Positions 1-64,000 of a stretch of DNA of 64,000 nucleotides are shown piece after piece. How positions within the stretch are numbered: the first letter of the stretch is position 1; each line of letters opens with the position of its first letter. The stretch is from the NCBI GenBank assembly GCA_977017645.1, contig OZ360223.1, positions 150,598,001-150,662,000 of the forward strand, in the 5' to 3' direction. The notes below the pieces were generated by a model, which worked only from the letters and a program-made list of their open reading frames with translations, did no database searches and was not told where the DNA came from. Source of the DNA: Torpedo marmorata (taxonomy: Eukaryota). The position numbers were made by a program, and so were the translations under genes.

Positions 1-196
1 ACTCAGCAGGGCTCGCAGCGTCCATTGGAGGTATAGATATATAACTGATGTTTTGGGCCTGAGCCCTTCTTCAAGGTATGAGAAGGGCTCATACCTTGAA
101 GAAGGGTTCAGGCTTGAATCTTCGGGTATATATTTTTACCTCCTATGGATGGTGCGAGACTTGCTGAGTTCCTCCAGCATTCTTGTGTTTTTACTA
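1..196. mobile_element. Palindromic Penelope-derived short element (two arms back to back, each with a degenerate hammerhead motif)
   Basis: gagcccttcttcaaggtatgag (61-82) is the near-perfect reverse complement of ctcataccttgaagaagggttc (88-109). Pairing extends outward (actcagca.. / ..tgctgagt). Same family as 30377, 45950 and 61683. The left arm is cut by the window edge. Confidence 0.8.
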
Positions 197-239
197 TAAG
201 ATAGTGAACCTCACAAATATAGACTTGGTTCCACATTTC

Positions 240-503
240 ACAGGAAAACTCTGTAGTAGGGGTTATCCTTATGTCCTGACAAATATTCATCCTGCAATTA
301 CCATCACAAAAACAGATTGCAGTATCCATGCAATCTGGTTATTAATGCATTGCTGTTTTTGGGAAGTTGGGAGAGTTTAGATTGATTTATTAGTGCTTTT
401 TCTACATTGCAATGGTGACTAAATGTGAAAGTACTTCATTGGTTGTAAAGTGTTCTTGTATGAGCCAAGACTGTGAAAAGTGATATATAAATGTAAGTCT
501 TTT
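240..503 (+). mobile_element. Old DeuSINE (SacSINE1/AmnSINE-like) 3' part with L2-type tail
   Basis: ggggttatccttatgtcctgacaaatattcatcc resembles the Deu domain end. The tail ..aaagtacttcattggttgtaaag..gatatataaatgtaagtc is L2-like. Confidence 0.6.
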
Positions 504-559
504 ATTTCAATTCACTTATAAAATGATTTTAGTGTGTGAGGATTTGCCACTTTAAGGAT

Positions 560-2300
560 GCTCGCACCCATTAAACGAATTCATAGATCTGAAACAGGAT
601 GCATGCTGTTGTTCAGCGTTACACTGTGCGATCGATTGCGTTTCAACATCAAATGGTACATTAAAGGTGATTGCTTTGGGGCTCCTATTGCGGGAAATAA
701 ACCAGAGGATTATGGCAGTTCTCTGGAAGAGTAACCCGTTCCACAGAAGTCCGTTCATGTGGTCTTTCCATTAACACTTTCCTGACAGGTGATGAACATT
801 TTACAGTGGAGGAATTGTTGGAATAGCAGAATTACTAGTGGATGCCGCCCGTTTATCTTAATATTGTTTTCATCTTTCTGAAAAATAAAGGAGCAAACTG
901 GCAAGCTTCGATAAGTGTTTTCTTAAACAACGTGCAACAGATGGGGCTGCACATACGGGGGGGCCGTTTCTTTAAAGCTTGCCTGTTCATTGAGCTCCAC
1001 TGGCTGCTCTGCAGGCGCACAGCCCCTTGCTCCCAGAGATAGCAGGGCAGTGACCAGAGCTGGTCAACTCGGTGATTGCACAGGAGTGGTTGACAATGCT
1101 CACAGAGAGCAAAATGGGAAGCCGTGTCTGTCAGTGCTGTTTCATTTTTCATCGGAGACACTCCTCAAGGGTGGAACGGGGCCCAAATCGATGAATGTGC
1201 TGCATTGCCTGAGTAGCCGTGTGTCTCGTGGGTCTGCTTCCCGGCGAGGGCAGAGCGCACACGGGCAACGCTGTGCTCCGTGGAGCCGCCAGCCCGCTGC
1301 TGCACTGCCTTCTGGAACTGCAGATTGCAATGGCCTGTGTTCTAGCGACATTCCTCAGTGCCAGACGCGTACAAAGTTCAAACAAGCAAGTGCACGGCGG
1401 TGAAACGTGATTCCCCGCCGCCTTGTCTGGAGGGCTTCTGTGGGAGTTCGGCGTCGCATTCCAGCATTCAGTGAGAGCAGGGCATTAAGGGGCTGCGCAG
1501 TTACATTCCTTCTGAAGGCGTAAAGCCCTGAACAAAGGATTAGAGGGGGGGGGGGGGGATAGATCATTGAAACACTCTTTGTTTTGTTCCATTATAACAA
1601 TCCACCCGCAATTCAGTCACTGAAGTTGAATAGTTTAAAGAAAACGTTGCAGGCTGTTCTAAAGCTTCGCGCCAGAGTATTCCGTTGCCTGGTCGTGTTC
1701 AACAACGACTGGCCGCGGAGAGGAATTGGAAGCCGGTAGCTCAGCCTGAAGTATTTGACTCAGAGAAAGTGCAGGCTTTGCACTTGAACTTGGGTCTGTT
1801 TTGTCTGGGCTCAGGCCAGTGCCTCCGGATCGAATAACACAAACACACAAGTAACTGCTCAATTTAAGATGGGGGAAGGGAAAGCAGTGATTGCAGTCTG
1901 ACTACTTCAGGTTTGAATTATTACTCTTGCCAGCCAGCCCTTAATGACCGGGAAAAGCCCAGGAGTTGAATTAGCAGGGCGCCCGAGGCAAGATGACTGG
2001 CTCGAACAGGGCTATAAAGTGGCGGGAACTGAAATAAGCAGAGTTAATCTTCATCACATCTCCAATTTAAATTCCATTCGGAATAGTTGTACTCTTGCTT
2101 CACGTTTTCCTTTAACCCTTTGAGCCCCATATTGTCTGAAACCGAACAAACCTTGCTTTTCAGATTGAGATAGGATCTGGTTTGCCATCGTTATTCTTTA
2201 GAGCTGCATTGACTGGAGATTTGCATGCTTGGAGTGCTTTCTCTCCCCCTCCCCGCGCCTCATCTATTCATATAAAGGGCTCAAAGGTCCTATATTCTGA
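560..2300. promoter_or_regulatory. CpG-retaining, repeat-free region; candidate promoter or enhancer
   Basis: Visibly more CpG and GC than the flanks, with no recognisable TE. TATAAA at 2013 and 2271, kB-like gggaaaagccc at 1950-1960, DR1-like ggctcaaaggtcc at 2278-2290. Confidence 0.4.
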
Positions 2301-4940
2301 TTGCAAGACATAGGCAGGACTAACCTTGCCCAGCCAGGATTTTCTGGGCATTGCCATGGCCTATTTTCTGAGCAGTTCAGTTCACGTCCTGGTTTTCATG
2401 CTCAGTGGCAGGGCCAATTCAGCTGGGCAACAGAAATCATCCCAGACTGATGGTCAGGTGGAACACTAGCACAGCTTTCCATTATGGGCTTTGGTACCTT
2501 GGACATCAGTGATTTTATTTAAGGGGGTCTCATACTTCAGTGCAAGTGCAGTTAAATGCAGAAGCCCAGAAGACATAAACAGGAGCAAAAGGAGACGTTT
2601 TGGCCCTTTGTAGCAGGTCCAGTATTTAAAAAGACCATCTTTTATCAGCATTACCTTTCTGGACTAACACCCATAGACCATGGAAAATGTACATCTGAAT
2701 TCAAGTTTCAGTCATTTATTTCGCACAAGGATCAGAGACAAGTGCAAAGTGCCTGTCTGGGATTCCTCCTCCCTCTGCTCATCAACATGTAAGTGACGGC
2801 AGAAGCTCTCTGGCTTTGGTGGGAAGGTTTTGGAGCATGTGGCAGACCACTATGAATATGAACATATGCTCTGCCAAGCTCTGCAGCACTTCCTCTCTGA
2901 TGGTGGCCACACATCTAAATTACTTCATTGTGGAGCACTTTAGAATGTCCTAAGTTTGTAAATCAAAATCCCACTTGCTTTCCATCAAGCTCAAGCTGGT
3001 GGTGGAATTCTTGTTTCAGCATGCTTCTGGGAAATATCTGGGAGCAAGTAGATCTGCTCCATCAGGTTTCATGTGGCAATGTGCCATTTACCATATGCCG
3101 GGTATCCATGCATGCACTGGAATAATGTTAGGTAATTAATCCTGGAAAGTCAGTCCTGCTTTACAAATGGAGCTGTGGCTCGAACAAGTGACAGATTTCA
3201 GCAAGGATGACCTTCCTATAACAGACACCTCACACATCATTCCTTATTGAGTTTCAAGAAGGAAAATTGGTCCCTGAACACCCTAGGTGAATATATCCTC
3301 TTAATGACTATCTTTCTAGCACTCCCCAACCCATCTTGTAATAGCCAATGCTGTTCTTTCTTCCATTCATGTTGTACTGCAGAGAATGCCCAACTCACTT
3401 CCCCATATCTGAGAGCAAGGAGATTGGGCAGAAATCTTTGAAGTCACTAATGGTTCTGTAGTACCTGGCACACCTCTCTGTAGACTTCTGCAATTTGAAT
3501 CAACTCCATAAAGCACCAATTATTGTCGCATTATGGCAACAGCCAGAGAGAAAAAAAATAACAGCAACTGAGCTGCCAGACTTGATTAGCCTGTTTGTAT
3601 GTGAGGGAGTTTGGTGTCATCCTTCCTCCTGTTGAATGTGTGTTTAGCTAAGTCAGGATAAGAACAGGCATTGTTTGGAGTTCAGGGTCCTAAAATAAGA
3701 ATGCAGGCATTGAATCAGCATTCCACATGAAAAATAAATCTCTTGATTGTTGAATTTACTGCAAACAATTGTTAATTTGTGGTAGGGAGGGGGAAGATTT
3801 ATTAACAGCATTCTGGCCCCATGAATGTATCCCCATGATGTAGATGTACTTTTGAGCTCAGAGGTTACTTGTGACATCCATAAAACAGACAGCAATGATC
3901 CAAAAATTTTCTAGTTAATCCAAACCTGTGAATACTTCTGCCAATGTTTTAATTCATGTTCTTCATTTTTACTGTACGCATTATCTGTCAAATGCATTGT
4001 TGGAAACATCTGGTTTAACACAAGATTTTGGAAATAATTTGCACATTTACATAATCCCATTTGATTTTGAATCTCATGTAGATCATTGGTTCATTAAAAT
4101 TTTTAAAATATTCTAATATTTGGAAAATTGCACTGTTTTTGTTATGGTGCCATTGTAAATTACAATAAACACAGTAACTGCATTAACTATTAGCTCATCA
4201 AAGCATTTGGAAACAACATTCCATACATCAAAACCCATGACACTTGTAATCAATGCTCGACTGGTTGCTCCATTTGTAATCTTTGCATTGATGGGTTATG
4301 TGTGCAAAATAAATCTATACATTTCTGGTAAGAAAAAAATGTACAATGAATAATACAACAAGTCATTATAGTATGCCTACTTGAACATGGTATCTTTTAG
4401 TTATTTTATACTGGGGAATGACTATTTTCTGAAGCTGTGACGTTGTGCTAAGTTGGACAGGTTTAATGCAGATTCAAACTGGAACTAAGGTAGACAGAAT
4501 GAAACTGGTGCAGTGAATTCTCTGATTTGATTGAAGTCTGTCTTGAAATTCTGCAGCTTACCCCACAGAAACAAAGTATGTTCCTCTACTGGATGTTTTC
4601 ACAGCTTTCCATGTTAAAGGGTATGGGATTCTGTCACCCATTCTTTATCTTCCTATAAATATGCTTTTAATTGTAACATGAAATAAATGTAATGATTTCT
4701 GTTTGTTTGCATCAATAATTCTACACATTTGCCATCTGTTGCTAGTGAGGCAAACTGTGCAATATTGTGATTAAACGATGGGTAAGAATCAGTACTCCTG
4801 GCATTAACTCGACCTGACACTCAAGAGTTCCAACAAACTGCACAATATAGTGTGTATTTTTAGGAATATTTTAAACAGTATAATTCATTAGCAGATATCC
4901 CATGATGCCCCATTTGATTGCACACAGTAAGTTGAAAAAC

Positions 4941-5115
4941 AGAATCAGAATTTATTGTCATGAACATGTCACGAAATTCGTTGTTTTGCGGCAGCATCAC
5001 AGTGCAAACGTTTATATAAATCACCTTACAAAATAAATTAAAATAGTGCAAGAAAAAGAAAAAGTCAAAGTAAATCAGTGTCTGTTGTTCATTATTCATT
5101 CATTCATTCAGAAAT
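4941..5115 (-). mobile_element. Rex1/Babar LINE 3' end fragment
   Basis: agaatcagaatttattgtcatgaac..gaaattcg..ttttgcggcagcatca matches the 3' end of the RT-bearing copy at 47131. Confidence 0.85.
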
Positions 5116-6574
5116 GCATAACTAACGATATTATTGGTGCTAATGAAGTTAATTTGAAGGTTGCCCGTCTCCTTCAGACCACAAAATCTGCTACTTAATA
5201 CAGTCTGAGACCAATTTAAAGATATTGTCGCTGAAGAAATATGCAACAGGAAAAGGACTGCAGAGCAGAACATTTTCAGAAAGAAAAAACCCAAATAGCT
5301 GGCTTCTTTTTACATAATTTTACATCGATCTGTGATGTCTGAAGTGTTACAATGTTGTGGTTTTCAGGACATTTCTTTTTGCATGGAACTTGCATTTCCT
5401 GATGCTCTGCTGAATATGTCAAGCATTGTTCATGCTGCTTTTTGAACTCAGTTCAAAGAATATCTCTAATTAAATGTGTCTGCTCCCAGGACAAATTTTG
5501 CTGCTCCATTTGAATTAAGTTTACAACAGAGTTGTCGCAGCCTTGTGCTGGTTTCTTAATTATTTTTGTTGTACAAAAAATGGAATTTTTAAGGAGCTAA
5601 TATTCCACATCTTTTAACATCACAAAGTAGCAATGCTTCAATGGGTTGCAGTAACAATAAGCTGCCAGTCCAAATATTTAACAGAGCACATGTAAATTAG
5701 ATTTAGCCAGCTTGTAACTCTCGGCATCTGGTCCACATCAGTATACAGTATCTTTTCTTTTTTTAAGAAACTCTAATGCCATCAATTCCACTATCAATTC
5801 ATGGAAAACTCCCAAATATTGTCAAGACTTGCTAACACTTCACACTTAACCGAATTGTACAAATGGCAATGATAAACAGTACCAAATGCTTTAAGATCAT
5901 TTGAAGTTATAGAATTTATGTTAGCATAGGTTTAATTGTAGCAGTAGTATGTCTGTTTTGTTTTTACCATCCTGGATTATTTTTATGTAATAGCAAAGGC
6001 AATGAAATGGTTTTCAATGGTCATTTGTTCAAAGTACAATGTAAGTAAATTGGAATACTCAAGTTATTGAAAAACACATCTATTTTAAGCAAATAAAGAA
6101 ACAAGCATTTGACATTAATCATGCATAAAAATACAGTTAGCAAATATCTTTTCATTTGGGCAAAAAGATTAAAATTCTACTGATTTTCTGTAACATTTTA
6201 GAACTGTCACAATTTATGGTGTATTTTCTACCATTGTAGTTGAAAAAAATCTAAATATTGCCAAGGTTAACACAAGATAACTAAAGATAGCAAATATAAT
6301 GTGATTTTTAAATACCATCTATTTTATATTTCTTTGTCCCAAGTAAAACCTTCTAACATAGTTTTACCAGTGTACCTCGGCTGGGATAAACCTTGGCCAG
6401 AGTTATGGCTTATGAATAATGAGTTGAAAATTGGTCAGAGCTCCCATTCCAAAATGGTTATATAAGTATCTGGACATTGGTTGGGACAGGATGAGGCAAG
6501 CCTGATGAGATTATCCACAATTAGAAAGGATGCTATCAACCAACCCTTCTGCCAGTCTTCTATTAATTGTAAGG

Positions 6575-6840
6575 AAACGAGCTGCTGGAGGAACTCAAAG
6601 TGTCAGGCATCATTCAAGGGCAGAAATAGCGTTTCGGGGTGGGGCCCTTTATAGAGAAAAAAGTAAAATGGGGATATTACTTATATGAAGAGGGAAAAGG
6701 TTTTACTCTACCATAGTCTCGATAAAGAGTCCTGACCCAAAACGATGACTGACTATTTTTACACATGGATGCTGCCTGACACGCTGAGTTCCTCCAGCAT
6801 CTCATTGTTTTCACAAATTCCAGCATCTGCAGTCTTTACA
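6575..6840. mobile_element. Older inverted-arm Penelope-derived element
   Basis: gctggaggaactca (left arm) and tgagttcctccagc (right arm) are inverted. The hammerhead-region motifs are degenerate. Confidence 0.7.
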
Positions 6841-6851
6841 TTTTTTATTTA

Positions 6852-7155
6852 TTTCAGATTTATTGTCAGAGTACATACATGACATCACATACAACCCTGA
6901 GATTCCTTTTTCCTGCGGGCGCAGCAGAATTACCACTAATTGGTAGTGCAAAAAATAAACTGTTCACAGCGTAAACATGTAACCAAATAAAAGAACTGTA
7001 AATAGATAACGAATGTAAAAAAACTGACTGTGCAATACAGAGAGAACAAAGAAAATCAATAAAGTGCACAAGAGTCCTTAAATGAGTCTCTGTTTGACTT
7101 TGTCGTTCAGGATTCTGATGGTGGAGGGGTAGCAGCTGTTTCTGAACCTGGTGGA
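6852..7155 (-). mobile_element. Rex1-like LINE 3' fragment (second family)
   Basis: The minus strand ends ..tgacaataaatctgaaat. Upstream ttcaggattctgatggtggaggggtagcagctgtt parallels the Rex1 ORF end at 47290. Confidence 0.65.
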
Positions 7156-8865
7156 ACCTGTTACCTTTGCCACTGAAAAAGCGTAAGTCTTAAAGTCATA
7201 CTTGCACAGAATGATATAAATTTAGTAAATTATTCCAATCTTTAAGAATTCTGACGATCATTCAAAAGCTTTTAAAAATTCAAGATGAGTATTGAAATGG
7301 AAGGCAGTCAGTTAATATACAATTTAGCATCCTTTCTCCACACCTGCTTTATGAAAGGAATGATCCTAAAAGCAATTTCCACAAAGGAAAAACTGAAGTG
7401 CAAATTAAGTCAGGAAAAACAATTAAATAGTTTTTTCTCTCTCTCAAAATCTCCCTGCCCCCTTTAATTTGCACATTATCTTCTTGCGGTCTATACATTA
7501 CTTGCAAATGAACTGAGTTCTTGGTGAAGTTTATTTTGAATGATGAATTTCTGCAATAACCCTTTTCTGTGCATTAAAATAAAATTAAAATAGTTTCATG
7601 ATCTCAGACAGGGAAGGGAAGATGGTGGGAATAAAATGAACACCACTGACCTGAGAGACTATAATATACTAAAAATACTTTTTTATAAAGTTTCTTTCAC
7701 AAACTTGGCATTTCCTAAAGAGCTTTAAAACCAATAGTAAATTAGGTATTAGGGGCTGAAGAAGTGGGAAACATAGTTCAAGGAGTTTTGTGCAGAATTT
7801 AGGTAGTTGCCAATTAAAGAAAACTAAATGAATAAGAATCTGGATTGAGGGAGATTTATCAGTATAATGGTATGGAATATCCTCAGCTGAAAGGCCGAAC
7901 ATAAAACATGATACCTTAAATACTCAAACACCAGCAAAGCATTTTGTTTATCAGTATGATAAAAGATTATAGCAAGTTATTAAAACCACTTCATTATCAT
8001 CTGCCACATGCATAGAATAAGCAAAACCTCAATTTTTTTTTCCAATCCAAAGTTTATTTTTTGTTATATTTTTATCATACATAAATACACAGCTCAGTGA
8101 AAAGAAATCATTCGGTGGAAGACATGGTGTATTCTGCAAACTGAGCTGGAACTCTTGAAGATATTGGTGATGATGATTTGATATTATGCAACATTACTGC
8201 AGCAATTTAGAAACTAATAGAGTTGGGGCTAAGCCAGACACAGCAGCTGAATTCAGCACCAATCATGCACAGCAAGTTCAGTTGGAGCTTGGTGAAAAGA
8301 ATACTCCAACTGGCTCAAGTCCCAATAGCTTGAACCAGAAAGCATTTTTTATTTACTCCAACCAGGACCAACTATTCAGATAATTAATTTCATTCAATTC
8401 CTTGAACGAATCTTTCTTTGCATTAGGCTAGTTCAGCCTCTTCAGATTTCAGATCTACAGTCATCTGGTAAAAAGCATCTCAATTTGAAACATCTGTTTC
8501 ATGACAAACAGGAATTCTTATCTGTTTCAACAGTGAAAGATTTGGAAAGAATGTTCATTCAGTAATTATCACCTTTTAACCAACAAATCTCGATCACACA
8601 GATCAAGACTTTCAGGAAGTCTCAACAGTATATTTGTTAAAATCCTATTTCAGTGTTTCAATACATTGATCAATTCTAGACGAGGGTTCTATCATCGCAT
8701 GATTTGCGGTAACTATGAGCAAATAACATTAATTGCTGATGTCCACATATGAAAGCATGCAAACTGTAAATAAACATTATCTTTGCTCAAATCATCCTTG
8801 GAACATTACCTACCCCAGCCCTGTATGTCCAATGTAGATGTTATTGGTGCCGTTGCTAAAATCTG

Positions 8866-8944
8866 GGCCACAGTTGCATTCATTGTTCAGCGAGCTTTAC
8901 TATATAGTTAAACCCACCGACAGCAATGAATGTTGATTGTGACC
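8866..8944 (-). ncRNA. mir181b: pre-miR-181b hairpin (b-1-like)
   Basis: Minus strand 8934-8912 reads AACATTCATTGCTGTCGGTGGGT, the mature miR-181b-5p. The 3p arm CTCGCTGAACAATGAATGCAAC lies at 8894-8873. Basal stem GGTCACAAT / ACTGTGGCC as in vertebrate mir-181b-1. Confidence 0.97.
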
Positions 8945-9082
8945 TTTGCAGGAACTTGTTTTCCACGTTCCCCAAAATTATCTTTAATGACCGTGTTAGA
9001 ATCCATCATAACAAACAGAAAATAGGTTTCAGGCTAATTTATGTGGCCTGTGAAACGAGCCCAAAGGCAGTTGGAGGAGGCT

Positions 9083-9162
9083 GGCTACAAGGTACAATCA
9101 ACGGTCGATGGTTTCTCCAATAGCATCAAACTCACCGACAGCGTTGAATGTTCCCTAAAGCC
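9083..9162 (-). ncRNA. mir181a: pre-miR-181a hairpin (a-1-like)
   Basis: Minus strand 9152-9130 reads AACATTCAACGCTGTCGGTGAGT (miR-181a-5p). 9112-9091 reads ACCATCGACCGTTGATTGTACC (miR-181a-1-3p / miR-213). Basal stem GGCT/AGCC. Confidence 0.97.
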
Positions 9163-12100
9163 ACCAGTAAATAGAACAATTTAAAGTGAGGAAAAAGTCT
9201 GGTTCTGAGTGGGGTCTAATTCATTGTCTGTGGCATGCAATTATTTTGCAATTTTCTGGCACAAAGGTAGTCTAATCAGTTAAATCTGCAAAAAATGGCA
9301 AGAATTCAAAGCAAAGAGCTCACAAAGAACATTCTCCAGTTGAATAAATCATTTTAGAAATTTTTAAAATCTGTTTTCATGCAGAAGAAATCCCTTGCTA
9401 TTGCGAAGTGCATGGCCATAACAAAGAAAGGAAGCAATGATTGATTGCTTTCACTGAAAGACATTTTCCCTCAACCACCCCCCTTTCTCCCATCCCCACA
9501 CCTTTAACCCCCACCACCACTCCTATGCAGAAACAAAACATAAACCATAAAGAATGGAAAGTTTGGGAGTAAAAGGCAATTAAATGAACAATAGTGACAG
9601 CAAGAAATACATCTTACAAAGAAATTCCTTTTCAAATAGCATGCTTTTTAACTAACACACTGCATTGCCTGTGGATAAAAGTATGGAATCTGCACAAAGG
9701 AAATAGATGATTAATCATACAGACATTGAAAGGCTGTATTTAAAATGTTTGCACAAAGGCAGAATCCACATAGAATATTTAACCCACAGCAGTTATCATC
9801 AGCATGGCTTTTTGCTGTTAGATGGCATAAGAGGGAGACCACACCACATGCGAATGATGCTGTTTTGCATGATTACAGTCTGTTTATGGTAAAGTAGGTT
9901 AGCGTGACCTATTCAGGTTCTGCGTTTTATGTTACAGCTTGGCATCTGTTTAAATAGTTGTAAATTCCCTGTGTTTGCAACAAGTAAATACAAGGAGCTT
10001 CTTTTTCGAGCTAAATACAGAAAAGGCTCTGGCAGATTTTAAACTCAAACTGAGTAGTAGAAAAACCACTTGACTGAGGTCTAAAGAATGATGTGAGATG
10101 GATTTGTAATATAATGGCAGCAAGCAAGTACGACGGCAGTTTGACATACTTGTATAAAAGTCTTCTATGAACTTTTGTGTGACAATACCTTTCTTCCGTT
10201 GTAAGATGCTAAAGTGTGTGGGAGTGCAGGCAAGTGTGCATGATTGTATAGATTATAAGACACATTAAAAGCAGTATATGAAACCAAGAACATTGGACTG
10301 TACCTGTGAGTTGTTTGAACCCATTTTGGTTATGAGGAATGATATAAATTTTCCACTCGTATGGTTTGAGCAGAGTATAATTATAAAAGATTTGCAAATC
10401 TGTAGTTTCCACAACTGGGTCTTAAGGGTTAGGGTGACCCAGACACAAGAAATGTTTCAGTGCTTAGGTCAAGGATTAAACTGCTGCTGTAATAAACAAA
10501 ATGCAATGAAAACAACTTTATTGTAGTAAGTGTATCAGCAAAGTCGCAAGTACTTGCTTAGTTGTTTCAATTTGTTCAAGATTGTTGATGATAGGAAGAT
10601 GTTCAATTTCATTTGTAAAGTAAAACAACAACAAAAAATGCTTAAATGTTATTAACATGACCCCTGGCGCTCCCTGAACAATAATAAAACAGGATTGGCG
10701 GGGGTGGGGGGGGGGAAGATTCCAGGATACTTGGAAAATGTTTACTGCCATTGAGGAAGAGACTCCATGGAATCTGCTGCACTTTTCACAGGAGTTCTTG
10801 TCATAGAATGCAAGAAGAGTAGTAATGGAAAGATTTAAGTGATATTCCCAGGATCCTCTCTGCCATCCAAAATACTTAGAAATTAGCTATAAATGAAACA
10901 TGGATAGATTGTACAATGGGTTACAAACTGTCAACATTTGCTTTGGTAAGGATGATCAGGATGAATGTTGGCCCACATGCCAAGAGAAGTCCCTGCTTTT
11001 CTAAATAATGACAGATGATTGCTCTACAGTCTCTCTCCTCCCATTTGGTAGGTGATGCCTCTGACCGTTTGACACTCGATTGGCATTGAACTGGTGTGTC
11101 CACAATTCCTCAACGTCTCTGGTGAAGCCCCAAACCTTTTACTTCCCATTAGCAAATCAAACTAAAATAATGAATAACTTTTGAAAAGATTGCTGAACAA
11201 CATGCAAGTCCAATTGATAACAATTGTCAACATCTGTTCATTTTTTAAGATTGGAATTCTTTTTAAAAAAGGTAATCTTGACCTTTTGAATAACTGCTTG
11301 GCTTTGACATTGTTCAATAGCAAATGTTGATTCTCAGGATAACAGAAGATGTCAGTTCTCAGTGCTTATGTCATCGCAGTGGGATTTGATTTGTTTACTT
11401 CCTTCCAGCCAACACAGGGAGTAGCTTTCTTAATGATCAGGTTCAAATATAACTGCAGCTTGCACCCTAGGGTCAAGTCTGGCAAGGGTGAAGCAGCCAA
11501 GATAATGGCTTAAAGATGTGATTTCCCTTGTTTGCTTTTCTGGAAAGTTTTCAGTATAATGCACAAGTGACTGACTTTCATAATTAATTAAACCATATTC
11601 ATGAACACTCAAATGTCAAATGGTCTCCAAAATACATTGAACACAGTAAATAATCCAGTCAAAATTGAATTATTGCCCTTCCTGGCTGGAATCAGAATGA
11701 AAATGTTGATTGGATGGAAATGGAGGGAGGAGAGTGATGATAATAATTTGTTGGAGCATAGTTGAGCAACCATTTTGGAATGATTTCAATTGTCTGCTTT
11801 GCACATTAGACCTGCAAGCTTTTATTATGTTTGGCAATTGGAACTTTAAAATAATACCCTGTTTAGAGAATTGATTTATTTTACATTACATTGTGTATAT
11901 GCAGAACTCCAACTCTATTGAAATTATATGACAGAAGATTCAGGGAGGAGCTGGTGGGTGTGAGTTGGTGGCATGTTGCCTAATTTGGTTCACACTGGCA
12001 GGGCAGCCCAAGTTGTCTGAAGCTGTGAGCTCGGTCTGATACTGAATGCACAGAGCGACTTACTTCTAAATGGCATTTCCTCAGTGAACGTCCACTGTTC

Positions 12101-13394
12101 GGGGGGTGGGGGGGGGGGTCAGAAACCTGCCTCCTGCTGGCTGATCTGGGGTCCACAGAGATCATGGCCACAAAGAATTCCACCCTCAACAGCCCTCCTC
12201 CAACGGTGGTTGGAACAATGGGCTGCCATGGAAATCTGTGGAGATAAAGACATTAAATCGAAGTGCAAGCAAAATGAAATCTCCAGCACACAGGTCAATG
12301 ATCTTTTCCAGTCTGCAGATCTGTGCTCAATCCCTCCTCTCTGCTTCACTTGCATTTCAAGTTTCGCCCTTCTTTTTAACATATTTGAAGATCATTTCAC
12401 AGATTCAATATGAATGCCAAGAGGGGCAGAAGGATTAAGGATGTTCCTAACCCTTCAGTGTTAACCCAGAGTCTCCAGGCACTTGAGATTAATCACCTCG
12501 CCACTGGTCTAGGTAACCAAGAAGAAAAATAGGTGCTGACCCAGCAGCACAGTTGGAGGGAGAAGGAAATGTGATGGATAAGACCCAGTCACATTTGGCT
12601 CTCAATACCGGGTCATCCAAAGCTGTGCTAAGCATTTCACGATAATCAGGTTTATTGTCAGCCAGATTAATGAGTAAAGCTGATTACAGTGAAAACCATT
12701 TTATTGGGTAGAGATGTATTTTTGCAAGCATATGGAAGGACTGGAATCTGCAGATGTTGTGCTCCAACAAAGTATATTCAAATGAAACCTCTGGCAAGCT
12801 AACTCCGGTGAACAGTGTTCATCTTGTGGCCCTCAGGTGTCAAAAGCTTGTTTGTTTTAGTCCTGAGGAATAGCTTTCAATCAGACCTGTGAGGAGGATA
12901 AAAGCTGTGCATTTAAACTGCTACTAACTGGGACTTTTCCTTTTGTTCAGTGGAATAAGTTGCAACAGAGCTTATGATTCATGTTCACCATCATAACTCG
13001 CACTGAATTCTATCTCCTGTGAGTGCCGTCAGCTGTGGCTTCTGTGGTGGGTCAAGTTTCAGTCCTTATTTCAATCAGCTCAACTGACCTTCAGGTATTT
13101 GCTTAAAGACCAGATAATTGGAAAACCCGCACCGCATCAAAGGCTCAGAAAAGATGCTGAGTCATGCTAATGACTAATAATTATGCATCGTCGTTGGAAG
13201 TATCAAATTCATCTCATGGCCAATGAGCAGAAGAAATATATTCGGAAGTTGCACTTTGATCATTACGCAGATTTTTTCTAAATAATGGAATTGAGAATGA
13301 CTGCATTTCAAGTGTGAAAAACAAAGAAACTTATAACTAAAGACCATGTGTAATCAAAGAGGAACATGAGTGTGTTTGATTGTGGTCATGAAGT

Positions 13395-13592
13395 GGTAAA
13401 GGTAAAGGTTCCATTACTGTCACCTAATACTACATTTAGAATGTAACATACATGAGGGGCGCTACTTTGTCCAGCGCCCCTCACAGAAACCTACAGCACA
13501 TGATGTTCCTTGGCGGTCTCCCCTCCAAGTACTGACCAGTCCTGTGCCTGCTTAGCTTCTGAGATCACACAATCCCAGTCGTATTCAGTCTA
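13395..13592 (-). mobile_element. 5S rRNA-derived SINE (SINE3 type)
   Basis: Minus strand 13592-13490 follows 5S rRNA: gatctcagaagctaagcagg (box A) ..cagtacttggaggggagaccgcc (box C) ..gtgctgtagg. It is followed by a non-5S body and a (ccttta)n tail. Confidence 0.9.
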
Positions 13593-13697
13593 AAGGTAAA
13601 GGTAAAGGTTCCATTATTGTCACGTAATACTACATTTAGAATGTAACATACATGAAATTCTTTAATTTTTGTCTACCGTAAGGCAGACAGAGGGTCT
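13591..13697 (-). mobile_element. Second, 5'-truncated copy of the same SINE tail
   Basis: ggtaaaggtaaaggttccatta.tgtcac.taatactacatttagaatgtaacatacatga is repeated from 13395. Confidence 0.85.
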
Positions 13698-13741
13698 ATT
13701 GGTGCTGTTTGGGACTACGAACCTATGATATTTTATACATA

Positions 13742-14485
13742 CAGGTGTGCACCGCTTAAAGTCTGACCAGGCAACGTCCGACCGCATATACGTCTGTCGT
13801 CTGATAGGATTATAATGGAGTTCAGTCAGAAATCCCGATCGGAGAACGCGAGAACGGGACGTAGTGGACGTAACCGGAACTGAAGAAGAGGCAAGGGAAA
13901 AGGAAACTGCAGAAGGAGAAGAAGAACAGGTGCAGAAGAGGTTCACTGTTAAGGGGTTAGCCATATTCTTTGCAGACCTTAACAGCTTGCTGAAGAGTTG
14001 GACCCAAACACTGAACGCTTTTCACTGATAGAGAGGAATGCTCATGCAGTGTTTGCTGCATATAAAGAAATTTATGAAGAAAAGAAAAAGCAAACTAGGC
14101 AAACAACACTGGACATATTCCTGAAGAAGCCAACATCTCCCCAAGAAGAGCTTCAGCCAGGTCCTTCAGGCATTACAGAGTGACAGTTCATCAATGGAGG
14201 TTATTCGACCTGAAACTCTTCCAATGGAACACTATGAGGAAGTTGAGAACAGTGATGTGGATGATCATGATCCTCTTTGTTAAATTGTGTGTGATATAGG
14301 CTAATAAAGTGTTTACATAAAAGTTTAAAAAGTGACCAAAAATTAAACAGTTTAATTTATTGTAAGTTCAGTATCCCATATAGTTTTGCTAAGTATATAC
14401 AGTAATATGGTGTTCGCACAACGTCCCCATTGCATAACGCCCAGTTTCACAGAACGTATTGTGGACGTTAAGCGGCGCATACCTG
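13742..14485 (+). mobile_element. Tigger/pogo DNA transposon deletion derivative with transposase C-terminal remnant
   Basis: TIRs caggtgtgcaccgcttaaagtc / gacgttaagcggcgcatacctg, with TA on both sides. ORF 13998-14183 (DPNTERF..YKEIYEEKKKQTRQTTLDIF) resembles the Tigger/TIGD1 C-terminus. Confidence 0.9.
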
Positions 14486-15584
14486 TATTTACAAATATCC
14501 AGCTTGTTTGGATCAAATATGATGTAAAATCATAGCAGATTTATATGTTGTGCTAGTTTGTTTGCATTTCTTGTTTACAAATAGTGAGAGATTGAGACTG
14601 ACTTTTTAGGAAAGGATTGATCAACAGAAATATACAATTATATATAGTTTGAAATTAGTAAGGAAAAATTAGATCTTATTGGAAAAATACATGCAATGCA
14701 AAATTAAAATCACTTATTTTCCTAAAAATCAACTACAATTTCCTTTAAAATCCAAGAAATTCTTTGATCCTTGCAGCATAGAATTCATTAATTCTCACAA
14801 CAGCGAAAGAGAGCCCCAATCTTCCATATTTTCCAAATAAGGACTTCAAAGCCAAGAAATAGGAACAGTTCCTTATGCCTCTCTGTCAATGAATCAGATC
14901 ATGGTTGATCTTGTCCCCAGCACCACTTTGCAGCACTAACTCTGTATCACCTGAATTCACCTCAATTTCCAAAAATGTATCTGTCCTTGTCTCAAATGCA
15001 CTCAGTGACATGCTCGGGCAATTTCTTGTCCTGCATGTACTCTTCCTCCAATCACCTTTGATCTCATCTCCTCCCCTCCACAGCCATCCTTGCCTGAAAT
15101 CTGATATCAAACTGGAATTGACAGAAGTGAATCTGGGAGCAGTTTGTATTTATCATGATATCCACAGGGTCCTTGAACTGCTGAAGTCAGCTGTCACAGC
15201 AATGGCAAGTGACCTGTGCCAAATTGATGCAACTGTCTAAACCAGTCTGTCTGGAGGGCAAGTGTGTGAAATGGAGCATCTCTTCCTGGATCACGCGGTG
15301 TGGCATGGCTCAGATATTCTGCTCTGAATTTGATGCTCTGAGATTTATACCCTGGGAGGAAAAAAACATCATTTTTATTTCTATCCCTGATTGCATCTAT
15401 GTTCCTTTAGGGATCAACATGATCTCTTATGCTTTTTAATTATTAAGAGTTTAGGTTATTTCTGCAGTTAATCCTTGATCACAGCCACAGCTGCAGAAAA
15501 TACAACCAGATTAGCATGAGCTTTGTTTTTGCCTCTTTCGGACCGACTCATTAAAATGATTAGCGTCCTTTTCTTAAATTCACC

Positions 15585-15665
15585 AGATCACAAGATAAAG
15601 GAACAGAAGTAGGCCATTCGGCCCATCGAGTCTGTTCCGCAACTCCACCCTGAGCTAAACTGTTT
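15585..15665 (-). mobile_element. CR1 LINE 3' end remnant
   Basis: agaagtaggccattcggcccatcgagtctgttccg is a typical reverse-strand shark CR1 3' end. Older similar remnants lie near 21290-21660 and 52375-52570. Confidence 0.6.
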
Positions 15666-16820
15666 GGTCTCTTCCATTTTCCTTCTCTGTGCTGGAATGA
15701 TTTCAGCATGCCCCTCTCTGGGAACTGCCAGCACCATCGGTGCACGAAGAAGTTTATAGAGCAATGTACTGTTGCAAAGAACAGGTGGTTCTGCCAATGG
15801 TATTCCTTCTCCACATCCTGGTCTGGAAAAGAATAAGGACTCACAAAGAATTCAAACAACATCCAGGCCAGCACTTGGAGAATGGAACTTTCTGGTTAGG
15901 AGTCAAATCTCTCCTTTAGAACTCTTGGCTCTGGCCTAATGTTAAGTGTTGACACTTTGAAAATAAAAAAAAAAACATTTACATTTTTTTAAATGATTCA
16001 TTCAGTGCCATGTTCCTCTGGGAGCAATTTGATTGATGTATTTCCATGAGAATATCCCATGTAAAAGGAATGTGAAGCTGCATTAACAAGACACATTCCA
16101 CCCACACACAAGAAAGCCAGGATTGTACATCTTAATGTGGTTGTGCTATTTTAGGATTATGCAGTCCCAGAGTCAGGAGGGTTGCTTGAGTTAATATGTT
16201 CCATGCTGCAGAGTAATTATTTTTAAACCTTCTACCCAGATTCAAACATCTTTGCAAATGCTCTGATTGAGGTGGGAACGTTTTGCTACTGCAAGAAAAA
16301 AATGCAATGTTCCCAGGCAGCTACTTACCCTAACACTCCAGAAAAAAAAACCACCCGTGTGATAAACATCTGTGGCAGTGCAAATTGAGCACAATTCACT
16401 CCAACTGGCGGTTAACTCAGGCTTTTTCTCTTCTCCCTTTTCTGACTATGAAACTAAAAGCTGTTCTCTGGTCAACATTGACTGAAATCAATGTGCAAGG
16501 AGATCCAATTGCTTTATGATTCCTGCACAATTAAAATCTCAGCGGATTCATGTGATTTGACACTATTTCTTGTTTGTCATGGGTCTAATTTAGGGCTAGG
16601 TTTTTTTTCTCTGGGAGCATGTCTTTAAAATCTCTTCCTGAAGAGATATTTTGAGAATGGTGTGTTGGGTGACTTTACCCGAAAGTGTTAAATTGTTATT
16701 CTCTATGTACTTTGATATCCAATCTCTCATCGATTTTCCACCTTCACTGCCGACCCCCACCACCAGCAGCCAACCTATTGATTTAATCATTCAATCCCAT
16801 TTAATTTAATCCCTAAATTC

Positions 16821-17050
16821 CATTTAATTTTAGAGATACAGCACGGTAACAGGCACTTCCAGCCCACGAGCCTAAGTGACCAATTAACCTACTAACCCCG
16901 TATGTTTTTGGAACGTGAGAGGAAACTGGAGCGCCCAGAGGAAACACACGAGGACATGGGGAGAACGTACAAACTCCTTACAGACAGCAGCGATTTGAAC
17001 CTGGGTCACTGGCGCTGTAATAGTGTTGCACTGACCACTACGCTAACTGT
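16821..17050 (-). mobile_element. tRNA-derived V-SINE (HE1-like)
   Basis: Reverse V-domain gaggaaactggagcgcccagaggaaac..ggggagaacgtacaaactcc, a B-box-like atttgaacc and an AT-rich tail. Homologous to 38319, 44275 and 62308. Confidence 0.85.
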
Positions 17051-18149
17051 TTAATTCCCTAACTTTCTCTCCCAGAGTCAATGGTCCCTGCAGCTGTATG
17101 GATTCCATGCATTCTATACTTTGTAGGTCTGTTTATCCAGTGAATATGAGCAATTGAACCTTGGGAGGCATCATGTCCCAGCTTATTCCTCCCTTTGCCA
17201 AATTTCCAGCAGGACGCAGAGGCCAATTGTGGGTGTCCTGCTGCTAACCCAGCTGAGTTTGGCTGATTCCATTCAGAAATTCCATGACCAATTCCCAATG
17301 TGATCTATTGGCAAGGGGAGTATTTTTGCTTCAAGTCCAGTGCAGAGATTTTACATAATGTGCTCCTTCATCATGTGTTAATTACAGTGAAAGGCAGAGT
17401 AGTAATCTGACTCCATAAGGGTGAAACATTAAATGGAAGTATGCAGCCTGCAATATTTCCTTTCAAAGAGCTGAAAGGTCTATCTGGAACTGCACCCACC
17501 AATGTTGCAGCCTTTTAATGCACACCCCAAAAGATTTTACTCACAGCGCTGTGATTCTTTAATTTACACACTATTTGAATGTGGTCACTTCAAATAAACA
17601 AACTGTCCATGAAGTGTAAAATTTGATTTCATTCCCTTCACAACTAGTTATTTTCTCCCCAAATCAGTTAGGTGACTATTTCTTTCATCAGATGCCACAT
17701 TTGCCCAGTCACGTCTCAAAGGTTACACAGCTATCTCCTGCAGAACATTTCATATTACTTCAGACCTCATGAATCCTATCAGGTTTCTGCAAGATGATAA
17801 CACACAAAACCCTTCGGAAGCCTAAAGTGATCGTTTTGGAATGTTTAACATTAGGAATAGAAAGCACTTGATATTTGCAGTCAGCTCACCCTCTTAAATA
17901 TTCATGAGTTCAGATTTGCAGTGAGGTCACTTGTGTCTAGTCGTTGAGATCCATCTGCTAGTTATCAGCAACTACGTTCAGTTAACCAAACGGTGTACAA
18001 AATCTATCAACAGGAAGAGAAACTCCATTAAAGGAAGCTGAACAAGCTGGTGTTATGTCCTCATCCCTGTGGTCAATGATCCCGCTGTGTAGCCATTAAA
18101 TAATTTAGTGTGATAACAAGAGGCTTTGCTAATCTATCATGCTCTAAAG

Positions 18150-18508
18150 CAGTGGTTTTCAAACTTTTTCTTTCCAATCACATACCACCTTAAGTAATCC
18201 CTATGTGATTAGTAAAGGATTAATTAAGGTGGTATGTGAGTGGAAAGAAAAAGTTTGAAAACCACTGTTTTAATCATACCTAATTGACTCGTTATGTGCA
18301 CGGTTTCATAACTCCAAAGGAAATGGACCAATGACAATTTTTCTCAAGCAAAATATTTCAGTAACAATTGGGTCTAGAGCAGTGGTTCTCAACCTTTTTT
18401 TCCCCACTTACATACCACCTTAAGTATTTCCTAACTAATCACAGAGCACCTATGGCATAGGGATTACTTATGGTATGTGAGTGGAAAGTAAAAGTTTGAA
18501 AACCACTG
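18150..18508. mobile_element. Composite hAT (Charlie-like) MITE
   Basis: Two palindromic units (18150-18267 and 18380-18508) with cagtggtt(t/c)tcaa TIRs. An 8-bp TSD ctctaaag/ctctaaaa flanks the whole. Confidence 0.88.
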
Positions 18509-19994
18509 CTCTAAAAGGAGCTCAGCGTCTTCAAATGGGCTTCAGAAATGCTTAAATTATGCTAGTTATAGAAAGCTCTTTATATACTGCCTGTGAATCA
18601 TAAAGAACTGTTTTAAGATGAGCTGTTTTCCTTGTGGAGAGTTAATGAGCTTCAAGAAAAACCCAAATGAGAAAAGGCTTTTGACATTCACCTGGAGCAA
18701 TGTTGTTTGGCTGTAATCTATACTGAAAGAAAGCCTGACCTTACCTTGGGTTTCATTTCCTACATTCCTGTTGTTTGCAAGGAAAGTGCATAAGTAAAAA
18801 TTGTTTCCACATCAGGTTCAATAGTGACTTTCAAAAGGGAGTTTTCTTCGAGGAAGTAAAAATTCAGAGCAAGAGTGGAAAATTAGGTAGGTCATTTCTC
18901 ATTAGTATGAGGAAGATGGTTTGAATGGACTTCCGTGTTGCAAGATTCTGTTACTCAGTGCCCTAGTTTCTTGGAAACTATTAGCACAGAAACTGAGCAC
19001 AGAAAGTATTGAATGCAAACTGGGACACTATTAACGGTGGAACTTTTGATATTTTTTGTAGGTATTTTGCATTCAGAGGCAGCACAATAATTACAAAATG
19101 GCAAAAACAAAATGGCGAAAAGTATTCCATTGTAAATACTCATACATTAGAGAGTTAAAAAAGATTAGACTAAGAGTTAACAGACTGAACAGGAACATAT
19201 GTTAACCAGCCTTACGATGGCTTGTTCAACTCTGAGCAAATATGGACAAAATGTTCATCAATATTTTTTAAGTCGTAGAAATCACCAAATTGATTCTCAG
19301 GAAATGGCATTAAAACACTTTAATGGAATAAACAGAGGCACACTGACCAATTTAGCAAAAGAAGGTGACTTCAAAGTATAAAGAATTAGTTTCTGACGGG
19401 AGTAATTTCTCAAGTGGATTAGCCGCCCATCATTAATTGCACCCAAGGCTTTCTCGCTTTGCAGCAGTCTGCTTTCTTTGATCTGTGAGATTAGACTAAT
19501 TGCAACTGTAAGATGTTGCATGGTACACTCAATGCCTGAACATGGAGATCTGTATTGAAATTAAACCTGTCAAGCTGCATGATCAAACTGGAACAAATTC
19601 AAACTGAAGAGGAATGCAGGAATTGGAACTACAAAATGAACATCATTGAAATGTTAAATGATACAACCATCTGACTTTGTGTAAGTCACAATATTTTCTT
19701 TGAAATATAATGCTTAATTTATAACTGATGAAAAGCAGGTTATCAGACAGTGCAAATCTAAAATCATGATGTGGTACTTCATTCTGGTGATGAGACCTCT
19801 TCCAAAATTGATTTTCATGTTTTTCAGATTGTTTCAACTGACAAGACTGTCAAAACACATAACTATTTGACACAGTAATATTTTTTAAATATGTGAGAAT
19901 CAGTGATAAAGATATCCCACCAATAAAGCTGTAATCATACACATTTTTTTGGGGTTAACTAAAGCAATTTAAATATTCCTTGTTGCTTTTGTCG

Positions 19995-20400
19995 TATGGA
20001 GGTGCCAATGCACAGGACTGGAAAAGACTACAGAGAGTTGTGAACGCAGCCAGCACCATCATGGGCATCAGTCTTTACTCCAACAAGGACATCTACAAGA
20101 GATGGTGTCTTAAGAACGCAGCCCCTATCCTCAAGGACCCTCACCACCCAGACCATGCCCTCTTCACACTGCTACCATCAGGAACGAGGTACAGGAGCCT
20201 GAAGGTGAACATCCAAGCGGCACAAGGACAGCTTCCCCTCTGCCATCAGATTTCTGAATGGACAATGAACTACCTCACTTTCTCTTCTTTTGCACTATTT
20301 TTTTTTAATGTAATTGATAGTAATATCTGCACCTATAATGCTGCCACAAAATAACATATTTCATGACATGTTCATGACAATAAATTGTGATTCTGATTCT
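19995..20400 (+). mobile_element. Rex1/Babar LINE 3' fragment
   Basis: Encodes YGGANAQDWKRLQRVV..ILKDPHHPDHALFTLLPSG and ends catgacaataaattgtgattctgattct. Confidence 0.9.
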
Positions 20401-21864
20401 CCTGATATTTCTTTCCTAATCTTTACAAAGAGAACTCATATATCACAACTTAGATCACAAAGTACTTTAATCCTTTACTTTGAAGCAAGAAAGTTGCAAA
20501 TTGAATATTTACCAATAGGAGGAGGAATAGGAGTGGGAGGAAGAGGAAGAATCAAGGTCTGTTATCTTCTTCACTGTAAAACATGAACTCTGTTACCATC
20601 ACCTATTGCACTGAGTGCACATTTGACTTGTAATCTGTGTGACATCAATGCAATACAAGGTGAGGACAGGCTTCAAATCATGTCAGGGGAGATGATAATT
20701 AAATTTGCCAGCAGTGATTTTCAAATGATTGGTGTCACTATTCTGACTGCAGTCGCTGGTTTATGATTAGAATTACAAATTTATCTATGTACAAGTACTT
20801 AAAATGTCAACTGCAACAAAGTGGCAAAATGTGAGAGCTTTCTCTTTTGATATACAATGTTATGATGTATTGGATATTTACAATGCAGAGTTTCTCCTTG
20901 TTCTCCCCACCCATAACAGTGTGCCTAAATACATGCCTCTGAAAATTACTGCATGGCACTACAGGAATGAATTGCTGTTCCATGCCCCATGCTGACTGCT
21001 CTTATGGGTATGGTAAAAGCACACAATTCCTGCCAACTGTGCCAAGTCTCAAGGTTGTGCCCACTATTGGGATGGGATGCTGGTTTAAAGCTGCTCAAAT
21101 CTCTCAGCCAGGAATGAGGTCACTACTATCCCAGCTCCCAGCATAGATTGTCTTACATAAAACAGTAAATCCCACACCCCTGTTGCAATGCCATTGGGTA
21201 GGAATACCCAGAGAAATAACTTTGCTTTGTCTACATACAGACAATTCAATAATATATTACATGGCATTGATTTCACTGCTTCACATCATGAGAAGGAACA
21301 TAGGATCCTGGCAGGTTATTTGCACTGGTGTCTGTTCCACTCTTTAATAAGACCGTGATCAATTAGTTACAATCCAGGTGCTCACTCTATTTTCATATCC
21401 CTGATTGAACATCTAAAAGCTCAAAGATAAAGTTAGCAAATGGCCTGGCATCAATTGCCATCCACAAGAGGTTTCTGAACTTCCTTCACCCTCTGTGTGG
21501 CGTGATTCCTCCCTTCACTCTTGAAAGATGGTTTCCAAACATTTCCCAGAATCCTAAATATCCTCGCTGTCGGAATGGTTTTTCTCTCTACCCGATAAGT
21601 TCCCCCGCATATCTATAAAAAATCCCCAATCAAATCCTCTGTTGCCATCTAAATTGTAGCCAATGGTTTGTGCAATTGTACAGTTTAACTTTTGGGAGTG
21701 TGGGTATCAATCTGTTAAATCTCAAGCAATGCAGAAAAGCATAAAGTATCCTTCCTCAGGTTTGATGCTTAGAACTGCTCTCAGTAGTCCAGTTACTGTA
21801 CATCTGTTGCACATTAAAGGCAATTCTCTAATTTCATCAAAACAGCTCAAATCCTTATTTCCTT

Positions 21865-22182
21865 CCATAGGAAGTAACTTCAGACCATCAAGTCCATGCC
21901 AACACACTGAGCAATACTGTTGCCCACTAATTTTCCCTGCATTCCCATTAACTCTCCCTGGATTCTACCACATAGCTTCACATTAAGGACAATTTACGGT
22001 GGCCAATTAACATACCAAGCTGCACATCTTTGCCTGTTTGGGATCAATGGAGGGTGGTGGGAGAACCTATGTGGTCACAGGGAGAATATGGAAACTCTAC
22101 ACAGAAACTGACCCATTGATAGATATTGAACCTGGGCTGTTGGGGCCGTGTGGAAGTACTTCTCCTGCCTGTCTCGCCATTT
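21865..22182 (-). mobile_element. Old V-SINE
   Basis: Degenerate V-domain (ggtcacagggagaatatggaaactctacacaga) and attgaacctggg. Confidence 0.65.
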
Positions 22183-23385
22183 TGCCCAGGGATTCGATCT
22201 TTAGTTAAGCAGCAAAGAAAATCAAAAGTGAACCAAACTGACTTGGTCAATGTAATTTTGTCCTCATTGCTTTAGGTGCATGTCGATTCCAACCTTATGA
22301 ATAAAGTCAATGGAAATGGGTCCCAAATATGTGTCCGAAGGAAGGTCAGCAAAGGCAGCTTTTGGATAAACTATCGGAAAGCTCGTTGTCACCTCAAAGA
22401 GGCACAATGCAGCAATTAATAGATTAGCAAAAGAGAAAGATATGTTGAAAAATTGAGAATAAAGATAGAAGGATCCTTCTGTCGACAAACACAAGCATCG
22501 ATGGGTTACCTGGCCTATTTCTCTGCTGTGAGCTCCACGTAGTATTCAAACAAGAAGAATAAATTGTCAAATGATAAATTCACTTCTTCAAAAACAAGAA
22601 ACATTCAGTGCACTCTTGATGGCCAAATGAGAATTAACAACACCTTAAATTAGTTCTAAGGTACATTTTTAAATTTTCCATGCTACAATCTAAATCCTAC
22701 TCTGAAGCCATCAGAAACTGAGCTCTGGTCATCGAATAATCATCAGAGACCACAGTATTTATCCCTCTTCCTCAGTCTACAAGAAAAATACCCCAAACCC
22801 ATAAGCAAAACCAGTTGATGAATTTCTACCGTACTGTTCCTAAGAGGAGCCATCTGGACTGATTCAATCAAGAGTTGAGATTGCCAGTCTTCAATTCCTG
22901 ATTGGTAAAATTGGCCAGTTCTGCCCAGGAACATTGGGTAGTAGCTAATCAGAGCTACTCCTTAATCTATGCAGCCAGGGGTATGTTTAGTATCTGATGA
23001 GATTTGTCTGCCTCTTCCACCACATGACTGAATCTATAATATTCATAGCCGCAACGCAGGAATTAAATTTTATTGCCTTTCTCATCGTGTTTAGAAAGTC
23101 ATCATTTGTGTGCAAATTGTTCCCACAGATGGGTTCTGTTCTTCCTCTTTCATTTTACAGAATTTGTGGCATTTCCCAAGAAGGGTTAGCATGGTATCGG
23201 TACAGGCTGGCATATTTCTACCCCACCCAAGATTTCAAAGGCTTGTGCATATTATTTTTTGCTCTTCTTCCTTCAGGTGGAAAAGCCTCTTTCGGCCTGA
23301 CTGCACCAAATGAGAGTATTTCTAGTCCAATGCTCTGATAAAACTATGGCATGAATGCACAGAAGAAGCAGATTAAAATGACCTA

Positions 23386-24369
23386 CCGTATTTGATGGCA
23401 TATAAAACCCCCCTTTTTTTCCCCAAAAAATCACCTCAAAAACCACCCCGGGTCTTACACGCGAAGGTGACATTTTGGTTCCGCCATTTTGGTGCCACCA
23501 TTTTGGGCACCGAGTGGAGGCTTCCATCCGCAAGATGGCGACAGGAGGAAAGCGCTCAAACTACTCACCCAGCTTCAAGAATCCCGCAGAGGTGCTGCGG
23601 CTGTCCAGGAAGCGGGCCCGCAGCTTCGTGGCCCATGCTTTCCGGAGTCACCACCGCTGCCGCCCCCGGTAACAAGGCTCACTCTCTCCCTCCTTCCCGC
23701 CCGCCCGCTCCCTCCCGCTCGCTCCCTCCTGCTCGCTCTCTCCCTCCCGCCCGCTCACCCTCTCCTTGCCGCTCGCCCTCTCCCTCCCGCCCGCTCACTG
23801 TCTCCCTCCCGCCCGCTCGCTCTCACCCACAGTGCTTTGAGGGGAGCGCTGGGCTTCGATGATCAGGCTTTGTTCGATGAGCACAGACCCCCGAGCAAAT
23901 TGAATGAGGCGCGGGGGCGGGTGGCAGTGAGCGAGCGGCCTGTCAAGCTCAGCTGTACAGGCCGCTCCCCTCACTGCCACCCGCCCCCGCGCCTCATTCA
24001 ATCTGTTCGGGGGGCCGTGCGTGTCGAACAAAGGCTCAGCGTGGAGTCTGATCACCGAGGCCCAGCGCTCCCCTCAAAGCAAGCGATTGATCATCTGCTC
24101 CCCGCGACGGTGGGCCTGGGCCCTGCCCGTTGTCCTGGCTTCTCTCCATCCCACCCTCGCGCGCCCACAGGTCCCGTCACGCCTGTCAATCAATTAGCGT
24201 TTGGATGGTGGGGGGGAAGCAGCCTGAGCCTCGGCGTGTGGCGGGCAAGAGGACGTGTTGCTGCTGTGAAGGTAAATACACTAAAACAAAATTTTCCTGA
24301 AATCTCACGCTAAAAATGGTGGGGGGGGGGTCCTATATGCCAGTCGGTCCTATATGCCGTCAAATACAG
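23386..24369 (+). mobile_element. Non-autonomous Tc1/mariner (pogo/Tc2-like) element, GC-rich
   Basis: TIRs ccgtatttgatggcatata / tatatgccgtcaaatacag with a TA duplication. Contains a pyrimidine-rich simple repeat (23680-23826) and a long inverted repeat (23834-24080). Confidence 0.85.
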
Positions 24370-24794
24370 TATTTAATACTTGCTAGATGGCAGAAGCTTT
24401 GATTCTATGACATGTTTCGTATGTGCAGAAGTCCCAAATATAATTTTAACTATAACCTAATAGTTAAATTGCTAATTTCAATTTCATATTAGGTACACTG
24501 ACCTCACATGGTGTGACAAGGATGCATAAAGCTTTTGCTTTATGCATCATTGATTTTTGGATCATTTTGTTTGTTGTGTAGGACAATGTATTTGTGAGTC
24601 ACTCTTGCACTGTGAAAGCAATGGATGATTTGTAATGGAGTTGTCACCATTTTCTCATGGGATCCAATTTTGCATGAATTGTTAGGTCTGCTGACAGTCT
24701 GATAAGCTGTAGCCTTTCTGGTTGTGTTGTTACATAACGCAGCCCGAAATAGCCTCGCTGGTTTACATTGCTATTAATTCCCACATGGGGTCAT

Positions 24795-25130
24795 AAAACA
24801 TGGACATAGACCATTCAGCTCACTGACTCCATTCCAACCATTTAGCACCCATTCACACTAATCCTACACCCATCTATTTTATATTTCCCATATTTCCATC
24901 ATCTCTGCTGAGATTACACCACTCCCCAACACTCTGGAGACAATTTATAGCAACCTATCCACCTACCAACCTGCACATCTTTGGATTGTGGGAAGAAATC
25001 GGAGCTGCCAGAGGAACCCCATATGGCAACAGAGAAAATGTACAAAATCCACATATGATACCCAAAGACAGGATTGAATGTGGGTTACTGGAGCTGTGAC
25101 AGCAGTTCTACTGGATGCCATTGTACCACC
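24795..25130 (-). mobile_element. Old V-SINE
   Basis: ctgcacatctttggattgtgggaagaaatcggagctgccagaggaaccc is a reverse V-domain. Confidence 0.7.
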
Positions 25131-25454
25131 CATGAATCCTTCCCCAATTTCAACTCCATTCCTTTCTGTCTTGAATGTTTATCTGAGTTCTGCTTCAATC
25201 TTGCTATATTCCTTCAATATTAGATCGTTCCACATTCCAAGGGCCATAGGTGGGTAAATACCTCCTAAATTCCTCATTGAATTTCATTTACTTATGGGTT
25301 CCATGTTACCTTTTGTTTTTGATACAAAGCACTAATTCTGGCGTGTTACTTACTGTGACCCTGAGAATGGGTGGCTCGAGGAGTCACACATCAAGGCCGA
25401 ATGCACTTTCTTGCATTACCATCTGAAAAGATGTCAACAGGCATTGATGAAAGC

Positions 25455-25700
25455 CAAATACAACTACCTTTGAAGTATAATCACTGTCATAATGTAGGAA
25501 ATGTGGCAGCCCTCTTGCATATACCACAGATCCCACAAAGAACAACATGATAACAAGTCAGTCTCTTTAGTGATGCTGACTTAAGAGTAAAGGTTAACAA
25601 GGACACTGAGGAGAACTGTGCTTGTCTTTTTCAAGAGTGCCAGGGATTTTTACAACCACCTGAAAGAGAAGAAGGGATTCTTCCAAAAGAATAAGATTTG
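25455..25700 (-). mobile_element. Old DeuSINE (SacSINE1-like)
   Basis: ggacactgaggagaac..gtgccagggatttttacaaccacctgaaag resembles the reverse Deu domain. Confidence 0.6.
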
Positions 25701-28700
25701 ATATATCGAGATGCATTGAATGCTACAGGTTAATGATTTTAAGGTTGGATTAAATGCCTGTTTCAAGTGATGTGTTTCAGGTGGCAGCAAAAGGAGGCAC
25801 ATGAACTTTGTGATAGGGATAGGGTTGGAAATTGGCAGATACGTGCAAGTGAGGTTTTGAAATGCACTGACTCACATTTTCTCTCATAGGATACTTACTA
25901 CACACCCAAGTACAGTGGATGAACATTTCCATTGTTTGTAGGAGAGAGATTGTTAAACAATCTGCTATATAACCAGTTGGCTGCTTGCCTCTATCTACCT
26001 TGCTAAAAGAAAATGCTCAAATTCAAGCTAGCAGAGACAAGATGTCAAACCACTGCACTTGTGCAATGCCCACAGCAATGAAACATCAGTGCACCAGTTC
26101 ATTGTACAGTTACTTCCATTTAAACCAGAAGCATTCACAAAAGATTTCAACAGTCAAACTGCAATGCTGATTTTTTTGTTGTTGCTATTTTGCTGCAAGT
26201 GAAGGGTATAAAATCCAAAGGCAAAAGATTCTGATGAGTTGATTCTTGACACATGCCTGGAGCCTACCTTCCCCTCCTGGCTTGTGGTTTTCTGCCCAGC
26301 CATTTTAGCCATTGGGCAAAAATCATGGCCCAGGAGTGCACAATTTACAGTGTAGTTTCTGGGCTTGTATCAACAAGTGAGAAATTAGAATTGTCATTCC
26401 TAGATTTCAAAACGCAGCATGACAATGTGACTAAAGAATGCAGATTGTTCATTCTTCTGCATCATAATTGTATTCTGGGGGGGGGGGGGTATTGTCACTG
26501 TATTGCTAGATTGTAAGTACAATTTAACAATTAATAGTAGCTCAAGAGTAAACACCAGTGAATACTCTTGTCCATGGATCCGATATCTGATAATCGCTGT
26601 TTTCTGCCCATGAGCACAAACTCCATATCCCCAATCCTTCCTCTGCAATTAGTTTCTCCATGAAATAGTGATGACTTCAGGAAGGCAAATGTGGAAACAT
26701 ACTTTGTTTATGGTCTAAAGCTAGAAGTAACATTTGGAATAATGATAAATTAGTTGCACATTTTGGAAGTACTCATTGAGTCAGGAATGTGTCTGGATGC
26801 TGCAATAATGCCCCTCATCTCCAAATCGAGCTTTAACATTATGATCTTTAACATCCCCATTCTTAGTTGGGACTGAGGTTGCCAATTGTTTTAATAGGGA
26901 GTTGCCTCCTTTAACAATTTCTAAAATGTTAGCATTAAATACAGTATACATCATACAATGACATCTTAAGTGAACTGCTTCACTTGGCCAATCTTTGCCA
27001 AACAGCGGGCTTCTTAGCTTAATGATTATTTTCACAGTAACTAAATGATTTGCAGAGTTTGGATAAATTGGAGAGATGATTATTGGCACTTAGCTGCATT
27101 ACAAAGGTGATGCTGCATTTGTGTGAGAACCCTCTTTATAAAGTCATGACCTAAGGTTGGAATGGTCAAAATTAATGTGGCCCCATGCTGCTATCCCCAC
27201 AATTTGTCAGCTAATAATGTTGTCCTTCTGCCAGTCTTTGCACTAATCAATTCATGTCCTTGGCCTGGAGGTAATTACACTGTTCAGACTATCCTTAATT
27301 TTTCTTGCAGTGAGTAAATAAGAGACATAAATGTTATAGAAAGTATTGTTGACTGAAAGATAAATATCAGAGGGATGCAAAAAATGTGAGTTCTTTATAC
27401 AGAATCATGTCTCAACTATGTTTTCAAATACCTCTGGAGGAACTGCCTTATGCCTTACCTTGAGTGGAAACCTTGCCTTAATGTTTCCAGTAATTAATGT
27501 GTGCTCAATTTCACCTTCAAGTGCTGGCTCTACTTACACTTCAAACCATTATACATTAATTTCTTAAGACAATGGATTTCAATTTCATTACTTTAAATAG
27601 CAATTTTATTGAGAGATTTGAAATATATTGCAGTAAATTATTCATTCAGTGGCAAAATATGAAGAAGTATGCTATTTCAGTGGAATAAAATGTCATTCTA
27701 TTCCCTCATGTGCCTCTATTATTACCCTCGGGTGCTGGAAATAAATGCATATTGCATATTTTCAATGCTTAAAGTACCACTTCCCATCTCCAGATAATTA
27801 CATTTGAGGAAATAAGTGACAGATGGAAATCACACGGAACCTGCTGATAGTTTATTCATTTTGTCAATTTCTTGCTTCCCCTGTTTGGGCGAGGGTGAAG
27901 TGGGGACTTCTGAGGATGTTGGGCCTTGTAATACTCAATCTGTGAAGCCATTCTGTGAATGCCATTGTGGCATTGTTGGCCAATTCAGCCTTAAATTTAT
28001 TAATGCTAAGCCCAGGGCCACTCTTCCCGACATCGAGTTGTGCATCATTAGCAGGATTCATTGGATTGTCATCAGGAGCAGGCATCTCCAGATTAGGATC
28101 CCATCACATTCCTCCATTGCATTACTTTTTTGTGCCATGCAGCAGAACGGTTCAGTTGCTTCCATTCCTATTTACTTTGTGTTGAATAGCACCTCAGCAA
28201 AGCTTAATGCTAACTTTAAATTGTTGAAAACAATAAGGGAGAGCCTGTGTCACAACAAGTAAGGTCTAAAGCAAGTCCTGTGAATAATAAACCTGTTCCT
28301 TGGCACCCATGGCTTAACCAGCAACCTTTTAGTAGTAAATGGGCATTGAAAATTTTGGGTTAAATCTCACCAATTGCTTAAAAAGAGATTCAAGAGGAGA
28401 AATTTATTGTTTGACTAACCTGTGTAGTAGATAAATTGTTATGCTCAAATTAAGTTGGCTGGAGAGAAAGAAACAATATGATGAAATGTTTAAAAAATGA
28501 ACTTTTGAAAGCAATACTTCTTCAGCAACAAACCAAAAGCCAATTATTGAATGTGGTTATACATGTTCCTATTTTGAAAATTCATCGTTACTGGTAAAGT
28601 ACAAAAAAGGATCAGTAATATTTTTAGAATAATTTGCTTTACATTGGATTAAACAATGAGTAAACTGATAATTACCACATTCCAATTTCCCTATTACTTT

Positions 28701-29503
28701 CTCCATGTCTGTGCTATTTTATGGGTGGGATGGGTAACATGATCCGACCAGGGGATAATCGTGTGGCTGTCCTCATTAGTGGCCAGATTCATTTCCTCTT
28801 TGCTGTTGCTCTCCTAAGATTTGTGGGGTTTTCTTCCCTTTTTACTGTTGCTCCTGTTCTTTCTCCCTTCCTTTTCCCCCTTGCTCTCCCATTCAATACC
28901 CACAGGACCTCTTCACTCCATTCAAACATTTCCTGCCAACAATATTCTTTTGCTGCACCATTTCCATTTTTGTACTCAATCATTTTGTTGCATGTCGGTC
29001 TATAGGAGTGCAATGATCTGGCAGAGGCAATGTTAAGGGCAGATGCCTACTTTGAAGTTTTCTTCCTCTCTTTCTTTGCTCAAGGTTCCAGCGTCAGCAG
29101 CCTTTGTGTTTCACTGTGTTAAAGTGGGAACAGAATGAAGAAGTCCTATAATCTCAGCTTCACACACAGAGAACTCTGTTCACTTCTTTTTCAATTTACA
29201 GAGTGTGATTACTTGCCCTGCCAGGACTGTATCAAATAAAACAAAAGCATTTATCTTAAAAAGGTTTACGACAGGAACCAAAAGAGTCAGCTCAGATCTT
29301 TACTTGATTTATCTGGATAGCCAACCAATACTAAAAAGGAAAGCATTGTAAGAGAACAAATATACCTTTCTCAGTTATTTCTTTTCAGACACCAAAGTTC
29401 ACCTCCAGATTGTTCTACCATCCAGTCAAAATCGGTGCATAGCCTATCCTTGCCTTGGATCTCTGGAAAGCAAAATGATGAGAAACTTCAGTGCAGGGAT
29501 CAC

Positions 29504-30062
29504 CAGAATCAGAATCAGAATCAGAATTTATTGTCATGAACAAGTCATGAAATTCGGTGTTTTGCGGCAGCATCATAGTGCAATTAACATTCATATTAAC
29601 CATTCTAACGACATTACTATAAAAGATTATAAACAATAGTGCACGAAAAGTAGTGTCTTTGGTTCATTGATTATTCAGGAATCTGATGGCAGTGGGGAAG
29701 AAGCTGTCCTTGTGCCGTTGAGTGCTCGTCTTTAGGCTCCTGTACCTTTTCCCCAATGGAAGCAGAGTGAAGAGGGCATGGCCTGGGTGGTGGGGGTCCT
29801 TGAGGATAGAGGCTGCTTTTTTAAGACACCGCCTCATGTAGATGTCCTCGATGGAGTGATGTTTGGTGCCTGTGATGTCACAGGCCGAGTTAACAACGTT
29901 CTGGAGTTTACTCTTGTCCTGAGAGTTGGCGCCTCCATACTAGGTAGTGATGCAACCAGCCAGAATGCTCCCCACGGTACACCTGTAGAAGTTTACGAGA
30001 GTCTTCGGTGACATACCGAATCTCCGCAAACACCTCACAAAGTATAGCCGCTGACGAGCCCT
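29504..30062 (-). mobile_element. Rex1/Babar LINE 3' fragment
   Basis: (cagaat)n tail and near-colinear similarity to 47131-47680. Confidence 0.9.
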
Positions 30063-30376
30063 CTTTGGTCTTATAAGAAATGCACAGAACAAACGATTCT
30101 GGGGTGAAGAAGTTCTTCATTTATTTTGCACTGCTTCCTTGTTTATCACCTTTTCCTTTCTCACACTTAAAACAAGTGGTCTGATCATTCTGGAATATAC
30201 CAAACAAAGCTGAAACCTACAATCCTGAAGTACCCTGGACCCAATCAATAAAGGGTCTGCTTTATACGTGTTGGTGGCAATTGGACAAGAGGCAGTGAAC
30301 TAAACAGTACTGCTTGCCAATATCCTAAATCCATATCGACTTGATGGATTTTAACTCTGGGCTGTGTTCCTGAAGG

Positions 30377-30791
30377 AGTGAAACACGAAAGTCTGCAGAC
30401 ACTATGGTTGTAGTAAAAACACAGAAATGCTGGAGGAACTCAGCAGGTCTCGCAGCATCCATAGGGCTCATGCCCGAACCATCAGATAACTTGAAGAAGG
30501 GCTCAGGCCTGAAACATCAGTTATATATCTTTACCTCCTATGGATGCTGCAAGACCTGCTGAGTTCCTATTGCATTTTATGTTTTTACTACAATCACAGC
30601 GTCTGCAGACTTTCATGTTTCACTCCATTCAGCTGCTCCACTGCAAAATCTCTTCGAGGGATGCCTACCCTGAAGAAGTTCTCCTCCTTATCTTGAAGAA
30701 GGGCTCAGGCCGGAAATGTTAGTTATGCATCTTTACCTCCTATGGACGCTGCAAGTCCTGCTGAGTTCCTCCAGCATTTCTGTGTTTTTAC
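30377..30791. mobile_element. Cluster of Penelope-derived arms (inverted pair plus an extra direct copy) with hammerhead-like motifs
   Basis: gagtgaaacacgaaagtctgcagac (30377) is inverted to gtctgcagactttcatgtttcactc (30601-30625). ttgaagaagggctcaggcc motifs occur at 30491 and 30693. Confidence 0.82.
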
Positions 30792-30908
30792 ATGTTCCAC
30801 AAGGAACCACACTGGCAAGCTGATTGTCTGCAAAGCAGAGGGAGCAGGAAGCCACAGACATATTAAGCACCTGGCTTTATTTGAATACTATGTCCCTCTT
30901 TTCCACAG

Positions 30909-31009
30909 GGAGCCTTAGTCATGAGGGCTGGTGGGGCTCAAATGGTGGGACTCCTCCAAAAGAACAGGATGAAGTCTGGGGACGAAGGAGGCCACACCAT
31001 CCTAGCTCG
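30909..31009 (+). other. Candidate 101-nt exon, gene unknown
   Basis: Acceptor tgtccctcttttccacag| and donor CG|gtaagt. Two frames are open (GSLSHEGWWGSNGGTPPKEQDEVWGRRRPHHPSS or GALVMRAGGAQMVG..). I do not recognise either peptide. Confidence 0.3.
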
Positions 31010-31885
31010 GTAAGTGGAACAATTTGGTCTCGCCAGAAGAGCAGCTCAGCTTTACCTAGGTCAGCTCCCATGCAGTAACTAAAAGCCATGCTGGTTTTAC
31101 TGGTCCAGCTCCTGTAAAGATGATACTAGGTGCCTTCAGATGTGAGGGTATGCTGATGTGCATGGCCTACTTGAGCCAAAAGCTTCATCAGCCTGCATAA
31201 ATTTGCAGGTAACAATCGCAACGGTCAGGATTTGAGCAAGCAACAAACTTGCTCGTTCTCAACAGTCGCCTTACTATTGTGGAGGAGTAAAATTGACTCT
31301 ATGTTTCATAACTGCAGACATAGAACAAAGGCCCGAATAACTCATGCAACTGCGTTTGAAGTTACAAAACTGCTTGAGGTGTAGCTAATGATAAATTACT
31401 GAAGTAAGCCAGCAGTGACTCATTTGTGCAAAAGCTCGAAGAGCAGAAGGAACAACAGATGTGTTCTCTGAAGGCTCTTGTACTTGCGTCTGTTGCCAGA
31501 GACCTCAATGCACCTCTGGAAGTGTGACAGCGCTCAGGTGATGGGGCTGACAACCGAGCCAAACCGTGTGACCTCAGGGGTGTGCTGGCTCTGCACAGGA
31601 ATCGCTCCTGAGGCACTTCAAGCAAACCTGAGACACTGAGTCTGCAGCAAAGTGAAAAAAACAGCAACAAGGGGCTCAGCTGCAGCTGACAGCATCAAAC
31701 ACTGGCTGTCTACAATCCAGTCATTTACTAGGTGTGGGATTGCAGCTAACTGAAAATAGAGACTCACAGAAGTTTCATGTGTCTGTGGGCTGTTACTTTT
31801 GATACTTTTAGACCCCCACCCCACCCTGAGCTGATCCATTCTTAGCTAACGACATTAAACTTTTGATGGTTTTGGTTTTCAACTG

Positions 31886-32177
31886 CAGTAGAAGTCTGAA
31901 AATCCGGACTGCTCAGGAATTGAGCCAGTCCAGATTTTCGGATTTTCCAGTTTCTCAGGCAGTACTTTTAAAGTTCAAATTTAAAGAGGAATAAAGAGAT
32001 GAACAGGTAAATTTCAAAATTTGAAAAAGTGAATAGATAAAGAGGTCGCTTGTTGCCGCTGTGCATCTGTGGTGCTTAAGCATGCACGAACGCACAAAAA
32101 AGCCCGCTAAATTTTAAAAGTTTGAGAGTTTTTGAAAAGACCGGATTTCTGGCATCTGGATATTTGGACTTCTACTG
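31886..32177. mobile_element. Tigger-type MITE
   Basis: TIRs cagtagaagtc / gacttctactg. TA at the right end and TG at the left. Confidence 0.75.
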
Positions 32178-32927
32178 TATGTCTTGTCCAGCTTTATGTT
32201 CTACTTTAAGTCAACTAAAGGTTTCAGATGACCCAGATCCAACCACAGAAATATGAACAGATTAAAAATATAGATTTACGAGTGGAATTAAACCCAATAA
32301 ATCCACACAATTTACAGCCTTGTAATGGGATTTCAATTTGCAAAGCTCTCTAATATTGAAGATAGGCAAGAAGCTAGACTGCAATAGCATCTCAATCATG
32401 GTGCAGCTCATACTGTACTCACTAGACTTGAGTAAGGAGATTGTTGCATGACTGGGTAACTTACAAAAACAATGGGGAGCACCAGAATTGTTTCAAAGAA
32501 ATGATCACTTGGCAATGACTAATTCCATCAATGCCTTGAGCGGATTGTTTTAACCAAGGAATTGTGCATGCCTGGATAACTCCACCTTCACTTCACACAG
32601 CTTCCAGGACTGTTGTAGATTTATTTGCCTACATATGTTTCCCTTTGAAAATAGCAGAAACATTTTCAGTCTGGACAAGAGGTCAATGGAGTTAACAATT
32701 AGTCAGAATGCTGCAGGAGATTCCACTTAAAGCAGGTTGCAATGCACTCAAGATCAATCTTGCTGTGTTTTTGTTCCAAGTAATGTACTTGTTTTCCTTT
32801 AGAAGTAGTGGTCCAAGAAATGCATCACTCCTTTTCCCTATTTGCTGATGTGTAATTTAGTCAAGACAGTTTTTTCCATACGTATTATCAGAAAGGAGAA
32901 ACTCTTTCAAAATCTTGTGTTATTCTT

Positions 32928-35900
32928 TTTTTTTAATTATTTTATTTAAACTTTTAAATCACAAAATACATAAAATAAAATATATAATCATCAAAATACA
33001 TGTGATACATTTTCACCCCCCCACTTCCCTCCCCTCCCTAACCCCCCCATCCCCACTAATCTAGTAATATAAGTAAAAATAAAAATAAAAATAGAAAAAA
33101 AAAGAAAGGAAAAGATAGTATAAGGGAAATATCATCTATAAACTAATTCTATTACGGAGGTCAAGTATGCCAGTAGATCCGATATCTAGAGATCTTCAAA
33201 TCCCTAAACCCACAGCTCTCATATATGGGCTCCAAATTTTCAAAAAGAAATGATATTTATTACGTAAATTATAAGTAATTTTTTCCAGTGGTATACACGA
33301 ACGAAGCTCTGCATGCCATCTTTCTAATCCTAAATCTAAATCAGATTTCCAAGTAATAGCAATGCATTTTTTCGAAACCGCTAAAGCAATTCGTAAAAAT
33401 TCTACTTGAAACATATTTAATTTCTTTTTAATACTAAATTTTCTAATATCTCCAAATAAAAATAACATAGGATCCATTGGAAATGTAATATTAAATACTT
33501 TATCTAAAAAAATTTTAACTTTCAACCAAAAATCTTGAATCTTTGGACAAAACCATGTAGAATGAACAAAAGAACCTTCCTCATTATTGCATCTAAAACA
33601 TAAACCTGATAATGTCGGATTAAATTTCTTTAGTTTTTTAGGTGTTAAATATAATTGATTAAAAAAAATTGTATTGTACTAATCTATACCTAACATTAAT
33701 AATCTTCGTCATACTTAATTTACATAATTCTTTCCAATGATTTTCATCTATTCTTACATTCAAATCTAATTCCCATTTTAATCTTGATTTATGAATTCCT
33801 ACTTTAGGCATTTTCCTCTGAAACAATTTATACATTTGAGAAATAAATTTATTAACTTCTCCATTAGTAACTAATAACTCTAATTCATTTTGTCTTGGTA
33901 AAATCAAAGCATGACCTAATTTCTCGATTAAAAAAGCTTTAACTTGATAATAAGCTAAAAATGTATTATCTAATATATTAAATTTATCTTTCATTCTTTG
34001 AAACGTAATAAATCTTCCAGCTTCAAAACAATCATTAATCTTCTTAATTCCTTTTTGAAACCAAATTTTAAATAATTGATTATTAATAGTAAATGGAATA
34101 AGTCCATTTTGAAATAAAGGCATCCTTGGAGAAATCAATCCTTTTCCTCCTATTTCCTTATCCGTCTTATTCCATATTTCTAACAAATGTTTAAAAATAG
34201 GCAAATCTTTCTTTCTTGTTGATATTAATTTAGAATCCCATTTATAAATAATTTCTTGTTTAGCATCATCACCTATATTATTTAATTCTATTTTAATCCA
34301 AGCAGAAGTTTTATTTGAATCAAAAAATTCATTAACAAATTTTAATTGGGCTGCTTTATAATAATTTTGAAAATTAGGAAGTTGCAATCCACCCAACTCA
34401 TAATTCCAAGTTAACTTTTCCATGCTTACTCTTGCTAACTTTCCTTTCCACAAAAATTTCCTAATAATAAAATTTAAATCTTTAAAAATTTTTTGAGGAA
34501 TTCCAAAAGGAATTGATTGAAAAAGATACTGAACTCTTGGAAAAATATTCATTTTAATACAATTTACCCTTCCCATTAAAGTTATGGGTAAATCTTTCCA
34601 ATTCTCTAAATCTTTCTTTATTTTCGCAAATAATGGTAAATAATTTAATTTATATAAATTTTCCAATTTTGTATCAACCTTAACCCCCAAATATTTAATT
34701 CCTTCTTTAGCCCATTTAAATTGTGTAATTTCTTTACATCTAGTATAATCACCTTGAGATAAAGCCATTATTTCACTCTTATCTGAATTAATTTTATATC
34801 CAGATATTTCACCATATTCTCTTAATATAATAGATAATTGTTTTTTTTTTGTTTTTTTTTTTAATATTTTATTTAAATTTTTAAATCACATATTACATAA
34901 AATAACTTGCATATAATTCTTAAAAAATACATGTGATTACATTTTCTCCCCCCCTCATCCCACCCTCCCCTCCCTAACCCCTATACCCCCCTAATCTAAT
35001 TAAAATATATATAAAATAATAATAGTAAAGAAAAAAGAGAAAGTAGAGATAGAAAGATAGAGCGAGGAGTCAATAAGCTTAAAAAAAAAACACTGATATA
35101 TCTTAGAGGTTGTTTCGCCGGTAGGTCTAATATCCAGAGAATTCACAATGTTAAACCCATAATCCTCGTATATGGGCCCCAAATTTTTAAAAAAGAATGA
35201 TATTTATTTCGTAAATTATAGGTAATTTTTTCCAATGGTATACATGACCGTAACTCTGCATGCCATCGTTCTAAATTTAAATCAACATCCGATTTCCAAG
35301 TAATAGCTATAAATTTTTTTGAAATTGCTAATATTATACGTAAAAATTCTACTTGATACATATTCAATTTATGTCTAATACTAAATTTTTTAATGTCTCC
35401 AAATAAAAATAACATAGGATCCATTGCAATTTCAACATTAAAAATTCTTTCTAAAAAATTCTTAACTTTCAACCAAAAATCTTGAATCTTTGAACATGAC
35501 CATGTACAATGTACAAAAGATCCTATTTCAGTTTTACATCTGAAACACGTATCTGATAACACTGGGTTAAATTTCTTCAATTTTCTAGGTGTCAAATACA
35601 ATTGATGAAAAAAATTATATTGTACTAATCTATATCTCACATTAATAACTTTTGTCATACTTAGTTTACATAAATCTTTCCAATGTTTTTCATCTATATT
35701 AACATTCAAATCAAACTCCCATTTCAGTCTAGACTTATGCTCTCCTACCTTAGACATCTTTCTTTGAAACAACTTATACATTTGTGATATAAATTTATTA
35801 ACATTAACTTTGGTAATTAATAACTCCAATTCACTTTGTCTTAATACTGTTAATTCATTCCCTAATCTTTCAATCAAAAAAGCTCTAACTTGAAAATAAA

Positions 35901-36552
35901 CTAACATTGTATTATCTAATATATTAAATTTTTCCTTTAACCTCTGAAAGGTAACAAATTTACCTGCTTCAAAACAATCTTTTAATGTCTTAACTCCCTT
36001 TAAAAACCATAACTTAAGTAATTGATTATCCATAGAAAATGGTAAAAGTGGATTCTGATATATTGGTGTATTTAAAGAAATTAATCCTTTTTGACCTATC
36101 TCCTTATCTACTTGCGACCAAATTTCCAACAAATGTTTAATAATTGGTGTTTTTTTCTTTTTAAGTAATAATAATTTAGGATTCCATTTATAAATAATAT
36201 CTTCTTTATGTATTTCTCCCATATTATTCAATTCTATATTAATCCAAGCAGAAGTTTTATTCAAATCAAAAAATTCATTAATATTGAGTTATAATAGATA
36301 ATTGTTGAAGTGACATAATAGATTTTGTCATATATATCAATACATCATCTGCAAACAAACTAATCTTATGTTCTTCCATACCAACTTTAATACCCACTAT
36401 TTTAGGATCTTTTCTAACTAATTCAGCCAAAGGTTCTATTGCCAAAACAAATAAAGCTGGTGACAGGGGACATCCCTGTCTCGTAGAACGTGTCAAAGAA
36501 AATTTTGGCGATATTTGTCCATTTGTAATTACTTTAGCTGATGGTTCTTTAT
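32928..36552 (-). mobile_element. 5'-truncated L1-clade LINE (host copy) split by a second L1
   Basis: ORF2 RT motifs RQGCPLSP and LFADD (36278-36552) continue into 34842-33196 (KYLG, NCIKMNIFPR, C-terminal Cys-rich region). One frameshift near 33660. 17-bp TSD aatcttgtgttattctt at 32911-32927 and 36553-36569. Confidence 0.93.
34843..36289 (-). mobile_element. Second 5'-truncated L1-clade LINE (guest copy)
   Basis: Open ORF2 C-terminus 35143-36264 (CFRC..GSFVHCTWSC), a G-rich 3' UTR and a poly(A) tail. 17-bp TSD tataatagataattgtt at 34826-34842 and 36290-36306. Confidence 0.93.
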
Positions 36553-37090
36553 AATCTTGTGTTATTCTTGATGTGGATGTGTACATTAACTCAAAGAGGC
36601 AATTATACCGTGTTGATTATTATCGACATTTGAACCAAGAGAAAATGTTGCAAGAAACTGTACAGCAGTCTGCTTGTTCATGTGCACTGCTGCTGACACG
36701 AAGGATAACAGCACAGCTCCTCTCATATGAATGGTCTCAGACAGTACTATGCTTCTAACACTTTGTTTCTTGCTGCCTCCTCAGAGGAATTGATTGCCTT
36801 TTCTTGTGAAAGGTAAATCTTATGATGAACAGAAGAGAATTTAAGTGCAGAAATAATCAATTCCACTGTTACATTTAATGTTTCTTGAGAAGATTAAGGG
36901 CTGATGTATTGAAATACTCAAGACAATGAGTACAGGAAGACTATTTATGGAAATTAATGTTTTCAATATTGAGTGATTAAAAAACTGGGATTTAAAAGGC
37001 AGGTTTGAAAGTTAATACAGTTACCATAAAAATACTTATATTTTATTAAAATGTAAAATGCATTACAAGTACCAACTAATACTGGAAATA

Positions 37091-37356
37091 CAGTACAACT
37101 CCTGTTATCCGGAATCCAAGCAACTGGCAGCCTCAAGCAATTGGCAAAAAAATTGTGGAAAATAAATAGGTAAAAAATACGTTTTAAAATTGGCATGCCT
37201 CGCCGTTGGTTCGCCAATCACACAACACACAATCTCAAGCAACCGGAAAATTCACTTAACCAGCATAGGTGCCAGATATCAGGGGTTTTATTGTATAAAA
37301 AGAAAACATTTGCATTTATTATGTGCGTTTCATATTCCTTTCTGGACTTTTCAAAA
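37091..37356. mobile_element. Truncated Tigger-like DNA element end
   Basis: TA followed by cagtacaactcctgttatccgg, a Tigger-like TIR start. The matching end is not seen and the right boundary is uncertain. Confidence 0.45.
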
Positions 37357-37358
37357 TA

Positions 37359-38007
37359 CAGGTATGCGCCGCTTAACGTCCACGATACGTTCTGTGAAAT
37401 TGGGCGTTATGCGATGTGGACGTTGTGCGAACACCATATTATATACTTAGCAAAGCTATATGGGATAATTTAGTATACCTGTAAACTTTTTAATTGTAAG
37501 TAGGGATCAGTGTGGGGACCGACATGGGGCTGTGGGGAGAGAGCGGGGCAGTGAGATCAGTGTGGATACCACCACGGGGCTGTGGGGAGAGAGCGGGGCA
37601 GTGGGATCAATGTGGATACCGCCACGGGGCTGTGGGGAGAGAGTGGGGCAGTGGGATCAGTGTGGGGACTGATACAGGGCTGTGGGGAGAGCGCGGGGCA
37701 GTGGGATCAATGTGGATACCGCCACGGGGCTGTGGGGAGAGAGTGGGGCAGTGGGATCAGTGTGGGGACTGATACAGGGCTGTGGGGAGAGCGCGGGGCA
37801 GTGGGATTAGTTGGGACTGATACAGGGCTGTGGGGAGAGAGCGGGGCAGTTGGATCAGTTTCGGTATACAGTATACAATTTCCTATAGCTAGCGATCGCT
37901 TTTTCTAAATTGATGTGGACTTGCTCGCGGTAACTGAATAATTATGGGACCACGGACGTATATGCGGTCGGACGTTGCCCGAACGGACGTTAAGCGGCGC
38001 ATACCTG
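37359..38007 (-). mobile_element. Non-autonomous Tigger element, same ends as 13742 in opposite orientation
   Basis: Perfect TIRs caggtatgcgccgcttaacgtcc / ggacgttaagcggcgcatacctg with a TA duplication. Confidence 0.92.
37503..37860 (+). repeat. G-rich 50-bp minisatellite, about 7 units
   Basis: gatca(g/a) recurs at 37505, 37555, 37605 and onward. The unit is gggatcagtgtggggactgatacagggctgtggggagagagcggggcagt, with two alternating variants. Confidence 0.95.
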
Positions 38008-38019
38008 TACTTGCTATCC

Positions 38020-38290
38020 AATGAAGTATTTATGAACACAAGAGTCATTGTTGCAATATTGCAAATGAACAGCTAATTTATTCACATCAAGTTTTCACTT
38101 GCAGAATATGGCAATGATCAATGTATTTTCAGTCCTTAGATTGGGGAGTAAATACTGCCTGGGACACTGTGGTAACTCCCTTAATATTACAATGGAGAGG
38201 CATCCTTGACTTTGGCGCTTGCTCCCTTGCAGTGGAATCTGACATGGAATTTACCAACTCAGGAATGAGAACGTCACTACATCTAATGTG
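38020..38290 (-). mobile_element. Old DeuSINE remnant
   Basis: gagtaaatactgcctgggacactgtggtaactccc resembles the reverse Deu domain end. Confidence 0.5.
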
Positions 38291-38318
38291 GATACTAACC
38301 ATGTATAAATATCAATTG

Positions 38319-38557
38319 TCTTTTTTTTTGGACATACAGCATGGTAACAGGCTATTTCGGCCCACGAGCCCGTGCCGCTCAATTACACCCAATTAACCTA
38401 CAACCTCCGGTACGGTTAGAACGGTGGGAGGAAACCGGAGCCCCTGGGGAAAACCCACGCAGACATGGGGAGATCATACCAACTCCTTACAGAGAGCATG
38501 GGATTCGAACCCCGGTCCCGATCGCTGGCGCTGTAACAGCGTTGCGCTAACCATGCC
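38319..38557 (-). mobile_element. V-SINE (young copy)
   Basis: gggaggaaaccggagcccctggggaaaacccacgcagacatgggg, B-box gattcgaaccc and a T-rich tail. Confidence 0.9.
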
Positions 38558-40300
38558 GATTTCAACAAATTTGCAAAACCTTCAACATTTGAGTAAAATA
38601 AATGGAAATGAGTTTAAGATGGTAAGGTCCATGTGGAGCTTGCACTGCACTTCAGTGCATCAAAATGCATGGTGGATTCCAAGTATTGTGCTTAATCCAA
38701 GAAAAGAAATGCCTCGACAATAGTGAAATCACAATCCCAACCATCAGCACAAAGTGAAATCAAAGTTTTTTTTTTTTGCTAATGCAGTACTTGTTGTCAG
38801 AAATATTGTGCGATCAGGTATTTCATTCATCAGCTAAGGCAAGGTTATGTTAAAAAAAAATGGTGATGTACCGTTGACTGCACATCAACTAGGTTACCAG
38901 GCAGACATTTGGAAAAAAAACCACAGGGAAGTTATTGGAGGATAAAACTAGCTTGAGGGAAATTAAAATAATTCAGGGCCATAATTGTTCTTCATGTTGG
39001 CCACTTATCTACAATTGATTGATAGTTACGTCAAAACATTCCCTTCAAAAGCTTGAGTTATGTTGAAAAATTTTTTTGTTCAGTGAATGCAAGCAGCAAA
39101 GTGCAATTTGCATTCCATTGAGACAAACCACAACTCACCAATGAAATATAAATTTTATTTCACAGCTAAACTGAGAGATTCTCGTGCAAGTGACAGCTTT
39201 TGGAAATTCATGTTCTCCTGAACCTTTTCCTCTTTTTGAGTCTCCCTTCTGCACAGAGATTCATGAGAATGTGTGAATGATTCCAAACATGACGAATGCT
39301 ACTTCATGGAATATCAAAAGGGGATGAAGCAGCAAGCCAAAGTTTGCAATTTCTTGTTTGTTATCTGTTTGAAACTTGGGAAAGCCCCAGTGTGGCAGTC
39401 GAGAGATCTGGCACCATTGCTCGTACATGCACAGAGTTGGATTGTTTCCATGAGCAGAAACCAAGCACAACTTGCATGAATCAAATGCCGAACAACTGCG
39501 CTGCTGGCACTCTGCAAAGAGATCGTCTCATTTCACTGGGAGAATTGCTGGCTGCATTTAACTTGAGTGATCCGAAAACGGTCTGTGCAGAATCATTTCC
39601 TGGCCACTGGAGGAGAACCACAGCTACAGCTGATCCTTTGCAGAGTTAAGCCTTTTGTTTCTCGAGTTCTCCCATGGGACAAAGCAATGATTACATCACC
39701 TCTCATCGGCATCACCACTGCATTCTCTCTAATTCTGTGGCGGTCCCTTTTGTGTTCTCTAAGTAATCTCCTCCAAATACGAGTACTGTATTGTAGTATT
39801 TAGAGCACTGAAGCAGACCTTTGGCCCAAAATATCTGCACAGGCAGTTTTGTGCCTCGTCTCACCTTTTTTATTTCCCAAAATTCAATTTTTCATCAAAG
39901 AATATTGACTTTATGCATGGCTAGAGATGTACTACTCCAGTCATTTTGTAAGTGCTTGCCCCTATGCAATGAGTAACTGCAAATTTAATGTCTCCCATCT
40001 CCATTTCCCAGCCATTGGACATAGGCTGAAATGTGTTTATAAATATAGAATCTTAACTAATTAGTTTTCTCTCTCAAGTTTGTCTAAAGGCTCTTAAACA
40101 TCAATAATCAACATGCTTTATAAATTGGGCAAACCAAGTGACTAATGATATCGCATATTTTATATCCCTCTAATGTAAAACTTTCCAAACTAAACTTAAT
40201 ATTTGATTTCTGTCAAGTAAAGACTACTGAAGTGATGTTGGAGACAGAGCAATAAATCTTACCTGTGATGTTATGTACATTTAGGAACACTATTTGTTAT

Positions 40301-40702
40301 GACTTTTACACAGCCGCTGCATAACGGGAAATTCTCGCAAAATTCCCGCAACGCTGGCTGTGTAAAAAGGTCGGGACGGAAATTAGTAAGTAATTTCCAT
40401 CCCGACATTTTTCCTGCAGCAGCCCTAGACAATTTTGCGGACAGCCTGCAGTCTAAACTGAACTGCAGGCGGTCCGCAACAATGGGCTAATGAATACGAC
40501 GTACCTGATGACGCGCGATGACGCGTTCAGCTCACAACATGCAATGCGGGATTTTCCTCTTATGTCTGGAGGCTTTTTTGGATGCAGGTTAATGACGTCA
40601 CTGACGACGTCGACGTAGTGATGCTGTGTGTCGGACGTAGGTTGTACGTCTGAGTCGACGTCGACCCACGTCCACCCTCTGAAATCACCGCAACGCAGTA
40701 AG
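40301..40702. mobile_element. CpG-rich multi-hairpin element, probably a truncated DNA-transposon (Harbinger-like) end
   Basis: Abrupt CpG-rich block with consecutive inverted repeats at 40301-40372, 40370-40406 and 40435-40479. No partner TIR or TSD seen. Confidence 0.45.
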
Positions 40703-43133
40703 TTAGTGCAAATGTCCTTCCTGTGTGAACAGCCACTCCGGAGGGTAAATATGCAAATTGATGATGGGAAATTCTCGGTATTTACGTCTAAAAACCATAA
40801 ATGATACCAATGCTGAAATGTCTCGCAAACTAGTGAAGTTTGTAAAGGCTGTAAGAATATAAAATATGATAAACCCCAACATATAACAGATGATGAGAAA
40901 CTTTAATCCCAGTGGTACAGTTGAAATCAAAAGGCAACTCTGACAGAATTGCTGTGACATACAATACTGCAAAATTACAGAAGGCTGATGAAATAAATGA
41001 CGCCTCTGGATTCAAGAAACAATTAGCTCCTTTTGTTAATTTCCTCCTCGCAAGTCCTCTCTCTGAGCCATGACACATGGGGAGCAGAACGTTGCAGACT
41101 TTATTCCATTTCTCGGGGCTTCCAAAAGTTTAGAGTAGAGTTCTACAGAGAACTCCCAAAGTAACTCATTCCCTGGTGCCGTGAAAGAATCATTACTTCA
41201 TTCCAGTTTTTAAATGCAAGCAGATCATATTTAAATCGAAACACTAAAAATTGGACTTTTGCTTTTTGAGAGCAAAGATAACAAGCATTACAAAATGAAA
41301 GGGATGTTAATTAGACGAGTCCTTCTGCAGTCTCAAGCTGAATGCACATCTTAACCTTTGTGAGCCCTTCTAGTCCCGCAACATTGATCCCATGGAAATT
41401 GGAGATGATGAACTTGCTGGGTTTAGGGTTGGAGGAATCAGCCTCTTTTGCTTTCCTATTGTTGGCTTAGGTTCAAAGGCTGATCAATCAGATATGCTGG
41501 AAATTTGGGGGTCAGGGGGAAATCACAATCATGATTGAGATGGATGGAATGGAGGTGTATCCATTTTTTGAGAACAGAGCCATCACAAAACCAAAGGAAT
41601 GTACTTCTGTCATCTGAAGCTGAATGCATATTTTTGAGTCAGCAAAAAAAAATCCTCAGGTATTTTAAAGATCCTTGCAATACATTTTTGCATTGCAAGA
41701 AAAACAAAGAAATATCCCATTTAACAGCTCTTACCAAAGATGCCATTAGTAAACATTATGGTTACAAAATTATTTGCATTTAAATGCAATGTGATATTCT
41801 GTAATCTTCCATTCCTCTGCAAATGTTGTTGATGTAAAATCAGAACCAATATTAATAAAAAGAAACATGATAAAGCTTTTCTAAGTTCTAATGTCGCACT
41901 GCTTATTTGTCTTGTATGTGATTGAAAATTTGTTTCTTCTTGGATTGTTCACAACATACAGACAAACATACAAATACATATGTAAAAAATCTTTTTGGTT
42001 CTTAATCCCTTTCTCCTCTCGTGGTAATGTTTGGGGAAAGCCTCCTTCAGCCCTGAGAACTCTGTATTTTTCTACATTAGTCATTTTCTTCATTTCACCT
42101 TTAACTGTTCAGATCCCAAACTCTAGAATTCCCTCCCTAGATACCCTTTTCCCTTCAAGACCTTTCTTATAACTGACCCCCATTCACATTTTTGTTCATC
42201 TGCACTAAATTTCCTTGGTGCCAAATTTTGTCTGATTGCACGCAAAATTCATTTTGTTTTTTTCTACTCTGATACAACATGCTACATAAAAGTAAATTGT
42301 CAGATTGGACATGAACACAATGACAACTAATTGATCTATTCCTAACTTCTTGTCATATGTTCCTCACAATGGATTCCAGGAATCAATCATTCCACGAGTC
42401 CCATGTAGATTCCACTGCTTCAGATTTAAAAATTCTAGAATTTCAGCATCACAGTGCAAAGGCATCCTGCCAGATATGTATGCCAACTGCTCCCTCCAAG
42501 ATTTTGAGAGGAAGTAATTTGAAGAGAACAGAGTGGCTCCATTAGATAGGGTGTTGAATTTATGATGTACAATTAACCTGTTCCTGGTGATGGCAAGGTA
42601 GATAGCCCAGTAAATTTGAGCACCATGCTCAAATGATTTCTGCTACTGGGCTTATTTTCCACTTTTCCTGTGTTTATAATGTTCTATGACAATTAACAGA
42701 AGGTAACCAGTAAGCGGAGAAAGCGGAAGGGGAGCACAATGAAGAATGAAAGTGGATGCTTGAAGGCATGGTGCAAAAAAATGTTAACACCCAATTAAAT
42801 GTTCTTAATCACAGTTATTTAGTATTCATCTGTCCAGATAATAAAAGGAAGAGCATGTTAAAATTGGTTTATCTCTTTAATGATAGTAAATTAAAAGTGC
42901 AATCAATTTGCTTCTCAAAGATACTTCCTTCCTTCTTGTAGTGCTTCAACCAAAGCATCTTACTCTGGGAGTTCCTCAGTTTCCTGCCATGACCCCAACC
43001 AGCATCCCTCCACCCCGCCCCATGGAAATTCCAAGGGTTTTTTTTTTAAGCTTTGAACCATTTCATCTGGTTCAAGGAAAATAGCAGGGAGAGGACCTTA
43101 CAGTTCCATCTGCTCAGCCAATAACATTGCCAC

Positions 43134-43264
43134 CAGTGTTCCCTCTAAGCTGTGTGCGCACAAACAGTCTGTGTGCGCGCACAAAGGCAATCAATGTGCG
43201 CACATTTGTGCGCGTGCACACTGAACGTTTGTGCACGCATGCACACAAGTTAGAGGGAACAGTG
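43134..43264. mobile_element. hAT MITE
   Basis: TIRs cagtgttccctctaa / ttagagggaacagtg, 8-bp TSD attgccac/attgccat, and a gtgcgcac-rich interior. Confidence 0.9.
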
Positions 43265-44274
43265 ATTGCCATGCCATTGGGCTTCCCAATTTGACGCTCA
43301 CAGATGAGGACAAGTTTGAGCAAGCTTATTCCCAACTGGGGAACATAGTCTGATCATATCTGTGGCTCGCATTAGAAACAGGCTCCATTGGTACCCAGGG
43401 CTATGCACTATTTTCATCAAGGAACAAATAGTCAGCCAGCAGGGAAGCCCATGTGTCATTTCTCTCCTTGAGTATGGCAAAGTGTGTTAATTGCTCCATG
43501 TTAATTGCAGCAGAGGTGTCAACAGTCTTGAGTAATGACATGGAATCATTTTGTCACATACGATACAATCGACCCCAGATTCACTTCCATTGGATAAAAC
43601 AGAAGATCAGGCAAGACACATCAACAGTCTATGCAATATTGCCTGTGTCCATACCCAAATTTAATTTCACCCTAAACTTTTGGGTAAACATGATTATGTC
43701 CTCAGGTACACATCATAAAAAAAGCTATTATGAGTTGCAAGGAACTATTTCAGAGCAAAGCTATTGTTTGGCTAGATACTGATGAAGATGGAATTGATCA
43801 CCTGGTATTTAAATGCTGTAATAGATGCGTTCAATACTTACCAAAGACTACAGGTTTCAAACATGTTCTGGGGAAATCAGTGGGAGTGTATTTTTTTTGT
43901 TCAGCAATGCCAAAATAAATTGGCAATTCCCTATACTGTACTCCATTCATTGTTTACTCTCACTACCTGTTAAAACAGTAAGAACTAAACAGGGTTTGAA
44001 GTGGACCACCAATGTATGATTGCCTATTTTGTTCTGTTGCACAAGATTAATTCCTCCACCCCTTGGAGCCTTTTTAACAAAGGGAATTAAAGGTCCTCTC
44101 TGATTTAATCATTTTCAAAGTTTGACTGCTTACATGTAAGGGATACAAAAATATTTCATTAAACATCAGAACAAGTCAGAAATCGGAATTAATCTAAGTG
44201 TCCTCAGTGACAGTATTGTGTGCTTTTATTGACTTTTTAAAAATATATTTCCACTCCATTAGTGAGTACTTTAA

Positions 44275-44480
44275 TTTTTTTTTTAAAAATTTAGACATAC
44301 AGCACGGTAACATGCCCTACAACCCGGTACATTTTGAAGGGTGGGAGGAAACATGAGCACCTGGAGGAAACCCACGCAGACATGGGGAGAACGTACAAAC
44401 TCTTTACAGACAGTGCCGGATTCGAACCCCGGCCACTGTTATCAACATTGCACTAACCACTACTCTAACCGTGCCACCCT
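44275..44480 (-). mobile_element. V-SINE with internal deletion
   Basis: V-domain and gattcgaaccc B-box present. It lacks the gcccacgag..caattaac segment seen at 38360. Confidence 0.88.
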
Positions 44481-45721
44481 GTGATCAGGAACCTTAATTC
44501 ATGCTTGAAGGAGCCAGATTTCTGGGTGACATTTTTTCATTCCCATAAAAAAATCTGCTTGAAATTCTGCAATGATCTTTCTTAGGTGAAAAGGCACAAT
44601 GGACTAGGTGTGAAGTGTTTCATTGACTTGTCTGGAAAGGGTTAAGACTAAAACATTGGCCTCTGGCAAGATAATGCTCTAAATAAAATGTTTGAAGTAT
44701 GGGACTATTTGGGGTAAAATTATTTTGTTAGTTGTGGCCATTGAGAGAGTGTTAATTCAAAGATAATAACATTAACAATCAAAAGGCAAGCTGTATGCAC
44801 AATGCTTCCAGCAAAAATGTCTCAAATTGAGTTAATGCCTTGATTATCATAGACCCTGGCCACATTCCACATGAATGAAGCACAGCTGACATGTTCAGAC
44901 TTCTATTGCTCAGGAATGGATTGACTCAGAGCAGCCGTTGTCTAAAGAAAAAAGTGCATTCAGACTAAAGCAATGTTGTGTGACACAAAGAAGGCACTGA
45001 AGTCTGCAGAATAGTTATGTGGTAAAGGTGGGTATGAAAACTGGTTCCAATTGTGTGAGCGAATTTCTGATTGATCTCCATAGTATCGAAATTGTCTCAA
45101 GTAGTTTCATGAAAACAAGATTTCGGTTGTTTCAATATTATCACCCATATATCAACAGTTAGCCAGCACCTCAAACTGATTTACCAATCAATGCTAATAC
45201 AAAAGAAATGTCTGTAATGGTTTATTTTCAGTTTTAAGGTATCATTGGCATGTTCTGTACTCGTTGGCATAAAATACTACTGTCATTACTTTGTAGAATA
45301 ATACAGACTTTAATTCATCCTAATGGTAGTTTCCATTACCAATGGTGACAACTCAACATTCAATGAACATTTTCTTTGCCAAAGCAAAATGTAAACTTTG
45401 GTAAATATTGGGCAATTGAGTTGAAATTTGCTTCAGATTTTTTTTCCAGCTGTAATTTCTGTGTTCTTACCAATTAAATTGCTCCTTGTTAAAAAGTACC
45501 ACCCATTGTTTTAATATGTTATATAATTGTGAAGTGACCATGTAATTGAAACCATAAAATAATGTGTGTTTAGTATCTACAGTTTACAGTGAAAACAATC
45601 ATTGTGTCCTTGAACAGTAACTCTGAATGAACTGCATGGATGTCCAAAGCAGGTAACGGGTATTAAACATAAAACACTGCAGTTGATCAGGAAGTGCTGG
45701 AGCCTCACTGTTCTTAAGATT

Positions 45722-46838
45722 CTTCTTTTTCAATATTTTTATTGGTTTCATCAAGTAAATGTTACATAGGTACATAATAATAAAATAAAGTATTAACAAA
45801 TTACATATAATAATAAAAATGGTGGTAAGCCCTACGTTACATTGAAAAGTTAAAAAAATCCTGAAAAAAAACACTACTAATTATCAATCCCCTCCCTTCA
45901 GAGGCTGCTGGCTGAACATAAACAGCTCACTACCTAATAATAAAGGTAAAAAACACAAATGCTGGAGAACTCAGCAGGTCAAACAGTGTCTTTTATGTAG
46001 CAAAGGTAGAAATACATAACTGACGTTTCAGGCTTGAGCCCTTCTTCAAAGTAATAATAAAGGTAATCAATGGGATCAAAAACCAACAGTTAATTAATCT
46101 TACAAATTTTGAAAATAATTAAGAAAAGAACCCCATAAGGAAACAAAATTAAGATTCATTTCAGTAGTGGAACATCTAATTTTTTCAAAAGTCAAACATG
46201 CCATCATATCAGACAACCATTGTGTGAGGGACAGCATCTTTCCATCTCATTAATATGGCCCTTCTAGCGATAAGGGAAGCAAGAACTACTACATGGGATT
46301 GTGAAGCAGTCAATATTAGACCCATTGGCTCACTTATTCCAAAAAAAGCAAGGATTTGGTGTCAATTGGACTTTGGAATAGTGAACCCAGTGTACTACCT
46401 TAAATTGTAATAATGAGTGTCTAGCACAAAGAGAGGATGAGTGCAGTCGCTTCAAAATAGAGTCCCATGCAGTTTTCAGAAATTAATTGTTGAAACTCTT
46501 GCTCCAAAAGTTTTTTTTATTCTGTCCAGGGAACTATCCCGAGAACTTAAACGTAGATAATAAAGGACTGATAACATCTGTTTATGATCAGGTTTGAAAT
46601 TATAAATCTTCCCTATCATATTAGGTTCCAATTCTTGAGGGAGCCTCAAAATTAAAGAATTCAAGAAGCTCCTAACCTGTAAATAACGAAAAAAGTGATG
46701 TTTAGATATTATAAATTTAGTAGATAATTGTTCAAAAGAAGCAAGATTTTGGTCAATAAAAAAATCCAAAAAGGATTGGATACCTAGATTTGACCATTGA
46801 TGGTAACCGATATCTTGAACCAAAGGTTAAAAGGAATA
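45722..46838 (-). mobile_element. Degraded L1-clade LINE 3' fragment
   Basis: ORF 46476-46823 (SFEQLSTKF..HFFRYLQVRSF) is L1 ORF2-like, with a T-rich tail at 45722. Confidence 0.8.
45950..46051 (-). mobile_element. Penelope-derived short element with hammerhead motif, inserted in the L1 3' region
   Basis: 15-bp direct repeat taataataaaggtaa at 45935-45949 and 46052-46066. Minus strand reads ACT TTGAAGA A GGGC TCAA GCCT GAAA C GTC AGT. Confidence 0.85.
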
Positions 46839-49062
46839 AGATTCAAGATTCAATTTATTGTTATGTAATAAAACAGTGTCATTTTACACAAAATTGCTTT
46901 TGCCTGTTGTAAGGCAGACAGATTCACCATCGGCAGAAATTGCCTGAAGCGCCTCTTACAGTCAGAGAAAGAGAAGCAAAATAGAATTCCCCAGATCCAC
47001 CGAGTGTCCGTAGATTCGCCTCCGCAGCCACACAGAGTCCAGTCCAAACCATTGGAAACCCGAGCTCCAGATCTGAACCTCCGACACGGTCAGGAACCCT
47101 TCAGCGCCTTCGGCACTCCCTCACATCCCCAGAATCAGAATTTATTGTCATGAACAAGTCATGAAATTCGGTGTTTTGCGGCAGCATCATAATGCAAACA
47201 TCCATATTATAACCATCTTACGACATTACTATCAAAAATATATAAATAATAGTGCACGAAAAGTAAGGCACTGTCTTTGGTTCATTGATTATTCAGGAAT
47301 CTGATGGCAGTGGGGAAGAGGCTGTCCTTGTGCCGTTGAGTGCTCATCTTTATGCTCCTGTACCTTTTTCCCCGATGGTAGCAGAGTGAAGAGGGCATGG
47401 CCTGGGTGGTGGGGGTCTTTGAGGATGGAGGCTGCTTTTTTAAGACACCACCTCATGTAGATGTCCTCGATGAAGCGAAGTCTGGTGCCTGTGATGTCAC
47501 AGGCTGAGTTAACAACCCTCTGGAGTTTATTCTTGTCCTGAGAGTTGGTGCCTCCATACCAGGCAGTGATGCAACCAGCCAGAATACTCTCCACGGTACA
47601 CCTGTAGAAGTTTACGAGAGTCTTCAGTTACATACAAAATCTCCTCAGACATCTCACAAAGTATAGCTGCTGACGAGCCTTCTTTGTGATTGCATCAACG
47701 TGGAGGCTCCAGGACAGATCCTTGGAGATGTTGACACACAGGAATTTGAAGTTCTTGACCCTCTCCACTACTGAGCCCTCGATGAGGACTGGGTCGTGTT
47801 CCCCTGACTTCCTCCTGAAGTCCACAATCATTTCCTTGGTTTTGCTGATATTGAGCACAAGGTTGTTGTCGTTACACCATTCAACGAGCTGATCTATCTC
47901 CCTCCTGTATGCTTCCTCATTGCCGTTTGTGATTCTGCCGACAACTGTGGTGTCATCGGCAAACTTGTAGATGGCAATGGAATTGTGCCTGGCCACACAG
48001 TCATGGGTGTATAACGAGTAGAGCAGTGGGCTAAGCACGCATCCTTGGGGTGCGCCTGTGTTGATAATCAGTGAGGAGGAGACGTTGTTTCCAATTCGTA
48101 CTGACTGTGGCCTTCCGATAAGAAAGTCAAGGATCCAGTTGCAGAGGGGGGTACAGAGGCCTAGAGTTTGTAGCTTCTTGACCAGCACTGAGGGAATAAT
48201 GGTATTGAAGGCCGAGCTGTAATCAATGAAGAGCAGCCGTATGTATGAATTGCTGTTTTTGAGGTGATCCAGAGCTGAGTAGAGAGCCAGCGATATTGCA
48301 TCTGCTGTGGAGCGATTGTGATGATAGGCAAATTGCAGTGGGCCCAGATCTTTGTTTCGGTACGTGTTAATTCTGGCCATGACCAGCCTCTCAAAGCATT
48401 TCATCACAGTAGAAGTTAGTGCTACTGGGCGGTAGTCGTTGAGGCAGCTCACACTTCTCTTCTTGTGTACCGGGATGATTGATGCCCTTTTGAAGCAGGT
48501 GGGAACCTCTGACTGCCGCAATGAGAGGTTGAAAATGTCCATGAACAGTCCGATACCTGGTACCCCTTCAGCCAGTCTCCAGCAGTCTGCAGCCCGGCGC
48601 GAGTCTCCTAACAGCAGCCTCCATGGTGGGTTCCTCACCTCGAGTCGCCAGCAGCCCGCCGCATGCATTGGTCTTCCAGCCGCAGAGCCCTCTCACTGGT
48701 CCGCCGCCGTGGTCACCGTCCGGTGGGTCGTCTCCTCTGTTTCTTCTCGGATGGGGGAATAGTCTCCCTGTTTTCTGTTGCCCTGCACCAGTCCTCCGCT
48801 CCCCTGGAGTCTGCAAACCCTCGTGGCTGCTGCCGATCAGAGGCGCCGCTATCTTGGGCGCAGGCCCTGTGGTTACAGGATTTTAAATAAAACTACCATC
48901 AGCTCCTTTAACAGGCCGTTCAAAGCCTGTGCAGAACTGACGGCAGTTGACTGGGTGGTTGGACCCAGCGGGAGCGCTGTATCTCCGCTCCTCACTCCCC
49001 GCGGGTCCGCACCAGCGGCAGCGCTGCCGTTGCAGCGTCTCTGGCAGCACCGCCATTTTGCT
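46839..49062 (-). mobile_element. Non-coding GC-rich non-autonomous retroelement (46839-47130 plus 48547-49062) interrupted by Rex1
   Basis: The two halves join to match the uninterrupted copy at 53128-53714 (..catccc|..ccgatacctggtac). The probable 5' end has aaaatggcgg (YY1-like) and the tail is (ttgaatc)n. Confidence 0.85.
47131..48546 (-). mobile_element. Rex1/Babar LINE, 5'-truncated, with reverse transcriptase domain
   Basis: [54 protein letters not shown]. One premature stop at 47628 and a frameshift near 47365. Confidence 0.95.
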
Positions 49063-52000
49063 GTAGACTTTAGCCCAGTGGCCCACCAATCATACTGGTT
49101 TACTGGACTCTTGGACCTTTAACAACTTCTCCAATCTTTACTGATAAAGAATGTAAATTAAGAAACAAAAACACATTAATTACATTACTGAGTGAAAAGA
49201 GCAAAAGGGAGTGGCCTAATGGTTAAGTGATTATTATAAATCAAGCATGTTCATTGATTAACCTTTGCAAAACACATTTAGTTTGTAAGATGGTTGTTAA
49301 CACTGGAGCAGTATCAGTTCTGGGGACCACACTTTATGGAGCATGGTGAGGCGAACCTGTGCAAACAACTAATTTCAGCTTTGAAAGTTCTTGTTTTTTT
49401 TCCTGAGTTCCAGGTAGTTTTTGGATGAGAAAGGAGAATTTTATCCCAAGTGGAGACCAATTGTAAACACTCAGAGTTAGGGTGAAAACTTTCAGAATTA
49501 GGTCATCTCCTTCTCCCAGTGCAGCCAGAATAAGAATGGAAATCAGGCAAAAATCCTCAGAGATATTTTGGGAGAGTCATGGTTTCATCTACAATCTGTC
49601 ACCATAACATCATCAACTTTTACCACTGATGAGAATCATCCCTCACTGCACTGCACATGGCATCAGATACCAAGATTCCCAAGACAGGTAAATTACAGGG
49701 GGCTAATCATTTTCACATTGCCACCTGTCACATACTGGCTTGTTTGAACTGCATCCAAATTATTCAGGGAAGGCAAGAAATCTAAGGGCCACTCTCCTAA
49801 CTACTGAGAAACACATCTTTTTTTCCCAAATAAAAAGGACAGCATCCACTGAAATCCTAAGATTAAATGGAGATCGAAACCAAGGAATTCTCAAGTTATT
49901 TCCCCAGTGTTCAAATCAAATACAGCACACCATCTTAAATTCACATTGAAATCTAAAACCGGTGCAAACCTGGCAAGTCAATGCAACAACTTCCATTGGA
50001 AAAAAATCAGGCAAGTATGATAGTGATCTAATTTCCTTCCATCAAGCCACCACTATGAGAAAAGTGGAAGGAAATTACTTTTTTTGAGCAGGAGGCTAGA
50101 GCACTTAATCAAGTTCAAAGTAAGGGAATTCTGAATTGCTCATGTGACTCAAAACTTTAAAATAAAACAATAGCAGAACATAATTCTACAAGATGATTAA
50201 GAATTAAAAATTGATGAAGATCACTGCTCTGATCATTCAAATGAAGGACAGCGTTGGTTAATGGTTTAAAGGCTTTATACAGAAGTCTTGGAACTGCAAG
50301 ATGCCATTCCTGCAATAGAAATGTTACGATGTGGCTACATCGCAATAAGATACTAAATCTGCTCTTTCTTTTACGAAATTGTCAAGCATATAGGTTCTAA
50401 TGAGTGCAAGATTAAAAACTGCCTTCTCGGTCAAGGATTTCTCAAATCATTTTGCAAATTTCACAAGACAATGGCCACAATACTCAGATTTTCTATCTGA
50501 TTCTTCACTGTTTCATTTTACCCTTGCTACTTCTGTTATATCTTCATTATTACTTATCATAAAATTACCTGTCTTTCAACCCTCATACATATTCAATCAT
50601 GCTGCAGAAGGAAAATATATAGCCATGGAAGTTTTCACTTAGTCCACTATATCTCTGCTGAAGGATTCAATCACAATTCCAACAACAATACCTCTTTCGC
50701 CAAATCTTCATGTGCAAAAGAACATCCTGAACTCTAGTTATGCATCAGCATCAAGACTAATGACCTTGAGAGGGCCTCACAGATTGAGAAAAGGAATGAG
50801 TGAGGAGTAACCTCGCAATCATCTCATCACTTCCCTCACACCACTCTGCAGTAAACAAGCTTGCCTGTACCCACCCCAGTGCCCAGTCTCCTGTGTGTTG
50901 GGAGAATCCTTCCAATGGGAGAAAACTGCACCAAAGAATTGGAATGCTGCAAGAAGTAGGTTGGGGAAAATGTTGGTGAAATAAGCATGACAAAACACAG
51001 GGTTTAAGCAGAAGAGCAAGGAGGAATGAGACAAATGAAAATTGAACAAGAGATGTGCACAAGCTTCCACTACTCTGCCATATTAACTCTCAATCCCATT
51101 TATCTCAACAGCACAGTGAAACAGGCAGTGAGGAGGATGAATGAGATGGAGAGCACTAGAAGATATATCCACAGAGATACCATCAAGCTAGTGGAAACAC
51201 ATACAACTAAACTGAAAAGAAACAAGTGGCAAAACAGAGACCAAGCCTAATTTGGGGAAGGAGAAGAGGAACACCCTCAAATGAAGACAGAGACAGGAAC
51301 TGATATCCGTTTATGGGTCGGGTGTGATCCGAGATGGGGGGAGGGGCGGGGCAAGGTGGAGGGGAAATTCATCCTTGTGTCACTTATGGCATACAGACAA
51401 TGAAGCAGGAATTGCATGCTGAGAGAGAGTGCCAGCAACACAGACTGAGTGGTTGTCTCTTCTAGAAGGCAAACAGCCTGTGCTGGGCCCCTGTAATTAT
51501 GCAGCAATGCATGAGGGAATGCACCAGCAATTTACAGAAGCTCCTTTGAGTTTGCTTCATATTCCTCAAATGTCTTCAAAGGATCCAAAACTCTGATTAG
51601 TGTGAGACGTGTACAATGCTTGCTCTAAGAGGGAAAGAGAGGTTCCTATTCCACCGAGGCACCTTGAATATTTTATTTGTCGAAGGCAGCTGAAGAGTAT
51701 GAAAAGAAGATGAGAGGGTTGATGCAGCACAGACAGACTGTAATGAGAGACTGGAGAATATGTCGAGGTTTTATTGTGACTAGGAAACATCTTCAAGTCT
51801 GTAATTTAAATACCATTTTTAGGACAGCAAGGTAGAAGGACAGTGGGCTCTGGTAGTGGGGTGACAGATCTTGCAGCCTCACTTCGAAGTCTGATCAAAC
51901 TGGTGCCTGTGATTTGACAGTAAATTAAATAGATATTGCTGTTGTCAGACTCTACTGTTCTGTCACTGAATAATTACGTCTGTCAGATAATGAAGAGTTA

Positions 52001-53127
52001 TTTTAAGCTAAGCTCGTCATGTGCACTCATTTTCTTTACTTTTCCACAGTAAATTATTTCCACTGTGACATCTCCCTGATTAGTTTAGATCATACTGACC
52101 AAACTAGGATATAAAATTGGCACAAATCATTTCTTTCCAATTTTAGATAAGCATTGCACTGCCTTGTCAACTAAATCTGCTTTTCCAGTTGTACTTAAAA
52201 TTACATGCTGGAGAAAGTTCAATCATCCCATTTACCAAATAGCTCCAGTTAAATGAAAGTACCTATACAAATTTCACTGGGTTATTTTGAGTTATTCTGC
52301 CTGCAGTGAATCTGAGGCTATCCATTTTATTTTGCACCATACCATTTTTCACTACTCTTTCAACTTTAAGGTCACGAGAAGAGGAGCAGGCAATTCAGCC
52401 CTCGTCTGATTCACCATCCAATTAGAATACAAGAGAACTGTGCCTCAGTTCCATCTTGTTGCATGAATTTTGTATTCTTAGATAATTCTACCCACAAAGT
52501 TCAATTGATCTCATCATAAGCCCCACTACAGCCTTAAAGACAATTCCAGCTTTCCACTACTAAATCTTGATTAAGGAAACCTCAAGCACACCACAGCTGG
52601 TGAATTGCAGCACAAAATGGAGGAAATAGTAGGGTAAAATCAGAGGAGGTGCAATGGAGTTGTTCGCTTGTGTTGGACAGAATACTTGTTATTGTCCATT
52701 CTACATAAATACAACTCTGATAATGCAGCTGTTCTTCAGCACTGCACCACATGTCACCTTTGATTTGAAGACTCGACTCCATAAAATGTAGAATCCAGCC
52801 TGCTCCCAACTTATTTCGTCAAGTCGTCATTAAGGGACTTTTAGCTGCTGAGGCAGTGTGGAAAATGTCTTCAGTCTGAAAAAAAATTCCATCCATCTTA
52901 CTCTATCACCAGGCACTCACTCACTTTATGGAAGCTGTTGATTCTTATATGAAAATTTCAAACATTCTGCGCAAGTTGCAGAATGGCCGTGATCTGTGTA
53001 TCGTGAGTCTTGCCTCCAAGCCGAAGCTGAGTTGCACTACCCAGCCTTGAAAGGACACCATGTTCAGGAGATGCCCAATGCGTCGTGACCAAAACTGAAG
53101 CATTACAATGGCTGCCCTTTAATAAAC

Positions 53128-53714
53128 CAGACAATCCGGGGAAGCGGAGGACTGGAGCAGGGCACCAGAGGACGGGAAGATCACCCCCCCCCCCCCGTCT
53201 GAAAAGGAGAAGCGGAGGGGACGACCCACGGGATGATGACCATGGCGGCGGACCGCTAAGGGGCTCTGAGGCTGAAGGACCAGTGCATGCGGCGGGCTGC
53301 TGGCTACTCGAGGCGAGGAACCTGCGGAGGCTGTGGGCTGCTGTCGGGGGACTCACGCCGGGCTGCGGACTGCCGGAGGCTGGCTCGAACTGGCCGGAGG
53401 AGTACCAGGTATCGGAACCGGGATGCGAGGGGGTGCTGAGGGCGCCCTGACCGTGTTGGAGGTTCGGATCTGGAGCTCGGGTTGCCATGGTTTGGACTGG
53501 ACTCTGTGTGGCTGCGGAAGCGATGGAGGCGAATTTACAGACACTCGGTGGCTCTGGGGGGGGGGACTCTCTTTTGCTTCTCTTTCTAAGGAATGTTAGA
53601 GGCGCTTAGACAATTTCTGACGGTGGCGAATCTGTCTGCCTTGCAGCAGGCAAAAAGAAATTTCATGGAATATGACACTGTCTTACTACTATGACAATAA
53701 ATTGAATCTTGAAT
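53128..53714 (+). mobile_element. 5'-truncated copy of the GC-rich non-autonomous retroelement
   Basis: Colinear with the reverse complement of 48810-48547 plus 47130-46839. Ends tgacaataaattgaatcttgaat. Confidence 0.88.
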
Positions 53715-54599
53715 GAGCAATGCATAAAATATTTAGTACTTGCTGAACGCAATAATATTCAGCTTTCTCTGCTGTCGTATATGGATAGCCCCAAGTCCCA
53801 CAGACATTAGATCATCGCCACTTTACAGTAGATTCATTGTCCTTTTTAGTTTTGTTTGCTTACTTAAAAATGTTCTCGGTGGAATAATGAAACTTTAGTT
53901 GGAGCACTAACCTGCTTTGCTGATTTAGTGTTTTTGCATTGAATGGAACTCTCTGTTAAATGGGCAATTTTGATTTAGTTGTAACGATCATTCTGCATTA
54001 CAAGAACCGAAAGACAAAAGAGTAGTTGAGTATTAAATTTTCAATCTTAACAAATTATATAATTTAATTAATGTAACTTTTGCTGACCTTCAGGTATTGA
54101 AACTCCAGTTGTGCAGATACTGTTGTTACAGAAGTACTCTTTTTAAAGAGTGTACATTCTGTATAAAGTCAAATTGCTCTTCCAGTAATACCACTTGCTT
54201 CTTTGTGTAAATGCTTCTTAGTTCAAGACCTTTTTGAGAATGGCTGTGGAATTAAACCACTTAAAACCTGAGTTGAATCCTGATGTTATCATATCACATT
54301 TATTAGAAGTAATGTTGGTAATTACTATACACTGAACAGAGGCTTTTTTTCTGGCAACCTTACAAGCATGCCTGTAATTTAATCATGTAATTGTGAGACA
54401 ATGATAGATGCCAATAGGCTGCCCTCTGCTCAGTAAGTACTTGCTGAAAATATATTCTAAAGTAATTTATTTGCTATTAAAATGTGCAGTTGCAATGTTC
54501 CATGTGAATTGCTTTCTAAATCTTTGGAGCAAGTTACAGTACTGTTTAAAATTTTGCTCCAACTGTTAAAATATCTAATCATCATAAAACCTGTACTTG

Positions 54600-55120
54600 C
54601 AGGTAGGGAGTTGCTATATTTTGACCCAGCAATGACAAACGAATGGTGAGATGACTCCAAGTGAAAATCATTTGTGATTTAAAGATAAAGGTGCAGGTGC
54701 TGCAGTTCCTATAAATACACTGCCTTGGTTGTCTTGATGGTAGATAGAGTTCCAGATTTCAGAGGTGCTATTGGAAGAGCTTAGACAACTAACTGCAGTG
54801 TATCTTGGAGATGCCATACCGGTGGTAGATGTACCAACTAACTGGGGTGCTTTGTCCTGGATGGTGTCGAGGCTCATCCAGATAGGCAGAGTATATTCCT
54901 TCTTACTCCTATATTTGCCTTTTAGATGATGACCTGACTTAAGGGTGTCACCAAATTAGTCATTTTCCTGCAGGACATGTAACTTCCGATCAACTCTTGA
55001 GCCACAGTATTTGTGTGATGGGTCCAGTTGAGTTTCAGGTTAATGGTAACTCCAAGAATGCTCATGTCTTTGCATGCCACCATTGAGGGTAGACTCTCTC
55101 TTGTTGGAGATGGTCATTCC
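54600..55120 (-). mobile_element. Old CR1 LINE fragment (target of the Gypsy insertion, continues at 59532-59620)
   Basis: gtccagttgagtttcagg..ctctcttgttggagatggtcatt|..tgtggc..gttactt resembles the reverse shark CR1 RT region on both sides of the LTR element. Confidence 0.6.
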
Positions 55121-55302
55121 TGTAATGATAGATTGCTAGTGATACTCCTGACTACAAGAGGGAGTCAGAGACGAATGTTGCAGTTCGGGTTATTTTCAAG
55201 ATGTACAGAACATGGCTGCACCACAGAGTCATGAGTTGTAAATAAAGTACTGTTGATACCAAAAGAACCCAAGTTTCTTTATTGCTTAAAAGAAACATCA
55301 CA
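55121..55302 (+). repeat. 5' LTR
   Basis: Direct repeat of 59350-59531; contains aataaa. Confidence 0.97.
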
Positions 55303-55350
55303 TGGTATCAGGAGTGTGCATGGTACCAGGAGTGTGTTATCAGCAGAGAA

Positions 55351-58300
55351 ATGGAAAGTATGAAGGCTCCTGATGCTGTGAATTGGACTGGGAACGTCGA
55401 CTACGAATGGCAGTTGTTCAAACAACAGTTCACACTGTATCTGCAAGCCATTGGACTTGATAGCAAACCGGATGCATGGAAGATTGCACTGCTACTTACC
55501 GTGGTGGGACCTCAAGCACTAGAGGTTTTCAACACGTTCGTTTTTTTTCGAGGCAGGAGACCGGGGCAAGTTCGACAAAGTTGTCGAGATGTTTGATGAA
55601 CACTGTTCACCAAAGAAAAATGAAACGTTCGAGAGGTTCGTGTTTCACATGTGCACGCAGCTGCAGGCATAGAACTTCGATACTTTCTTAACGGACTTAA
55701 AACTATAAGCAAGAACATGCAATTTTGGATCGCTGCAAGATTCAATCATCCATGATCAAATTGTGTTCGAAATTAGTGATAAGAAATGAGAGAGAGGTTG
55801 CTATGAGAGACAGAGCTGACTTTAGCTGGAGCTGTGAAGATATGCCACGCCAGTGAATTAGCTCTGCAGCACACAAAAAAGTTCGGAGAATGTGCAAAAC
55901 CTGGTGAAAACGAAGAAATAGCCGTCACCACAGTGTCTGGACACACACATAAACAGAGAACGAGACATGGGAAACAACAAAAGATGGAGAGACATTCAAT
56001 TGCAAACGATGTGGCACTCAACATGCACCAAAACAATGCCCAGCCTATGGAAAAGTCTGTAATATGTGCAAAGGGCAGAATCACTATGCAAAGCAATGTT
56101 TTTTCAAAGGGAAACAAAACAGAAATGAAAGTGTGCACACTATAAAACACACTATAGAAGGAACTGCTCTCAGCGATGCACTCTTCGTTGGCATGGTAGT
56201 GCAGGACGACTTTAAACCAACAGACACTGAACAGCCAAGCGTGAACAGAGTTGAGCAGGACAAGTGGACTGTGTCATTGCATACAAATGGAGCAAATATT
56301 CCTTTCAAGCTGGACACAGGAGCAAAGGTCAAATTGATATGTGAGCACGACATCAGGGCAATGAAGATAAAGCCATACATCCATGCAAATCCTGTACTGC
56401 TCAAAGCCTACAATGGACAGAGCATCGACACGAAAGGTACAAGGAAACTCAAGGTGAAAGTTAAAGATAAAGAGCACCACCTCAAGTTCGCAGTAGTCCC
56501 AGATGGACATGAATCACTGCTTGGTGACAAAGCATGTGAAAACTGAAGCCCAGTCAAGAGGGTGTACCACATTAACAGCGCCAATGCAAGGAACAGTGTA
56601 GAGGAAATACTGGATCAATTTCCAGACATCTTCAAGGGGTTTGGAGTTCTACCATTCACCTTTAAGATACAGTTAAAGGAGGACGCACAGCCAGTAGTGC
56701 ATGCTCCGAGGTGGATTCCAGCGCCACTAAAAGAAAAGCTCAAGCAGGAACTCAACTGAATGACATCACTAGGGGTCATAAAGAAAGTGGAGAATTCCAC
56801 AGAATGGGGGAATTCAATGGTGTGTGTCAAAAAGAACGGTGACCTACGCGTGTGCATGGACCCAAAAGACTTGAATGCCAATATAACGAGGGAACATTAT
56901 CAGATTCCGACCAGGGATGAAATTACAAGTGAGATGGCCGGTGCAAAATTTTTCACTAAATTGGATGCATCCCAGGGCTTCTGGCAAATAAAACAGCATG
57001 AAGATAGCACAAAATAGTGTACATTTAATACACCGTTTGGCCGATACTCCTGTCTGAGGATGCCTTTTGGAATTTCCTCAGCTCTGGAAGTGTTCCACAG
57101 GACAATGGAGCACATCATAGAAGGCATACATGGGGTATGTGTGTACTTGGATGACATGATCCTACAGGGATCCACACAAGAACAACACAACGAGAGGCTC
57201 ATCAAAGTGCTACAACGCATCCAGAAGTATGGATTAAAGTTAAACAGAGAAAAATGTCAGTTTGGTGTGCAGGAAATCACCTTTCTGGGAGATAAACTAT
57301 CAGAGGCAGGTGTGGAGCCAGACAAGAGCAAGGTGAAAGCAATTCTAGAGATGCCCAGACCCACTAACAAAAAAGGCATATTGAGAGTGCTGGGAATGAT
57401 CAATTTCATTGGTAAATTCATTCCAAACCTGTCTTCCAAAACAATGTACCTGAGGAAGTTGTTACATGACAAATTTGAATTCAAGTGGACAGCCAACCAC
57501 GAGGAAGAACGGGGACGATTGAAGACCATTCTAACTACAGAACCAGTGCTTTTGACGTTCTTTGACTCATCCAAAAGGATGAAAATATCTACGGACGCTT
57601 CAAAAGATAGAATAGGCGCCATACTACTTCAGGCTGTGGGAGAAGATTGGAGGCCAGTAGCATACACATCAAGACGATGACAACATCTGAATGTCGATAT
57701 GCGCAGATAGAGAAAGAGTGTCTAGATATGGTCTATGGACTCGAGAAATTCCACAGCTATGTGTATGGTCTACCAACATTCATGGCGGAGACAGACCACA
57801 AGCCATTAATAGCCATAATCAAGAAAACTATTTGTGAAATGTCACCGCGAATCTAAAGACTGATGATGAAGCTACAACGTTATGACTTTGATTTGGTGTA
57901 CACACCAGGGAAACTTAGTGTTAGCTGATGCGTTATCCAGGGCAATGACACAGTGAAGCACACAATGAGAGTTCCAGAGACAGATGTGAATCTCCACCTG
58001 AACCTGATCACTGAATCTCTTCCTGTATCTGACATGAAATCCAAGCAGATCACAGCTGAAACAGAAAAGGACACAATTCTACAGAAGGTCATCAAAAATC
58101 TAAATGAAGGATGGCCTAGAAGTGAATGTCAGCCATACTACAACATCAGAGCTGAGCGTTGTCAATGGGCTTCTACTCAGACAGAGCAGAATTATCATTC
58201 CTCAATCACTGCGACAAGAGATGCTGAAAAGGGTGCATGAGGGGCACCTTGGAATGGAAAAATGCAAGAGGAGGGCCAGAACTGTTGTTTATTGGCCAGG

Positions 58301-59250
58301 GATAAATGCTGACATTGACAGAATGGTTTCAAGCTGTGAGACCTGTTTGAAACATCACGCAAAGCAGGCAAACGAACCCATGATCATAATTGACTTACCA
58401 GTGGAACCATGGCAGAAAGTTGGGACTGATCTGTTCCACATGGATGGAAAGAATTACCTGCTGGTTATTGACATCTATCAAACTATCCAGAGATTGTGCT
58501 GCTTCCTAACATGTCTGCTGCTTGTGTGATCAAATATATGAAATCAATTTTTGCAAGACATGGAATTCCTCAAATTGTCTACAGTGACAATGGACCATGC
58601 TACAGCTGTAGAGAATTCCAGAACTTTGCGGAAGAGTATGATTTTCGACATGTGACTTCAAGTCCTCTGCATCCACAGTCAAACGGTAAAGCAGAGAAAG
58701 GAGTTCACATAGTTAAACAGTTGCTCAAGAAAGCACAAGACAGTGACTCAGATCCTTATCTAGCTCTACACTTGAACATGGCATGTCACCCGCTGAGCTC
58801 CTGATGAGACGTAGACTAGGTACAAGACTTCCCTACTCTGCAGACTCAAACAAGAACAGAGATGTCAAATGGAAACAAAAGCGTCTGCAAAGGAGAAAAA
58901 AAAGCAAACTATGACAAGTCAGCAAGAAGCTTAAGGCCACTGGCACAACATGACACAGTGAGACTCAGATTCCAACACATGGGACAAAAAGGCTACTGTT
59001 CTGGAGGAAGTAAATCCAAGATCCTACACTGTCAGAACAGAGGATGGTCAAATACTGAGGAGGAATCGAAAGAGCCTGCTGAAAACGCAAGAGACACTGC
59101 AAGAACAGACAAATGCAGAAGATCCAGCCTGCACAGCAACAGAGGAAACACCACCAGTGCTAGACAGTAGTGGACCAGCAGAGCCGACACAAGCACCTGT
59201 ATTATCAAAGCACCAGACAGGCTGAATCTCAAAGAAAAAGAACTGCACAC
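55351..59250 (+). pseudogene. Gypsy gag-pol, disrupted by several stops and frameshifts
   Basis: Two zinc knuckles CKRCGTQHAPKQC and CNMCKGQNHYAKQC (56001-56099), protease LDTGA, RT MPFGI and YLDD, RNase H TDAS and TDHKPL, integrase HEGH..CETC, SDNG and SNGKAE. Confidence 0.93.
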
Positions 59251-59349
59251 TTAAGTTTGTGCTGCTGATGTTTGTGTTGAACTTTAAATCGAAATGAATA
59301 CTGTATTAGTGTGTCATGTTGTTAGATTAAATATCTTAAGGAAAGGGGA

Positions 59350-59531
59350 TGTAGCGATAGAGTGCTAGTGATATTCCTGACCACTAGAGGGAGTCAGAGA
59401 CGAATGTTGCAGTTCAGGTTAGATTCATGATGTACAGAACATGGCTGCACCACGGAGTTGTGAGTTGTAAATAAAGTACTGTTGATACCAAAAGAACCCA
59501 AGTTTCTTTATTGCTTAAAAGAAACATCACA
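59350..59531 (+). repeat. 3' LTR
   Basis: Direct repeat of 55121-55302, followed by TSD attcc. Confidence 0.97.
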
Positions 59532-59696
59532 ATTCCCATCTCATTTCTGTGGCATGAAAGTTACTTTACCCTATCAGCTTATACCTGAGGATTGTTTAGT
59601 CTTGCTGCATGCAGGTATTTATGCTTCATTTACTGAAGAAATGCAAATAGATTTGAACACTTCACAATCAACAAAGATCCTCACATCCAAGAAATG

Positions 59697-59905
59697 CAAA
59701 CACTGCAAATGCTGGAATCATGAGCAGACAAAGAATTGCTGGAGGAACTCAACAGGTTAGACAGCATCCCAGCATGCATGGCTAGAAATGGTCAGTCAAC
59801 ATTTCTGATCTTTATAAAAGGACCAGACCCGAAAGGTTAACTGAACATTTCTACTCATGAATGCTATCTGACCTGTTGTGTTCCTCCAGCAATTCTTAGT
59901 CTGGT
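59697..59905. mobile_element. Older inverted-arm Penelope-derived element
   Basis: aagaattgctggaggaac and gttcctccagcaattctt are inverted. A degenerate gacccgaaa motif lies near the centre. Confidence 0.75.
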
Positions 59906-61469
59906 CTTGTATCCTTACATTTGACTTTTTAAATGGAACAGTGAAAGCATGACTTAATAAGCAGATTTTAATAAGCAGATAGGATAAACTAAGTCTTATG
60001 ATGGCTCCTTGGCACCATAATCAAAATAATAATGGACATCTGCATGAAGGAAGATTTACACTTCCTTTTACATGCGTTAAATGGTGAGTTTACCACTGGC
60101 ATATGACATTGCAGATCACATTTATTTCCACTGAGAAATGTGGTTAGTTTCTTAACAATACATTTTTATGTTATTGGAATCACTACATTCTGACTGAGTG
60201 GAACTTTGATCAAAAGTTTTCCCCTCTCCTCAATCCAGTCTCCAGAGCTTTCATGCTTATTATTAAGTAGCACTGTCTGAGAAGAAGCATTTTGCATGCC
60301 CTTTATCAACTGGAGACTGCAATTCTTCATAAATGGATCTTTCATTCAAAATAAAGTGTTAACTTGGTGAATTCCTTCTAGATTTTAGCAAGTTCCTTAA
60401 AATAATAACTAATAGCAGCAGTGAGGGAAATATGTAGAAAAGGTTTGACCCCACGATTTATCAAATCCTTGTCAACATGTAAAATCGTGAAACCACATTA
60501 TTAAAGCATATTAGATTAATGTATTCTCTTGTTCCTTTCATCTCATCAGACAAGACAAATAGTTTACCCAAAATTATTTTGACAATATTCACAGCCCAAA
60601 TATTCCATGAGTGAAATTTCTTATTGAATGGTCACACGTGGATAACGCATGTTCTTTGCTTTGTACATCTCAAAGTTCACCACAACAAAGTGAAATAATT
60701 AGAACAGTATTCTCATTATCCCCTATTAAACCCCATTCTAAAATGGTTACATTATATTTAATATTGTACAACGTACTACACTAGCTCTATTGTCTGCAGT
60801 GTGAAAGATCCATATCTTGTGAGCATTGCAGGGTTGAAATAGTTCAGAAAGAGTCAGGAATGAAAGAATGTAAATGCAGTGTCACTGGGTTCAATAGAGT
60901 AATAATGACTTATGATTAGCACTTATTGGACAGACATAAAATTAAAGGTCCCAAATGAATAATACAATGTGACAAATTAAATGACAAATCCAATTGGCAT
61001 TTCCTTTGGTATTCATTCATATCAGGCGACTGAACTTACTAAGTAAAATCATCAGAATGTAGTTCATTGTCTTGAAAGTTATTCAATAGCACAGGTATAC
61101 AAGAAGCCCTCAAAAGGTGAACACACAGGTATGGTGCCCATGATATCACTCAGAGCATTGTTGTAAATACTTTAAAAGGGTACAAAGGTTTGCTCACTGA
61201 CCTGCTTAATAGTTGTGACTTGAAAATAGACAGCTACATCTGCCTTAAAGAATGCAGCAACTTTCGCGGAGACAAAATTGTTTAAACTTTCAATGCTTAA
61301 CAGCTCAGCAATCTTTCGCTTTTCGTATCATTGTGGGAATACCTTACATTTAGAAAGTGCCCTCCACAACCTCAATGCACTTCACAGTATGTTTTGGAAG
61401 CATGGTTACAGTTGCAAGATGGGGAAATGGAGAAGAATTTTCACACTGTTAGATGCCACAAATAACACT

Positions 61470-61645
61470 AATTGATCCCAAGGGATATTGGTTGAAGAAT
61501 AAGTATTCACTATGACACAAGGTATAGCCCCACCACTGTGCTTTCAATCAAGGCATGAGGTTTTCACATCCACTCAACAGGGCAGATGAGATCTTAGTCT
61601 GATGTATCATCTGGAAGAATTCCTCTGAAAATGCAACACTCTCAA
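61470..61645 (-). mobile_element. Old DeuSINE (Deu domain)
   Basis: ttttcacatccactcaacagggcagatg..tcatctggaaga..ctctgaaaatgcaacactc matches the reverse Deu domain. Confidence 0.65.
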
Positions 61646-61682
61646 TGCAGATTGTAACGTCACACAACAGTTGCATCAATGT

Positions 61683-61723
61683 CATACTTTGATGAAGGGC
61701 TCAAGCCCGAAACGTCGGTTATG
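61683..61723 (+). ncRNA. Minimal type I hammerhead ribozyme-like motif
   Basis: CATACT - TTGATGA - A - GGGC TCAA GCCC - GAAA C - GTC - GGTTATG gives stem I, core, stem II and a loopless palindromic stem III. Predicted cleavage is after C61716. Confidence 0.65.
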
Positions 61724-61831
61724 TATTTCTACCTTTGCTACATAAAAGACACTGTTTGACCTGCTGAGTTCTCCAGCTTTTGTGTTTTTTTACTACATTA
61801 TTACGGTGTCTACAGATTTTCGTGTTTACTT
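61683..61831 (+). mobile_element. Penelope-derived short element beginning with a minimal hammerhead motif
   Basis: 13-bp direct repeat gttgcatcaatgt at 61670-61682 and 61832-61844. The body is shared with the copies at 88, 30491 and 45950. Confidence 0.88.
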
Positions 61832-62307
61832 GTTGCATCAATGTTGCTTGACTTGATCTGGCACTATTTATCTGCTATGGTATTTAATGCACGTACAAAG
61901 CTAACTTCTAGCCTGTTAAGAAAATTATTCTTGGATGGACACGATTATCATCTTTGGATAAGTTTTCTTTCATCCTGATAGCTTGCTTTCCCACACCCTA
62001 TAATTTTGAGGACAAAAAGGAACTTGTAAATTTATCCACCTTAGGCTTTCTTAGCAGTTGTAAGGCTGAATAAATGAGAAATTAGTCCAAGATCTATGTC
62101 TGTCACAAGATTTCTCAAAAGCTATAATTGGCAGGGAGTTAAAAATAAATTCATTTTTTGGAAAACTCTGAAAAAGATCACATTCCTCCCCAGCCTGGAA
62201 ACAAGTCAAGTAGTGTGAAGGCACTATGAATTATAACACAATATTGCAGAGGTAAATAAAAGATTTACCTGGTTGATACATTTAAAAAAAAAAAGCATGA
62301 TGAAATT

Positions 62308-62545
62308 GGGGCGGCACAGTTGGCGTAGCGGTTAGCGCAATGTCTTTACAGCACCAGAGATCGGGCCCGGGGCTCTGCAAGGAGTTTGTACATTCTCCCC
62401 GTGTCTGCCTGGGATTTCCCTGGGAGCTCCGGTTTCCTCCCACCGTTCGAAACATACCAGGGGTTGTAGGTTAATTGGGTATAAATTGGGTGGCACGGAC
62501 TCGTGGGCCGAAATGGCCTGTTACCGTGCTGTATGTCTAAAAAAA
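62308..62545 (+). mobile_element. V-SINE
   Basis: tRNA-like head tggcgtagcggtta (A box), V-domain ggagtttgtacattctccccgtgtctgc..ctccggtttcctccca and an A-rich tail. Confidence 0.9.
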
Positions 62546-64000
62546 AATTAAATTTAAATTTAAAAATAAATTTAAAATTTGAAAGATGAGCCAAACTTGG
62601 TCCCCCCTCTCCCAATAAAAAAAACTTTTTTTTTTTTTTTTTTTTAAAAAGGGTTTTAGCCAATAAACTAGCAGATCACCTGTCAGAGTGCATCTCGGAA
62701 GGAAACAGAGCAGATGGTACCATAAAAATGAATATTTGGAGCAAATAAAAAGCAAATGAGGAATTATTGTAAATTGTGTCCAAGTAGTAATAGTGGGATT
62801 AAATTGCAGATTTCATCAGGTGAGGCATTTAAGGTTGCTGCCAAGAAGTACGAATATATAATCTGTCAAACTACAAAATTGCTTTTGATGGGTTGCAGAG
62901 GCAATGAATATCCTAAAACTAACTGCAATTGTTTTGAACCTGGTTATCACTGTTATTTTCCTCTTCCACTGAATAATTTTGTAACAATTTCTAATTGTTA
63001 TTTGGCTTTTTGCCATGCTCTCCCTTCTGAAGAATTATCTTTGTTCATTTCTGACATCGTTCGACACGTCCAACACTTCGCTAACTTTCCGAATCCATTA
63101 AAAGAGCTTTGTGATGACATTTTTTGCTCATTGCTTGCATGCAGCATTGGGAACTTTATAACATCTTGAGGAAAATTAAAATATACATGAACAGGTGCAC
63201 AAAATAAAGAACCAGCCTTGGATTAAAGCTTTATTTTAAGCTGCTCTGAAGAACCCAATCCCTTTTAAAAGACTAAACCGTCACTATCCCAAAGCTGTAT
63301 GCCAAATCTGAATCAATGTTGCTCTAGTTTTCACAATGTCTGGCATTTAAATGAGATGAATAAATCAAACCCTCTCCAGGGTAGAACCAGGAAAGCTGAT
63401 TTTTATCCCAATTTAATCAAAGCAACTAGATTTGGATTAGCTCACACTTGATCTACTTGGGACCAGATTTGCACTCATCCTTGGTACCAAGAATCAGGAA
63501 GATCATTAGTCAATGAATTAACAAACTGAAATTCAAAAGAATGGTGTAATCATCTAACAGACAATTGCCCTATTTAAAGCTACGTCTGCTGAACAATCCT
63601 TTGTTTGTATTATTCCCAAATACACAAAAAACACATTTATTCTCAGCCACAGCCAATCACATTAAGTACCTCCAAAGCCAATAAAGTCAATTTTAATAGT
63701 TTTCACCTATTGTTTAGAAAATTTTAAAAATGGCCCAAAATTATCAGATACTAAATAGCCAGAAATGCCTGACGCAAAGGAGCAAGTTGAACACATTTTG
63801 ATGTTGAAGCACACATTATCTTTGTTTGTGCTCTGTGAACCGTGGAGAAGATTGTGTTCAGAAAATGTTGAAAACTTACTTGGAAATATGAAATTAAGAA
63901 TCAGCAAAGAGAGGAGGTAAAGTGCAGATCAAGATAGGATGAATGATTAGAGCAGCATGTTCCTGCTGAAAAGGCTGTTGGAAGGAAAGTTAATTGAACA

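What the first reader, a model, noticed from the sequence alone, without database searches (positions are those of the whole stretch)
61670..61844. Mobile 100-150-nt element whose boundary is a minimal hammerhead ribozyme
Seen: the element starts exactly at stem I of CATACT-TTGATGA-A-GGGC TCAA GCCC-GAAAC-GTC-GGTTATG and has a 13-bp TSD. The copy at 45950-46051 ends at the same motif on the minus strand, has a 15-bp TSD, and shows a stem I change that keeps pairing (ACT/AGT). At least six family loci occur in 64 kb. Known: Penelope-like elements carry minimal type I hammerheads with a palindromic loopless stem III; U at position 3 and an extra A after the CUGANGA box depart from the canonical core. 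Inference: a very high-copy, non-coding, ribozyme-bearing retroposon family mobilised by Penelope RT. It could cut host transcripts, including the pri-miR-181 if the minus-strand copy lies within it. This is the best candidate for an under-described system in the window.
Basis: partly seen in the sequence, partly recalled or inferred. Interest (0 to 1): 0.72.

Follow-up and report, generated by a model that had tools for sequence, protein, structure and literature searches.

The report
Hammerhead tip of Neptune retrotransposon
This 149-base insert is the cut-off tail end of an ordinary, very abundant Penelope-like jumping gene whose complete copies sit elsewhere in the same genome; the one unusual point is that such tail ends start far too often at the foot of a built-in, likely crippled, self-cutting RNA motif, which likely marks where some of the element's RNAs begin.

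Summary
The motif, the 13-bp TSD, the second copy and six related loci are real. The element is not a separate non-coding family. It is the last 149 nt (pseudo-LTR tip with minimal hammerhead plus about 37-nt tail) of an autonomous Neptune-type Penelope-like retrotransposon. Intact 3,849-bp tandems with a 1,158-aa RT/GIY-YIG frame exist in this genome. 70,916 copies run on upstream of the hammerhead into the native 3' UTR. Short copies carry the same haplotypes as long ones. The hammerhead departs from the canonical core (U3 opposite G8 in 75,967 versus 685 C3 matches), and no excess of 5' ends was found at its predicted cut site, so cutting of host RNA is unlikely. 5' ends pile up at the foot of stem I, about 30 nt upstream of the cut site (12 of 87 unbiased copies; about six-fold over two control windows genome-wide). 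The pile-up is absent when copying passes the same sequence a second time (0 of 40). This points to a template RNA end there rather than an RT stall. Known kind of element, with a modest, testable mechanistic clue.

The parts
61670..61682 (+). left target-site duplication (13 bp)
   Evidence: identical to 61832-61844
61683..61831 (+). 5'-truncated 3' tip (pseudo-LTR end plus tail) of a Neptune-type Penelope-like retrotransposon, subfamily A
   Evidence: first 118 nt are 100% identical at 20 other loci; 96-97% identical to the intact tandem unit L158, subfamily B
61683..61688 (+). hammerhead stem I, 5' strand; site of the 5'-end pile-up; with 61682 it also fits an initiator-like motif (consensus recalled)
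61689..61696 (+). hammerhead core box with U at position 3 (opposite G8), plus the unpaired A between 9 and 10.1
   Evidence: sequence; 75,967 U3 versus 685 C3 matches
61697..61708 (+). stem II, 4 bp with 4-nt loop
   Evidence: 95.8% of cells paired in 30 copies, little covariation
61709..61716 (+). GAAA box, loopless palindromic stem III and predicted cut site after 61716
   Evidence: sequence; no excess of 5' ends here
61717..61723 (+). stem I, 3' strand with one bulged base
61795..61831 (+). about 37-nt 'tail' between the two preferred 3' ends; in intact units it leads to the ORF start 39 nt further on
   Evidence: 10 of 30 loci end 36-39 nt short and 18 of 30 at or just past the tail end; junction sequence
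61832..61844 (+). right target-site duplication (13 bp)
45946..46052 (-). second young copy (subfamily B), tail-less, also starting in stem I; up to 15-nt TSD including microhomology
30381..30792 (.). older family: inverted pair, then pLTR-tail-ORF-start remnant (30646-30685) followed by a second pLTR tip
1..206 (.). older family: head-to-head inverted pair meeting just upstream of stem I
6575..6845 (.). distant, decayed relative: inverted pair
59689..59909 (.). distant, decayed relative: inverted pair

Best explanation
The insert is the last 149 nt of an autonomous Neptune-type Penelope-like retrotransposon, likely copied into an AT-rich site by that element's own endonuclease and reverse transcriptase, and it likely stops at hammerhead stem I because the template RNA ended there, not because the ribozyme cut there. 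Shown: sequence identity with the autonomous element; intact tandem units; two preferred 3' ends about 37 nt apart; TSD; a 5'-end pile-up at -150 to -142; no pile-up at the predicted cut site (-115). Inferred, by analogy to the anole element (PMC11167929): the GIY-YIG domain nicks the target, RT starts internally at the tail, and copying runs towards the RNA 5' end. Most copies truncate at random. I favour a pool of RNAs whose physical 5' end lies at about 61684, most simply a pLTR transcription start (about 50%), otherwise nuclease trimming back to a folded or protein-bound domain (about 25%) or a stall (about 20%). The hammerhead is likely weak or inactive as a catalyst and kept as a structural or protein-binding domain.
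For: Identity: 23 of 28 best loci with the core continue upstream into a shared 3' UTR. 3,849-bp head-to-tail units carry an open 1,158-aa frame with RVT_1 (E 3.4e-6) and GIY-YIG (E 5.6e-4) matches, both just below Pfam cut-offs. 292 homologs were found, the best from Chiloscyllium at 70%. 70,916 matches have native upstream sequence against 6,677 without. All 12 hotspot copies are subfamily A or B, with no shared private change. Pile-up: 12 of 87 ends in 9 nt, reached in 0 of 200,000 simulations; 6,677 against 1,074 and 1,129 in control windows; 18 of 55 older-family copies also lose similarity within 10 nt of the core. Template end rather than stall: 12 of 71 on first pass against 0 of 40 on second pass, Fisher p=0.004, with similar later survival (17 of 59 and 9 of 40, p=0.64). 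In two short arrays copying stops at -145/-146 or at -150 on both passes (L171, L183). Weak ribozyme: U3 is fixed even in intact units; hammerhead mutants do not affect insertion in vitro (PMC11167929).
Against: If the usual mRNA started at stem I, full-length copies should begin there; 0 of 46 ORF-continuing long copies do. So a second, longer or circular template pool must be assumed. No RNA reads were available to show a start or an end. No clear excess of an untemplated G (cap signature) was seen by eye in the 100 listed junctions or in 30 loci. The initiator-like match is weak: 5 such matches lie in the last 400 nt. Neptune versus Nematis was not tested by tree. The control windows differ in acceptance rate and include internal indels.
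Confidence: 0.85

Rival explanations
1. A separate SINE-like, non-coding retroposon of about 150 nt with its own master copies, mobilised in trans by the Neptune protein.
For: Roughly 12,000 copies start at stem I (estimate, corrected for pattern acceptance), many with clean TSDs. Solo pLTRs can mobilise sequence in trans in rotifers (PMC3846280, passages). Some hotspot copies could come from short RNAs fired by solo pLTRs.
Against: No private mutations; both subfamilies give short and long copies. 5' ends are spread over -150 to -144 and lie on a continuum from 35 to over 3,200 nt. TSDs occur at all lengths. Older families show the same boundary.
Confidence: 0.08
2. RT stalls or is released at the folded or protein-bound hammerhead domain on a long template, so the boundary reflects structure rather than an RNA end.
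For: The boundary coincides with the 5' foot of stem I in several families whose stem I sequences differ. Long copies show that templates often extend past it.
Against: No stops on the second pass (0 of 40) although later survival is similar. Stem I is weak, and the hammerhead fold is not the predicted minimum (-7.7 against -11.8 kcal/mol).
Confidence: 0.2
3. Ribozyme self-cleavage defines the unit, and inserted copies cut host transcripts such as pri-miR-181.
For: The motif is complete apart from U3, and stem I covaries between families (C-G in 13, U-A in 11 of 30 at one pair). The minus copy lies 37 kb upstream of mir-181 on the same strand. The anole motif cleaves when its protein is present (PMC11167929).
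Against: The cut site is 33 nt inside the element; 0 of 87 ends lie at -113 to -117 and only 1,074 fall in that window. Array units run -216 to +149 and similar, not cut site to cut site. A single minimal hammerhead showed no cleavage (PMC4209133). Eight of nine frog dimers did not cleave (bioRxiv 2026.07.22.740005). C3-G8 pairing is part of the active core (PMC3088659). Extent of the pri-miRNA is unknown.
Confidence: 0.04

Closest known systems
Neptune-clade Penelope-like retrotransposons (Craig et al. 2021, bioRxiv 2021.04.23.441226, passages read)
   Same: Single ORF with DKG motif, RT, CX2-5CxxC linker and C-terminal GIY-YIG with CCHH; partial tandems; inverted 5'-truncated arm; 30-40 bp tail on one end; hammerhead in the pLTR.
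   Different: Long Pro-rich and repeat insert in the N-terminus (1,158 aa); U3 hammerhead core; a 5'-end pile-up at stem I that the passages read do not mention.
PAc / Poseidon of Anolis (Frangieh et al. 2024, PMC11167929, main text read)
   Same: Two preferred 3' ends that define the tail, internal start near the pLTR-ORF junction, hammerhead cut site not marked by ends.
   Different: Other clade; there the ORF starts within the hammerhead and the core has C3-G8; here the ATG lies 39 nt past the tail, and several junctions show microhomology with the target.
Minimal hammerheads of metazoan PLEs (Cervera and de la Pena 2014, PMC4209133, results and discussion read)
   Same: Loopless palindromic stem III, base between 9 and 10.1, thousands of single motifs 'probably related to truncated PLEs'.
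   Different: Their core variant is the compensated U3-A8; here U3 faces G8, stem II has only 4 bp, and the count is about 76,000 or more against 2,000-9,000.
Non-LTR retrozymes (Cervera 2020, PMC7229834, passages; Li et al. 2026 preprint, parts 1-3 of 5)
   Same: Non-coding, hammerhead-bearing, derived from PLE pLTRs; this family also yields short tandem arrays (L163).
   Different: The window copy is a monomer without a canonical core or tandem partner and has no lineage of its own.

Membership tests
EN+ Penelope-like element | single ORF with RT and C-terminal GIY-YIG | tested here: met
   1,158-aa open frame; RVT_1 at 646-828 and GIY-YIG at 1062-1098, both slightly under Pfam cut-off; homologs carry the same domains
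EN+ Penelope-like element | tandem or partial tandem pLTRs, inverted arm, 30-40 bp tail on one end | tested here: met
   3,849-bp tandems; 23 of 88 loci have an upstream inverted arm ending at the T-run before the tail; two 3' end classes
EN+ Penelope-like element | hammerhead motif in the pLTR | tested here: met
Neptune clade | CX2-5CxxC zinc finger in the RT-EN linker plus CCHH in EN | tested here: met
   C-X4-C-X2-C before the nuclease, and C, C, H, H residues around and after the GIY-YIG box, read by eye from the translation
Neptune clade | RT phylogeny placing it in Neptune rather than Nematis | not testable with these tools
   no labelled reference set; Neptune is the vertebrate clade with this linker in the Li et al. 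survey
Minimal type I hammerhead | stems I and II, GAAA box, loopless palindromic stem III, NUH site, base between 9 and 10.1 | tested here: met
Minimal type I hammerhead | Watson-Crick pair 3-8 (C3-G8 or U3-A8) | tested here: not met
   U3 with G8 in 285 of 290 descriptor hits in fetched loci (sample chosen with U3 patterns) and 75,967 versus 685 genome-wide
Minimal type I hammerhead | covariation in stems | tested here: inconclusive
   stem I pairs change on both sides between families (0 of 500 shuffles reach the score) but these are few events among related, hand-picked copies; stem II is nearly invariant
Minimal type I hammerhead | self-cleavage | not testable with these tools
   needs bench assay
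SINE-like non-autonomous family / non-LTR retrozyme | own lineage with diagnostic mutations | tested here: not met
   12 hotspot copies share haplotypes with 46 ORF-reaching copies
SINE-like non-autonomous family / non-LTR retrozyme | tandem units each with a complete hammerhead, bounded by cut sites | tested here: not met
   window copy is a monomer; arrays elsewhere have other borders

The most novel reading that the evidence does not exclude
Neptune elements of cartilaginous fishes make a retrovirus-like 'strong-stop' DNA. RT starts at the tail nearest the RNA 5' end and runs off at a start site at the foot of the hammerhead. The product is either integrated as a 150-nt copy or jumps back onto the RNA to build tandems and concatemers. 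The hammerhead has lost catalysis in the most successful lineage and serves as the boundary and binding domain. Retrozyme-like arrays are then born in one insertion event by repeated jumps, without ribozyme cutting.
Probability: 0.3. Interest if true: 0.6.

Novelty: new member of a known kind. Interest (0 to 1): 0.3.

Why it matters
As an element it is ordinary: hammerhead-bearing, truncated Penelope-like tips are known. Its value is as a test system for two open questions, namely what the hammerhead does in endonuclease-bearing PLEs and how pLTRs, tails and tandems arise. These give direct predictions for RNA-end mapping and in vitro TPRT.

Tried and rejected
Rfam scan: no hammerhead family hit; Rfam models miss this minimal form. 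PDB sequence search with the ORF: 0 hits. RNA runs: no RNA holder listed, only contigs; four runs laid show related sequence in other organisms but cannot show ends or expression. Simple model that all mRNA starts at stem I: rejected, 0 of 46 long copies start there. Intron acceptor at stem I as in Drosophila Penelope: no AG there. Type III hammerhead cutting at the CUC before 61684: no stem III partner (by inspection). Cap-derived G at junctions: no clear excess, by eye only. Cofolding two monomers gave a stem II duplex, not the stem III dimer, and is uninformative. Earlier scan findings: none by sequence or words. The paper on position 3-8 exchanges (PMC1986816) is not held, so the size of the U3-G8 defect rests on recalled knowledge and on PMC3088659 and PMC11167929, which do not test that variant. 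Literature searches found no report of a stem I truncation hotspot or of this family; Repbase and Dfam were not available, and paper supplements were not opened, so either may already be recorded.

Full report
Numbering. Positions are given as distance from the element's 3' end (61831 = -1, 61683 = -149, predicted cut between -116 and -115). Searches use a subfamily B reference that is one base shorter. Hammerhead numbering follows the papers cited; the initiator consensus is recalled.

1. Observation. The second copy (46052-45946, minus strand) is 93% identical over 119 nt and lacks the tail. Its 15-nt repeat includes bases shared with both element ends. Six related loci lie in the window, four from older families. 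The window has mir-181 hairpins at 8864-9163 on the minus strand and no Rfam hammerhead hit. The genome is 6.2 Gb, and the best protein homolog is from a bamboo shark, so the host is likely a cartilaginous fish.

2. It is the tip of an autonomous element. The first 118 nt match 20 other loci at 100% among the 40 candidates scored of 558. Of 30 loci fetched, 28 held the exact core; 23 of these continue upstream in a shared pyrimidine-rich stretch and 5, including the window, start in stem I. Upstream lies a 3' UTR and the end of an ORF. Downstream of the tail, 361 exact matches continue into an ORF start. Four spaced pairs were fetched: L158 and L160 hold head-to-tail 3,849-bp units with an open 1,158-aa frame, while L161 and L162 have frame breaks. 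The protein has DKG, an RT core, a C-X4-C-X2-C linker and a GIY-YIG domain with C, C, H, H. Pfam gives RVT_1 E 3.4e-6 and GIY-YIG E 5.6e-4, both under cut-off; 292 homologs pass E 1e-10. These features match Neptune or Nematis as defined in bioRxiv 2021.04.23.441226 (passages). The window copy is 96-97% identical to the pLTR tip of L158.

3. PLE signatures. An exact 31-nt tail pattern occurs 5,461 times. I fetched the first 95 of the 100 listed places. Seven lie in a satellite array carrying one amplified insertion and were left out, and L097 duplicates L096, leaving 87 (88 rows). 5' ends run from 35 to 3,211 nt, 8 of them censored at the locus edge. TSD-like repeats of 9-19 nt were found for 24 of 88 rows, on copies from 35 to 2,254 nt. 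23 of 88 have an upstream inverted arm that ends before the tail, often as long as the forward arm. In 30 further loci, 10 end 36-39 nt short and 18 end at or just past the tail end. This is the tail and inverted-arm pattern of PLEs and fits the two internal RT start sites shown for the anole element (PMC11167929, main text).

4. No separate family. 70,916 matches have the native 8 nt upstream of the core, against 6,677 where both outer positions differ. With a rough acceptance correction about one copy in seven starts at stem I. Of 12 hotspot copies, 6 carry the exact B haplotype, 3 the exact A haplotype and 3 single variants; the same two haplotypes make up 34 of 46 copies that reach into the ORF.

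5. The boundary is real but is not the cut site. 12 of 87 ends fall in -150 to -142; no 9-nt window reached 12 in 200,000 simulations; 0 of 87 fall at -117 to -113. Genome-wide, matched 7-nt windows give 6,677 at stem I, 1,074 around the cut site and 1,129 just upstream. These counts include internal indels and both arms of palindromes, and the last pattern accepts fewer flanks. By eye, 28 of the 100 listed cut-site matches begin at -115, but about half look like point mutants or small deletions of full copies, which leaves no clear excess over neighbouring positions. My hand tally of 76 independent strings peaks at -147 (19), -146 (17) and -148 (13). Among 55 older-family copies with relatives at hand, 18 lose similarity within 10 nt upstream of the core, 8 at 11-25 nt and 29 beyond; at least two of the 18 are not simple truncations.

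6. What makes the boundary. In 64 loci that contain the tail-ORF junction, 46 run at least 760 nt into the ORF, so RT likely reached this pLTR after copying a long stretch. 40 of them reach -142 and none stops in the hotspot, against 12 of 71 on first pass (p=0.004), while later survival is alike (p=0.64). A structural stall should act on both passes, so I favour a template end. The same result rules out stem I as the start of all templates. Short arrays support copying to a template end and jumping back: L163 holds about ten 100%-identical 363-bp units (-216 to +149) in two inverted arms, and L171 and L183 stop at -145/-146 and -150 on both passes. An initiator-like motif centres on 61684, but 5 such motifs lie in the last 400 nt, and no cap-type G excess was evident. 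Drosophila Penelope has an internal promoter with its start 46 bp before the intron (PMC2377424, passages), which is not the same position. The cause is therefore inferred, not shown.

7. The ribozyme. The extra A and loopless stem III are standard for PLE hammerheads, and single motifs did not cleave (PMC4209133, parts 1-2 of 4). U3 facing G8 is not the compensated variant reported there or in PMC3088659 (section 8). It is present in 75,967 matches against 685 with C3 and in the intact units, which in subfamily B also have G-U at the base of stem II. In 30 hand-picked copies from several families, one stem I pair is C-G in 13 and U-A in 11, the outer pairs also change on both sides, and stem II is 96% paired but nearly invariant. 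These are few independent events. So the fold has been conserved, but catalysis is doubtful in the active lineage. This agrees with insertion being unaffected by hammerhead mutations in vitro (PMC11167929) and with 8 of 9 frog dimers not cleaving (bioRxiv 2026.07.22.740005, parts 1-3 of 5). Against this, the anole motif does cleave with its protein, and that possibility is untested here.

8. mir-181. The 61683 copy is antisense to the miRNA strand. The 46052 copy is on the same strand 37 kb upstream. Whether the primary transcript reaches it is unknown, and a lone U3-G8 minimal motif is an unlikely cutter.

9. Verdict. A new member of a known kind: a 5'-truncated Neptune tip. The stem I boundary, its first-pass specificity and the uncompensated core did not turn up in five literature searches. 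Repeat libraries and paper supplements were not seen. Interest 0.3.

Noticed in passing
L163 (G000:C5:20309500-20316500), 1299-5207: About ten 100%-identical 363-bp units (-216 to +149 around the pLTR-ORF junction) in two inverted arms, one ending at the tail and one 37 nt short. Looks like a retrozyme-like concatemer made in a single insertion by repeated template jumps; borders do not match the hammerhead cut site. Shorter arrays at L143, L152, L171, L175, L183, L195.
   Followed up: partly
L098/L099 and L096/L097 (G000:C1 about 59.28 and 60.17 Mb): One 146-nt hotspot copy inserted in a short-period satellite and amplified with it (8 copies in 20 kb, 2 more 0.9 Mb away).
   Followed up: partly
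L119 5' junction: Two telomere-like TAACCC units sit between the inverted arm and the forward copy.
   Followed up: no
L158 (G000:C25:62082000-62091900) and L160: Intact head-to-tail tandems of the 3,849-bp unit; the ORF has a variable repeat of about 19 aa and a long Pro-rich stretch in its N-terminal part.
   Followed up: partly
loci: Inverted arms often match the forward arm in length, and a minor fold-back hotspot sits on the native 8-nt palindrome at about -163 to -156, consistent with cDNA self-priming.
   Followed up: partly
3' junctions (e.g. L040, L081): TSD starts share up to 6-10 nt with the element's own continuation past the tail, suggesting primer annealing to the RNA, unlike the non-homologous start reported for the anole element.
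   Followed up: no
window 8864-9163, minus strand: mir-181 pair (two Rfam hits above gathering score).
   Followed up: no
window 23833-24081: GC-rich (75%) near-perfect inverted repeat, also 18145-18513 and 43118-43280 palindromes; probably other mobile-element remnants.
   Followed up: no
window 13488-13609, minus strand: Weak 5S rRNA-like match (32.9 bits, below gathering), flanked by a 61-bp direct repeat at 13395-13455 and 13595-13655; possibly a 5S-derived SINE or pseudogene.
   Followed up: no
window 32926-34335 and 34854-36281: 1.4-kb direct duplication at 78% identity in an AT-rich stretch.
   Followed up: no
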